64,000 bases of DNA from Macrostomum lignano (Eukaryota): the NCBI GenBank assembly GCA_002269645.1, contig NIVC01002192.1:62001-126000 (forward strand). The letters run 5' to 3'. Below the pieces are notes generated by a model, which was not told where the DNA came from, did no database searches, and saw only the letters and a program-made list of their open reading frames with translations. Both the position numbers and the translations under genes were made by a program. Shown one piece after another: positions 1 to 64,000 of the stretch (position 1 is its first letter; each line of letters begins with the position of its first letter).

Positions 1-250
1 GTTTCACTGTTTTGTTGTTCCACTGATTTGCTGTTCCACTGTTTTGCTGTTCCACTGTTTTGCTGTTCCACTGTTTTGCTGTTCCACTGTTTTGCTGTTC
101 CACTGTTTTGCTGTTCCACTGTTTTGCTGTTCCACTGATTTGCTGTTCCACTGTTTTACTGTTCTACTGTTCAACTGCTCTACTGTTCTACTGTTCACCT
201 GTTTTACCGATTTACTGTACTACTGTTCACTGTTTTGCTATTCTGTTTTA
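1..250. repeat. ~16-bp tandem repeat (TGTTCCACTGTTTTGC), degenerating rightwards
   Basis: Directly visible periodic sequence; array boundaries are approximate. Confidence 0.9.
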
Positions 251-314
251 GTTTTCTGTTTCACTGTTTTAGATTTGTTTAACTGTCCCAGCCTATTCAC
301 GGACTGACTGTCAG

Positions 315-3060
315 ATTTTTATTCCTGCTCACCTTGCTGCTCCACTATGCTGGGACAAGAGTTCATCCCACTGGATCTGTGCGCGCATCCGTGAGCTGTA
401 ACTCCTGCCCTGCGCCAAAGTTAAAATATCGTTTATGAAAATTTGTCTACAGTATTTATTGATTTAATTGCATCATCCTTCTTTTCTTTGTAAACCTTTA
501 TTTATTAGCTAATCTGACTAAAACACCTTTTAACGACAGCGCATCGCTCTGTCCTACTGTTGTATTGTTGAGCTATATGCTGATGTATTGTTCAACTGTA
601 TGCTGTTGTATTGTTCAACTGTATGCTGATGTATTGTTCAACTGTATGCTGTTGTATTGTTCAAATGTATGCTGATGTATTGTTCAAATGTATGCTGTTG
701 TATTGTTCAAATGTATGCTGATGTATTGTTCAACTGTATGCTGATGTATTGTTCAACTGTATGCTGTTGTATTGTTCAACTGTATGCTGTTGTATTGTTG
801 AGCTATATGCTGATGTATTGTTCAAATGTATGCTGTTGTATTGTTCAACTGTATGCTGTTGTATTGTTCAACTGTATGCTGTTGTATTGTTCAACTGTAT
901 GCTGTTGTATTGTTGAGCTATATGCTGATGTATTGTTCAAATGTATGCTGTTGTATTGTTCAACTGTATGCTGTTGTATTGTTCAACTGTATGCTGATGT
1001 ATTGTTCAACTGTATGCTGTTGTATTGTTCAACTGTATGCTGTTGTATTGTTGAGCTATATGCTGATGTATTGTTCAAATGTATGCTGTTGTATTGTTCA
1101 ACTGTATGCTGTTGTACTGTTCAACTGTATGCTGTTGCATTGTTGAGCTATATGCTGATGTATTGTTCAAATGTATGCTGTTGTATTGTTCAACTGTATG
1201 CTGTTGTATTGTTGAGCTATATGCTGATGTATTGTTCAACTGTATGCTGTTGTATTGTTCAACTGTATGCTGTTGTACTGTTCAACTGTATGCTGATGTA
1301 TTGTTCAAATGTATGCTGATGTATTGTTCAACTGTATGCTGTTGTATTGTTCAACTGTATGCTGTTGTATTGTTCAACTGTATGCTGATGTATTGTTCAA
1401 CTGTATGCTGTTGTATTGTTCAACTGTATGCTGTTGTATTGTTCAACTGTATGCTGTTGTATTGTTGAGCTATATGCTGATGTATTGTTCAAATGTATGC
1501 TGTTGTATTGTTCAACTGTATGCTGTTGTATTGTTCAACTGTATGCTGTTGTATTGTTCAACTGTATGCTGATGTATTGTTCAAATGTATGCTGATGTAT
1601 TGTTCAACTGTATGCTGTTGTATTGTTCAACTGTATGCTGTTGTATTGTTGAGCTATATGCTGATGTATTGTTCAAATGTATGCTGTTGTATTGTTCAAC
1701 TGTATGCTGATGTATTGTTCAAATGTATGCTGTTGTATTGTTCAACTGTATGCTGTTGTATTGTTCAACTGTATGCTGATGTATTGTTCAAATGTATGCT
1801 GATGTATTGTTCAACTGTATGCTGTTGTATTGTTCAACTGTATGCTGTTGTATTGTTGAGCTATATGCTGTTGTATTGTTCAACTGTATGCTGTTGTATT
1901 GTTCAACTGTATGCTGTTGTATTGTTGAGCTATATGCTGATGTATTGTTCAAATGTATGCTGTTGTATTGTTCAACTGTATGCTGTTGTATTGTTCAACT
2001 GTATGCTGATGTATTGTTCAACTGTATGCTGTTGTATTGTTCAACTGTATGCTGTTGTATTGTTGAGCTATATGCTGATGTATTGTTCAAATGTATGCTG
2101 TTGTATTGTTCAACTGTATGCTGTTGTACTGTTCAACTGTATGCTGTTGCATTGTTGAGCTATATGCTGATGTATTGTTCAAATGTATGCTGTTGTATTG
2201 TTCAACTGTATGCTGTTGTATTGTTGAGCTATATGCTGATGTATTTTTCAACTGTATGCTGTTGTATTGTTCAACTGTATGCTGTTGTACTGTTCAACTG
2301 TATGCTGATGTATTGTTCAAATGTATGCTGATGTATTGTTCAACTGTATGCTGTTGTATTGTTCAACTGTATGCTGTTGTATTGTTCAACTGTATGCTGA
2401 TGTATTGTTCAACTGTATGCTGTTGCATTGTTGAGCTATATGCTGATGTATTGTTCAAATGTATGCTGTTGTATTGTTCAACTGTATGCTGTTGTATTGT
2501 TCAACTGTATGCTGTTGTATTGTTGAGCTATATGCTGATGTATTGTTCAAATGTATGCTGTTGTATTGTTCAACTGTATGCTGTTGTATTGTTCAACTGT
2601 ATGCTGTTGTATTGTTCAACTGTATGCTGATGTATTGTTCAACTGTATGCTGTTGTATTGTTCAACTGTATGCTGTTGTATTGTTCAACTGTATGCTGTT
2701 GTATTGTTCAACTGTATGCTGTTGTATTGTTCAACTGTATGCTGTTGTATTGTTCAACTGTATGCTGATGTATTGTTCAACTGTATGCTGATGTATTGTT
2801 CAACTGTATGCTGTTGTATTGTTCAACTGTATGCTGTTGTATTGTTCAACTGTATGCTGTTGTATTGTTCAACTGTATGCTGTTGTAATGTTCAACTGTA
2901 TGCTGATGTATTGTTCAACTGTATGCTGATGTATTTTGTTGTGCAGAGTGAACGCCGTTGCGTGCTGCTCCTGACCACCTTTCTACTGTTCTGCTGTTTC
3001 GCTGTTTGCAAATACAAATCCCGACTGCAGTGGTTTACAAAACGGCAAAAACTAGTCTGA
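315..3060 (+). other. Possible last two exons (315-390, 2947-3060) of an unidentified gene, separated by a satellite-filled intron
   Basis: TCAG| acceptor at 314, |GTGAGC donor at 391, GTGCAG| acceptor at 2946. The phase-0 reading ends SERRCVLLLTTFLLFCCFAVCKYKSRLQWFTKRQKLV*. No recognised homology and the frame is ambiguous. Confidence 0.25.
553..2935. repeat. 23-bp minisatellite (CTGTATGCTGTTGTATTGTTCAA), about 100 copies
   Basis: Direct periodicity; it produces the Cys/Val/Leu-rich pseudo-ORFs between 657 and 3060. Confidence 0.95.
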
Positions 3061-3071
3061 TTAGCATTTTT

Positions 3072-3390
3072 ACCTGCTTATCCCTCACCCTACCTGCTTA
3101 TCCCTCACCCCACCTGCTTATCCCTCACCCCACCTGCTTATCCCTCACCCTACCTGCTTATCCCTCACCCCCACCTGCTTTTCCCTCACCCTTATCTGCT
3201 TACACTGATCTATATTGTCACTGATCCCAATTGACACTGATCTCTATTGTCACTGATTCCAATTGTCACTGATTCCAATTGTCACTGATTCCAATTGTCA
3301 CTGATTCCAATTGTCACTGATTCCAATTGTCACTGCATCCCTATTGTTACTGAACTCAATTGTCACTGATCCCAATTGTCACTGATCCTA
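3072..3390. repeat. Two short arrays: 20-mer CCTGCTTATCCCTCACCCTA and 16-mer CCAATTGTCACTGATT
   Basis: Direct periodicity. Confidence 0.85.
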
Positions 3391-3732
3391 GCTATCATAA
3401 ATGAGTCGATAATACGAGCGTACTTTATCGTGTGTTTTGTTATTTATTATTTAACATTTATGCAACTGACTGCATAGAATAAATCATACGAGTATTCCAT
3501 CAAGTTGTTTTAATAAACAAAATTTCTGAGAAATAAAACACTTCTGCATGCAGCCACCTGCCCAGCCGAAAGCTGAGACTCTGAATGAGAAAATTAAACA
3601 AACCAATAACTTTCACATGCCAAGAGCAGGGGTCCCTTGAGTAGCTTCTCTTTATGATTTCATCACGATTGGGGTGGAGCTGGGCCAGGGTCAATATGTG
3701 TGTACATTATTGCCTTCGCTGGATGTACAACA

Positions 3733-3810
3733 GGCTGACCCCAGCAGCCAATCAGAAAGCGCGAGATTTTTTCGCTGCACCCATTGGCTGAGGCTGCAAG
3801 TTGTCAGCCC
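3733..3810. promoter_or_regulatory. Inverted pair of CCAAT boxes upstream of the ankyrin gene
   Basis: CAGCCAAT...ATTGGCTG inverted repeat, flanked by GGCTGAC...GTCAGCC, about 80-150 bp upstream of the ATG. Function is inferred. Confidence 0.4.
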
Positions 3811-3886
3811 TCTGTGCTGAGCTATAACATCAGGTGTTACCCAGACTGGCAGTCACAGCTGGCAGCCCCCCAAGTTCTCAAGTGCC

Positions 3887-5185
3887 ATGACTAGCGATCT
3901 GGAGCAGCTGCTGCAGGAGGCGCAGGCCGACCCCAGCGCGCCCGAGGACATCGCGGACCGCATTTACGAGGCCGAGGGCATCCGCTTCCTGCTGGACAAG
4001 TTCGGCGACAGCGTGCTGCACGCCGCAGACGATGCCGGCAACACCGTGGCCAACTTGACGGCTCGCTGGTGCCAGACCGACGAGCCGCTGCAGCTGCTCA
4101 GCGAAGCCTTGAGCAGCGCTGGCTGGAGCGTGTGCGAGTTCTTCACCAACCCGGGAGCCGAGAACGCCTGCCCTCTGCACTGCGCTGCCAAGAACCCCAG
4201 CATTGCCGCGCTGCAGTGGCTGATGCAGCTGCTGGGAGCCGAATACCTGCGCTCTCCTGACGCCTCGCACTGCCTCCCGGTGCACTACTCGGCACTGTAC
4301 CAGTGCCCCGACGCTCTGGAGCTGTACAAGCGCGAGGCTGGCCTCTCCATCTTCGAGGAGACGACCAGTCGAGAGCGGACCGTCTTCCACTGCGCCGCCA
4401 TGAATGAGAGTGCCGACAACCTGCGCTGGCTGATCAGCGAGCTGGACGGCGAAGGCAGCTTCCTGGTGGCTCGCGACATCTCAGGCAACACGCCGGTGCA
4501 TCTGGCCGCCTGGTGCCAGGACGTGGACACCATGGAGCTGCTGAAGGAGCACCTGGGTGAAGAGATGTTTGACCTGTCCGGCGAGGACGGTGAGACCCTG
4601 GCTCACAGCGCCGCCCAGAACACGCAGAGCGGCGAAGTGCTGGCTTGGTGCATCCGGGAGATGGGCCCGGAGCGCCTGGCCACCGCTGACTGCTGGGGCA
4701 AGACCGTCACCCATCGGGCAGCAGAGAACCAGACGGCGGAGTCGCTGCAGCTGCTGTTTGAGGCACTCGGCCGGCCGTGCCTGGAGGCCGTGGACAGCTC
4801 CGGCCGCTCCGCCGTGCACTACGCGGCCACCAACACCGCCAGCGACTCGGCGTTGCGGTGGATCGTCGACCTGCTCGGGCCTTCGTGTCTGGTCAAGGAG
4901 ACAGATGCGCAGGGTATCAAGCCAGTCCACTTGATGGCGCGGCACCTGGACACGGAGGCGCTGGACTACCTGGACAGCCTGGATTACCGGCTGGTGTTCC
5001 GAACAACCGACCGGGACGGGCGCACGCTGGTGCACTACGCCGCCGAGAATGAGCTGTGCCGCGACATGCTGGCCTGGTGCGTCAGCCACCTGGAGGACCC
5101 GATGTGGCTGCAGGAGGAGGACTTGTTCGGCAAGAGTCCGCTGTACATTGCCAGCGGCCGCAAGCCGGAGTACGTGATTGAATAA
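3887..5185 (+). CDS. Intronless ankyrin-repeat protein, 432 aa, about 10 repeats
   Basis: Repeated G-x-T/S-P/V-x-H-x-A-A motifs (GNTPVHLAA, GETLAHSAA, GRSAVHYAA, GRTLVHYAA, GKSPLYIA); GC3-rich codons. Confidence 0.9.
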   Translation: MTSDLEQLLQEAQADPSAPEDIADRIYEAEGIRFLLDKFGDSVLHAADDAGNTVANLTARWCQTDEPLQLLSEALSSAGWSVCEFFTNPGAENACPLHCAAKNPSIAALQWLMQLLGAEYLRSPDASHCLPVHYSALYQCPDALELYKREAGLSIFEETTSRERTVFHCAAMNESADNLRWLISELDGEGSFLVARDISGNTPVHLAAWCQDVDTMELLKEHLGEEMFDLSGEDGETLAHSAAQNTQSGEVLAWCIREMGPERLATADCWGKTVTHRAAENQTAESLQLLFEALGRPCLEAVDSSGRSAVHYAATNTASDSALRWIVDLLGPSCLVKETDAQGIKPVHLMARHLDTEALDYLDSLDYRLVFRTTDRDGRTLVHYAAENELCRDMLAWCVSHLEDPMWLQEEDLFGKSPLYIASGRKPEYVIE

Positions 5186-5719
5186 CCTTTGACCCTCTCG
5201 TGCCGTGATTTTCTTTATTTTATCCCTTGCTTAGTAAAGACTTCTGCTAAATCCTAGACCGTGTCTCTGTGAATGAGACAGGACTCCTTTTTATGATTTT
5301 TTTTGCAGTGAGAAGGTTTTATTCCTTGCACTACTGTTTGTTAATCCAATGCAAGTCGAATTCGCACCCGGAAGAGAATAAAATCGCACAGAAGAGCTAA
5401 CTTTTGGTCAACTCAAATTTTAGACAAAATAGCATGCGTATAATTTAGCTTTTATATTGAGTTTTAGGGAGAATCTTGGGAGCGAATAGCAACTGACAGT
5501 CATTGCATTCGTATGGCAGCTTCCTGGGCTCGGGAAGGGAGACTGGTGCTAAAATTCAGTATTGTGTGCTCAAACTCTTGGACAACAGTAAAGACACCCA
5601 AGGGATGAACGATCCATTCCGACCATCGCTTAGCAATAGGAGAATATTAGAGCAGCACATTCGAGAGAGTGAAATTTTATAGTTGAAAACGCAGCAAACG
5701 AATCGGCGGTCGCCAGGCG

Positions 5720-8269
5720 TCACTCTGGCAGCAGGGTGTCGTCCAGCTCCTCGTCCGCGAACTCGTCCACCGGGGCGCGCCTCGCCGCCGTCCTCGGGCG
5801 CTCGCGCTCCGCTCCCAGTGGGTCCTCGTAGTCCATGCTGGGCTGCTGCTGCAGCGGCTGCCGCTGCTGCTGGTGCGGCTGCGGCGGCATTTGCGCCTGA
5901 GGCCGGTAGCCGCCGGTGCCCGCCGAGTTCTCTCTGCTGCCCGCCTGGCCAACGACGCTGCTGCGCCGTCCAGCGCTGGCCTGCCGCTGCTCTCGGGCCT
6001 CCTGGCTCTTCTCGGCTTTCTTCAGTTTGGCAGTGTATTCGGCCGCCTCGTCCAGGCCGAGGTCGGTGCTGATCCGCACCAGAAACTTCAGGCATTCAAC
6101 ATTGTCTGGGAAGCGCCTGTGCACGGACTTGTAGGTCTCCAGAGCCACCTGGTAGTTGCCGCTGCGCCTGTGGCAGCTGGCAATCATCAGCGGCCACTTC
6201 ACCTGGCCTGGCTGCATCATGGCGGCCCGCTCAAAGTAACCGATGGCCTTCTCGCAGAACTGCGCCTCGATGTAGTAGGCGCCCAGCCACTCGATCACCT
6301 GGAAGAGCAAAGCGGTAGGGGTCTCGACTTGAAATCACGTAAGTCTTAAACTAAACCAGCTCATTCCTAATAAGGATATGTTGTTAGGCAAGCCTAAATC
6401 ACAGAAGGCACCCCGTCCACTTACATCGAGGTTGGCCGGATAGTATCTGAAGGAATCGTAGTAGTAGGAGAACGCCTGCGACTTGTCACCCTCATCCTCG
6501 CAGAAAGCGGCCAGACGCTGCAGCAGCTTGGGGTCGGTGGGCAGAATGCCGTTCAGCTGCAGGTACCACTCCTGCGCCTGGTTGCGCTCGCCAATCTTCT
6601 CGAACACATCGGCCAGCTGGTAGATGACCTGCGCCGAGTTCTTGAAGATTGTGTGAAGCTTCTGAAACGCGTCCAGAGCCTCTTCCATGCGGCCCAGCCG
6701 CTTGTTGACCAGGCCCAGGTTGTACAGAGCCTCTACACAGGAGCTGTCGTTGTTCAGTGCGTCGTTGTAGAAGTCGCGAGCCCTTTCGAAGTCCTTCTGC
6801 TGGTAGAACACGTTGCCCTTGTTGACCAGAGCGGCCGGATTGTACCTGTCAGCCTGCAGCGACTGGTCAGCATACTTGTCCGCCTGCTGGAGGTTGCCTT
6901 CCAAGTAGTGCAGGAACGATAAATTCACTCCGGCAGCGGAGGCCAGCCGGGTGTCCTTTTTCTCGAAGGACTTCAATGATTCGATGGCTTTGCGGTGGAG
7001 AGACTCCTCACCTTGGTGGAAGTCCCGCTGCTTGAGGAACATCATGGCCTTGTCGATCTCCAGATCGTGGCCGATGTTGAGGAAGGCGGAGGACTTTACC
7101 TGGTCGATGCACCAGTCGTAGCCGTCCGAAAAAGTCTCCTCGATGACCGGCGCGATAATCTTGGCAGCCATCTTGATGCGCCGCTCAGCGTCCTGCTCCC
7201 TCTCCATCTCCACTTTGCGCAGGTCGTCATTGCGGATGACTTCCTGAATGAGCTCCGTCTGCCTATCGCTGTTGGGCGCGAGGGTGTAGCGGTCCGGGTC
7301 ACCCAGCTTCAAGTCGACGGAGAGCATCTTTGTGAAAGCCATCTTCATCATGTTCCTTTCGTTAATGGTGTAGTAGCACAGCAACAGGTTGAAGCCAGTT
7401 TTGAAGTCCGGCTGCTCTTGCATGATGTGCTCGAACGACGTGATGGCGTCGTGCACCTGACCCATCTTGATGAAGGCAATGCCGATGTTCTGCATGATCT
7501 TGATGCGCAGGCTTTTGTGCGTGTTGGGGATCTGATCCAGGGCCATACGGTAGAACTTGATGGCCTTGGCGAACTGCTTCTGCCGGAAGTAGATGTTGCC
7601 CATGTTGACCTTGAGTCTCCCGGCGTGGGCAAACATCTTGTTCTTCACGATGGCCTGATAGGCATTGAGGGCCTCCTGGTACATGTCATTCGCCTGGTAC
7701 TGATTGGCCAGGTTGAATAGAACCATGTACGTCAGGTCCATGTTTGCCTGGTCCGTGCTGCTCAGGTCCTCTCGCTTCCGCAGCAGGTCCTTCTCCTTCT
7801 TGGCTGCCTCCTTCGCCTTCTGCAAGGCGGCGCCCTTTTCGCCACGCGACAGCGCCAGACAGGATTCTTCAACCAGCTGCACCACCTCCTTCTCCAGCGC
7901 CCGGATCTTCTCCTCCGGACTGTTATCCGCCTTGGCCTCGAGCGGCGGCGCCGGTCGAATGTCGCCAGCGGATCCTTTGCGAGCGTTGCGGGTGAAGCCG
8001 GCGGCTCGCACGGCGGTCATCGGCCGGGCCTCGGTGCCGGCAGCTCCGGCCCCGACCTGTCCGGTGCGCAGGCCGGCCCGCGTGCCCGTTGGCGGCGGCT
8101 TCCCCGCGGTGCCGGCGGCAGCGATGTTCGGGGCCCGCCTGCCGTGGCTGGTGCGCACAGCCTGCTGCACGGACTCGTCCCGGAGAATCTCCTCGGTGTT
8201 CAGAGCGGAGTACTCGTTAAAGCCGCCGTATAGGTCGTCCTCATCCTCCATGGCGTCGAATTGGTTCAT
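5720..8269 (-). CDS. IFT88: Intraflagellar transport protein 88 (TPR protein). Exons 8269-6425 and 6298-5720; possible 24-nt micro-intron at 7011-6988
   Basis: Recognisable IFT88 motifs (EARPMTAVRAAGF, GRLKVNMGNIY, ADRYNPAALVNKG, VIEWLGAYYIEAQFCEKAI, KWPLMIASCHRRSGNYQ). A 126-nt phase-0 GTAAGT...CAG intron at 6424-6299 joins the two ORFs in frame. Confidence 0.97.
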
Positions 8270-8544
8270 CGCTGGGGGCAGTTGATGAAAACACACTAAA
8301 TTATTCGTTAGATGGAAAAGCTTTCAAAATACAAAAGCAGCTGCTTCACTACTGCGGGCCATGAACAAAAATTCGCTGGAATTCCACAGTTTGAATTTCG
8401 CGCCAAATTTTGCCGCGGTTGAGAGGAGAGGTGAGGCGGTGAGGAGGGGGCTCAGGAGACAGCCAAACTGGCCTCTCCGCGAGGAGGGCAACTGTACTCT
8501 GGGCTGGGGCAGGTGGAGAGAGAGACATGAGAGAATTTGTGCGC

Positions 8545-8559
8545 GTATCGCATAGCAAC
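8545..8559. promoter_or_regulatory. Candidate RFX X-box in the IFT88 promoter (GTTGCTATGCGATAC on - strand)
   Basis: Strong GTTGCTATG half-site about 280 bp upstream of the ATG. IFT genes are established RFX/DAF-19 targets. The second half-site is imperfect. Confidence 0.55.
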
Positions 8560-8973
8560 CGAAGAAAACATTTCAGGTCGGCTGTACATTGAATTCAAGA
8601 AGTTTCCTGCCCTTTCTGCCTCTGAGAACCCAAATTTCTCTTCCTTACAGTCGATGGATGAGTCTAATACAGTGCATTATTTCTTAGTCAAAAGGACTGC
8701 AACTGCAATCGACTGAAATCAGCTAATTGTATGCAGTCGTGACTTTCGAGGAAAATACATTTCCTCAGAACCTCTTGCTTGTTTCATAGCTAGTTTTAAT
8801 TTTTCAAATTTAACTGCTGGTATGATTTTTCTATAGGTTTCAATACCATAATTTAACCGGGAATGAACAAGGGGCATCGTCGTCCCATTCTTCAGGGGCC
8901 AAGCGATTTTCCTCATCAGCCCAGCTCCATAATATCGGGTGCAATCCCTTAACTTTTTAGTCTTTGACTTGGA

Positions 8974-10999
8974 CAGTGGCGCACGCAGGGGGGGGCGGGT
9001 GGGGGACCGCGGCCCCCCCCCAATCGCCCGCCAAAAAAAATTGCGCCCTTCACAAGACACCCAATATTGGCGCCCCTAAGGATTGCGCCCCCCTCCAATA
9101 CAAAATACTATATCTACATGTGCAAGTACGAGTATGACTTATATAATGCAAGGAAAAAATGATGTAAAATTTCAAATTAAACTAACATGCTAAAGCTGCA
9201 GCATTATAAGAAAAATAGTAAATCAAGTTGCATTGTGTTTTCTAAATGAACAATTTTAGTCTTAAATCATTTGGGGACTATTTTAATTACAACAGTGCTT
9301 AGCTCATTACTGTTTCGCAAATTGTTTCTATTCCTGTTTAAATTCTAGGGTTTTCCAAGACATTATAGCGCAGATTTGCTATTAAACAGTTTAAAATCTT
9401 AGCACGTCTTAACTAACTACTATGCACATCTCTAGTGGCGACAGAATGCAGTTGTGTACTAAAAAAGTTAGAAAAGCTACTCAAGATTAAGCTAATAGTG
9501 ACAGCTTTTTTAGGCAAACTATTACAATGAACTTGTCCTAAATACAACTTGTCCTGTTTACACTTAACAATAAAAAGTTTACTCACTGACTTCTTGTCTT
9601 CTCTAGTTGGCCAGGGTTTGACCATTGCTAATCGTCTGTGATTTTTTAAGAAAAAGAAAATTGCATCTACTAGGTTAACTTTTTTATTACAAATACATGT
9701 ACCAGATGAAGGTGTCTGGATCTAGATATAGGAATACTTATAAACCAAGTAATGTTTTTCAAGCTATTAAATGCATTTTTCAGATACATTTTGCATCTCT
9801 TTGCCTAATTTTCTTTTCCTAATTTTTAGCATTGTTCTGTCTCTCAATTTTTTTAAAATTAAATATTTGCCATGCTAAATTGCTAACAAATCTAATAATA
9901 TTAATAAATAGCACACACTGATTATGATAAACAAAGAACTCAATTTTTAGAATAAAAACATAATTAAAATATTAAAAATGAAAAAGTATTTTTAAAATAA
10001 TGTTTATTATTAAATTATTTAATTTTGTACCATTGCTTTAGGATCTTAGACTATAATTTATCTATTTCTATGGCCTTGGCCTTGCTATTGCCGTATTGGG
10101 TAAAATAGAAAGTTATCACAGTTTTTGAAGCCATCTATGAAATGAATACTTGCAGTATATGTAATGGTACTGCAGAAGTATAGCTAAAACTTGAATTCAG
10201 GTTGCTCTATATTAGTCAATAGCCTTTTTATATCTTTGCACAAATGGCTTCTAGAAATTCTATGGTTTTATCTTTACAAACTACAAAAACTTTTTATTTT
10301 ACCCAATATATTATTGGCCAATTGAGCAATTGCATTATGGCCAAGCCTATATTGCCATTCTAAATCTAACTGATTGCCTTATTGCTGATTTGAAAGTGCT
10401 TATGCTACTGACCCCTTAGGTTGCTACTGTTTACTATAAATGAATATTCAATTAAAATTATCTTAAAATTTTGTTGACCATATTATTATTATCATTTGAC
10501 ATTATAAAATCTAAAATTAAATAATAATTACTTTTATTTTTTATTAATTATTGTCTAGTTTAGATAGATTTCTTTATATCTTACCTAGCTGATTTTTTAA
10601 TAGACCATTTTCAAAATTGTAATTGTTATTTTGAGTCATTTGTTTACTTTCTAATTTTTTATTTGCAGATTAATAATTTTTTAATAAAATTAATATGTTT
10701 TTTTATTCTTATCAAAATAATTCTTTGTCTTAGTTTTCTCCTTAATTATTATTATAAAATCATTCTATAATAAAATGTTTTATAAATATATATATACTTA
10801 GCAATAGTAACATGTTCCATCTTTTGGCACAGCCAAGAGGCCCTAATGGGGCTAAAAGGCCTGCCTCCCAATATTATCCCCCCTGAAATTCTGGCAAGAA
10901 GTTACCCCCCTCAATTTTAGAGAAAAAATCCCCCCTCTTATACCCTCTCTTATAGGTGCTAAATAGGTCTCCCTTGAAATAAAAAATTCTGTGCCACTG
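8974..10999. mobile_element. Possible decayed AT-rich DNA transposon
   Basis: Ends CAGTGGCGCA / TGTGCCACTG are inverted. Interior is very AT-rich with a weak minus-strand remnant (FIDGFKN near 10120) reminiscent of hAT TTF zinc fingers. No TSD found. Confidence 0.3.
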
Positions 11000-11558
11000 T
11001 TTCTATCTGATATGTGTAGTATCTAGTCAGAAAAATTCCTATCATTGTTCAATCTATGATTTATATACTAAGCAGAAAAAATATGAATTGATTAATGAAA
11101 ATAATCAGTCATAATAAATTGCTGAAAGTTATATTATAAAAATATAACTTAGAAGAACAAAGCTTTTGACAATTGTTTCTTTTTTATCATTGTTCTATCA
11201 GTCTTAGACTCTTAGCAAACAAAAAGTAGGCAAAATTGTAGGCACTATTAAAAGCTAATATCAAGCATATTTTTCACATTGAAAAAGATGTGCTTAGCTG
11301 TTCCATTGTGTGCAATGTTGCAATTTTTAGCAATATGACTACCACTCACCTATCTTCTTAGTCCTTGGGAATTCCCATTTATTTAAATTATTTTTTCTTC
11401 TTATTCATGCCACAATTTGCCTTTGAACCTTCAAAGTTCTAGGTATTTTGTAAGCTTGTTATTAAAAAAATCTGCTAATCTTAATCAGACTTGTTAAACC
11501 TCAAATCGGTCTTTTTTAGTTTCAACTTTTCAACTTTTTTGTTTAACTGCATGGCTGC

Positions 11559-14500
11559 ATGGGCGACAATTCTTCAATGGCATTGGAGGACAGCATTGCC
11601 ACTGGCAACAGCAATGGTCACTTAGCAACAGATGTTGGTGCTGGCACAGAAAATTACAACGAATGGCACGCGGTTGATGCAGCCAAGGGTGAGGACAAGG
11701 AAGCCCGTGTCAGTAAAACTGACGAATGCTTAGCAACCAATGCTGGCAGTGACAACAACATGGACAGTTGCTTGGCAACCAGTGCAGCTAATGACAACAA
11801 CAATGGCAGTTGCTTAGTAACCAGTGCAGCTAATGACAACAACAATGGCAGTTGCTTAGTAACCAGTCCAGCCGACGACAGTAGCAGTGGCAGCTGCTTA
11901 GCAACCAGTTTAGCTAATGACAGCAGTGACAGTTGCTTAGCAACCGGTGTCAGAAAAGCTGATAGTCCCTTAGCAACCAATGACAGCGAAAGTGGAAATT
12001 GTTTGGCCACCAGCGCAGCCGCTGACTGGCCGGTGGACTTTGCCGACTTCTCCGGCCCTCCTAGCGGCTTCGGCCAGCCAGGCGATCAGGTCGCTGCCGA
12101 CGACGACGACCAATGGGCAGATTTTGGTGAAGCCGTTGCCATAGAAACTACCGGTACTGCAGGTAAAACAATTTTCTTAGACTGAGAGAAAGATCGGAAA
12201 CTGTGAATGCCCTAGACTCCATCATTATTAGCATCATCATCACCATCATCAGGATCATCACCATTTTAATCATCATTATCATCACCCTCCCATCATCATA
12301 ATCCTGCTTCATCACTATCATAATCATCATCATCATCACCATCATAATCATCATCATCATCACCATCATAATCATCACCATCATCACCATCATAATCATC
12401 ATCATCATCACCATCATAATCATCATCATCATCACCATCATAATCATCATCATCATCACCATCATAATCATCATCATCATCACCATCATAATCATCACCA
12501 TCATCACTATCATAATCATCACCATCATCACCATCATAATCATTATCATCACCCTCCCATCATCACTATCATCATCATCACCATCACGAAGATTCCCGAA
12601 CTCTTCAGACGCCGGCCTTGAGGACGATGACTTCGACGACTTTGAAGAGTTTCAATCGGCCACGGTGAAGGGCCTGGAGCAGCAGCAGCAGCAGCGACAC
12701 CTCACCCGGATGTGCTCAGACTTGCACGCAGCGCTTGAGAAGCTGCTCAATGATGCACTTGGAGACGCAGATGCCGCTGTGCCGCACTGCCCGGCTGAGG
12801 AGGCCGCGGCCATAGACGAATCCGTGCTGAGCAGCCTGCTGCTGGCTGAGAGCCCCGCCCAGATGGAAGCTGTGAGCGACATCGTGACCCGAGCTGCTCA
12901 CAGGTGAGTCCTGCTGTGTCTCAATTTAATCCCCATGATGCCATGTGTCAGGTTGCTGAGCACTGAGTTTTTTCTTGCTTTGCGAATTGCAGGCAGCAGC
13001 AGCAGGTGTGCCGCTGCACCCACTGGTTAGCGAATTCCTGTGACTGCGCTGGGTTTTCCTTCAATCTGCTTCCATTTTTTGTTAATAATTTTTTTTGAGA
13101 AATGGGATCGCAACATTTTTATCTCTATTTTTGTCTTGTTTTTGGTGCTGTTTGCCCTGCATCGCTCAGTCAGTCAGTCAGTCAGTCAGTCAGTCAGTCA
13201 GTCAGTCAGTCAGTCAGTCAGTCAGTCAGTCAGTCAGTCAGTCACTCGAGTCAGTCACTCGAGTCAGTCAGTCAGTCAGTCAGTCAGTCAGTCAGTCAGT
13301 CAGTCAGTCAGTCAGTCAGTCAGTCAGTCAGTCAGTCAGTCAGTCAGTCAGTCACTCGAGTCAGTCAGCCAGTCAGTCAGTCAGTCAGTCACCCCCGCTA
13401 CTTTCGCCGCCGCCTCCGCAGCCAGCCGGCCACCGCCAACGTGTGGAGCAACCTGCTGGACCTGGACAACTCGCCCGCCGTGAAGTACCAGTGGAGCCAG
13501 TCCCGCTTCTACCAGGACCTGCTCAGCACCATGCGGATCGATCCGAACAATGTGGTCAGTGAGGCTGGGCTGAGATGAAGTAACATGAAATCTATCGCAG
13601 TCGGGGCTGACTACGAGCTTATATATATGGGAATTTATGGCTGTAAGTTTGCGGGAGAATCATGGTGTCAGCAGGGGAGTCAGTAAGGTGTCAGCAGGGG
13701 AGTCAGTAAGGTGTCAGCAGGGGAGTCAGTAAGGTGTCAGCAGGGGAGTCAGTAAGGTGTCAGCAGGGGATCAGTAGGTGTCAGCAGGGGAGTCAGTAAG
13801 GTGTCAGCAGGGGATCAGTAGGGTGTCAGCAGGGGAATCAGTAGGGTGTCAGCAAGGGAATCAGTAGGGTGTCAGCAAGGGAATCAGTAGGGTGTCACCA
13901 GTGGATCCGTAGGATGTCAGCAGGGGAATCAGTAGCAGCAGTGGATCCGTAGGGTGTCAGCAGGGGAATCAGTAGGGTGTCAGCAAGGGAATCAGTAGGG
14001 TGTCAGCAAGGGAATCAGTAGGGTGTCACCAGTGGATCCGTAGGATGTCAGCAGGGGAATCAGTAGCAGCAGTGGATCCGTAGGGAGTCAGCAGGGGAAT
14101 CAGTAGAGTGTCAGTATTGGATCCGTAGGGAGTCAGCAAGGGAATCAGTAGGGTGTCAGCATTGGATCCGTAGGGAGTCAGCAAGGGAATCAGTAGGGTG
14201 TCAGCAGTGGATCCGTAGGGAGTCAGCAAGGGAGTCAGTAGGGTGTCAGCAGGGGATCCGTAGGGTGTCAGCAGGGGAGTCAGTAGGGTGTCAGCAGTGG
14301 ATCCGTAGGGTGTCAGCAGGGGAGTCAGTAGGGTGTCATCAGTGGATCCGTAGGGTGTCAGCAGGGGAGTCAGTAGGGTGTCAGCAGTGGATCCGTAGGG
14401 TGTCAGCAGTGGATCAGTAGGTGTCAGCAGGTGAGTCAGTAGGGTGTCAGCAGGGGATCAGTAAGGAGTCAGTAGGGTGTCAGCATTGCCGCTTGCTGCT

Positions 14501-16348
14501 CCCGCCCACCCGCAGCTGGTCAGCCGCAGGCCGGTGGCGGCCCAGTCCGCGCTCTGCTCCGCCCAAGGAGCTTCGCAGCAGTTTGGCGACTGCGGCAGAT
14601 TCGGCGGCGCCGCAGCGGCCCTGCAGGTGAGAGCAGTAAATTCAAACTCTACCCACATCCGCTACCGATATGTTGTGTAGACTACTTTTTAAAGTGTGTC
14701 GAATGCTCAAGCCAGCTGGCAATCATTCCGCTATCAGTTCACCGGTGACCCCGCACAGGATGAGGAAGCTTCGCCAGTTGACAGCTCGGCGCCCGGAGCG
14801 GCTCTACAGTTTGATTGGGGCTCCAGCGGCCTCACCGACCCCTTTGGCTGTGAGGGCTGGGGTGGGGTTGTGGCGGGATCTGGTGGATCTGCGGTGGTGG
14901 ACTTAATCAACCTCTATCATCCTTAATCATTCATCCTTTATCTGATTCCATTGTTCAGCCTCCTTTACCCATAATCCTTCATCTGCTCCCATTGTTCAGC
15001 CTCCTTCATTATTCATCTGCTCCCATTGTTCAGCCTCCTTCATCATTCATCTGCTCCCATTGTTCAGCCTCCTTCATCATTCATCTGCTCCCATTGTTCA
15101 GCCTCCTTCATTATTCATCTGCTCCCATTGTTCAGCCTCCTTCATCATTCATCTGCTCCCATTGTTCAGCCTCCTTCATCATTCATCTGCTCCCATTGTT
15201 CAGCCTCCTTCATTATTCATCTGCTCCCATTGTTCAGCCTCCTTCATCATTCATCTGCTCCCATTGTTCAGCCTCCTTCATCATTCATCTGCTCCCATTG
15301 TTCAGCCTCCTTCATTATTCATCTGCTCCCATTGTTCAGCCTCCTTCATTATTCATCTGCTCCCATTGTTCAGCCTCCTTCATTATTCATCTGCTCCCGT
15401 TGTTCAGCCTCCTTCATCATTCATCTGCTCCCATTGTTCAGCCTCCTTCATCATTCATCTGCTCCCATTGTTCAGCCTCCTTCATCATTCATCTGCTCCC
15501 ATTGTTCAGCCTCCTTCATCATTCGTCTGATCGCCTTGTTCAGCCTCCTTCCTCTTTCACCCTTCATCTGCTCCCATTGTTCAGCCTCCTTCCTCTTTCA
15601 CCCTTCATCTGCTCCCATTGTTCAGCCTCCTTCCTCTTTCACCCTTCATCTGCTCCCATTGTTCAGCCTCCTTCCTCTTTCACCCTTCATCTGCTCCCAT
15701 TGTTAACTAACGGTTTCATGGATAGCAGCAGCCAGTTTCCAGCGATTTCAAAGTTTTTTATCTCATTAAAATTTTTATTCCGGTGTTGGTCTGTCGCATC
15801 TCAGCAGCTGTCAGTCTCAGTGCTTGTTGATTTCATTTTTAATATTGTTTAATAGAGGCCGCCCAGATTCCTCTGCGCTTCATCCTGTCAGCAGTAGTGC
15901 CTCACTGCCTCCTGCCCCTCTTGCTTCAACTTCGCTTTCAGCCAGCGGCGGCGGCGGCCAGCCCGCATTTCTCGACTTGACCAGCTTTGGCAGCCACGGC
16001 AGCTGCAATCGCAGCGGTTCGCCAGTGGCTGCCGCTGGCATAGGTATTGTTAATGCATTAATTAGTGACAGGCGTATTAGCTCATGCTGCTGGTGCTGAG
16101 GACTCGAATTCACCTGTACTTATCTGTGCTGGCTAAGTATTTATCTCACCTGTCGATAGCCGCCAATCCGTGTTATAAAACTGCCTTCCTCCGGTGCCGC
16201 CTTTCCGCATGCCAAATCAATCTGGTTGGCGGCCCGTTTGACCTCCGCATGGGTTGTGGCTGCGTGTCTGTCTGTCTGTCTGTCTGTCTGTGTGTGTGTC
16301 TGTCTGTGTGTCTGTCTTTCTGTGTGTGTGTGTCTGTGTGTGTGTGTG

Positions 16349-16379
<31 letters not shown>

Positions 16380-16380
16380 G

Positions 16381-16423
<43 letters not shown>

Positions 16424-16520
16424 GTGTCTGTCTGTCTGTGGGTCTGTCGGTCTGTCTGTCTGTCTGTCTGTCTTTCTGTGTGTGTGTCTGTCTGTCTGTG
16501 TGTCTGTCTGTCTTTCTGTG

Positions 16521-16559
<39 letters not shown>

Positions 16560-16580
16560 GTGTCTGTCTGTCTTTCTGTG

Positions 16581-16617
<37 letters not shown>

Positions 16618-16688
16618 TTCTGTCTGTCTGTCTGTCTGTCTGTCTTTCTGTCTGTCTGTGTGTGTGTCTGTCTGTCTGTGTGTCTGTG

Positions 16689-16727
<39 letters not shown>

Positions 16728-16894
16728 GTCTGTGTGTCTGTCTGTCTGTCTGTGTGTTTGTCTGTCTGTCTGTCTTTCTGTGTGTCTGTCTGTCTGTCTG
16801 TCTGTGTGTCTGTCTGTCTGTCTGCGTGTGTGTCTGTCTGTCTGTGTGTCTGTCTGTCTGTCTGTCTTTCTGTGTGTCTGTCTGTCTTTCTGTG

Positions 16895-16949
<55 letters not shown>

Positions 16950-17396
16950 GTGTGTGTCTGTCTGTCTTTGTGTCTGTCTGTCTTTCTGTCTGTCTGTCTG
17001 TCTGTCTGCTGATGAGTCATATTTGTCCTTGGCCAGCCCAACTCGGCCTATTCAATCAGCTCTATAATCTCAAATTTCCATCCCGAATTGCCCATTTGCC
17101 CTCGAATTTTACTCCACTTACAGAGCTTACAGGAGGCGGGCTTGGATCGAACTGATCAATTTGCAGTAGTTGCTGGTCTAGGCCAGTCTCCAGACTCCAC
17201 CACATCGTTAATCTCCCGCAGCCCCATCAGCAGCAGCGGCCGCAGCCTCCCAGCCTTTCGACGGCCCGGCCGACCTCGGCGGCGCTGGCGACCGCCGGCC
17301 CGCCACCCCCCGGTGACGCTGCGGGCGCGCGGCCTCCTGGCCCGCCTGCCCAAGGCGCTGCGCCCGCTCTCACCTGCGCCAGGACCGCGCCACTGA
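11559..17396 (+). CDS. AFTPH: Aftiphilin-like clathrin/AP-1 accessory protein, multi-exon. Clear exons: 11559-12162, 12609-12903, ~13390-13554, ~14516-14625, ~14759-14848. Later exons (~15856-16045, ~17167-17396) uncertain
   Basis: Adaptor-binding-type motifs WADF and [47 protein letters not shown] and [12 protein letters not shown] resemble aftiphilin conserved blocks as I recall them. GT-AG sites checked by eye for the first exons. Confidence 0.75.
12215..12585. repeat. (CAT)n-type microsatellite in aftiphilin intron
   Basis: Direct periodicity. Confidence 0.95.
13146..13390. repeat. (TCAG)n microsatellite ending at the next exon
   Basis: Direct periodicity. Confidence 0.95.
13665..14483. 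repeat. ~21-23-bp intronic minisatellite (GTGTCAGCAGGGGAATCAGTAGG)
   Basis: Direct periodicity. Confidence 0.9.
14945..15700. repeat. 34-bp intronic minisatellite (TTCATCTGCTCCCATTGTTCAGCCTCCTTCATCA)
   Basis: Direct periodicity. Confidence 0.9.
16262..17008. repeat. (TCTG)n/(TG)n compound microsatellite
   Basis: Direct periodicity. Confidence 0.95.
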
Positions 17397-20318
17397 ATCT
17401 CTGCTGGGGCTGCTGGGACTGCGTGTAGCCCCCTGCCACTGTGATTTTATTGACCCTGCATCTCCCACTGACTGACCCTGCATCCCCCCACTGACTGACC
17501 CTGCATCCCCCCACTGACTGACCCTGCATCCCCCCACTGACTGACCCTACATCCCCACTGACTGACCCTACATCCCTTACTGGCTGACCCTGCATCCCTG
17601 CATAAGTAAAAGTGTCAATGTGCTGCGATGATTCGTTACCCATGTGAATTCGAAGTCATTTTAATCGTTTAAATTGCTACTGTCAGTAGCATTTGCTGTT
17701 TTTTTGCTTTTTTTTACGTTTAGTAAGGATTGTCCATTTTGCTTATCTCTCTCTCTGTTGCCTGTTGGATTTCCTTGAAAGTGTCCAGAAGACTTATCCT
17801 CAGCTATCTTCACTTGAAGTCAAGTGTTTTACGAATGAAGTTTCATTTTTTTACTTTCAAACCAATATCAGTTTATTTTTTAGCGCAATATCCGCGCGCA
17901 CTACTCATATCTGTCAGTAAGCGAATCGCTGTGTCCAGCGAATCTGCAGCCTGTCCAATTAATTGCAATGCTAATCCTGTGCAGCCCTCACCTGTCTGTC
18001 CCACCTGACTGTGATTCCCGCATCCTGCCTGCTCAGCTGCCGGATTAAATGTTTCTCAAACAGCAACTACATGTAGACCGCCCGCAGAGTTTGCACAGCT
18101 GCTCCTCGCGTTCGCAGATGTTTTCTGAATAAAATACAATCCACTGCCCGCTGAGGCCTCATTATCAGCTGTTGTCTCACCAGCTTTGGCTTGCTTTTTG
18201 GCAATACTAAAAATATACACTAGTTTCTTTTTTCAGTTCATTTCAGCACAACGGCAGGTAATGAAATAAATGAGACGGGAGAAATGGCAGTTTTCCCGCT
18301 AATGCGGTACATTGCGTTTTGACAAAAGATTTGACGCTCATGGTTCCTACTAATATGCAGTTTATTAGTAGGAATCGCTTACTATGCGATTTCAGACTAC
18401 TGAAAGTAGAAATATCAGCATTTTATTTATATTCTGTAGACAGGGGAATTAAATGCAAGCGGGGCTCGAACTGTTCAGGGACGATTTCAAGAGGACGGGG
18501 AATCGGTTGGGGCAGTTGCTGCTCAACGACACATCACTGGCATTCACCGCGTGCCTTATTTGGCTGCAGCCTGGGCTGGGGTGGCCTCCGTCATCTCCGC
18601 TCTCTGCAAGCCAGCTTCCAGCCTCCACCAAGCTCGCCTGTTCTGCCACTACCGCGGCGCCCCTCAGCTCGGCGGCTGCCCGGCTTCCCCTCACTCGGAG
18701 TGGAGCCGGCCGCCACCGCAGGGCACCGTCGGGGTGGAGAAGCTGGCGGCTCTGGCTGGGAAGCTGGGCAAGAGTTGCAAAGGGAATTTCGGCAGGCCAC
18801 CCCTGGCCAGCAAGCCGCTGCGCATGGCGGAATAAGACCTGCAGTGGATACCAAAGTTGCGCCTACGGATGGGGAGTGCGCGGCCGTACGGCCTGGGCTC
18901 TCGGGTTACCAATTTGCTTGTGCTGAACTCACCTGGTCCTCGGCAGAGAGCCGCAATCGGCTTGGACGATCGATTCCTCAGCTGAGGGCAATGGCGGATG
19001 AGGAACTCCGGCTGGCCGCTGCTCCCACACGGGACGGGGAGCTGTTGGAGCGAGCCGGGCTGTGCAGAGGAGGTCTGGAGAGGCCTGTCTCTGCCCGGGG
19101 CAGCGCATTTTATAGCCTTCCGTGGCACCGCCACCCCCGCCCTGCCGAACCCCCAGAGCCCGCCCGGGCCGCCGCCATAGGCCCGGGGGAGAAGGAAGCC
19201 CCTCTCCCCTCTTGCTCGAGTCCCCACATTCTCCCCCCCCCCCCAGACTGCAGCCTCATCCGGAGGGGCCGCGGGCCAGCTCTGTCTGCCCTGCTTCGTG
19301 CTAGGCCTAGTAGGAGTTGTGGCGTGTCCTCTGCTTTCCTCCTTCTTTCCTCCTATCCAGCAAGCAAGAGAGGCGTTTCGTAAGCGACAGAGTCTTTCAC
19401 AAGCTCGAAATTTCACAATTTGACAAGTTGCTTGCTTGTCAATTCCGCCAGCTCACAGTTTGAACTATAATTTGATGATATGAAATTGAAATTTCCCAAA
19501 GCTTTTGTTGGCGGTTGCTGCTGCTTGCAATGGGCAGCTCACGGCCTGAGTTCGCAATAGCCTGACTCCTCTTGTTTACAAGTACAAACTGATGGGGCGC
19601 AGCATGCCCGGTTGTTCTTGGAATCTGCGCTGCCCCGACCGGCCCAGACGGGCACGTTGCGCCCCTCCGGCAGATGTTTTCCATTTTTGGGAAATTTCTC
19701 CCCTTCAAGAGCTTCCCCATCAGCTGCATGGCGCACTGCGTTCTGCAGGCCATTTTTGGACCATTAATAATTTTCATTTATTGTGACCGCCCTCAGCAGC
19801 GTGCGGCGCCCCGGGTCCCGGGGCCCCGAAGACTTGACTTGCGACCCCCCTCAGTTTATTGCTCTGTCCGCACGATAGAAAGGAGCTGCAGGCGTTTCCT
19901 GGTCAGCGAGCTTTGCTGCTTCCAGGGCCCTGCTGTGGCCCCGAATCCAGCCAGCAACTGCAGTTTCTCATGCGGCTTCGTTTCCGCATCTGTCCTGTGT
20001 GTGCAGCCCGCCTGTCCCTGTGTGCAGCCCGCCTGTCCCTGTGTGTGCAGCCCTCCTGTCCCTGTGTGCAGCCCTCCTGTCCCTGTGTGTGCAGCCCGCC
20101 TGTCCCTGTGTGCAGCCCGCCTGTTTCTGAGTGTGCAGCCCAGCTGTGTGTGTTAGGGGCTCTGTGGCAGTGTGCCTGTCTTGTCTGTATCCATTAATGT
20201 CTGTCTGTCTTAACGTATGTCTCCCGTAGTTCGTAGATATAGTTTGTGTCTACATGTCTGTCAGCCTGCCTTAGCGTCTGTCTAGGCGCCAATCTATCTT
20301 TGTGCCTGTCTGTCTGCC

Positions 20319-20929
20319 CATAGGCGTAGGAACGGGGGGCAGTGGGGCCATGCCCCCCCACTTTTTAAAATCGGGAGGCCAGTAATATATAGCCCCTCCA
20401 CATTTTAAATGTAAAATGTAGACTTCTTGCTTATTTTTGGTTTTTGCTGCTTTGCATGAATGCATTTTGCTGCAGGGAGACAAAACATAGCGCCTGCAGC
20501 GCCAAAATGAGTGCCTGCGGCGCTAAAATGAGTGCCTGCGGCGCTAAAATGAGTGCCTGCGGAGCTAAAATGAGTGCCTGAGGCGCTAAAATGAGTGCCT
20601 GCGGCGCTAAAATGAGTGCCTGCGGAGCTAAAATGAGTGCCTGCGGCGCTAAAATGAGTGCCTGCGGCGCTAAAATGAGTGCCTGCAGCGCCAAAATGAG
20701 TGCCTGCGGAGCTAAAATGAGTGCCTGCGGAGCTAAAATGAGTGCCTGCGGCGCTAAAATGAGTGCCTGCGGCGCTAAAATGAGTGCCTGCGGCGCTAAA
20801 ATGAGTGCCTGCGGCGCTTTATAAAATGATTGCTGACAAGATGGATTCTGAAAATAATCGGTACATGATAATGTGTCGAACTCGACGGGGCTGCCCCCCC
20901 CCACTTTTTGAAACGCTCCTACGCCTATG
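20319..20929. mobile_element. Non-autonomous hAT-type element with an internal 21-bp array (GCCTGCGGCGCTAAAATGAGT)
   Basis: 13-bp TIR CATAGGCGTAGGA / TCCTACGCCTATG and a perfect 8-bp TSD TGTCTGCC (20311-20318 and 20930-20937). An 8-bp TSD is typical of hAT. Confidence 0.85.
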
Positions 20930-21984
20930 TGTCTGCCCCCTATCTTAGTGTGTGCCTGCCCAGCCGGGTCCCAAATCCGGGCCCCACAGCAGGCACAGTG
21001 GGAACTGAACCAAGTGAAAATTTCCCGCAGACCATGCAGAGCCGGCCGTAGGCGCTAATGGCCGGCCAATGTCCGATGAGCGCAAAGCTGCTCTGTGGGT
21101 GGCGGCTCAACCCGAGGCACTCAGAGGCAATTTTCGTATTCCCCGTCAAAGGAGTTGCGCAAGCGTTTCCACTCCACTGACGCCAGCCGGCCTCCTAAGG
21201 CTGTGACGCAAGGTCGGGCGCTCCAAGGGGGGTCTTGGCGGAGGCCTTGCGCAATGCCGCACCCGCCCTGAGGCTTCTAAGCTGGGCTGTCATCGCACTG
21301 CTGTTCCAATTTCCCCACCAAGATTCTTCATCATCTCTTTCCTTCTCGCTGCCCCGGATAGGGGAGGTCTTTGTCCTCTGCGGCCTCGCTGGGACGAAGA
21401 GATTTTCGGGGGAAAGTAGATTTTTTAGGGAGATTTTTCCCCCAGCCGGCCAGGGCTTCGAACAGGATAGCGGCAGGTGGCGGCTGAGGCCAGTAATTAC
21501 GGCTGTCCCGCACCTGGCGGCCCCGCTCAACCTGCGCCCACCGGGGCTTCCGCTCCCCCCCCCTTAGCATCATCTGCCTACCCGATCGCAGTCTCCGAGC
21601 CGCACCGGTGAGTCACAGACCGCCTGTGCTTTGCTTCATCTCGACATGTCGCTTTTTGCCAACCGCTAAGAGTCACAGCCAGCTTCCCCCTGCCTTGGAT
21701 ACCGCGAGTGGGACTCGAGTGAGAGCCGGGCTTGAGATCCCCTTCTCCTGTTTACCTCAGCGCCATCCTCCACTCCTTTCTCTTGCTTAATTTTTTCCGA
21801 ATTCCAAGAATTGCCGTCTCGCGATTGAAGACAAAACACAGACGATTTGGCCGGAAATGCCCCTTCCCTCTCTCGCGACAATTTTGCCTCTCAGGCTGCA
21901 GTTTCGAATATGCGGGCGCCCCCACGGCCTGCTGTTGCCAAAATTGAAAGAAGGGGGAAGGCTGGAGGAAGACGCGGCCATCTG

Positions 21985-22345
21985 AGATGGGCCTCAGTGC
22001 CAGCCTCAGTGCCAGCCTGAGTGCCAGCCTGAGTGCCAGCCTCAGTGCCAGCCTCAGTGCCAGCCTGAGTGCCAGCCTGAGTGCCAGCCTGAGTGCCAGC
22101 CTCAGTGCCAGCCTCAGTGCCAGCCTGAGTGCCAGCCTCAGTGCCAGTCTCAGTGCCAGCCTCAGTGCCAGCCTCAGTGCCAGCCTCAGTGACAGCCTCA
22201 GTGACAGCCTCAGTGCCAGCCTCAGTGCCAGCCTCAGTGCCAGCCTCAGTGCCAGCCTCAGTGCCAGCCTCAGTGCCAGCCTCAGTGCCAGCCTCAGTGC
22301 CAGCCTCAGTGCCAGCCTCAATGCCAGACTCAATGCCAGACTCAA
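21985..22345. repeat. 12-bp tandem repeat (CTCAGTGCCAGC)
   Basis: Direct periodicity. Confidence 0.95.
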
Positions 22346-23211
22346 TGCCGGCCTCAGCTTCGCCGGCCTCCCTGCCTGCCCTGTGCACAGGGCATCGCGA
22401 GAAGGCCCTGCCGGGGAGAAGAGAGTTTAGCTTGGCTGAGTTGCCGCCCGCCTCTCGTCTCCTCTGCTCAAGTTGAGCCGAGCGAGGCTGAAGGTGAAGC
22501 CCTGATTGACGGCAGCTGTGCGCAGGGCTTCGTGCGGGTTGCGAGAGGGAAGAAAAAGGGAGGGCGGCGGTCTCAGCTCCCCGCAGCCTTCCAGCAGACT
22601 GCAAACTCCTTTCTCCACCGAGTTGATGCAGAGGCTCTGCGCAACTCGGTGAGGCTGGAGTGAATATGTCGGGAAAAAGGTAGATTTCACTGGGAACCCG
22701 TTCGACTAGGGACTTGCGTGTGCTTCTGTGTGGGTCTTCGATCCCCCCTTGTCTCCCCTTAGTCCCTCTACCGACCCTCTATCTCCCACTAGCTACCGAC
22801 CCCACCTGCCCCCTCTATCTCCCACTAGCTACCGACCCCACCTGCCCCCTCTATCTCCCACTAGCTACCGACCCCACTTGCCCCCTCTATCTCCCACTAG
22901 CTACCGACCCCACCTGCCCCCTCTATCTCCCACTAGCTACCGACCCCACCTGCCCCTCTATCTCCCACTAGCTACCGACCCCACCTGCCCCCTCTATCTC
23001 CCACTAGCTACCGACCCCACCTGCCCCCTCTATCTCCCACTAGCTACCGACCCCACCTGCCCCCTCTATCTCCCACTAGCTACCGACCCCACTCGCCCCC
23101 TCTATCTCCCACTAGCTACCGACCCCACCTGCCCCCTCTATCTCCCACTAGAGCCTCTACTTACCCCTGCACCTGCCCGGGTATCTCCCATTAGCCTGTA
23201 CTGACCCCACT

Positions 23212-24815
23212 TAGGGGTGTCGGAACAGTGGGGTGGGGGTGGGGGCACAGGGGGGCTGAAGCCCCTCTCCACTTTTTTGCATGATCCTCCAAGTGCCCTT
23301 TTTGAATTTCAAGCAAGTGTCGGCCAGTTTTTGGCTTTGGCTTTACTGAGTCTTGGAAGCTGAGGCTACCAGCTGATATAAAAGTTCATGTTGTTCTCAA
23401 TCCCATACCACACCAGAGTTTTTCTACTGTGCCTAAGCCTAGTGCTTTAGTGCAAGGATCAGCAAACTTTTTACCCCAAGGGCCGGATTGAGAACAGCGC
23501 ATGGCTGCCCTTCTGGGTCCGCTTCGCTGGGCCCCATGAGCGAAATGCGCGCCCAGGAGTCCCTGATGACTGCGGGCTATAGGGAGAGAGGATAGGGAAT
23601 AGAGAAGAGAAATACTAGCGCAGGAGAAAGGAGAGGCGAAGGAATAAAGGAGAAGAGAGATAAAATAGGAGAGGAGAGAGGAGAGGGGCGATGAATGAGG
23701 AGAGGAGAATTGAAATATATGAGAGAGGAGAGAAAGACATGAGTGAGGAGGGAAGGGAGAAGAGAATGGAGAGGAAACAGGAGATGAGAGAAGAGGAGAG
23801 AGGAGAGGAGAGGAAAGGAGAGGGAGGAGAGGAGAGGAGAGGAGAGGAGAGGAGAGGAGAGGAGAGGAGAGGAGAGGAGAGGAGAGGAGAGACAGGAGAG
23901 GAGAGGAGACGAGAGGAGAGGAGACGAGAGGAGAGGAGACGAGAGGAGAGGAGAGGAGAGGAGAGGAGAGGAGAGGAGAGGAGAGGAGAGGAAACAGGAG
24001 ATGAGAGAAGAGGAGAGGAGAGGAGAGGAGAGGAGAGGAGAGGAGAGGAGAGGAGAGGAGAGACAGGAGAGGACAGGAGAGAGGTGAGGAGAGGAGAGGA
24101 GAGGACTGAAGAATTAAGAAGAGAGAGGTGAGAGAAGAGAGAGGTGAGAGAAGAGAGAGGTGAGAGAAGAGAGAGGTGAGAGAAGAGAGAGGTGAGAGAA
24201 GAGAGAGGTGAGAGAAGAGAGAGGTGAGAGAAGAGAGAGGTGAGAGAAGAGAGAGGTGAGAGAAGAGAGAGGTGAGAGAAGAGAGAGGTGAGAGAAGAGA
24301 AGAGAAGAGACACAAACATCAAGCGGGTCGGATTGCTATTGCGAAGATTCAAAGGACCCAAGGGCCGGATAGAGAGGCTTTGCGGGCCACATTTGGCCCT
24401 CAGGCCGGAGTTTGCCCACCCCTGTTTTAGTAGCTCGTAAAAGCACTAAAAAGCCGTCAGATAAAAGAATAAAGAGACAGCGCCAAGAGGAACTGAAGGA
24501 GGCAGCCAAGAGATCCAGAAAATTACTGGTCTTGCCCTGGCAATTTTCATTCATTTGAGATATTTACGCTCGTACTAAATAAATTGATAGTGCAGTGGAC
24601 GGTGGTTGCGTAATTTTTTAATTAATTGAAAATTCGAACATTTTTCTGAAGTTGGCCACTTTCAACACAGAATTGAATATTGGCCTGGTTGTCACAATGT
24701 CACAAAGTGACATAACAGCCGGAGTTTGTGTGCCCTTAGATTAAAAAAATCATGTGCAATGTGCCTTCCCACCAATAGCCCCCCCCCCACTTTGAAACAT
24801 GTTCCGACACCGCTG
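23212..24815. mobile_element. Non-autonomous hAT-type element
   Basis: TIR TAGGGGTGTCGGAAC / GTTCCGACACCGCTG; 8-bp TSD ACCCCACT / ACCCCACC (7/8 match). Confidence 0.7.
23453..24424. mobile_element. Nested hAT-Charlie-like non-autonomous element with a (GGAGA)n/(GAGAGAAGAGAGAGGT)n core
   Basis: Termini CAAGGATCAGCAAAC / GTTTGCCCACCCCTG (Charlie-type CAGGGGT..GCAAAC); TSD CTTTAGTG / TTTTAGTA (6/8 match). Confidence 0.65.
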
Positions 24816-27800
24816 ACCCCACCTGCCCCCTCTATCTCCCACTAGAGCCTGTACTGACCCCACCTGCCCCCTCTATCTCCCACTAGAGCCTGTACCTACC
24901 CCACATGCCCCCCTCTATCTCCCACTAGAGCCTGTACCTACCCCACCTGCCCCCCTCTATCTCCCACTAGAGCCTCTACTGACCCCACCTGCCCCCTCTA
25001 TCTCTCACTAGAGCCTGTACTGACCCCACCTGCCCCCTCTATCTCCCACTAGAGCCTCTACTGACCCCACCTGCCCCCTCTATCTCCCACTAGAGCCTCT
25101 ACTGACCCCACCTGCCCCCCTCTATCTCCCACTAGAGCCTGTACTGACCCCACCTGCCCATCTATCTCTCACTAGAGCCTGTACTGACCCCACCTGCCCC
25201 TTCTATCTCCAATTAGCCTGTACTGACCCCACCTGCCCCCTCTATCTCCCACTAGAGCCTCTACTGACCCCACCTGCCCCCCTCTATCTCCAATTAGCCT
25301 GTACTGACCCCACCTGCCCCCCTCTATCTCCAATTAGCCTGTACTGACTCCACCTGCGGCTCCAAGAGTCCCTCGCACTCCACAGGCCCAATCCGTAGCT
25401 GGGTTCGGCCAGCGCCAGAGCCATGCAGGCCCGCAGTTGCAAGCGGGCAAACGCAAAGGCAAGCCGAACTCTCAGACCCGAAGCCAATGCAAATCGCGAG
25501 TGTCCCTCCCAGTTCCCACAGTAACAGAGTCCAACCTGGGCAGGTGAGGGAAATTCGAGACGGCTGTGTTGAGAAAAAAGCAACAGCAGAAGACATCGCC
25601 ATCGACTTTGCCCGTCTCGGATTTCTCGGGGCGCAGAGCTGTGGGCATTGGGGAGAGTGGCGCAACCCCCAGCAATGCCCAGCTGGCGAATTAATTCAGA
25701 GCCCTTGGCCATTGTTTTCCAAATATCGCCCCCCCCTTAGCCAGCCAGCTCGTGAATTCTTGCTTTCCTCTTCAGTCATCGCCACTTCCCAGATCTGACG
25801 CAACCCCCCCCCCCCGCGCATCTGTCGGCGCAACCGGCAGGCACAATGGCTCAGGTTTCCGCGACAGCGCCTCTCCATTAGCGCGCAGGCCGGTCTCGGC
25901 TGAGGTCTTTGTCTGCGGTGCGGCACAAAGACATTTGTTTAAGCCCCGCCAGAGGGCCCTGCAGAGAGGATGAATTGGAAGAAATGAAATGAGAGGGGAT
26001 TTTTCTCCCATAGCTTGGTTCCCCAGCCTTAGAGTTCAGGGTTGCGTGCCAAGCAGACAAGCGCAAAGGGGAGCAGGAGGGAGATGGCGAGCCTGGCCAA
26101 AGAGAGGCTGGGGCCTCCCTTCCTCATCTACCCGAGCAGCAAGCCAGGCCGGCACGGTTCTGCTTGGGTGACTCAGAGGACTCAGAGAGTTGTTGGCAGC
26201 CTCTCCGCCCGCTCCCTGCTCGGTTGGGGGGGGGGCAGAGCCGAGAGAGGAAGCGAGGGGATTTCGCACGCAAAAATTGAGGCCCGCTCGGCAAAGGGAG
26301 AGAGGAAGGAGAGATGAGGCAGAGGCTGGGCTTTGAGAGCGGCGGGCTGGGCGGCTGGCCGCAGCCTCCCCCGGCAGCTCGCGATCGCAGAGGGCAGCAG
26401 CTGAGCACTCGGGCCGCGGCCCTCTGCCCCGCCGCTGCACTCGCAGCCTTCAGTGTGAGGCTGGAGGAGGCTGGCCGGGAGCAGGGAAAATCGATATCCG
26501 CGATCCCCGAGCGATCGCCGCCTCCGACTCGCTGCTCGCTGGGCCGGCAGCGGTTGCCGGGCAACTCAGCCTCCCCTGTCTGCAGCTGCAGCCTCCTTGG
26601 GGAAAAGGCGAAGCTGCCGCCCACCCCGCGCCCTCCGCTGCACCCCTCCGGCCTGCCTCCTTCGCACGCAGCTCCCACGAGCCGCTCGCCCGCACTGCAG
26701 CCCGGCTCCGGCAGGGGAAGCCGCTGCCGCTGCCGCTGCTCAGAGCAGCTCTCCGAATCCCGAATAGTTCGGGCCTGCCTTTGACAACCCCCCTTCCCCT
26801 TCTACTCTTGATTGCGGCTGCGGAGCCGCTGCAGAGCTGCTCAGACTCAGCTGGGCAGAAACAGGCAGAGGCTGGGGCGCAGATGCAGAGGGGAAGCTGA
26901 GGCAGCTGCACGGGGCAGCCGGCTTCTGCAGTGCTGGAACTTTTCTGCCGTCATCGGCGCAGCTGCCTAGTGAAGTTGATGAGGCGGACACGCGTGCAGC
27001 ATCCCCGCCTTATCATTGCTGCTCTCTAAGCCGCTCAACTCGCTCAGCTTCCCGCTGCTTTCCGCTGCCGTCTCCGAGCTGCTTTGTCTCTGACTTCACC
27101 TGACTTGTCCCGTGCTGTCCGCCCGGCCTGGCCGGGCCTGTCCGGTAATCAGCGGCCGAGTCCGATTCACTACGCCAGCATCCTGGCCTCATCAGCCACG
27201 CACAGATTCTCCCCCCTCCCTACGACTCGACTTCCTCTTTGACCGCCTCCCGGTCCAGGTAAATGGATAATTACCTGCCCGTCCCGTCCCGGGCGGCCCT
27301 GAGAGCCCCTGAGGGCGGCGGGCCAAAGAGCTGCTCGAGCTGCTGAATAGGGAAAGCAGGAGAGGCTGGACTGCTTCATCAAAACGGACCGGGAGAAGAC
27401 GAGTTTATAATCTTCTGGCCTCCCCTTGCTCTCAGCATCTCCGGGGCGGGGCTGCATGAACTCTCAATGGATCGGAAGGGCTTTCAAAATCGAGCAGTTT
27501 GCCTGAATGGCCGGCCGCCCGCAGGCGCCCCCAGATTCTTCATCATCGTCATCATCCCCACCCACGTCATCATTCCAACGAGTTGCAACTTGCTTGGGTG
27601 GCCCTAAAAAGGGCCGTTTTAGTTTTCAGAATTTAGCCTATTTTTTAGTCTTTGAATTTGTATTTTCTCACTGTCAAATGAAATAATTTTCACTACAGCT
27701 TACTGCAAGTAGGCGAGTAGAGCAAATATATTTGCTGGGAGTTGCCACACAGAGGCTGGGCTGCATCAGTCAAGTCCGCAAATTCTCGGCTGCAGCTGCC

Positions 27801-28849
27801 GGAGATTTTCCGCCCGGTGCACGCGGAGATGCGGCGGCGGCGGCGGCGGCGGCGAGGCTCTCGAGTTCGCCAGGATTTTCTCTTTCACCTGGGCGAGCAC
27901 CGAGCTTTTCTCTTTCACCTGGGCGAGCACCGAGCTTCATCAGCGGGAATGGGATTTCCACCTGGCCTCAGGATTAGCGGAGATTTTTATTCAGCGCCGG
28001 GAAATCGTGGCGAATATGGGAAAATATGGGGTGGGGAAGCGGAGCCGGGAACACGCCTTCTTGGGATAAATATCCCTGGAGAAGCTTGAGCAGGGACTCG
28101 GAGCGAGCAGCGGAAATGAGAAGGCCGCGCCCCGGTCCCCTGCTGAAAAAATCCTCTTTATATTTTTTGCGTGGCGAGTCACGAAGCCACCTGACTTGCT
28201 CAAGGGGAGAAAAGGAAGGCTAGGGATATCTGTATCAGATTGGGATCCGCGTCCCAAATACTTCGACAGCCGCAGCAGATCAAACAGCCAGGTTCGTGTC
28301 AAATCCCACTTTGATTCGGATCCCTGCAGCTGCCAGCCTCATCGCAGCCGTGCTCCGCCAGGGGGATTATTCTCCCCTAATATTGAAACAGCTGCATCTC
28401 TCCGGTTTTACTCGACTATGGATTAGCCACCGCATCTCCCACCCTCCCCCCGAGCCCCACCTCCCATGCAGTGAGGAGCCGCATGGATGAGGCCGGAGTC
28501 TGGAGCGCCTTGCTCAGCCGCTGACCTTCAGGCCGTGTTGAAATTCAAAGTTTAATGAATACAAGACAAGGTTTTCATTATATTTTCGTATCTCGCTACT
28601 TACTAGAGAATTTGAGTAGCAATTTAGGAACATTCGTTTTAGTCAGAACTCGCGTATTGGCGCCGAAAATTTGGCATTCAATTGTAGAGACAAAAAAAGA
28701 GAAACGCATGAGAAACAATAATGTGTGCACAATGTTCACTTACTGAACTGTTTATTGTGTAATCTGGAAGGCGGGGTTAAAGTGGGCTTTAGAGACAGTG
28801 ATGAAGTGAGACTATTTAGCGAGGTTGGAGTGCGATTAGAGTGACATTA

Positions 28850-29400
28850 GGGTGAGACTAGAATGAGATTCGAGTAAGATTCGAGTGAGAGTTGAGTGAG
28901 ACTAGAGTGAGGTTGGAATGAGAATAGAATGAGATGAGTGAGAATTACAGTAAGATTAAAGTGAGGTAGCAGTGTGTGATCGAGGATTAGAATGGGATTC
29001 GAACGAGATTAGACTGAGATTCGTGTGAGATTCAAGTAAGATTCGAGTGAGATTCGAGTGAGAATAGAGTGAGATTCGAGTGAGATTCGAGTAAGTTTTC
29101 GAGTGAGATTCAAGTAAGATTCGAGTGAGATTCGAGTGAGAATAGAGTGAGATTCGAGTGAGATTCGAGTAAGTTTTCGAGTGAGATTCGAGTGAGATTC
29201 GAGTGAGAATAGAGTGAGATTCGAGTGAGATTCGAGTAAGTTTTCGAGTGAGATTCGAGTGAGATTCGAGTGAGATTCGAGTAAGTTTTCGAGTGAGATT
29301 CGAGTGAGATTCGAGTGAGATTCGAGTGAGATTCGAGTGAGATTCGAGTGAGTTTCGAGTGAGATTCGAGTGAGGTTGGAGAAAGAATAGAATGAGATGA
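28850..29400. repeat. 10-bp tandem repeat (GATTCGAGTGA-like) between two copies of a ~40-bp direct repeat
   Basis: Direct periodicity; AGCAGTGTGTGATCGAGGATTAGAATGGGATT occurs near 28968 and 29441. Confidence 0.85.
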
Positions 29401-29680
29401 GAGTGAGAATTGCAGTAAGATTACGCTCGTAGAGTGAGATAGCAGTGTGTGATCGAGGATTAGAATGGGATTAAATTCCCTAACTCAACGTGCTGAAGTG
29501 AGCTCAGTAAACACTCGTAATGCAAACCAAAGGAGACTTGAGCAGATTCGATGGCGCAAGCGAGTGCAGCTGTATTTGTATCCGTGAGATGTTGACAATA
29601 TAAAAGGCTAAACGCGGTGCACAAAGGGAGCAGGAGAGAAAAAAGGTCAGTAGCCGAGCGGACGTCATCGCCCGATGGCT

Positions 29681-30103
29681 TCACGCCAGCAGCTGCAGGA
29701 ACTCAACGTAGTTGATGAGGCGCCGGCCGTCGCAGCCTCCGCAGTTCTCGGCGCCGACATCCCGCAGCTGGCGGCCCAGCTTGCGCGCGGCCGCGGCCGC
29801 CTCTTCGACGGTGAGGAGGCCGTCGGAGTCCGCGTCGGCGGCCCGAAATTCGGCCAGGCGGCCGAGGTCCGGCAGCGGCCGGCGCAGGTGGACGTCGGCG
29901 GCGGCCTCGAACTCGGCGAAGTCCACGCAGCCGCTGGCGTCGCTGTCCACCCGGCCGAGAATGCCGGCCACCTCAGCCTCCTTCAGGCGGCGCCCGTTGG
30001 CGCTGGCACCGAAAGCGCGCATCAGGGCGCCGAACTCGCGCAGGTCGAGGCTGCCGTTGCCGTCGACGTCGAAGGCGTTAAACAGGTCGCGGCTGCTGCT
30101 CAT
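29681..30103 (-). CDS. Intronless calmodulin-like EF-hand protein, 140 aa
   Basis: Three canonical loops (DVDGNGSLDLREF, DSDASGCVDFAEF, DADSDGLLTVEEA) and a degenerate fourth (..INYVEF). Confidence 0.88.
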   Translation of the reverse strand: MSSSRDLFNAFDVDGNGSLDLREFGALMRAFGASANGRRLKEAEVAGILGRVDSDASGCVDFAEFEAAADVHLRRPLPDLGRLAEFRAADADSDGLLTVEEAAAAARKLGRQLRDVGAENCGGCDGRRLINYVEFLQLLA

Positions 30104-30599
30104 GATGGCTGAAAACTGTCGTCGGGGCTCGGGGATCTCCTGGCTGCTGTCGCTCCTCTGGAGGTGGAAGTGGCCGACTTCGCCAGGCTTTTATGGAGGG
30201 CTGTCGGCCGCACGGCCCCGGGGGACCAGCGACGCGGCCGAGCCAATGCGGACTGGAGGCCAAAAATTGTCAAAGCATTCCTGAACTCTCAAAGTTTTGA
30301 ACGATCGCAGAAATTCGTGACAGGGAATGAGACCGGGCCGGCTGGCTTGGCCCGGACAATATTGACTCTCCGTGAGGCCTCGTATGAGCATGCTTCATCG
30401 CTTGGGAGGCTGGGTCTCGTAGCGGAGTTTTGAGAAGTGGCCGGATCTAGATCACGTCGAGGGTTTTAGGGACTTCAATAGTTTATTTTCTTAACCTCAG
30501 ATGTTCAAGTTCAAGGTTTTAAAGCAAGGAGTGCCGTGTAAAGAGTTAAGTGTCAGGGCCTCAGAGTCAATGGGTTAAAGTGCAAGGGTTCATGAGCAA

Positions 30600-30955
30600 G
30601 GACTCATGGTCTAACAGGGTCTAGGGTTCAGGGTCTAGGGTTCACAGGCAAGGGTTCAAGTTCCAGGGTTGGGTTCAGGGTCTAGGGTTGGGTTCAGTGT
30701 CTATGGTTCAGAGGCTGTGGTTCAGGGGCAAGGGTTCAGAGGCTGTGGTTCAGGGGCAAGGGTTCAGGGGTAAAGGTTCAGGGGCAAGGGTTCAGGGGCA
30801 ATGGTTCAGGGGCAATGGTTCAGGGGCAAAGGTTCAGGGGCAAGGGTTCAGGGGCAAGGGTTCAGGGGCAATGGTTCAGGGGCAAGGGTTCGGGGGCAAT
30901 GGTTCAGGGGCAATGGTTCAGGGGCAAGGGTTCAGGGGCAATGGTTCAGGGGCAA
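30600..30955. repeat. 13-bp tandem repeat (GGTTCAGGGGCAA)
   Basis: Direct periodicity. Confidence 0.85.
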
Positions 30956-31779
30956 AAGTGTCTCCGAGACCAAGCTGGAGTCCCACTGCATTGCGGCAGC
31001 ATACCGCCAGGCTCCGTGCTGTGATCAGGTCATAAAAATTGGATCGCGGATCAGGGAGGCTGCTGCTGGGCAGATCGATCTCGCTCTGATCGAAGTCTCC
31101 AAGTCATAAAAGGTTTGCACGCGAATTTTGACATCACGCTGGCTGAGGGGGGTGAAGCCCCCGGGGATCAAAGCGGTGTCGGGAAGGATCCGGCTAACGG
31201 GGCTGTCGCGATTCTGTCGGCGATACGGCCCGGGGCTCGAAAATTTCCCACCGAGCCTCGGTGTGGAGCTCCCAGAGCTGACAAGATCCGGGAGGCCGCG
31301 TGTTCCAAAACTGACGCCAAAGAAGATAAAAAGTGGAGCGCTAATGTCTGGCTAATGAATAATTCATGAGCAGCTTGTAGGGGCCGTTGCTATCATTTGC
31401 GATTAACGACAACTTTGGCCGATGCGAAAGTTCTTCTTTGAACTTCTTTGAAAGTTCAAGCAAGGAAATTCTCTGTAATTTAACGCGGAATTTCTTGAGA
31501 TAATAACTTGAGGGTATTACACTGCAATGCAACCAAGGTGAAGGGACGCCTTCGTAGGATTGACAGCGAGGACAACTTCTTGGCCTTGGCTCGGAGGCAG
31601 CTTAAATACTCAATAATTAGTCATCCGGAAACCAAAGACTTAGACAGTAATACTCAAGGATTAGGCGTTGGTCATCCAAGGCTTAGATGTGGACATCAAA
31701 AATTAGGCATGGACACCTTGGCTCTAAGGCCAAAGGGTTGGGTATGGACACCCAAGGATTAATAGACATGGATACCCAA

Positions 31780-32620
31780 GGATTAGACTTCAAGGATTAG
31801 ACAATGAACAAACAAGGATTAGACAATGAACACCCCAAGGATTAGCCAAAAAGACACCCAATGACTAGAAATGGACGCCCAAGGATTAGCCATGGACACC
31901 CAAGGATTAGCCAGTGGACACCCAAGGATTAGCCATGGACACTCAAGGATTAGCCAGTGGACACCCAAGGATTAGCCATGGACACTCAAGGATTAGCCAG
32001 TGGACACCCAAGGATTAGCCATGGACACTCAAGGATTAGCCAGTGGACACCCAAGGATTAGCCATGGACACTCAAGGATTAGCCAGTGGACACCCAAGGA
32101 TTAGCCATGGACACTCAAGGATTAGACACGGACAGCCCAAAGATTAGCCATGGACACTCAACTCAAGGATTAGACATGGACACCCAATGACTAGAAATGG
32201 AAACCCAAGGATTAGACATCGACGCCCAAGGATTAGCCAATGGACACCCAAGGATTAGCCAGTGGACACCCAAGGATTAGCCATGGACACTCAAGGATTA
32301 GCCAGTGGACACCCAAGGATTAGCCATGGACACTCAAGGATTAGCCAGTGGACACCCAAGGATTAGCCATGGACACTCAAGGATTAGCCAGTGGACACCC
32401 AAGGATTAGCCATGGACACTCAAGGATTAGCCAGTGGACACCCAAGGATTAGCCATGGACACTCAAGGATTAGACACGGACAGCCCAAAGATTAGCCATG
32501 GACACTCAACTCAAGGATTAGACATGGACACCCAATGACTAGAAATGGAAACCCAAGGATTAGACATCGACGCCCAAGGATTAGCCAATGGACACCCAAG
32601 GATTAGCCATGGACACTCAA
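31780..32620. repeat. 21/23-bp tandem repeat (GGACACCCAAGGATTAGCCA...) with a higher-order duplication
   Basis: Direct periodicity; the block near 32120-32230 recurs near 32465-32580. Confidence 0.9.
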
Positions 32621-33252
32621 TGATTAGGAGTGTGGACACCAAAGTATCAGGCATGGACACCAAAGGATGGGTCGCCCAGATAAGGATTAGGCAAGGACGC
32701 TGAATGACATCGCGGACACTCAATGGGTTAGGCATGGATTAGCCCAAGCATCAGACACCGCGGGAGTCGAGGCCACCCAAAGCTAAGGGAGAGCGCAGAC
32801 AGCCGTTGCAGGAATGAGAACAGCCAAAGAGCTCTCAGAAGACAAGCTAACGGTCAGAAAGCAATAACTTTATTTCACAAAATCCAGCAAGATTTCTGAT
32901 TCAAAAATTCTCAATCATAACTAGATCGATAATTTGTATTTAAAGTCAAATCAAAGAAGTTCATCTGACAAAGGGGGGCAGGCAAACCCGGAAGGCAAAC
33001 AAAAATGCGAGCAACCATCAGCGAGCACAAGCATATAAGGGGGAGGGTAAAATCTGACTGACATACGCGCAATGTACTGCTAACAGTAGGCTGTGTAGGG
33101 GATCTGCAAAGTAGCAAGTCGAATGAAGTGTGGGAATCTAACAGATACACCTGATAAGGAGGCTTGCTGATTCGAATTGGCTTGAACTGAATTGGGCATT
33201 GGAAAAAGCCCCAGTCAGTGCTTGTATTTTTAATAACACAACTCCCGCCAAC

Positions 33253-33713
33253 TCAAGAGATGGCCAGCTTCGGTTTCTTGGAATCCCTGGCGTCGCGCTT
33301 CTCTTCGCGCTTCTTCTTCTTCATGAGGCGGGCAGCTTCTTTGTCTTTGTAGCTCTTCAGTATTCTGTGCGTGATCAGGCCTGAGGACGGGGGCGGGTTG
33401 GAGATCTATGCGAGACATTTGAAGATTTGAAGATCCACTAAAAGATTCATCCATTGCATTTAGGTAGCTTAGCTCTGCTAGAAAAAAGATCTGCGATCTA
33501 TTTGATAAGATCTTGATAAGATAAGATTAGATTAGATAATAAGATCTTATGAAAGGCCACTGATCTATGATTTATAACAGCTGCATGCATGACGGAAAAC
33601 TAATCTTTGAAGTCGAACTCGTCAGTGGATGTGGAACAGTGCAGTGTAAGACTCAAGAACTCACCCATAACCAGAACCGGCACCAGAAAGGCCAGGTAAT
33701 AGTAGAATTCCAT
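33253..33713 (-). CDS. 58-aa single-pass membrane microprotein; exons 33713-33665 and 33380-33253
   Basis: G|GTGAGT donor and CCTCAG| acceptor give 177 nt in frame: MEFYYYLAFLVPVLVMGLITHRILKSYKDKEAARLMKKKKREEKRDARDSKKPKLAIS*. Hydrophobic helix plus Lys/Arg tail, resembling SMIM15-type proteins (family assignment unverified). Confidence 0.65.
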
Positions 33714-34673
33714 GCCTTTAAAGAGCGAAAAGAATTTGCGCGATCGATAGGCAAACCTCTAAGAAGGAAAATTATTTCTTTGCGACCTTCACTTTTTAAG
33801 TGAGAGATTTTCTCCAGTAGGGCTACAATAGGTAGGCTGCCGTTGTGTCTAAACACGCAATCACTTTACTTCTCTTAAAGGCGGGCGCAGCCACCCCAGT
33901 GTCGCAGACACGCACACCGTGACTCAGCAAACGCTGGAAACCCTTAGTTTAACAGTTCTACGCCAGCCAGCCAGCGGGACCCCCGCTGGGGGTGGGGGGG
34001 GGGTTGGCCGGCCCTGGGGGTTGGGGGAGGGTGCGGAGGCACGCACTTGATTTGCGATAAGGCCCAATACTAACGCGCTCTCTGGCCCATTCAACCAAGT
34101 GCCCCGCAATCCGCAATCAGTTCTGTTGTCTCTCTCAGCTGCGCCAACCCACAAGCGGAGGGGCTGTTGTCGTTCTTCCCCGCTTTTGGGACTGGGATAA
34201 TATTTATTGTCTTATATATTATATTACGAGCATATTAACTTGCCATAAGAATTGACTGTGAGAAGTTTGCTCAACAAGCGAGCAATTTTGTCAGCTATAT
34301 GTATTACTGTTAGTAGGCATATAAGATCAATTAAAATTTGATTCGAATCCATTATTTATAGCGAGTCCTCCTCCGATTAATTAAAACTAATTTATTGATT
34401 GATATCAATTTGTTTATTTGGATTAAAGCCTTGAAGGCTGAGTTTAAATTTATTTAATAAACAGTATTAGACGTGCGGAAATACTAAATATGAATAATAA
34501 AGTATTGCCTTTTGCAAATATAGCTAAAAGAAAAAATTAGCGATAAAAACGAACGTACGATAGAATTAATTAAATATGCAGGGTTAGGTTGCAGTTAATG
34601 ACTAGCCAATAGGGTTCGCAAACAATTTCCCTAGACAAAGTTCTGCCCACGACCCGATAAAGCAGGAGTTCGC

Positions 34674-37600
34674 TCAGTTTACGAAACAGCTGTTCTTCAG
34701 CACCAGCTCGGGGTTGCTGGTGTGGAAGCTGGCCAGCGGCAGCGCCTCCCCGTTGATGCTGAGCGACTTCAGGCAGCCAACGTAGTTGCCGGGCAGATAG
34801 TTCAGCCGGCTGGCTATGTCTGCGGGTGGAGAGGGTCAGAGGGTGCTTCATAGTGGGTCAGGTTAGGTCAGGGGAGTCAAGTGTCAAAAGAAGGTGGGTC
34901 AAAGCAGGTCAACAGCAGATTATAGCTCAATCAGCACTGCAGCTCACCGTTGGTTGGCAGGCCGCCAAGGAAGGGCGCGCAGTCGAAGCCCTTCAGCTGC
35001 TGCGGCAGCGCGCCGATCACCGACAGCCGGTCGTCCACCCACACGCGCACCCGGCGGAAGTCCACTTCGGCTGCGGGATGGAAGGCCGGAAACTATGCAA
35101 TGCCAAGCCTCATCGCATCATCCTAGCATCACCAGCGTCACCGCGTCATCCCCAGCCTCACCGCATCATCCCCAGCCTCACCGCCTCATCCAAACCTTAC
35201 TGCCTAATTTCCAGGCTCACTGCCTCATCAACAGTGCCTACTCACCAACAACTGTGTGCCAGTCTCCGTCGCACAACAGGAAGGAGCTAGGCATGGCCGC
35301 GCGGACCTCGTTCAGCACGTTGCCGTCCTCCTGGACGCTGATGACAATGTCGCCGTCCCGGAGGTGCACAGTCAGCGCTCGCTGGACATCAGACGTGCTG
35401 TCGAGCAGGCCGAGCACCGTGCCGGTGGACAGGCGCGGCTTCAGCATCAGCCTGACTCGGGTGCGGGGCTGCACGCTGACCTTGGCTGCAGGAGGAAAGG
35501 GGTAGTTGCTTGGATGCTGGAGTGATGAGAGGACTTTTGGAGATGCTGGAGAGTGATGGGAACTGTCAGAGATGCTGGAGAGTGATGGGGACTATCATAT
35601 GCCCGTCCCTAATGCTTCTCAAACTGCCAGACTCAAATGCAGGGATACCCTGGGGCTTACAGATGCTGTAGAGGCTCCTCGCGATGTCTGAAGCCTGGAA
35701 ACCGACGCCTTCTTCGATATCCTCGCTGCAGGAGCTGGTGTTCACCTGCACGCTCGCCTTCTGCTTAATCTGCCGGCCGGCTTCGTTCAGGAAGGCGACA
35801 TCCCGGATGCAGCCGGAGAACGTTTGGAGATCCTGCGGATTGGACAACCTCCGTTCATGCTCAGATAGTCATAGTTTACAACTAGTATTCTATTGGAATC
35901 TCACCTTAGCTACAGGGTCTCACACTGGAATCTCACCTTAGCTACAGGGTCTCACACTGGAATCTCACCTTAGCTACAGGGTCTCACACTGGAATCTCAC
36001 CTTAGCTACAGGGTCTCACACTGGAATCTCACCTTAGCTACAGGGTCTCACACTGGAATCTCACCTTAGCTACAGGGTCTCACACTGGAATCTCACCTTA
36101 GCTACAGGGTCTCACACTGGAATCTCACCTTAGCTACAGGGTCTCACACTGGAATCTCACCTTAGCTACAGGGTCTCACACTGGAATCTCACCTTAGCTA
36201 CAGGGTCTCACACTGGAATCTCACCTTAGCTACAGGGTCTCACACTGGAATCTCACCTTGGCGATGGAGTCCCGCCTGTTAGCCAGCAAGTCGCTCGGCA
36301 GGCCGCCCAGGGTGACCCGGAAGTAATTTGGGATGACGCTGTAGAAGCTGCTGGTGATGCTGCAGTTCATCGTCTGGTTGTCGACGCTGATGCCGCCCAG
36401 CGCGCTGCTGAACTCCAGCCGGTGCCAGCGGCCGTCTCCGAAGTCTCGGCCGCTGCGACAGTAGGACTTCTGGATATCGTTGTACACGAACAGGCGGCCG
36501 CCGTGCAGGAACAGGATCAGGTTGTCCATGAGGTTGTCGAAGTTCAGCAGCACGCCGACGCCGCTGGTTGCCCGGAAGCTGAACCGGAAGCTGGCGAAGC
36601 TACTGGACGGCTCGCCAAGGCGGGTGAAGCCCCGAGGGCTGAGCGGTACAGCACCGCGCCAGCGAAGTTGCGCCTCGCCGGCAGCCTGCCGCGGCCGCAG
36701 CCGTCCAGCACACGAACGTCGCCGCCGGTGCCGGCGCCTCCAACATGGCCGTCGGCGTCAGCTGAGCCGCAGGATTCGAACTGCACCGCCGAGCCGCCGG
36801 CGACAACTCGCAGCAGCGAGCGAAGGTGAATGAGCCTGGAGTTGGCGGCGAGCTGGACGTTGAGTGCGAGTAACTTGAGTAGGTCCCTAGTAACTCGATT
36901 AGGTCCCTATAAACTCGAGTAGGTACCTAGTAACTCGAGTAGGCACCTAGTAACTCGAGTAGGTACCTAGTAACTCGAGTAGGTCCCTAGTAACTTAAGC
37001 AGATCCCTAGTAACTAGAGTAGATCCTTAGTAACTCGAGTAGGTCCGTAGTAACTCGAGTAACTCCCTAGTAACTAATTGCAGCGAATTCAATCCGAGCT
37101 CACGTGTCGCCAACCACCAGGTCCTTTACGCAGCCCTGGAAGCCTCCGCCCAGCTGCAGGCTCTGCAGGTTGATGTTCCGGCTGATCATGCGGTTCCGCC
37201 GGATGCCGTTCAGCTCCAGGCTGACCCTGGGGGCGAATTTTTCAGAATATTAAATTCGGAAAGAAACAAAATTCTGAGCTGGCACCAGCCTACTCGTAGT
37301 AATGGCAGCAGTTTTTTTAAATTCAGACTTACTCGCCCGGGCTGAACCGGAAGATCAGATTGTAAAACTTGGACTCGCTCATGCCGATGAACTGGCTGAG
37401 GACGTCCTGCACCACCTTGTCGTTGTTGATGTACTCTTGGCCGAGGGACAGGATGCCGTTGTGGAAGAACACCGTCAGGTTCTTGCGCTGGGAGTCTGCG
37501 GAGTGGGTTGGCTGGCCAGCTTTGGAACTGTGCGGTCTATTTATGATGCAAGACAAGCCATCTGGGGTGATCGAGTGAAAAGTACACCAAGCATCACAGG

Positions 37601-40600
37601 GCGGATGCTGCATGTAGGGTCAGGGCTAGATGCTGGGGCCGGATGCTAGGGGCGGATGCTAGGGGCGGATGCTAGGGGCGGATGCTAGGGGCGGATGCTA
37701 GGGGCGGATGCTAGGGGCGGATGCTAGGGGCGGATGCTAGGGGCGGATGCTAGGGGCGGATGCTAGGGGCGGATGCTAGGGGCGGATGCTAGGGGCGGAT
37801 GCTAGGGGCGGATGCTAGGGGCGGATGCTAGGGGCGGATGCTAGGGGCGGATGCTAGGGGGCGGATCTCACCATCCCGCAGCTTCATGATGACGCCCTCG
37901 AGCCGGCGCACGAGAACTCCGGCGGACACTTCAACGGCGTCGCCCGAGCTGCTCAGGCTGCCCGGCCCCAGCGGCAGCTCCAGCAGCGAGTCGCCGCCCA
38001 CCTTGACGAACCGGGATAGCTGCGGGATTGAAATGTTATTTTAGCTTTCTAAGAAACCTGATTGGGAGCAGCGGATGGGCGAGCAGAGCGTAGACCAGCG
38101 GCCTCACCAGGCTGTCCCGGCTGGAGTTGACGGCCCGGCTGGAGTTGCCGAAGAACCGGATGTCCAGCGACTCGTTGCCGTTGAAGGCCAGGCCGGCGAT
38201 GGTGCCGATGAAGCGCGGCCTGAAGCTGCTGAAATGCGGCAGATTTGTTTTGCTGCGATCCCAACTTGCCTACTGAGGTCAGTAGCGACAGGCGGCCCGC
38301 AGCCAAGCACATTCCTCTGAGCCCTGAGCAGCGGAATCGAACCCGGGGATTCCACATCCCATATCTGCGTCTCGTCCCAATATAATAGTAATAATAATGA
38401 GAATGATAATTCAAAAATTGACTGCACCTGCCCTAATAGGCAGATGTGCAGCCGACAGCTCAGCCGCAGCCATTGCGCGGTGCATCTGAAGGCTGCGTAC
38501 GGCTGTTCAGTCCAAGGACTGGGGGGTCGCCACACATACCCTCAGTTACCCCAGCTAATGCTGGCACCCATTTTACAGCTGGGTGAACTGAAGAAATGCA
38601 GAATTAAGTGTCTTGCTCAAGGATACAAATAGTTCCAGTGGGATCGGGAATCGAACCCCCGACCTTCAAATCGGGAGTCCGACGCTTTAACTACTTGGCT
38701 ACAGCCCCAATACAGAAAATCATAAATTTCCAAACCTGGCATCCTCGGGCTCCGGCGCCAGTATAAACTCGTTATAGAAGGTCGTGGGTTCGAATTCTTG
38801 CTCCTCCTGAGTCTGGCCATCGACAGACAGGCGCAGCTTCCGGTTCTTCATCTCGAGCAAGACGCTTCGCTCGCTGCCATCGTCGATTCGATCGCGAGAG
38901 CTCAGCCGGATGACGTTGCGAGTTTCGCCGGTCGAGCTCGGCGTGGTTACCATGACAACCAGTCGGCCGGACTCTGTCCGCAGCTCGATGAGGCCGTGGC
39001 TGCCGCGAGCGGAGGCGGCACCGGGGCGGAGCAGCGCCGAGTCGGATGAGTGCGTGGCCAGCGCGAGTTCGAGCCGCTCGTCGGACAGAAACTTGACGGC
39101 AGAGCTGCCGAAGGCTTCGCTGATGGTGGCCCAGGTGTCTCCGTCCAGGTAGTAGCGGGCGGCCTGGCCAGGAATCGGACTGCAAGCGGCGTGGGAGAAC
39201 TTGGGATTGGGATCTTGAGCTGGTTGGGATCTTGAGCTGGTTGGGATTTTGAGCTGTTTGGGATCTTGAGCTGGTTGGGATCTTGAGCTGGTTGGGATCT
39301 TGAGCTGGTTGGGATTTTGAGCTGTTTGGGATCTTGAGCTGGTTGGTATCTTGAGCTGGTTGGTATCTTGAGCTGGTTGGGATTTTGAGCTGGTTGGGAT
39401 CTTGAGCTGGTTGGGATCTTGAGCTGTTTGGGATCTTGAGCTGGTTGGGATCTTGAGCTGGTTGGGATTTTGAGCTGTTTGGGATCTTGAGCTGGTTGGT
39501 ATCTTGAGCTGGTTGGTATCTTGAGCTGGTTGGGATTTTGAGCTGGTTGGGATCTTGAGCTGGTTGGGATCTTGAGCTGGTTGGGATCTTGAGCTAGTTG
39601 AATTTGCGAAAATACGAAAATATGAAAGCAAAATATGGCAGCAACTTGAAGCAACTCACCCTGAAACCTGATGCAGCTTCACCCCAGTCCTGGCGGTGAA
39701 CTGCCACAAGTTCAGCGGCTCGCCGTTCAGCGAAGCCTTCAAAATGATGCCGGCGAATCCACTCCACTGCTGCAGCTGCTCGGCTGGGAACTGGAAGGAG
39801 AGATGCTTGAGCTGGTTAGCTGCCAGCTGGATCAGCCCTTTGGATTTTGGGAATGGGATGTGTGCGGTGGGCGGTGGCTTCCCCACCCGTGACTGGGATG
39901 TGTGCGGTGGCTTCTCCACCCGTGACTGGGGTGTGTGCGGTGGCTTCTCCACCCGTGACTGGGGTGTGTGTGGTGACTTCCCCACCGGTGACTGGGATGT
40001 GTGCGGTGGCTTCTCCACCCGTGACTGGGGTGTGTGCGGTGGCTTCTCCACCCGTGACTGGGGTGTGTGCGGTGGCTTCTCCACCCGTGACTGGGGTGTG
40101 GGCGGTGACTTCCCCACCGGTGACTGGGGTGTGTGCGGTGACTTCCCCACCGGTGACTGGGGTGGATTCATTCCTGAAAGCCCTGGGTTCGACTCCCGGT
40201 AGGTGAAGCACTGTGAGCTGCTACATGCCTGTCCAACAATGAGATTCGAACTCGCGATGAGCCCAGGACCTCAGCTGTGGACAGACCCCGAAGTTCTATT
40301 CAACTATCAGTGCAGAAGCTTTCCCACACACTATGAGAGATTCGCCTAAATTTTTTTCCTTGCTACTCTTCAGTAGGCGGTCTCTTCTGTCCCCTCCCTG
40401 TCGCTGGCACCCCAGTGGCACCCCAGCGGCTCACCAGTGCAGCGAGGTTGGGCGGCAGGCCGCCCAGGTGCAGGCTGGTGGAGAAGGGACTCAGCTCCGG
40501 GAACTGCTCGGCGTTCGGCAGCCTGAAGCGGCCGCTGCGGTAGCGGCCGGTGGCCGAGTCCCGGACAGACACGGCCAGGGTGCGGCGGTAGCGCCGGACG

Positions 40601-43600
40601 GTGGCCGAGTAGGCGACACCCGGCCGCAGGCGGAGGCTTTGGAGCGTCTGCAGGCTGGCGTTGCTGCCGGCGAAGGCCAGGCGGCCGTCGAGCACGTGGA
40701 CGGAGCTGAAGTAGCCGACTTTGCCCTGCAGAGGTTCGCGGAGACGGACGGAGCTGGTGGACTGGTCGGTGGCGAGGTTTCGGGCTGGCCTTTGAAAGCT
40801 GGGAAGCTGGTCTAATCGGGATGATGAAGCTATGGGATGAATGCAAAAATGACAAAAAAGCGCAGGTTGAGGAAGCTAATTAAGGCGGGGAAGGTAATAA
40901 AGTGAATGAGGAAACTGAGTGAGCTGGTGCAGCTGAGAGACCTGATGAAGCTTGTAAGGCTGGTGAAGCTGAATTAGCAGAAGTGGATGAAACAAAGGAT
41001 GTTGATGAAGCTGATGAAGCTGATGAGGCTGATGAGGCTGATGAAGTTGATGAAGGCTGATGAGGCTGACGAAGCTGATGAAGCTGATGAGGCTGATGAG
41101 GCTGATGAAGCTTATGAGAAGCTTATGAGGCTGATGAAGCTGATGAGGCTGATGAAACTGGTGAAGCTGATGATGCTGATGAAGCTAAGAAAGCTGATAA
41201 CTCTAACGAAGCCAAACAAGTTACTGATGAGGAAGCTGAGGGAGGCTTGGCAGCAAGATTTCGCACCGCTCTCACGTCGGCCAGGACTGCCAGAACGCCG
41301 CTCTGCTCAGCCGGGATGAAGCTGATCTTCAGCTGGTTCAGCGTTGTCAGGTCGGCCACATCCTCAACCGGCAGCGTCAGGGAGTCGTTCCGGCCGAACT
41401 GCCTCACGTACTCGAGCTGCGGGCGGTGCGAGGGCGGATGCTGTGAGAAGACCGCGCAGATCTCTGAGTTGCTATGGGGGTGCTCAGAGGCTCAGGAGAC
41501 TCACCGAGTTGACCCGGTCGGCCAGGGACCGCAGGCTCAGCCGGGTGCTGTTGATCTGCCGGCGCAGCTCGTCAAGCCGCTGCCGCAGGCCGCGCAGCTG
41601 GTCGGTCAGGCTGGGCGGCCCGGCGCTCGAGTTGCCCGACGGCCGCAAGGCGCGCCGCATCGCCTGGAGGTTGTCGCGGAGCTCCAGCACTGCGGACAGT
41701 GTCAATGGACTGATATGGATTCATAGCATTGATGGATTCATATCATTGATGGATTGATAGCATTAATGGATTCATAGCATTGATGGATTGATAGCATTGA
41801 TGGATTGATAGCATTGATGGATTGATAGCATTGATGGATTGATAGCATTGATGGATTGATAGCATTGATGGATTGATAGCATTGATGGATTGATAGCATT
41901 GATGGATTCATAGCATTGATGTATTGATAGCATTGATGGATTGATAGCATTGATGGGTTGATAGCATTGATGGATTGATAGCATTGATGGATTGATAGCA
42001 TTGATGGATTCATAGCATTGATGGATTGATAGCATTGATGAATTGATAGCATTGATGGATTGATAGCATTGATGGATTGATAGCCTTGATGGATTGATAG
42101 CATTGATGAATTGATAGCATTGATGAATTGATAGCATTGATGGATTGGTAGCATTGATGGATTGATAGCATTGATGGATTGATAGCATTTATGAATTGAT
42201 AGCATTGATGGATTGATAGCATTGATGAATTGATAGCATTGATGGATTGATAGCATTAATGTGTTGATAGCATTAATGGATTGATAGCATTAATGGATTG
42301 ATAGCATTGATGGCATTGCCAACTCTGCTACGTTGTCGCCAGTGAGCTCAAGCAGGCGAGCCCAGCCCCAATCTGAGCACTGCTCAGGCCACTCAACCCC
42401 AACCTGAGCACTGCTCAGCCCACTCAGCCCCAACCTGAGCACTGCTCAGGCGACTCAGCCCCAACCTGAGCACTGCTCAGGCCACCCAGCCCCAACCTGA
42501 GCACTGCTCAGGCCACTCAGCCCCAACCTGAGCACTGCTCAGGCCACCCAGCCCCAACGTGAGCACTGCTCAGGCCACTTAGCCCCAACCTGAGCACTGC
42601 TCAGCCACTCAGCCCCAACCTGAGCACTGCTCAGGCCACTCAGCCCCAACCTGAGCACTGCTCAGGCCACTCAGCCCCAACCTGAGCACTGCTCAGGCCA
42701 CCCAGCCCCAACCTGAACACTGCTCAGGCCACTCAGCCCCAACCTGAGCACTGCTCAGGCCACCCAGCCTCAACCTGAGCACTGCTCAGGCCACTCACGC
42801 TTGTCATCGTTGAGCCGCAGGTCGGTGCTCGCCTTCGCCTTCCTCCTCTTGATGGCCTCGGAGTCGGCCCGGATCTCCTCCCTGCTGGCCTCCAGGCCCA
42901 CCAGCTTGGCCCGGATGTCCTCCTGCCGCGCTCGGCTGGAGTTCGCCTGCTGCAGCTCCGACAACCGGACCTGCGCTGCAGTAGGGGGGGGGGTGAGTCC
43001 GCCAGTTGCTACTTGCAGTAGAAGGCAAAATACCTTGCATTTTTCTGTGTAAGAGATGCGTCCACTACAGAAATCAGGTTCTCAGGAGTGATCTCACTCT
43101 GGTTCTCAGGAGTGATCTCACTCTGGTTCTCAGGAGTGAGTTCACTCGGGTTCTTAGGAGTGATCTCACTCTGGTTCTCAGGAGTGAGCTCACTCTGGTT
43201 CTCAGGAGTGAGTTCACTCGGGTTCTCAGGAGTGATCTCACTCAGGTTCTCAGGAGTGATATCAGTCAGGTCTCAGGAGTGATCTCACTCAGGTTCTCAG
43301 GAGTGATCTCACTCTGGTTCTCAGGAGTGATCTCACTCAGGTCTCAGGAGTGATCTCACTCAGGTTCTCAGGAGTGATCTCACTCCCAGCCGCACTCACT
43401 CACCCGAGTCCGCAGTCTCCCCGAGCTCCGTCACCACCGCGTCGGCTTCGGTAGAAAATTTCGGCTGTCGGAACTGCAGGGCCCGGGAGTTGAGCTCGTT
43501 GATCTGGAGGCTCTTCTCCCGCACCTTGTCGGCCACGGCTGCGGGGGGTCGGATGCGGGAGGGGGCGGGACTGCGTCTGCTACTGAGGCAAGTAGCGATT

Positions 43601-46600
43601 TGCGGGACACTGGGTTTGAAATTTTTTATGTCCCCCTGCACCTGCAACTCACCCTGCACCTGCAACTCACCCTGCACCTGCAACTCACCCTGCACCTGCA
43701 ACTCACCCTGCACCTGCATCTCACCCTGCACCTGCAACTCACCCTGCACCTGCAACTCACCCTGCACCTGCATCTCACCCTGCACCTGCAACTCACCCTG
43801 CACCTGCTTCTCCGCCACCCGGGCCCAGTTGGAGTTGTTGATGGCGTCCAGCCGGAGGCGGGTTGAGTTGTCGATCTCCAGCAGCGCCGCCCGGGCCATG
43901 TTCGCCAGGAAGGTCGCCCTCTCGGCGGTCTTCTTCGAGGCCACCGCCATGCTGCCGCTAGTCTGCAGCAGCGGGTAGCCGGGGGCTGACAGCAGCGGCT
44001 GGAGCACGACCTTCGCGAAGACGTGGACGTTCTGCATGTCCTGCACCTTGGCCTCCACGGCCCGCCGCGCCTCCTCCAGGTTCATCGCGGCCACCACCTC
44101 GCGCCGGGAGCGCCGGAGCGCCAGCTGGACGCCGACGATGGCGGAGCTTCTGGACAGGTCGCGGAGCTCGCCGTGCGCCTTGTACACACGGGCCCGGAGA
44201 CCGTCCAGCTCGGTGGACTCCGACAGGTTCGTCAGCCACTGTGGGGTTGGGTGAACTTCTCTGAGATCCCAGCTCAACCTCAATGAGATCCCAGCTTAAC
44301 CCCAATGAGATCCCAGCTCAACCTCAATGAGATCCCAGCTCAACCCAATGAGATCCCAGCTCAACCTCAATGAGATCCCAGCTCAACCTCTCTGAGATTC
44401 CAGCTCAACCTCATTGAGATCCCAGCTCAACCCCAATGAGATCCCACCCAGCTCTATCTCAATGAGATCCCAGCTCAATCAACCCCAATGAGATCCCAGC
44501 TCAACCTCATTGAGATCCCAGCTCAACCTCTCTGAGATCCCAGCTCAACCTCATTGAGATCCCAGCTCAACCCTAATGAGATCCCAGCTCAACCCTAATG
44601 AGATCCCAGCTCAACCTCTCTGAGATCCCAGCTCAACCCTTGTAGTGCATGCGCCCTTGTCAGTTGGCAGGGCGCGTTGCACTTTGGGGCTGGTTGGGGG
44701 AGTTGGCGGGCGTGGCAGGGTCTGGCCCCCGGCCGGGCTTTGCGCGTGCCCCTCCCCAGCCGTGCCCCTGCCCCGTGCTCAGGGCTGGTTGGCTGCGGCC
44801 GGGCCAGCTTTGGCACGGGTGCAGCCCCTCCCCCCTTAGGCGGGGTTTTGATTGGCTGGGCCGGCGTGGTTTGTTTTGGTGAGCTTAGCCGGTGGGGCCG
44901 TCTGCCCCAGGGTTTGGGTGCTATTTATGGTGCGACTCTGGCTCTTGCCCACCACCTGCGTGCTTTTTGTGTTTTGGTGTGCTCCGAGAGTGCAAGCGCG
45001 AGACCTGATAAAAGAAACAGCAACATTAGCTACTTTGATAAAAGAAACAGCAACATTAGCTACTTGGATAAAAGAAACACAATAGCCTAATTGAGAAGAG
45101 TCTTGGAGAATTAAGAAGAAGTCGGAAACTGCGCTTGAGACCTGCGAATAATAAACGGTGAACAGTCATCTGGCCACTGGTAAGCCGCCTGCTGTTTGAG
45201 TCCTTTCTTTCCGGGAAGCTTGCTAGGCCGAATTCTTGCCAGAGCGTCATAACGCCGGGAGACCATATAGCTTCTGTAGTACGGTACCGTTTATCATATA
45301 TATTGCGTACGCCCTACGGTATAGAGAATAGAAGCACTCGAGAGTGTCACCACACCTCGAGCCGCAGCGTGAACTCTGAGTGTCACAACACCAGAGGGAT
45401 CGAATTATTATCGCAGAGCGTCGCCACGCCTGCTCGTCGTATTCATAAAAGTACAGACAGAGCGTCACTACGCCTGTTATATCACATATAATATATATTG
45501 TACTCGGGACTGGGCACCCAAGCCGACCCGGGTTACAACAAATTGGCGCCCGAACAGGGACCCTGTCCCCAAAGATTGAAAGTCGGCTCAGTTGCTTTCT
45601 ATGAAAATTGCTGTCATATTGTGAGCGTTTTTTCTTATTAAAACGACTGTTGCTTATCGCTTGCGGCTATTGCCCTACCGCAAAAGACATTGATCACGGT
45701 GACAGACAACTGATTGGTTATCAGAGATCGATAGCTATCACCACCTCAGAGTAAAGAGTAGCAACGGTATTCAGTGACTTCGGCCATGGGTGATCAAGCT
45801 ATGGACCAACTGATCGATGCGCTGGCTGCGCGCCTCAGAGCCAACGCCGACCGAGCAGCGCCACGACTCTCGAAGCCGCCCAAGTACATACCAACGATGA
45901 ATTTCAGCCTATGGCTGCAGAGTTTCAACGAGTACTGCGAGGCTGTCGGTATAGAAGAAGAAGCCAGACGGCCGCACCTGATCGGCCTACTCGACCTCAC
46001 AACAGCCTACGCTGCCGTTGATAAGCTGGACTTGGCAGACGACATCGAGTACGGGGAATTCACGGATGCACTACTGGCGCGGTTCACCATGAACAGAACA
46101 GCCCAGGACTACCGTTTTGAATTATCGAATCGAGATCAGCTAGACAAGGAGTCTGTGGAGACCTACGGGGACGAGCTGCTGGAGTTGGTGCGCAATGCCT
46201 TCCCCACCGCGGATGCCGACACCAGGACAGAGCTGGCGAAAGACAGATTTCTAAAAGGCGTTCGAGTAACCGACACTGTCCGAGAAAGACTGTACCTGCA
46301 GCAGCCGGCCAACCTCACCGATGCCATTCGAACAGTAAGACAACTTGAAGCAGCCCAGAAGGCGTCTTCGACCCAGTCCAAAGCCAGACCCAGGGCTGGG
46401 CTGAATGCCTTTGCCACCGAAACGTCGACAGGTGACACCGGCAAAGACGAGGAGCTACGCCAACTGCGTCAAAAAGTAAAGGAAATGGAAGAAAAGATCC
46501 GACGGATGGAGCAGATGCAGCAGGGCCAGCAGGAGCCGCCCGAACCCGGCCTTCAAGACAAGCAACAATCCAAGCAGGCGGCTCCGTCCAGCTCGAAGCA

Positions 46601-49600
46601 GCGTAGCGGTGTCAAGTGCTACAACTGCGGGGAGATAGGCCATCTCTCATTCCAGTGCCCAAAGCCGGGAAAAGGCAAGAGGGGCCCACCAGCTGGAGGC
46701 AAGTGAGCCCCTGCAATTCGTCAGCCTCCGAACAAGCCGTCATCGCATCTCATCATCATCAAACGCCCGGTACCGCATCTCATCAGCCTCCAGTGTCCGG
46801 TACTGCGCCTCATCAGAATCCAGTGTCCGGTACTGCGCCTCATCAGCCTCCAGCGTCCGGTACTGCGCCTCATCAGCATCCAGTGTCCGGTACCGCGCTT
46901 CATCAGCCTCCAGTGTCCGGTACTGCGTCTCATCAGCCTCCAGTGTCCGGTACAGCGTCTCATCAGCCTCCAGTGTCCGGTACTGCGTCTCATCAGCATC
47001 CAGTGTCCGGTACTGCGCCTCATCAGCATCCAGTGTCCGGTACTGCGCTTCATCAGCATCCAGTGTCCGGTACTGCGCCTCATCAGCATCCAGTGTCCGG
47101 AACAGCGTCTCATCAGCCTCCAGTGTCCGGTACTGCGTCTCACCAGCATCCAGTGTTCGGTACAGTACCTCATCAGCATCCAGTGTCCGGTACTGCGTCT
47201 CATCAGCCTCCAGTGTCCGGTACAGTACCTCATCAGCATCCAGTGTCCGGTACTGCGGCTCATCAGCATCCAGTGTCCGGTACTGCGCCTCATCAGCATC
47301 CAGTGTCCGGTACAGCGTCTCATCAGCCTCCAGTGTCCGGTACTGCGTCTCATCAGCCTCCAGTGTCCGGTACAGTATCTCATCAGCATCCAGTGTCCGG
47401 TACTGCGTCTCATCAGCATCCAGTGTCCGGTACTGCGCCTCATCAGCATCCAGTGTCCGGTACTGCGTCTCATCAGCCTCCAGTGTCCGGTACTGCGTCT
47501 CATCAGCATCCAGTGTTCGGTACAGTACCTCATCAGCATCCAGTGTCCGGTACTGCGTCTCATCAGCCTCCAGTGTCCGGTACAGTACCTCATCAGCATC
47601 CAGTGTCCGGTACTGCGTCTCATCAGCATCCAGTGTCCGGTACTGCGTCTCATCAGCATCCAGTGTCCGGTACTGCGCCTCATCAGCATCCAGTGTCCGG
47701 TACTGCGTCTCATCAGCCTCTAGTGTCCGGTACTGCGTCTCATCAGCCTCCAGTGTCCGGTACTGCGTCTCATCAGCATCCAGTGTCCGGTACAGTGCCT
47801 CATCAGCCTCCAGCGTCCGGTACTGCGTCTCATCAGCATCCAGTGTTCGGTACAGTACCTCATCAGCATCCAGTGTCCGGTACTGCGTCTCATCAGCCTC
47901 CAGTGTCCGGTACAGTACCTCATCAGCATCCAGTGTCCGGTACTGCGTCTCATCAGCATCCAGTGTCCGGTACTGCGTCTCATCAGCATCCAGTGTCCGG
48001 TACTGCGCCTCATCAGCATCCAGTGTCCGGTACTGCGTCTCATCAGCCTCTAGTGTCCGGTACTGCGTCTCATCAGCCTCCAGTGTCCGGTACTGCGTCT
48101 CATCAGCATCCAGTGTCCGGTACAGTGCCTCATCAGCCCCCAGCGTCCGGTACTGCACCTCACCATCAACTAGCCGGTTTTGCACAGTCGCAGCGCCCAA
48201 TCACCGTCAACGCACCTCAGTCAATTCAAATCAATCCTGCGTCGATATATGTTACGGCCTCAATCGCAGGGCGGAAGGTGAACGCGCTAGTGGACTCGGG
48301 AGCTTCCTGCACCATTATCTCACGGGAAGCTTACCAAAGTATGCCGAAACAGAGCGTCAGAGATTTGGCCGGTGCTGAAGGCTACGTTAGCTTAGCAAAC
48401 GGCAGCCCGATCGAAATCGAGAGAACAGTCCTGTTGCGACTGTCAATCGCTGATAAAGTAATAGATACTCCAGCCTTGGTAGTCAGCGGAGTGAAGTACC
48501 AACTGGTATTGGGATCCGACTTCTGCAGGGACAACAGTTGCGTCATCGACTACAAGACAGCTGTCTTTTCAGTGCAGGACACTGCAATCCCGTTCCGATG
48601 GCAAGCTGAGCGCCCGATCGTTTGCAGAATTTTGGCGACAAGGTCCAGCACAATACCGCCAGGTCATCAAGCAGTTCTGTCAGCAAGGCTGGAGAGCAAA
48701 GGACGACGGAACAGAGGGTGTGTCGGTCTAACTGAGAATCTCGGGGCGAACGATTTGGCAGCTGGCCGCTGGCTTGCTAAGGCCTTAGTGATCCCAAATA
48801 GCGGCAGCCGTCTGCCGACTCGACTCATCAATATCACGGAGGAGCCAGTCAGAATTCGCCAAGGTTGTACGCTCGGGTGGTTCTGCCCCTAGAATCCACC
48901 GAACCGTTGAACACCATCAAGCTCTTAGCCGTAGAGTCAGGAGACGATCCACAGGAAGAGCCGAAGTTCCAAGGCAGCGACAGCCCTTCGGAAGCAGACT
49001 TGCTACCAAACTCGTACGGCGACTGTGGACTGTCGACGAAAGAAGACGAAGAATTTAGAATCCTTGTCCGGAGTTACGGCGATGTGTTCACGACCAAGCA
49101 GACTTCAAGCAAGTTAACTACCGTGGTGGAGCATGAAATTAACACCGAGAATGCGCGCCCAATCAAGATCCCACCGCGTCGTCTGCCTCCCCACTTACAG
49201 CCAGAAGTAGATCGTCAAGTCAACGAGTTGCTGGAAAAGGGGCAGATCGAAGAAGCACAGTCACCATGGTGCTTTCCTTTGGTGTGCGTAAAGAAGAAAT
49301 CAGGGGAAATGAGGATGTGCGTCGATTATCGGAAGTTGAATGAGGTCACCGTCAAGGATGCAGTGCCGATGCCGAGGGTCGATGATGCGCTGGAGGCAGT
49401 ACACGGCGCCAAGATCTTCTCGACAATGGACCTTCACAGCGGGTTTTGGCAAGTAGGGGTGAGACCTCAGGATCAGGACAAGACGGCGTTTGCAGTGCCG
49501 CATCGCGGACAATTTCGATGGAAGGTTATGCCGTTCGGCTTAGTGAACAGCCCAGCAACATTCACCAGGTTGATGGCAGCCGTTTTGGACAAGCAGATGT

Positions 49601-52600
49601 GGAAAACCTGTCTCGTCTACATCGACGATCTACTGGTTTGGTCAACCGACGTGGATGAACACCTGAGAAGACTGGAGGAAATATTCAGCAAGTTGCGGCA
49701 AGCAAATTTGTGCCTGAAGCCCCAGAAGTGTCACTTTTTGCAAAAGCAAGTGAAATTTCTCGGTCACACGCTGTCGGCTGCTGGCATCAGTACCGATGAG
49801 GAGAAAGTTCAAGAAGTGAAGAACTGGCCAACACCGCGATCCTCGACGGAGCTGCATTCATTCTTGGGCCTGTGTGGCTATTACAGAAAGTTTATTAAAG
49901 ATTTCGCCGCAATAGCAGCGCCTCTAACTCGGTTGACAACAAAAGACGCAAAGTTTGAATGGAAAACGGAACAGCAGCTGGCGTTCGAAACATTGAAGGA
50001 ACGAATGACAAGTTCAGAGGTTATGGCTCATCCGGATTTCTCCCCGGATGCCGGAGAGTTTATCCTCGATACTGATGGCAGTTCGAAGATGGGCATAGGA
50101 GCGGTACTTTCTCAAGTCCAGCCAGATGGAGCAGAACGAGTGATCGCCTATGGGTCCAAGACACTAAATCAAGCCGAACGCAACTATTGTACGACTCGTT
50201 TAGAACTACTAGCGGTTGTGACTTTCATCATGAAGTTCAGATACTATCTGCTGGAAAAGCGTTCTGTCTGCGAACGGACCACAGCAGCCTGCAATGGTTA
50301 AAAAACTTCAGTGACGCCGAGGGACAGGTTGCTCGCTGGTTGGAGAAGTTGGCTCATTTCAGTACCGCATCGTTCACAGACCAGGTCGATCGCATGGCAA
50401 CGCGGACGCAATGTCGAGGAAGCCAGTACGGAGACATTTCGGAGCGGAGACATGCCCGGCATGTGCGCAGCATCCAGAAGGACTAAATGCAGTCGAATTT
50501 GAACGATTCTCAGCCGGCAATCTGGCAAGCGAGCAGGATCAAGACGACGATTTGAGAACAGTAAAGGAAGCGCTTGGCTCAAACCCAGTCCAGATAAAAG
50601 CGAGACAGCTTGGAGTCCACTGGCTAGAGCCGTCTGGACTCGAAAAGACGACCTGGTGCTGCAAGAGAAAGTGCTCCTTGTGAGAAACAAAGACAGGCGC
50701 GATGAGTATCAAATGGTGCTGCCACGAAAGGCATTGGATCGTATCTTGAAAACCCTACACGAGGGAGTGGGAGGTGGCCACATGGGCTTTGCGAAGACAA
50801 AATTTAAAGTGCTTCAGCGCTACTGGCGTCCAGGATTGTCTCGTGCCATTGAAGAATATATTCGCGGTTGTGCCACCTGCTGCAAGTCAAAGCCGGGCAA
50901 GCGAAACCGAGCACCCCTGCAACCGTTGACATTCGCAGCACCATTCGATTGCGTCATGATGGACATTGTCGGGCCGCTACCGCGGAGTAAGGCTGGAAAC
51001 ATTTATCTCCTGACAGTCCAAGATTCGTTTACGAAGTGGCCTGACGCGTACCCGCTTCGCAACCAGAAGGCAAGGACGGTGGCAAGGGCGCTTTTCAATC
51101 GATGGATTAGCCAGCATGGATGTCCGAGTACTTTGCACAGTGACCAAGGAAGGAACTTCGAATCGCAAGTGATGCGCGAAATGTGCAGGATACTCGAGAT
51201 CCGCAAGTCCAGAACCACAGCTTATCATCCGAGCGGAAATGGACAAGTAGAAAACTTCAATAAAAGTTTAAAATCCATCCTCAAGTGCTGCCTAGAGGAC
51301 TCAGGACGAAACGACTGGGAAGAATTCGTCAGCTCTGCGTTAATGGCGTACCGATCAAGCGTGCATCGAGCAACGGGTTATACTCCCCACTACATGGTCT
51401 ATGGCACGGAGATGCGCCTACCGATAGACTTGACTGACCAGCCGCCACAGCCTGTCGATTCGCATGTAAATTTCGTCAAGGAGCTAGAAGACAAATTGCA
51501 GACAGCTCATCGCGCTGCTCGACAGCAGTTGAATACTTATCAGCGGCGACAGAAGGACCAGTACGATAAAAGAACCCGAGGATCCGATATTCAGGAGGGT
51601 GACCATGTCTTCGTCTACAGCCCCGCCCTGAAACCAGACGAAGCCGCAAAGTTTCACGTAAGCTGGCTCGGCCCAGTGAAGGTGCTCGAAAGAAGATCCG
51701 AGGTGCTCTTCAAAGTGGAAAACCCGTCAAATCGTAAAAAGTCGAAGTTCGTCCACTTCAACAACCTCCGGAAGTTCGCTCGACCGGCCGCCCTGGAAAC
51801 ACCAGTTAGGACCGCGGCACCGCCGGAGGTGGTCGACGAGACGGACTCGGAGACAGAGGCGGAATGCGAGACTTGGACTCGGCCTCAACTGATGCCGCCA
51901 CAGGACGCCGAGGAAGTCGCCGAGGTGCTGGAAGAGCAGATGGAGTTGGTTGACGACCCGCAGCCTACTCATAACCCGGTGGAAGCTGCACCTGAGCCTC
52001 GAAGGTCCGGAAGGTTGCGACGGCCGCCGGATCGCTACGGCCAGCCAGTGACATTCTAATGGGTTACTCGTCATCGTGAAGTCTCATCAGTTTCATATGC
52101 GATTATCGTTAAAAGCCAGAAAAATATTTCGCGAATGCGTCATTCATCATAAATACGAGTACTTCATCAATGCATCATTCATCATGAGTACGAGCAGTTC
52201 GCCAATGCGTCATTCAAGAAATTCGTTAATGCGTCATTAAGTCATTTTAATCGCATCTTCATCGAAGTTTTGACGAGAATCAAATTTTGCCTACAAAATC
52301 TATGCATCGGTGGAGGGTATTCGGACTGGCATCCGGTGAAAACTCGAATTTGCGCTGGGACTTTACGATGCAGGGCCACGGTCCGAGGAGATGACGCTCT
52401 GGCAAGAGGGGAGCAGGAGTAAAATCTGGAGTCAGGGACAGTGTGTCGCAGGTTTGAGTACGTTGCTTTGCAGATGGATTTGTACGCTGTCCTCCAAGTC
52501 GGACACACAGCCGAACGTGCCGAGATCAGGCGAGTCTATCGACAGCTAGCGCTCTTCTGGCACCCGGACAAGCACCCGGACAAGGAACTCGCAGGACGCC

Positions 52601-55600
52601 GTTTCCAAGAAATTGAGACTGCTGGTAGAATTCTATCGTGTCCATATCGCCGAGCGATGTACGACCAGTTGGGCGATAAATCAATCCCGTATGACGAGGC
52701 TGTAACCTTCGCAATGACGTTCATACCTCCTACTGGTGTAAGAATGCCGGCGGACATCGAAGAGGGAGTACAGCAAAGGCGAGAAGTTGAAGAAGCTCAG
52801 CGCAAGGAAGCTGGTCTCAGGCAGGGGAGACAGGGACAGAGGAACGATTACGAAGCGGATGGCTACATTCTAATCTCGGACGACGATGAGAGCGAGGAGT
52901 CGGATGAGTGTAGCATCGACACAGAAGAAGAAGACGAGTTGCTGGCATCGGATGGCTCCTCCGGAAGTAGTGAGTCAGAAGCTATGGAGATCGATGTACC
53001 GGAAAGCAAGGAGGTTGTCTCACATCGCGCGTCGGGAGCAATATGGGATGATGAAAAGCTGTCGTTATCGGCAGCTGCGCGTCAGCTCCGCCATCGTTTG
53101 ATGAAGCATATTTTGGCTGGACAGTCGGACGGAATCGTGTCAGTGCTCACGGCTATGAGACGGCTGTTTCGAGACTCGCAGCGAGAACCGAGGAGCGCAC
53201 TGTCAATGGTCCTGCTGCAGGCGTTGTTCTTCATCCGCAGAGATATCGCTCCGGTAAAGCGTCAGAGAGCAGGCCGCCGTTACTGGTCTAGGCAGAGTTT
53301 TGATTGTTTCGTCCGACAGCTCTGTCACGAGCTCATCCCGCTGTTCGGTTTGCGCCGGCCCGGCAGGCTGCTCGAGGTCCTGAAAAGCTGCGTCGGTCTC
53401 CCTGGACTTCGGGTTCGCTAGGGTGCCCAGTTCCGATTCATACCGTATTTTCTGCTTAATTGTACGTATGTTGTTACGCTCGTACTGTATGGGTTTATTT
53501 GCATGCTAGTGGGGTCAAGCTTCCTGGGGGAATGGCTCAGCAGCTGTGCGGCGCCAGTGCGCTTCCTGCCGGCTTCTGCGGCGGCCACTTGCGCGTCCTG
53601 CCGGCCATCTGCGCGCCTCGCCCGGCCGCCTTCGCGTCTTGCCGCGGCCACCTGCGTGTCCTGCCGGCCACTTGCGCGTCCTGCCGGCCACCTGCGCGTC
53701 CCGCCCGGCCACCTGCGTGCCCTGCCGGCCATTTGCACTTCCTGCCGGCCACTTGCGCGTCCTGCCGGCCACCTGCGCGTCCCGCCCGGCCGCCTTCGCG
53801 TCTTGCCGGCCACCTGCGTGCCCTGCCGGCCACCTGCGTGTCCTGCCGGCCACTTGCGCGTCCTGCCGGCCACCTGCGCGTCCCGCCCGGCCACCTGCGT
53901 GCCCTGCCGGCCATCTGCACTTCCTGCCGGCCACTTGCGCGTCCTGCCGGCCACTTGCGCGTCCTGCCGGCCACCTGCGCGTCCCGCCCGGCCACCTGCG
54001 TGCCCTGCCGGCCATCTGCACTTCCTACAGGCCATCTGCGCGTCCTGCCGGCCACCTGCGATGGTTTTCTGTGGCGCCAGCTTTGATGTAAAGCCTATTC
54101 CGTGCCCCGTGGTTGCTCTGACGAACTTGCGTGCAGAAAACCAGTATTTTTTTTTCATATTTCTTTTGCGGCAACCATTTTTCTTTTTCCCCTTTGCATT
54201 AGTTTGTTTCCAATTTTTTTGTTGTTTTTGATTTTTTTGCTTTGTTATTTAAAAAATTTGGAATCCCAGTCGCCGTGGTTCGAGCTCCGCCCTGTTTTTT
54301 TTGTAGGAGGGGAGGGTGTAGTGCATGCGCCCTTGTCAGTTGGCAGGGCGCGTTGCACTTTGGGGCTGGTTGGGGGAGTTGGCGGGCGTGGCAGGGTCTG
54401 GCCCCCGGCCGGGCTTTGCGCGTGCCCCTCCCCAGCCGTGCCCCTGCCCCGTGCTCAGGGCTGGTTGGCTGCGGCCGGGCCAGCTTTGGCGCGGGTGCAG
54501 CCCCTCCCCCTTAGGCGGGGTTTTGATTGGCTGGGCCGGCGTGGTTTGTTTTGGTGAGCTTAGCCGGTGGGGCCGTCTGCCCCAGGGTTTGGGTGCTATT
54601 TATGGTGCGACTCTGGCTCTTGCCCACCACCTGCGTGCTTTTTGTGTTTTGGTGTGCTCCGAGAGTGCAAGCGCGAGACCTGATAAAAGAAACAGCAACA
54701 TTAGCTACTTTGATAAAAGAAACAGCAACATTAGCTACTTGGATAAAAGAAACACAATAGCCTAATTGAGAAGAGTCTTGGAGAATTAAGAAGAAGTCGG
54801 AAACTGCGCTTGAGACCTGCGAATAATAAACGGTGAACAGTCATCTGGCCACTGGTAAGCCGCCTGCTGTTTGAGTCCTTTCTTTCCGGGAAGCTTGCTA
54901 GGCCGAATTCTTGCCAGAGCGTCATAACGCCGGGAGACCATATAGCTTCTGTAGTACGGTACCGTTTATCATATATATTGCGTACGCCCTACGGTATAGA
55001 GAATAGAAGCACTCGAGAGTGTCACCACACCTCGAGCCGCAGCGTGAACTCTGAGTGTCACAACACCAGAGGGATCGAATTATTATCGCAGAGCGTCGCC
55101 ACGCCTGCTCGTCGTATTCATAAAAGTACAGACAGAGCGTCACTACGCCTGTTATATCACATATAATATACATGTATATTGTACTCGGGACTGGGCACCC
55201 AAGCCGACCCGGGTTACAACACCCTAATGAGATCCCACCCAGCTCAACCCTAATGAGATCCCAGCTCAACCTCTCTGAGATCCCAGCTCAACCCTAATGA
55301 GATCCCATCTCAACCTCTCTGAGATCCCAGATCAGCACCACTAACATCCCTGCTCACCTCCAAGGACGCATTCAACCGGTCGTTGGCGTCGCCAGCGTTG
55401 GCCTGAAGGCGCCGGACCTCCGCCGCGTCACCTTCGGCCGCGGTGCTCAGCGCAGTGATCTCGGTGCCCAGCTGAAGCAGCCGGACATCAGCGGCGCCGG
55501 CGCCGTCCATCGCAGCTCCAGTGAGGTTGAGCGCGGCCGTCAGGTAGGATGAGGCGTAGGAGATCCCCAGAGACTGGGAGCCGGCCTCGGCTGTGCCCGC

Positions 55601-58600
55601 ACTGATCCGGGCCTGCACCTCGGCCAGCCGACTTTTCACTGATGGGTTGGGTGGGGGTTACGGGATCTGTCAGACTCAGGCTCAAAGCTTATGGAGCATT
55701 CAACTTCGCAATACGTACTGGCCTGCTCCTGCGACAGGGTGCTGTTGTGCCGGTCCTTCACCGGGATCAGCACCCGGTTCTTCCGGGTCCAGAAGTCCTC
55801 GGTTTTTTTCGCCAGCAGCTGAGTGGCCTCCAAATAGTCCGGCTGGCTGACAAAGGCATCGCCGCGAGACTTGCTGGCCTCCAGCTGGCGGAGGAAGTCT
55901 GCGGGATGGGGGCGGTTGGTGGCTTAGGTTAGTAGGCATGGGCAAGGGTTTGCTGGGTAGGGGTGTGTGGGGCAGGGTTTGTGGGGCAGGAATGTGTGGG
56001 GCAGGGGTTTGTGGGGCAGGGGTTTGTGGGGCAGGGGTTTGTGGGGCAGGGGTTTGTGGGCAGGAATGTGTGGGCAGGGGTTTGTGGGCAGGGGTTTGTG
56101 GGGCAGGGGTTTGTGGGGCAGGGGTGTGGGGGCAGGGAATTGTGGGCAGGGGTGTGTGGGGCAGGGGTGTGGGGGGCAGGAGTATGGGATTCGATCAGGG
56201 GCGAAGTGGCTCTCAGTCGGGGCCAACGCACCGGTTGCATCCGCGTCCATCAGCTGGCTGGAGTTCTGCAGTGACTGCAGGCTGGTCAGGGCCTCCTCAG
56301 CCTGGTCTCTGGTGTCATTCTGGTCCTTCATCAGAGCCAGAGTCTGGAATTAGCCAGTTTTCAATACCACAGCTCAAATAAATCTCCAGAATGACAGGCG
56401 AATCTGCCAGCGAGCTCACCTGAGCATCTTCGGCTTCCTGTCGCTTCCTGAGCTGGTCGAGTTTCTCCTGCACCGGGCCGAGGCCCACGTCGCGACCTCC
56501 TTCGCTGGCGAGGGTGGCGGCTTCGGCCTGCAGGGCGGGGAATGGGAAGAGGACTGAAGAGGAAAACTGGGATACTCGGAACAGCGGGTGAGGGGGGAAG
56601 TGGGATAAGTTTTTGAAACTAACAAGCGAGCCAAATCTGATCCTTGAGGCTGAAATCTGTGCTGCGGCGCAAAATTACTTGCTGTAAGCGCCGAAATGAT
56701 TGCTGTAAGCGCTGAAATGAGTGATGTAAGCGCCTAAATGAATGCTGTAAGCACCGAAATGATTGCTGTAAGCACCGAAATGATTGCTGTAAGCGCTGAA
56801 ATGAGTGATGTAAGCGCTGAAATGAGTGATGTAAGCGCCAAAATGATTGCTGTAAGCACCGAAATGATTGCTGTAAGCGCCGAAATGATTACTGTAAGCA
56901 CCGAAATGATTGCTGTAAGCGCCTAAATGAATGCTGTAAGCGCCTAAATGATTGCTGTAAGCGCCGAAATGATTGCTGTAAGCACCGAAATGATTGCTGT
57001 AAGCACCGAAATGATTGCTGTAAGCGCTGAAATGAGTGATGTAAGCGCCTAAATGAAGAGAACATATGAGTAAAGGCTTCCTATACTAAAGAGGGGGGGG
57101 GGCGGTTTCGCCATCATGACACTGAGCAGCCTCACATCGAACTGCTGCAGCTCCGAGTCGATCCGCACCAGCAGCCGCTCCAGCTCGCTGCCGTTGAGCA
57201 CCGCGGCCTGGTCGGCCCGCAGCCGCTGCAGACTGGAGTTGGCGGAGTCGGTGCTGTCGATCAGCATGAAGATGCAGCTGTCGCAGACTTTGCAGCCGCC
57301 CTGCGGGGTGTTCAGCCAGCCGCGCCGGCAGATGTCGCAGCGCTCGCCGCGGACCCCGTCGACGCACTGGCACTGGCCCGTGACATTGTCGCAGCCGGCG
57401 AAGTTCGCGCCGATGCAGCTGGTGCACTCTGGGGGCGCGGGCGGCGTGGGATTCCGTTATGGGCTGGCCAGATCCCGGTAAAGAATTCCTCAGACTGATG
57501 GGATATCTTCTCTTGGACACAGAAATCCTCATGCTGGAATCCCAACACAGAAATCCTCATGCTGGAATCCCAACACAGAAATCCTCATGCTGGAATCCCA
57601 ACACAGAAATCCTCATGCTGGAATCCCAACACAGAAATCCTCATGCTGGAATCCCAACACAGAAATCCTCATGCTGGAACCCGAACTCAGAAATCCTCAA
57701 GCTGGAATCCCAACACAGAAATCCTCATGCTGGAATCCCAACACAGAAATCCTCATGCTGGAATCCGAACTCAGAAATCCCAATTAAACCCCAAATCTCA
57801 GAGATCACAATGTTTAATCACAAACCCCTAAATTGAAATCCCCCCTCTCACCTGTGCACCCGTCAGGTCCGTAGCCATAGTAACCGGGCAGGCACCGGTC
57901 GCACTTGTCGCCGGTGACGCCCGGCCGGCACTGGCACAGGCCGGTGTCGCGGTCGCACTGCGAGCTCAGGCTGGCGTTGCCGCAGCCGCAGTCGCGACAG
58001 CCGCCGGCCGACCCGAAGCCCCAGCGGTCGGGCTCGCACTCGGAGCAGCGGGCGCCGCTGACGCCCTGACGGCAGAGGCACTCGCCAGTGCGTCGGTTGC
58101 ACTTCACGGTGCCGTTGCGGTCGCAGGCGCAGTCTGGAGCAGAATGGGGAGTTGAGCTCGGGGTCTGCGAGACCTGCCGCTAATTAGGGAGTCGCAGCGT
58201 GAAGGGTTCGCTGTCTGACACAGTCTGACACTATCTGACACTGTCTGCACAGTCTGACACAGTCTGACACTGCCTGACACAGTATTACACAGTCTGACAC
58301 AGTATTACACAGTCTGACACAGTATTACACAGTCTGACACAGTATTACACAGTCTGACACAGTATTACACAGTCTGACACTGCCTGACACAGTCTGACAC
58401 AGTCTGATACAGTCTGACACTGCCTGACACAGTCTGACACAGTCTGATACAGTCTGACACAGTCTGACACAGTCTGACACAGTCTGACACAGTCTGACAC
58501 AGTCTGAAACAGTCTGACACAGTCTGACACAGTCTGACACTGCCTGACACTGCCTGACAGTCTGACACTGCCTGACACTGCCTGACAGTCTGACACTGCC

Positions 58601-61600
58601 TGACACTATCTGACACAGTCTGACACAGTATTACACAGCTCTGACACTGCCTGACACTGCCTGACACAGTCTGACACAGTCTGACACAGTCTGACACAGT
58701 CTGACACAGTCTGACACTGCCTGACACTGCCTGACGGTCTGACACTGCCTGACACTGTCTGACACAATCTGACACAGTATTACACAGCTCTGACACTGCC
58801 TGACACTGCCTGACACAGTCTGACACTGCCTGACACTGCCTGACAGTCTGACACTGCCTGACACTGTCTGACACAGTCTGACACAGTATTACACAGCTCT
58901 GACACTGCCTGACACTGCCTGACACAGTCTGACACAGTCTGACACAGTCTGACACAGTTTGACACTGCCTGACACTGCCTGACAGTCTGACACTGCCTGA
59001 CACTGTCTGACACAGTCTGACACAGTATTACACAGCTCTGACACTGCATATCCTTTAATTAGACCCTTTTCGATCAGACACACGGGCCGTCGGAAAAGTA
59101 TCAGGGGCGGATGAGAGTATGGCTCACCTGTGCAGTTCTTCGCGTCCACTGAGTCGCCGAACATCCAGTCGGTGCACAGCTCGCAGTAGTAGCCAGTGGA
59201 GTTCTGGCAGCGCAGGCACTCGCCAGTGATATTGTGACAGGAGCCCGGCTCCATCAGGATGTTGCCGCTGCACGGGCAGGGTTGGCAGGGCAGGTTGCGA
59301 GCCGGGTCGCCATAGTAACCGGGCTTGCACCTGGCAGGGTTCGGTTTAAACTGATTATTAATCTACTAGTATTAATTTCAAGTTAATAATCTGAGCACAA
59401 GTACGTAGCCTCTATTTTTGCAATTTTATCGATCCGCTCTGACTGGCAGTGTACGCACCCACCACCCCATTTTATCGATCCGCTCTGATCGGCAGTGTAC
59501 ACACCCACCACCCCATTTTATCGATCCGCTCTGACTGGCAGTGTACGCACCGACCACCCTATTTTATCGATCCGCTCTGTTTGGCAGTTTACGCACCCAC
59601 CACCCAATTTTCTCGATCCGCTCTGACTGGCAGTGTACGCACCGACCACAATATTTTATCGATCCGCTCTGTTTGGCAGTTTACGCACCCACCACCCAAT
59701 TTTCTCGATCCGCTCTGACTGGCAGTGTACGCACCGACCACCCTATTTTATCGATCCGCTCTGTTTGGCAGTTTACGCACCCACCACCCAATTTTCTCGA
59801 TCCGCTCTGATAGGCAGTGTACACACCCCATTACCCCATTTTATCGATCCGCTCTGATAGGCAGTGTACACACCCCATTACCCCATTTTATCGATCCGCT
59901 CTGATCGGCAGTGTTCAGGATTCCAATAAACAGATTTGAGGTAAATAACGAACAGGAACTCACCTCTCACAATTCACCCCATCGTATCCCTCTTTGCAGG
60001 TGCAAATATCCATATCGCTACCAAGCGCTTCGCATCTCTCGGCGAAATTCCTCGGGCAGCGGGGATATCTTTGCAACGCGGAGTTCAGGAAGTGCGGGCA
60101 CTGGCTACTGCTGCAATGGTCGGGTTGGCGGGTTCTCTGAATGTTTATAAAAGGAGAGAAAGTGCAAGTAGTGCTACTGTTAGTAAATTAAAGAAAAGCG
60201 GGGAATATTACTTGGACACGGCTGGCCCGGGGCAGCGGCAGGGCCGGCAGATTGTCTTCCCATCGGACCCGGTTTCAATCACGTGACCCGGCGGGCAGAC
60301 CTCGCACTTCTTGCCGTAGAAGCCGTCGCGACAGTTCTGGAAAGTTAAAGTGCTTGTGAGTTGGGAATGGGGTGGGATTCTGATGGGGTGGGATTCTGAC
60401 GGGATGGGATTCTGATGGGATGGGATTCTGGTGGGATGGGATTCTGATGGGATGGAATTGTGATGGGATGGGATTCTGACGGGATGGGATTGTGATGGGA
60501 TGGGATTCTGATGGGATAGGATTCTGATGGGATGGGATTCTGGTGGGATAGGATTCTGATGGGGTGGGATTCTGATGGGATGGGATTCTGATGGGATGGG
60601 ATTCTGGTGGGATAGGATTCTGATGGGGTGGGATTCTGATGGGATGGGATTCTGATGGGATGGGATTCTGATGAGGTGGGATTCTGATGAGGTGGGATTC
60701 TGATGGGATGGGATTCTGATGGGGTGGGATTCTGATGGGGTGGGATTGTGAAGGGATGGGATTGTGATGGGATGGGATTGTGATGGGATGGGATTGTGAT
60801 GGGATGGGATTGTGATGGGATGGGATTCTGATGGGATGGGATTGTGAAGGGATGGGATTGTGATGAAATGGGATTGTGAAGGGATGGGATTGTGATGGGA
60901 TGGGATTGTGAAGGGATGGGATTGTGATGGGATGGGATTCTGATGGGGTGGGATTCTGATGGGGTGGGATTGTGAAGGGATGGGATTGTGATGGGATGGG
61001 ATTGTGATGGGATGGGATTGTGATGGGATGGGATTCTGATGGGATGGGATTGTGAAGGGATGGGATTGTGATGAAATGGGATTGTGAAGGGATGGGATTG
61101 TGATGGGATGGGATTGTGAAGGGATGGGATTGTGATGGGATGGGATTGTGATGGGATGGGATTGTGATGGGATGGGATTGTGAAGGGATGGGATTCTGAC
61201 GGGATGGGATTGTGATGGGATGGGATTGTGAAGGGATGGGATTGTGAAGGGATGGGATTGTGATGGGATGGGATTGTGATGGGATGGGATTGTGATGGGA
61301 TGGGATTGTGATGGGATGGGATTGTGATGGGATGGGATTGTGATGGGATGGGATTGTGGTGGGATAGGATTCTGATGGGATGGGATTGTGATGGGATGGG
61401 ATTGTGATGGGATGGGATTGTGAAGGGATGGGATTGTGATGAAATGGGATTGTGAAGGGATGGGATTGTGATGGGATGGGATTGTGACGGGATGGGATTG
61501 TGACGGGATGGGATTGTGAAGGGATGGGATTGTGATGGGATGGGATTGTGATGGGATGGGATTCTGATGGGATGGGATTCTGATGGGGTGGGATTCTGAT

Positions 61601-64000
61601 GGGATGGGATTCTGATGAGGTGGGATTCTGATGGGGTGGGATTGTGAAGGGATGGGATTGTGATGGGATGGGATTGTGATGGGATGGGATTGTGATGGGA
61701 TGGGATTGTGATGGGATGGGATTCTGATGGGATGGGATTGTGAAGGGATGGGATTGTGATGAAATGGGATTGTGAAGGGATGGGATTGTGATGGGATGGG
61801 ATTGTGAAGGGATGGGATTGTGATGGGATGGGATTGTGATGGGATGGGATTGTGATGGGATGGGATTGTGAAGGGATGGGATTCTGACGGGATGGGATTG
61901 TGATGGGATGGGATTGTGAAGGGATGGGATTGTGAAGGGATAGGATTGTGATGGGATGGGATTGTGATGGGATGGGATTGTGATGGGATGGGATTGTGAT
62001 GGGATGGGATTGTGATGGGATGGGATTGTGATGGAATGGGATTGTGATGGGATGGGATTGTGGTGGGATAGGATTCTGATGGGATGGGATTGTGATGGGA
62101 TGGGATTGTGATGGGATGGGATTGTGAAGGGATGGGATTGTGATGAAATGGGATTGTGATGGGATGGGATTGTGATGGGATGGGATTGTGATGGGATGGG
62201 ATTGTGACGGGATGGGATTGTGATGGGATGGGATTGTGATGGGATGGGATTGTGATGGGATGGGATTGTGAAGGGATGGGATTGTGATGAAATGGGATTG
62301 TGATGGGATGGGATTGTGATGGGATGGGATTGTGATGGGATGGGATTGTGACGGGATGGGATTGTGAAGGGATGGGATTGTGATGGGATGGGATTGTGAT
62401 GGGATGGGATTGTGACGGGATGGGATTGTGAAGGGATGGGATTCTGATGGGATGGGATTCTGGAGTGAATATGGGATCAAGCGGGATGGGATTGGGATTT
62501 TCGTCGGTCATCAAGTCGCCCGGGCTCACCAGGCACTGGCCGCTGAAGGGGTCGCAGAGCTCGGAGCGGTTGTTGCAGGCGCAGGGCTTGATGGTCAGCT
62601 GGCTCACGTCGCGGCCGCCGCTGGTATCGATGAAGAAGCCGCGACCGGGCAGCTGGCAGGAGAGGCCTGAGAACTCCTTCGGACAGGCGCAGCGCTCCAC
62701 GCCCCGGACGGGCCGGCCGGCAGCCGAGGACGCGTCCGACACTTCGGCCAGCTCGAGCGAGGCGTCCTGCAGCCTGGCGGTTGCAAAACAAATGCAACTC
62801 GTCACTGAAAGTTCTCAAAAAATGACAGCTCGAACGCGGGCTCGAGGCTCACCTGACCGCCCGCACGTTGCCAACGACGGCCATCGGCCAAGAGATGCGG
62901 CGCATCCGGGCCAGGAAGTTTAGGAACTGCAGGCGGGACATCACCGACCCGTTCTGGTTGGTGAACGAACTCTGCGGGAGGTCGGGCGTCGGCCGGTCAT
63001 GGATACTCTCCCAGAATCACTCTCAGCGTCTCTCAGTGACTCTCAAGACTTTCAGTGACTATAAGTAACCCTCAGTGACTCTCAGTGACCCCTAGTGACT
63101 ATCATTCACTCTCAGTGACTCTCAGTGACTGTGTGACTATCAGCGACTGTGACTATCAGTGACTGTGTGATTCTCAGTGACTGTGTGATTCTCAGTGACT
63201 CTCAGTGACTTTCAGTGACTCTCTCAGGGATTCTCGGTGACTCTCAGTGACTCTTAGTTGCTCAGCAACTCTTCAAGACTTTCAGTGACTCTCAGTGACT
63301 CTCAGTGACTCTCAGTGACTCTCAGTGACTCTCAGTGACTCTCAGTGACTCTCAGTGACTCTCAGTGACTCTCAGTGACTCTCAGTGACTCTCAGTGACT
63401 CTCAGTGACTCTCAGTGACTCTCAGTGACTCTCAGTGACTCTCAGTGACTCTCAGTGACTCTCAGTGACTCTCAGTGACTCTCAGTGACTCTCAGTGACT
63501 CTCAGTGACTCTCAGTGACTCTCAGTGACTCTCAGTGACTCTCAGTGACTCTCAGTGACTCTCAGTGACTCTCAGTGACTCTCAGTGACTGTGTGACTAT
63601 GAGCGACTGTGAATTTCAGTGACTGTGTGATTCTCAGTGACTGTGTGACTCTCAGTGACTCTCAGTGACTCTCAGTGACTCTCAGTGACTCTCAGTGACT
63701 GTGTGACTATGAGCGACTGTGAATTTCAGTGACTGTGTGATTCTCAGTGACTGTGTGACTCTCAGTGACTTTCAGTGACTCTCAGTGACTTTCAGTGACT
63801 CTCTCAGGGATTCTCGGTGACTCTCAGTGACTTTCAGTGACTCTCTCAGGGATTCTCGGTGACTCTCAGTGACTCTCAGTGACTTTCAGTGACTCTCTCA
63901 GGGATTCTCGGTGACTCTCAGTGACTCTCAGTGACTCTTAGTGACTCTCAGTGACTCTCAGTGACTCTTAGTTACTGCCAGCGACTTTCTTGCGATACAG
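34674..64000 (-). CDS. Laminin alpha chain, alpha-3/5 (LanA) type, 5'-truncated by the window: L4 domain, LE (EGF-like) repeats, coiled coil, LG domains
   Basis: Exons read by eye include 62773-62530, 60336-60212, ~60050-59964, 59330-59128, 58133-57852, 57428-57136, 56527-56420, 56343-56232, 55898-55719, 55638-55358, 44238-43797, 43538-43404, 42975-42799 and the last exon 34819-34674 (...GCLKSLSING...NSCFVN*). CKVCDSCIFMLID at the LE/coiled-coil junction resembles the alpha-5 pattern. Confidence 0.92.
35894..36256 (-). repeat. 32-bp intronic array; each unit repeats the 5' splice site AAG|GTGAGA
   Basis: Direct periodicity starting at the laminin donor at 36256. Confidence 0.9.
38375..38708 (-). 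mobile_element. tRNA-derived SINE in a laminin intron
   Basis: A-box-like TAGCCAAGTAG, B-box GGTTCGATTCC, central CCTTGAGCAAGACACTTAA...CACCCAGCTGTAAAATGGG block and an (ATT)n-like tail. Confidence 0.7.
43635..43807 (-). repeat. 18-bp array (GTGCAGGGTGAGTTGCAG) containing 9 in-frame donor motifs
   Basis: Direct periodicity; translates as (VQGELQ)n without stop codons. Confidence 0.9.
44641..45540 (+). repeat. 5' LTR (900 bp)
   Basis: TGTAGTG...TTACAACA. Contains ATTGG (44851), TATA-like TATTTAT (44922), an internal 30-bp repeat TGATAAAAGAAACAGCAACATTAGCTACTT (about 2.5 copies) and AATAAA (45150). Confidence 0.95.
45544..45561 (+). promoter_or_regulatory. Primer-binding site for tRNA-Lys(UUU)
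   Basis: TGGCGCCCGAACAGGGAC, 3 nt after the LTR. It is the 18-nt complement of the tRNA-Lys3 3' end. Confidence 0.9.
45786..46706 (+). CDS. gag: Gag with CCHC zinc knuckle
   Basis: CYNCGEIGHLSFQC knuckle; retrotransposon-gag-like helical region (RDQLDKESVETYGDELLEL). Confidence 0.9.
   Translation: MGDQAMDQLIDALAARLRANADRAAPRLSKPPKYIPTMNFSLWLQSFNEYCEAVGIEEEARRPHLIGLLDLTTAYAAVDKLDLADDIEYGEFTDALLARFTMNRTAQDYRFELSNRDQLDKESVETYGDELLELVRNAFPTADADTRTELAKDRFLKGVRVTDTVRERLYLQQPANLTDAIRTVRQLEAAQKASSTQSKARPRAGLNAFATETSTGDTGKDEELRQLRQKVKEMEEKIRRMEQMQQGQQEPPEPGLQDKQQSKQAAPSSSKQRSGVKCYNCGEIGHLSFQCPKPGKGKRGPPAGGK
46667..52059 (+). CDS. pol: Pol (repeat spacer - protease - dUTPase-like segment - RT - RNase H - integrase), reached by -1 frameshift; four apparent 1-nt deletions
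   Basis: ALVDSGAS (PR); VMPFGLVNSPATF and VYIDD (RT); FILDTDGS...GIGAVLSQ (RH); H-x6-H...C-x2-C plus D (MDIVG), D (HSDQG), E (QVENFN) (IN). Confidence 0.93.
46751..48160 (+). repeat. 30-bp coding minisatellite (CATCAGCATCCAGTGTCCGGTACTGCGTCT), about 47 copies
   Basis: Direct periodicity; in frame with the protease as (HQHPVSGTAS)n. Confidence 0.95.
52474..53421 (+). CDS. Retrotransposon-borne J-domain (Hsp40/DnaJ) protein, 315 aa
   Basis: MDLYAVLQV...EIRRVYRQLALFWHPDKHPDKELAGRRFQEIETAGRILSCPYRRAMYDQLG; HPD at 52561. Followed by an acidic tract and an unrecognised basic helical C-terminus. Confidence 0.88.
   Translation: MDLYAVLQVGHTAERAEIRRVYRQLALFWHPDKHPDKELAGRRFQEIETAGRILSCPYRRAMYDQLGDKSIPYDEAVTFAMTFIPPTGVRMPADIEEGVQQRREVEEAQRKEAGLRQGRQGQRNDYEADGYILISDDDESEESDECSIDTEEEDELLASDGSSGSSESEAMEIDVPESKEVVSHRASGAIWDDEKLSLSAAARQLRHRLMKHILAGQSDGIVSVLTAMRRLFRDSQREPRSALSMVLLQALFFIRRDIAPVKRQRAGRRYWSRQSFDCFVRQLCHELIPLFGLRRPGRLLEVLKSCVGLPGLRVR
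53540..54060. repeat. GC-rich ~20-bp repeat array (GCCGGCCACCTGCGCGTCCT) in the element's 3' region
   Basis: Direct periodicity. Confidence 0.85.
54305..54316 (+). promoter_or_regulatory. Polypurine tract
   Basis: AGGAGGGGAGGG directly before the 3' LTR, preceded by a U-rich tract. Confidence 0.9.
54317..55221 (+). repeat. 3' LTR (905 bp)
   Basis: Near-identical to the 5' LTR. By eye: one A/G substitution, a 1-bp C-run indel and a 6-bp indel. Confidence 0.95.
55940..63970. repeat. Separate intronic minisatellites: 15-mer (55940-56180), 21-mer (56690-57050), 28-mer (57520-57780), 10-mer (58215-59045), 46-mer (59430-59915), 15-mer (60365-62460), 10-mer (63030-63970)
   Basis: Direct periodicity; each array lies between laminin exons. 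Confidence 0.9.

Follow-up and report, generated by a model that had tools for sequence, protein, structure and literature searches.

We found that a 64,000-nucleotide stretch of Macrostomum lignano DNA (the window) carries a young, complete Ty3/Gypsy LTR retrotransposon, whose third open reading frame, ORF3, encodes what its sequence identifies as a class C J-domain protein. ORF3 almost certainly entered one Ty3/Gypsy clade long ago as an accessory gene, captured a single time from a cellular J-protein, and has since been maintained by selection. As to its function, we give a probability of roughly 0.45 to the reading that ORF3 is a nuclear adaptor that would bring Hsp70 to SUMO/H3K9me silencing complexes.

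The element and the protein encoded by ORF3

The element has the paired TG..CA LTRs, target-site duplication (TSD), primer-binding site (PBS), polypurine tract (PPT), gag and subsequent PR-RT-RNase H-IN order of Ty3/Gypsy. Its features in the window are as follows.

44637..44640, + strand: 5' TSD CCCT, within a 22-bp minisatellite
44641..45540, + strand: 5' LTR, 900 bp, TG..CA, with a TATA-like sequence at 44922, AATAAA at 45150 and no canonical heat-shock element
45177..45185, + strand: splice donor CTG/GTAAGC within the LTR, exit point of one contig of run X1
45544..45561, + strand: PBS, presumably matching tRNA-Lys
45786..46706, + strand: gag, 306 aa, with a CCHC knuckle and weak Retrotrans_gag/PNMA matches
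46607..52059, + strand: pol, PR-RT-RNase H-IN, integrase without chromodomain
46748..48156, + strand: 30-bp minisatellite, 47 copies, in frame at the start of pol
52463..52473, + strand: 3' splice-site-like TTGCTTTGCAG, abutting the ORF3 ATG, a candidate acceptor by sequence
52474..53421, + strand: ORF3, 315 aa, with J-domain, helical extension, acidic linker and C-terminal helical domain
52477..52665, + strand: J-domain, residues 2-64, with HPD at residues 30-32 (52561-52569)
52867..52902, + strand: SIM-like motif ILISDDDESEES, residues 132-143
53062..53403, + strand: five-helix C-terminal domain, of no known family
53257-53280, + strand: conserved basic loop KRQRAGRR, residues 262-269, in the C-terminal domain
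53582..54060, + strand: 20-bp GC-rich minisatellite
54305..54316, + strand: PPT
54317..55221, + strand: 3' LTR, 905 bp
55222..55225, + strand: 3' TSD CCCT

The two LTRs of the window copy differ by one substitution, a 1-bp indel and a 6-bp indel. Its pol is broken into three frames (46607-48892, 48802-50301 and 50503-52059), in which the RT, RNase H and integrase domains match strongly and the protease weakly (E 0.006). A chromovirus identity was rejected because no chromodomain follows the integrase.

The initial annotation had proposed an element-encoded J-domain gene in the env position, and its location was confirmed: the frame lies between the integrase end (52059) and the PPT/3' LTR, uninterrupted by stops or introns, and its stop codon is followed by 581 to 1048 nt, depending on the copy, before the LTR begins. 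The full J-domain also claimed there was borne out by a Pfam DnaJ match over residues 2-64 (E 5.5e-18; 65 bits against a cut-off of 27.8), by the HPD between helices II and III, and by the J fold of the ORF3 model, which lies at an rmsd of about 1 A from solved J-domains. The nearest relatives of this J-domain are cytosolic class B domains, e.g. those of DNAJB1/B2. The label 'Hsp40' was overstated, and a classical class A/B protein was rejected, since ORF3 has neither a G/F region nor DnaJ_C, PF00226 is its sole Pfam match and its linker is acidic. The same annotation had argued that the protein is not Env and has no transmembrane segment. Indeed, an Env or errantivirus identity was rejected given the N-terminal J-domain, the lack of an env match and a maximum 19-residue hydropathy of 1.33, which belongs to a helix placed by the models inside the soluble five-helix domain; the customary threshold for a transmembrane segment is about 1.6.

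The acidic tract with a SUMO-interaction-like motif stood at the level of the pattern, and the linker in which ILISDDDESEES sits is predicted to be disordered (pLDDT <50 at residues 122-194). The basic helical C-terminal part, which had been described as belonging to no recognised family, is modeled with confidence (pLDDT 88) as five helices; with no known relative found, it appears to be a new folded domain family, and the fold itself may be known. Foldseek searches of the PDB and viral libraries returned no match at E <= 0.001. The highest structural Z, 9.1, covered just 48 residues, and B12-binding cap bundles reached 7-8, in the range of generic helical matches, while sequence profiles matched designed helical proteins only. 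No host parent of the domain was found among cellular J-proteins, 84 of 145 of which were scanned for further domains. A DnaJ-X (Djp1/Caj1-like) origin had been prompted by an Atlas match of 0.76, short of the lead threshold, and by the top rank of a Djp1-like protein among the matches outside Macrostomum; it was rejected with an hhalign probability of 0.07% and a profile score of -1.3 bits for the one member compared, although a very distant link may exist. PF14308 did not match the domain, and the corresponding domain of lineage G had no usable Atlas match.

Expression of ORF3 probably relies on a subgenomic RNA, in which the LTR donor would be spliced to the AG before the ATG. ORF3 start codons are preceded by 3' splice-site-like AGs, and the donor is in use, as one run X1 contig leaves the LTR exactly there and enters host sequence preceded by a pyrimidine tract and AG. 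ORF3 was found in contigs of four runs from four studies (the nature of the RNA being guessed or unstated), all four of which cross the acceptor unspliced, and the joints listed include none from donor to ORF3. In bdelloid rotifers, non-env ORF3s are usually expressed via spliced RNA (PMC5408684, excerpt).

Distribution, selection and history of ORF3

The presence of ORF3 is not peculiar to the window copy, which disposes of the single-copy objection raised in the initial annotation. It lies 403-665 nt downstream of the integrase in 25 of 27 family integrase matches. Among 20 other copies translated from the ATG, the stop codon was polymorphic: 12 end at 315 aa, seven extend to 344-566 aa and one ends at 179 aa. 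Beyond this family, at least six other lineages in the M. lignano genome (B, C, D, G, N1, N4, L044/L055) likewise have a homologue after the integrase, as judged from a search in which 30 of 127 matches were taken as loci together with representatives of further groups, leaving aside the remaining short J-only matches. The integrases of ORF3-bearing lineages are 46-77% identical. Lineages G and N4 are complete LTR elements enclosing ORF3 (LTRs 99.3% and 99.85% identical, respectively, and 4-bp TSDs), and N4 has 15 full-length matches. The J-domain and the five-helix C-terminal domain are common to all homologues, and the HPD is kept in most. Four further homologues come from other datasets, and no genomic context for them emerged when metagenome and viral contigs were scanned. 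One candidate locus, L035, was rejected as an element and is instead a host DNAJB6-like gene.

We next consider selection. Between subfamilies, dN/dS of ORF3 was 0.08-0.28, similar to integrase, and the objection that the frame might be neutral thus failed as well. For A versus B, the values were 0.08 for the J-domain, 0.12 for the linker and 0.24 for the C-terminal domain; for C1 versus C2, ORF3 gave 0.24 and integrase 0.25; and for N4a versus N4b, ORF3 gave 0.27 and integrase 0.19. N4 has lost both the HPD and the SIM-like motif, and its J-domain is relaxed (0.60 versus 0.16 for the N4 C-terminal domain). Within family A there was no selection signal (3 synonymous versus 7 non-synonymous changes), as is expected of very young copies or of assembly errors. 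This missing synonymous skew, and the loss of ORF3 in several lineages, would suit a functionless host DnaJ cDNA carried along, or an assembly artefact. Such an explanation is extremely improbable and is refuted in practice by the dN/dS values and the tree test described below; it is further at odds with the retention of ORF3 by lineages whose integrases are about 50% identical, with the failure to find a host parent for the C-terminal domain and with the occurrence of ORF3 in contigs from four studies.

The multi-copy lineages L039/L046, L043 and L057 are without ORF3 or without its J part, and ORF3 is therefore dispensable in cis. Placing two ORF3-less lineages with the outgroup was rejected (p-AU 6e-82), from which it follows that these two are losses. 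In a tree of possible J-domain donors (78 columns), the 14 element J-domains were not recovered as one clade, and a single clade was not rejected (p-AU 0.29).

Putative targeting modules and the proposed role in silencing

The SIM-like motif occurs in 8 of 12 linkers, with 0.19 expected from shuffles and none found in eight integrase acidic tails, for a pattern that was defined after the sequences had been seen and lineages that are not independent. Lineage G is without this motif and has a chromodomain inserted between the J-domain and the C-terminal domain (Pfam Chromo, E 1.4e-12), which is nearest to Swi6/HP1 (E 1.8e-10) and keeps two of three cage aromatics at the positions that we take to form the cage. 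In one branch ORF3 is fused to a TatD-like domain that retains the GE motif, while the His of PxxxHxR and the ETD of LLETDAP are replaced by other residues in the alignment. Assuming that catalysis in TatD depends on the metal-binding Glu/His/His/Glu/Asp set, this domain is probably inactive as a nuclease.

Because of the conserved SIM-like motif, the HP1/Swi6-like chromodomain of one lineage and the conserved basic loop, a comparison of the parts across lineages points to a role in chromatin or silencing rather than in particle assembly or RT activation. In the mechanism that we propose, the C-terminal domain with its helices and basic loop would give ORF3 its nuclear or nucleic-acid targeting, the SIM-like motif (in lineage G, the HP1-like chromodomain) would dock it on silencing complexes marked by SUMO or by H3K9 methylation, and the HPD J-domain would set off disassembly of the docked complexes by Hsp70, so that the element would remain transcribed. 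Somewhat more tentatively, the whole clade of animal LTR retrotransposons may possess a modular anti-silencing chaperone adaptor that reads SUMO/H3K9me and has Hsp70 dismantle heterochromatin on the element; the targeting module would be exchanged between lineages, being a SIM, an HP1-like chromodomain or a dead TatD. Published precedents are recruitment of SetDB1/Wde in piRNA silencing via SUMO-SIM contacts (10.1101/533091), involvement of the J-protein SILENZIO with HSP70 in TE silencing (PMC8616336) and stimulation of Hsc70 by the T antigen J-domain (PMC11720896). Since SILENZIO is a host J-protein that can promote silencing with HSP70, the parts of ORF3 alone give no direction of effect.

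The nuclear features of ORF3 also fit an integration factor. ORF3 would then be part of the pre-integration complex, its chromodomain or SIM would guide the complex to heterochromatin, Hsp70 would serve to strip off the capsid or the completed intasome, and the TatD-like module would bind DNA ends. Ty3/Gypsy chromodomains are normally C-terminal to the integrase (PMC13524379, excerpt), which has none here, and the TatD-like fusion would find a use; we nevertheless consider this role rather unlikely, as lineages without ORF3 are multi-copy. Delivery of Hsp70 to cytoplasmic Gag or Pol, for particle assembly or RT activation, is unlikely too. The J-domain is canonical and nearest to cytosolic class B, and hepadnaviral RT depends on chaperones, but such a role leaves the conserved SIM-like motif, the HP1-like chromodomain and the HPD loss in the expanding N4 unexplained, and some sister elements with near-identical pol are without ORF3. 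Finally, ORF3 might divert the Hsp70/Hsp40 machinery responsible for loading Argonaute or Piwi proteins. Argonaute loading is driven by HSP70/HSP40, and C. elegans has a J-protein dedicated to one Argonaute (PMC12908457, excerpt). We regard this counter-defence against small RNAs as improbable, since no Argonaute-binding motif was seen in ORF3 and the chromodomain and TatD-like fusion would be unaccounted for.

Comparison with known systems

A literature search, to which Repbase, Dfam and GyDB did not belong, found no description of an LTR retrotransposon with J-domain cargo. Non-env third ORFs are mostly without an assigned function, and to our knowledge animals have yielded few examples of counter-defences encoded by transposons. 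If the silencing-adaptor reading is true, ORF3 would be the retroelement counterpart of the T antigen's J-domain and the animal counterpart of VANC. In ORF3, the HPD is a catalytic handle for which a standard loss-of-function control exists, modules have been swapped and the gene has been lost naturally in sister lineages, and transgenesis is established in M. lignano (PMC12801592, excerpt), which makes active self-desilencing by animal retrotransposons directly testable.

Bdelloid rotifer Ty3/Gypsy elements likewise carry non-env third ORFs after pol and within the LTRs (GDSL esterase, DEDDy exonuclease, coiled-coil), with lineage-specific gains and losses. The cargo differs here, being a J-domain accompanied by SIM-like, chromo and TatD-like modules, and 'DnaJ' and 'chaperone' have no occurrences in the excerpt of PMC5408684 that describes the rotifer elements. 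Family Mlig-id38 of the Gmr1/Osvaldo cluster has the same host and the same PR-RT-RH-IN order as the ORF3 elements, and DnaJ or ORF3 is not mentioned in the excerpt of its description (PMC12801592). In this heat-induced family there is a heat-shock element but ORF3 is missing, whereas the three ORF3 LTRs checked (window family, G and N4) have no canonical one, and coupling of ORF3 to heat shock was rejected on these grounds. The next RT group below the ORF3 clade, at 54% identity, is headed by L056, which resembles id38 by eye only. Chromoviruses share the HP1-like chromodomain with lineage G only; theirs is at the integrase C-terminus, whereas that of lineage G is in the separate ORF3.

In the polyomavirus large T antigen, a J-domain adjoins a short host-binding motif and an acidic tract. 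Like ORF3, T antigen is a mobile element's own HPD J-domain protein, and its J-domain can stimulate Hsc70 (PMC11720896, excerpt). This activation takes place on a host complex held by the neighbouring motif, parallel to what we propose for ORF3. Polyomavirus is, however, a DNA virus, and ORF3 has no helicase and no conserved LxCxE, which is found in P0009 only among the window ORF and the four external homologues. VANC of VANDAL DNA transposons, SILENZIO and the PKL-JDPs (PMC13547354; PMC8616336; 10.64898/2026.09.14.751395; excerpts) provide parallels of an element's accessory factor of host chromatin origin and of J-proteins at silenced chromatin. These are plant systems unrelated to ORF3 in sequence, and their host J-proteins promote silencing and are not encoded by the element, whereas the J-protein described here is the element's own.

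The element and its J-domain gene

ORF3 is a 315-aa frame carried inside a Ty3/Gypsy element, the features of which were as follows.

Features of the element (window coordinates)
44641-55221: Ty3/Gypsy element, LTR to LTR; termini TG..CA
TSD: CCCT, within a 22-bp minisatellite
45544-45561: primer-binding site (PBS), beginning at 45544
45786-46706: gag, with a CCHC knuckle
pol: domain order PR-RT-RH-IN
52474-53421, +: ORF3, 315 aa without internal stop
54305-54316: PPT

The initial annotation had described an intact ORF with a J-domain and its HPD motif for Hsp70, and this was borne out: Pfam DnaJ matched residues 2-64 (E 5.5e-18) with HPD at residues 30-32, and solved J-domain structures superposed on the J part with an rmsd of about 1 A. 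The AlphaFold model was confident for the J-domain and the helices that prolong it as far as residue 120 or so, and for a helical domain at the C-terminal end, with residues 122-194 forming a disordered acidic linker. The profile of ORF3 homologues came nearest to cytosolic class B J-domains. Of the earlier 'Hsp40' label the J-domain stands, but a classical Hsp40 does not, since ORF3 has neither a G/F region nor a DnaJ_C domain, an architecture that makes it a class C J-protein. Env was rejected, as the annotation had it, because hydropathy over 19 residues peaked at 1.33. The C-terminal domain (CTD), with five helices and a basic loop, has a confidently modelled fold (pLDDT 87.8, pTM 0.79), and no relative was identified.

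One substitution and two indels separate the LTRs, which measure 900 and 905 bp. In the window copy pol is broken into three frames, through mutation or assembly error; in the family, 9 of the 23 near full-length integrase matches fall within frames that stay open for 1,488 aa or more. A 30-bp minisatellite (46748-48156, 47 copies) encodes an HQHPVSGTAS-like repeat in-frame at the pol start, and published family id38 (PMC12801592) has a similar in-frame repeat ahead of RT. The three checked ORF3 lineages each have a different PBS (window 45544-45561; L048 after 3377; L050 after 2693), and all make 4-bp TSDs. The element is embedded in a minisatellite, flanked by short segments that look coding on the other strand (43396-44240 and 55340-59254, -); weak laminin-EGF matches at 58889-59254 (-) suggest that the gene hosting the insertion may be a laminin. 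Host genes elsewhere in the window encode an ankyrin-repeat protein (3887-5185, +), a TPR protein resembling IFT88 (5720-8269, -) and an EF-hand protein (29681-30103, -).

Copies, relatives and selection

A genome search with ORF3 scored 126 candidates and gave 127 matches; 21 were full-length with identities of at least 99%. Such counts overstate the number of insertions, because M. lignano, the host named on matching database proteins, is described as a hidden allotetraploid and its assembly as redundant (PMC12801592). ORF3 lay 403-665 nt downstream of 25 of the 27 family integrase matches (at least 95%) and is no one-off; in one exception the match to the family ended 114 nt past the integrase stop, and in the other the integrase match itself was truncated. 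Among 20 other copies, reading from the ATG, 12 frames ended at 315 aa, seven ran on through a changed stop and one met a premature stop. Contigs of four runs from four studies covered ORF3 wholly or piecewise. Public gene models of ORF3s (P0005, P0158, P0159, P0160) are fused to pol or unrelated exons and named only 'J domain-containing protein' or 'hypothetical'.

Further lineages of this genome (B, C, D, G, N1, N4 and L044/L055; the window family is A) likewise have a diverged homologue after integrase. B matched at 79% over the J part, full-length matches numbered 14 for D, 17 for G (at least 98%) and 15 for N4, and G and N4, examined end to end, are complete LTR elements with ORF3 internal. 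Every lineage has the J-domain, then a CP/DP-F/Y-x-R-x-x-Y signature, and the CTD. G (L034:1691-2677) carries a chromodomain between linker and CTD (Pfam E 1.4e-12, nearest Swi6/HP1). One branch (L040/L054, L044, L055, L057) has added a TatD-like domain, in a frame of about 570 aa, that is probably inactive, judging by its replaced metal-binding His and Glu/Asp positions. Within it, N4 has jointly lost HPD and the SUMO-interaction-like (SIM-like) motif of the linker, L055 retains both, and L057 keeps only a C-terminal TatD end. No ORF3 remnant was present in L039, L043 or L046 over roughly 1.7-1.9 kb past integrase. On the integrase tree these four elements nest among those that carry ORF3, and a topology placing two of the four with the outgroup was rejected (p-AU 6e-82); the ORF3 tree, resolved at its supported groups (N4 + L044; C1 + C2) and not at deeper nodes, agrees with it there. 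The simplest reading is one gain followed by several losses.

Past the integrase core, a 550-aa frame breaks up the G-type element of L042 (G000:C349:120800-123900); by eye this frame looks like a LINE endonuclease region, and it has no Pfam match. L058 (G000:C575:334200-336700), either a host gene or another element, encodes a distinct J-domain protein that lacks the ORF3 CTD; its open frame is 1374-1449 aa long and occurs in four long copies and a partial one.

Among 1.84 billion representatives, four non-identical matches reached across the CTD (P0006-P0009, Logan and JGI contigs), the rest being generic J-domains; a cluster member, P0155, was a further homologue. The best matches of P0008 and P0009 in this genome were only 43-47%, and P0007 and P0155 reached 42% and 50% against fetched loci, so these sequences come from other genomes.

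We computed dN/dS (Nei-Gojobori) on real copies. A versus B gave 0.08 for the J part, 0.12 for the linker (dS saturated) and 0.24 for the C-terminal part; C1 versus C2 gave 0.24 over 327 codons (integrase 0.25), N4a versus N4b 0.27 (integrase 0.19) and the N1 pair, of which one copy is decayed, 0.28 against 0.76 for integrase. The HPD-less J part of N4a versus N4b stood at 0.60, from few changes. That ORF3 is neutral cargo is hardly credible against subfamily ratios of 0.08-0.28; within family A, 3 synonymous and 7 non-synonymous changes make a neutral, uninformative ratio.

Expression of ORF3

In five of seven lineage representatives a YAG stood 0-1 nt ahead of the ORF3 start codon (7 and 16 nt ahead in the others), versus 16 of 279 internal ATGs; requiring a pyrimidine tract gave 4/7 versus 28/279. 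The LTRs of A and G contain a donor, CTG|GTAAGC, with a similar one in N4. The donor is used, since in run X1 a contig departs from the LTR at precisely this point and resumes in host sequence preceded by TTTTTGTTTTGCAAAAG. A pyrimidine tract and AG precede the host joint (position 1501 of L053, G000:C1201:308488-311505), an ATG comes some 30 nt later, and the 1.5 kb upstream contain no element sequence; this is likely an LTR-driven chimeric host transcript. No donor-to-ORF3 joint was among those listed for contigs of the four runs, and contigs of all four crossed the acceptor unspliced; contigs lose rare forms, and the runs are merely guessed to be RNA. ORF3 is likely made from a spliced subgenomic RNA, such as has been described for other ORF3s (PMC5408684). 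An alternative would be spliced-leader trans-splicing, which occurs in flatworms. In two LTRs the donor lies about 30 nt past AATAAA (window 45150-45185; L050 LTR 415-459); in some retroviruses a donor just after AATAAA suppresses 5' LTR polyadenylation.

Possible function and known systems

HPD is intact in most lineages and the J-domain is under selection. Of 12 linkers that otherwise cannot be aligned, 8 had the SIM-like motif versus 0.19 expected, as did none of eight integrase tails, for a pattern picked after seeing the data and in related lineages; G, with its HP1-like chromodomain, lacks the motif. We tentatively favor a role in counter-silencing, at a probability of roughly 0.45: a presumably nuclear ORF3 protein would bind SUMO- or H3K9me-marked complexes and recruit Hsp70, remodelling them. 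In Drosophila, piRNA-guided heterochromatin is assembled through SUMO-SIM contacts (10.1101/533091); in plants, silenced chromatin is a target of J-proteins working with HSP70 (PMC8616336; 10.64898/2026.09.14.751395); and the J-domain of T antigen stimulates Hsc70 (PMC11720896). The same modules could serve integration targeting or complex disassembly, which we consider unlikely; a chaperone of particles or RT is rather less probable, and interference with Argonaute loading improbable. The initial observation is confirmed, and its interpretation as an Hsp70 adaptor supported in part.

The element is a Ty3/Gypsy member, and errantivirus or chromovirus identity was rejected. It probably belongs in or beside the Gmr1/Osvaldo cluster, because the RT group that comes next in this genome matches, by eye, published family id38. 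A published survey of LTR elements in M. lignano (PMC12801592, as far as covered) and, by term search, the DARTS paper (PMC8775202) make no mention of DnaJ. In the literature covered on J-domains or DnaJ with retrotransposons and on related topics, no listed paper described such an arrangement; an entry in Repbase, Dfam, GyDB or the 2020 classification may exist. Overall, ORF3 is a J-domain accessory gene, conserved across the clade and under selection, whose chromatin-type modules are swappable. The arrangement is of the same class as the non-env ORF3 cargo of rotifer elements, but the cargo differs, being here a J-domain.
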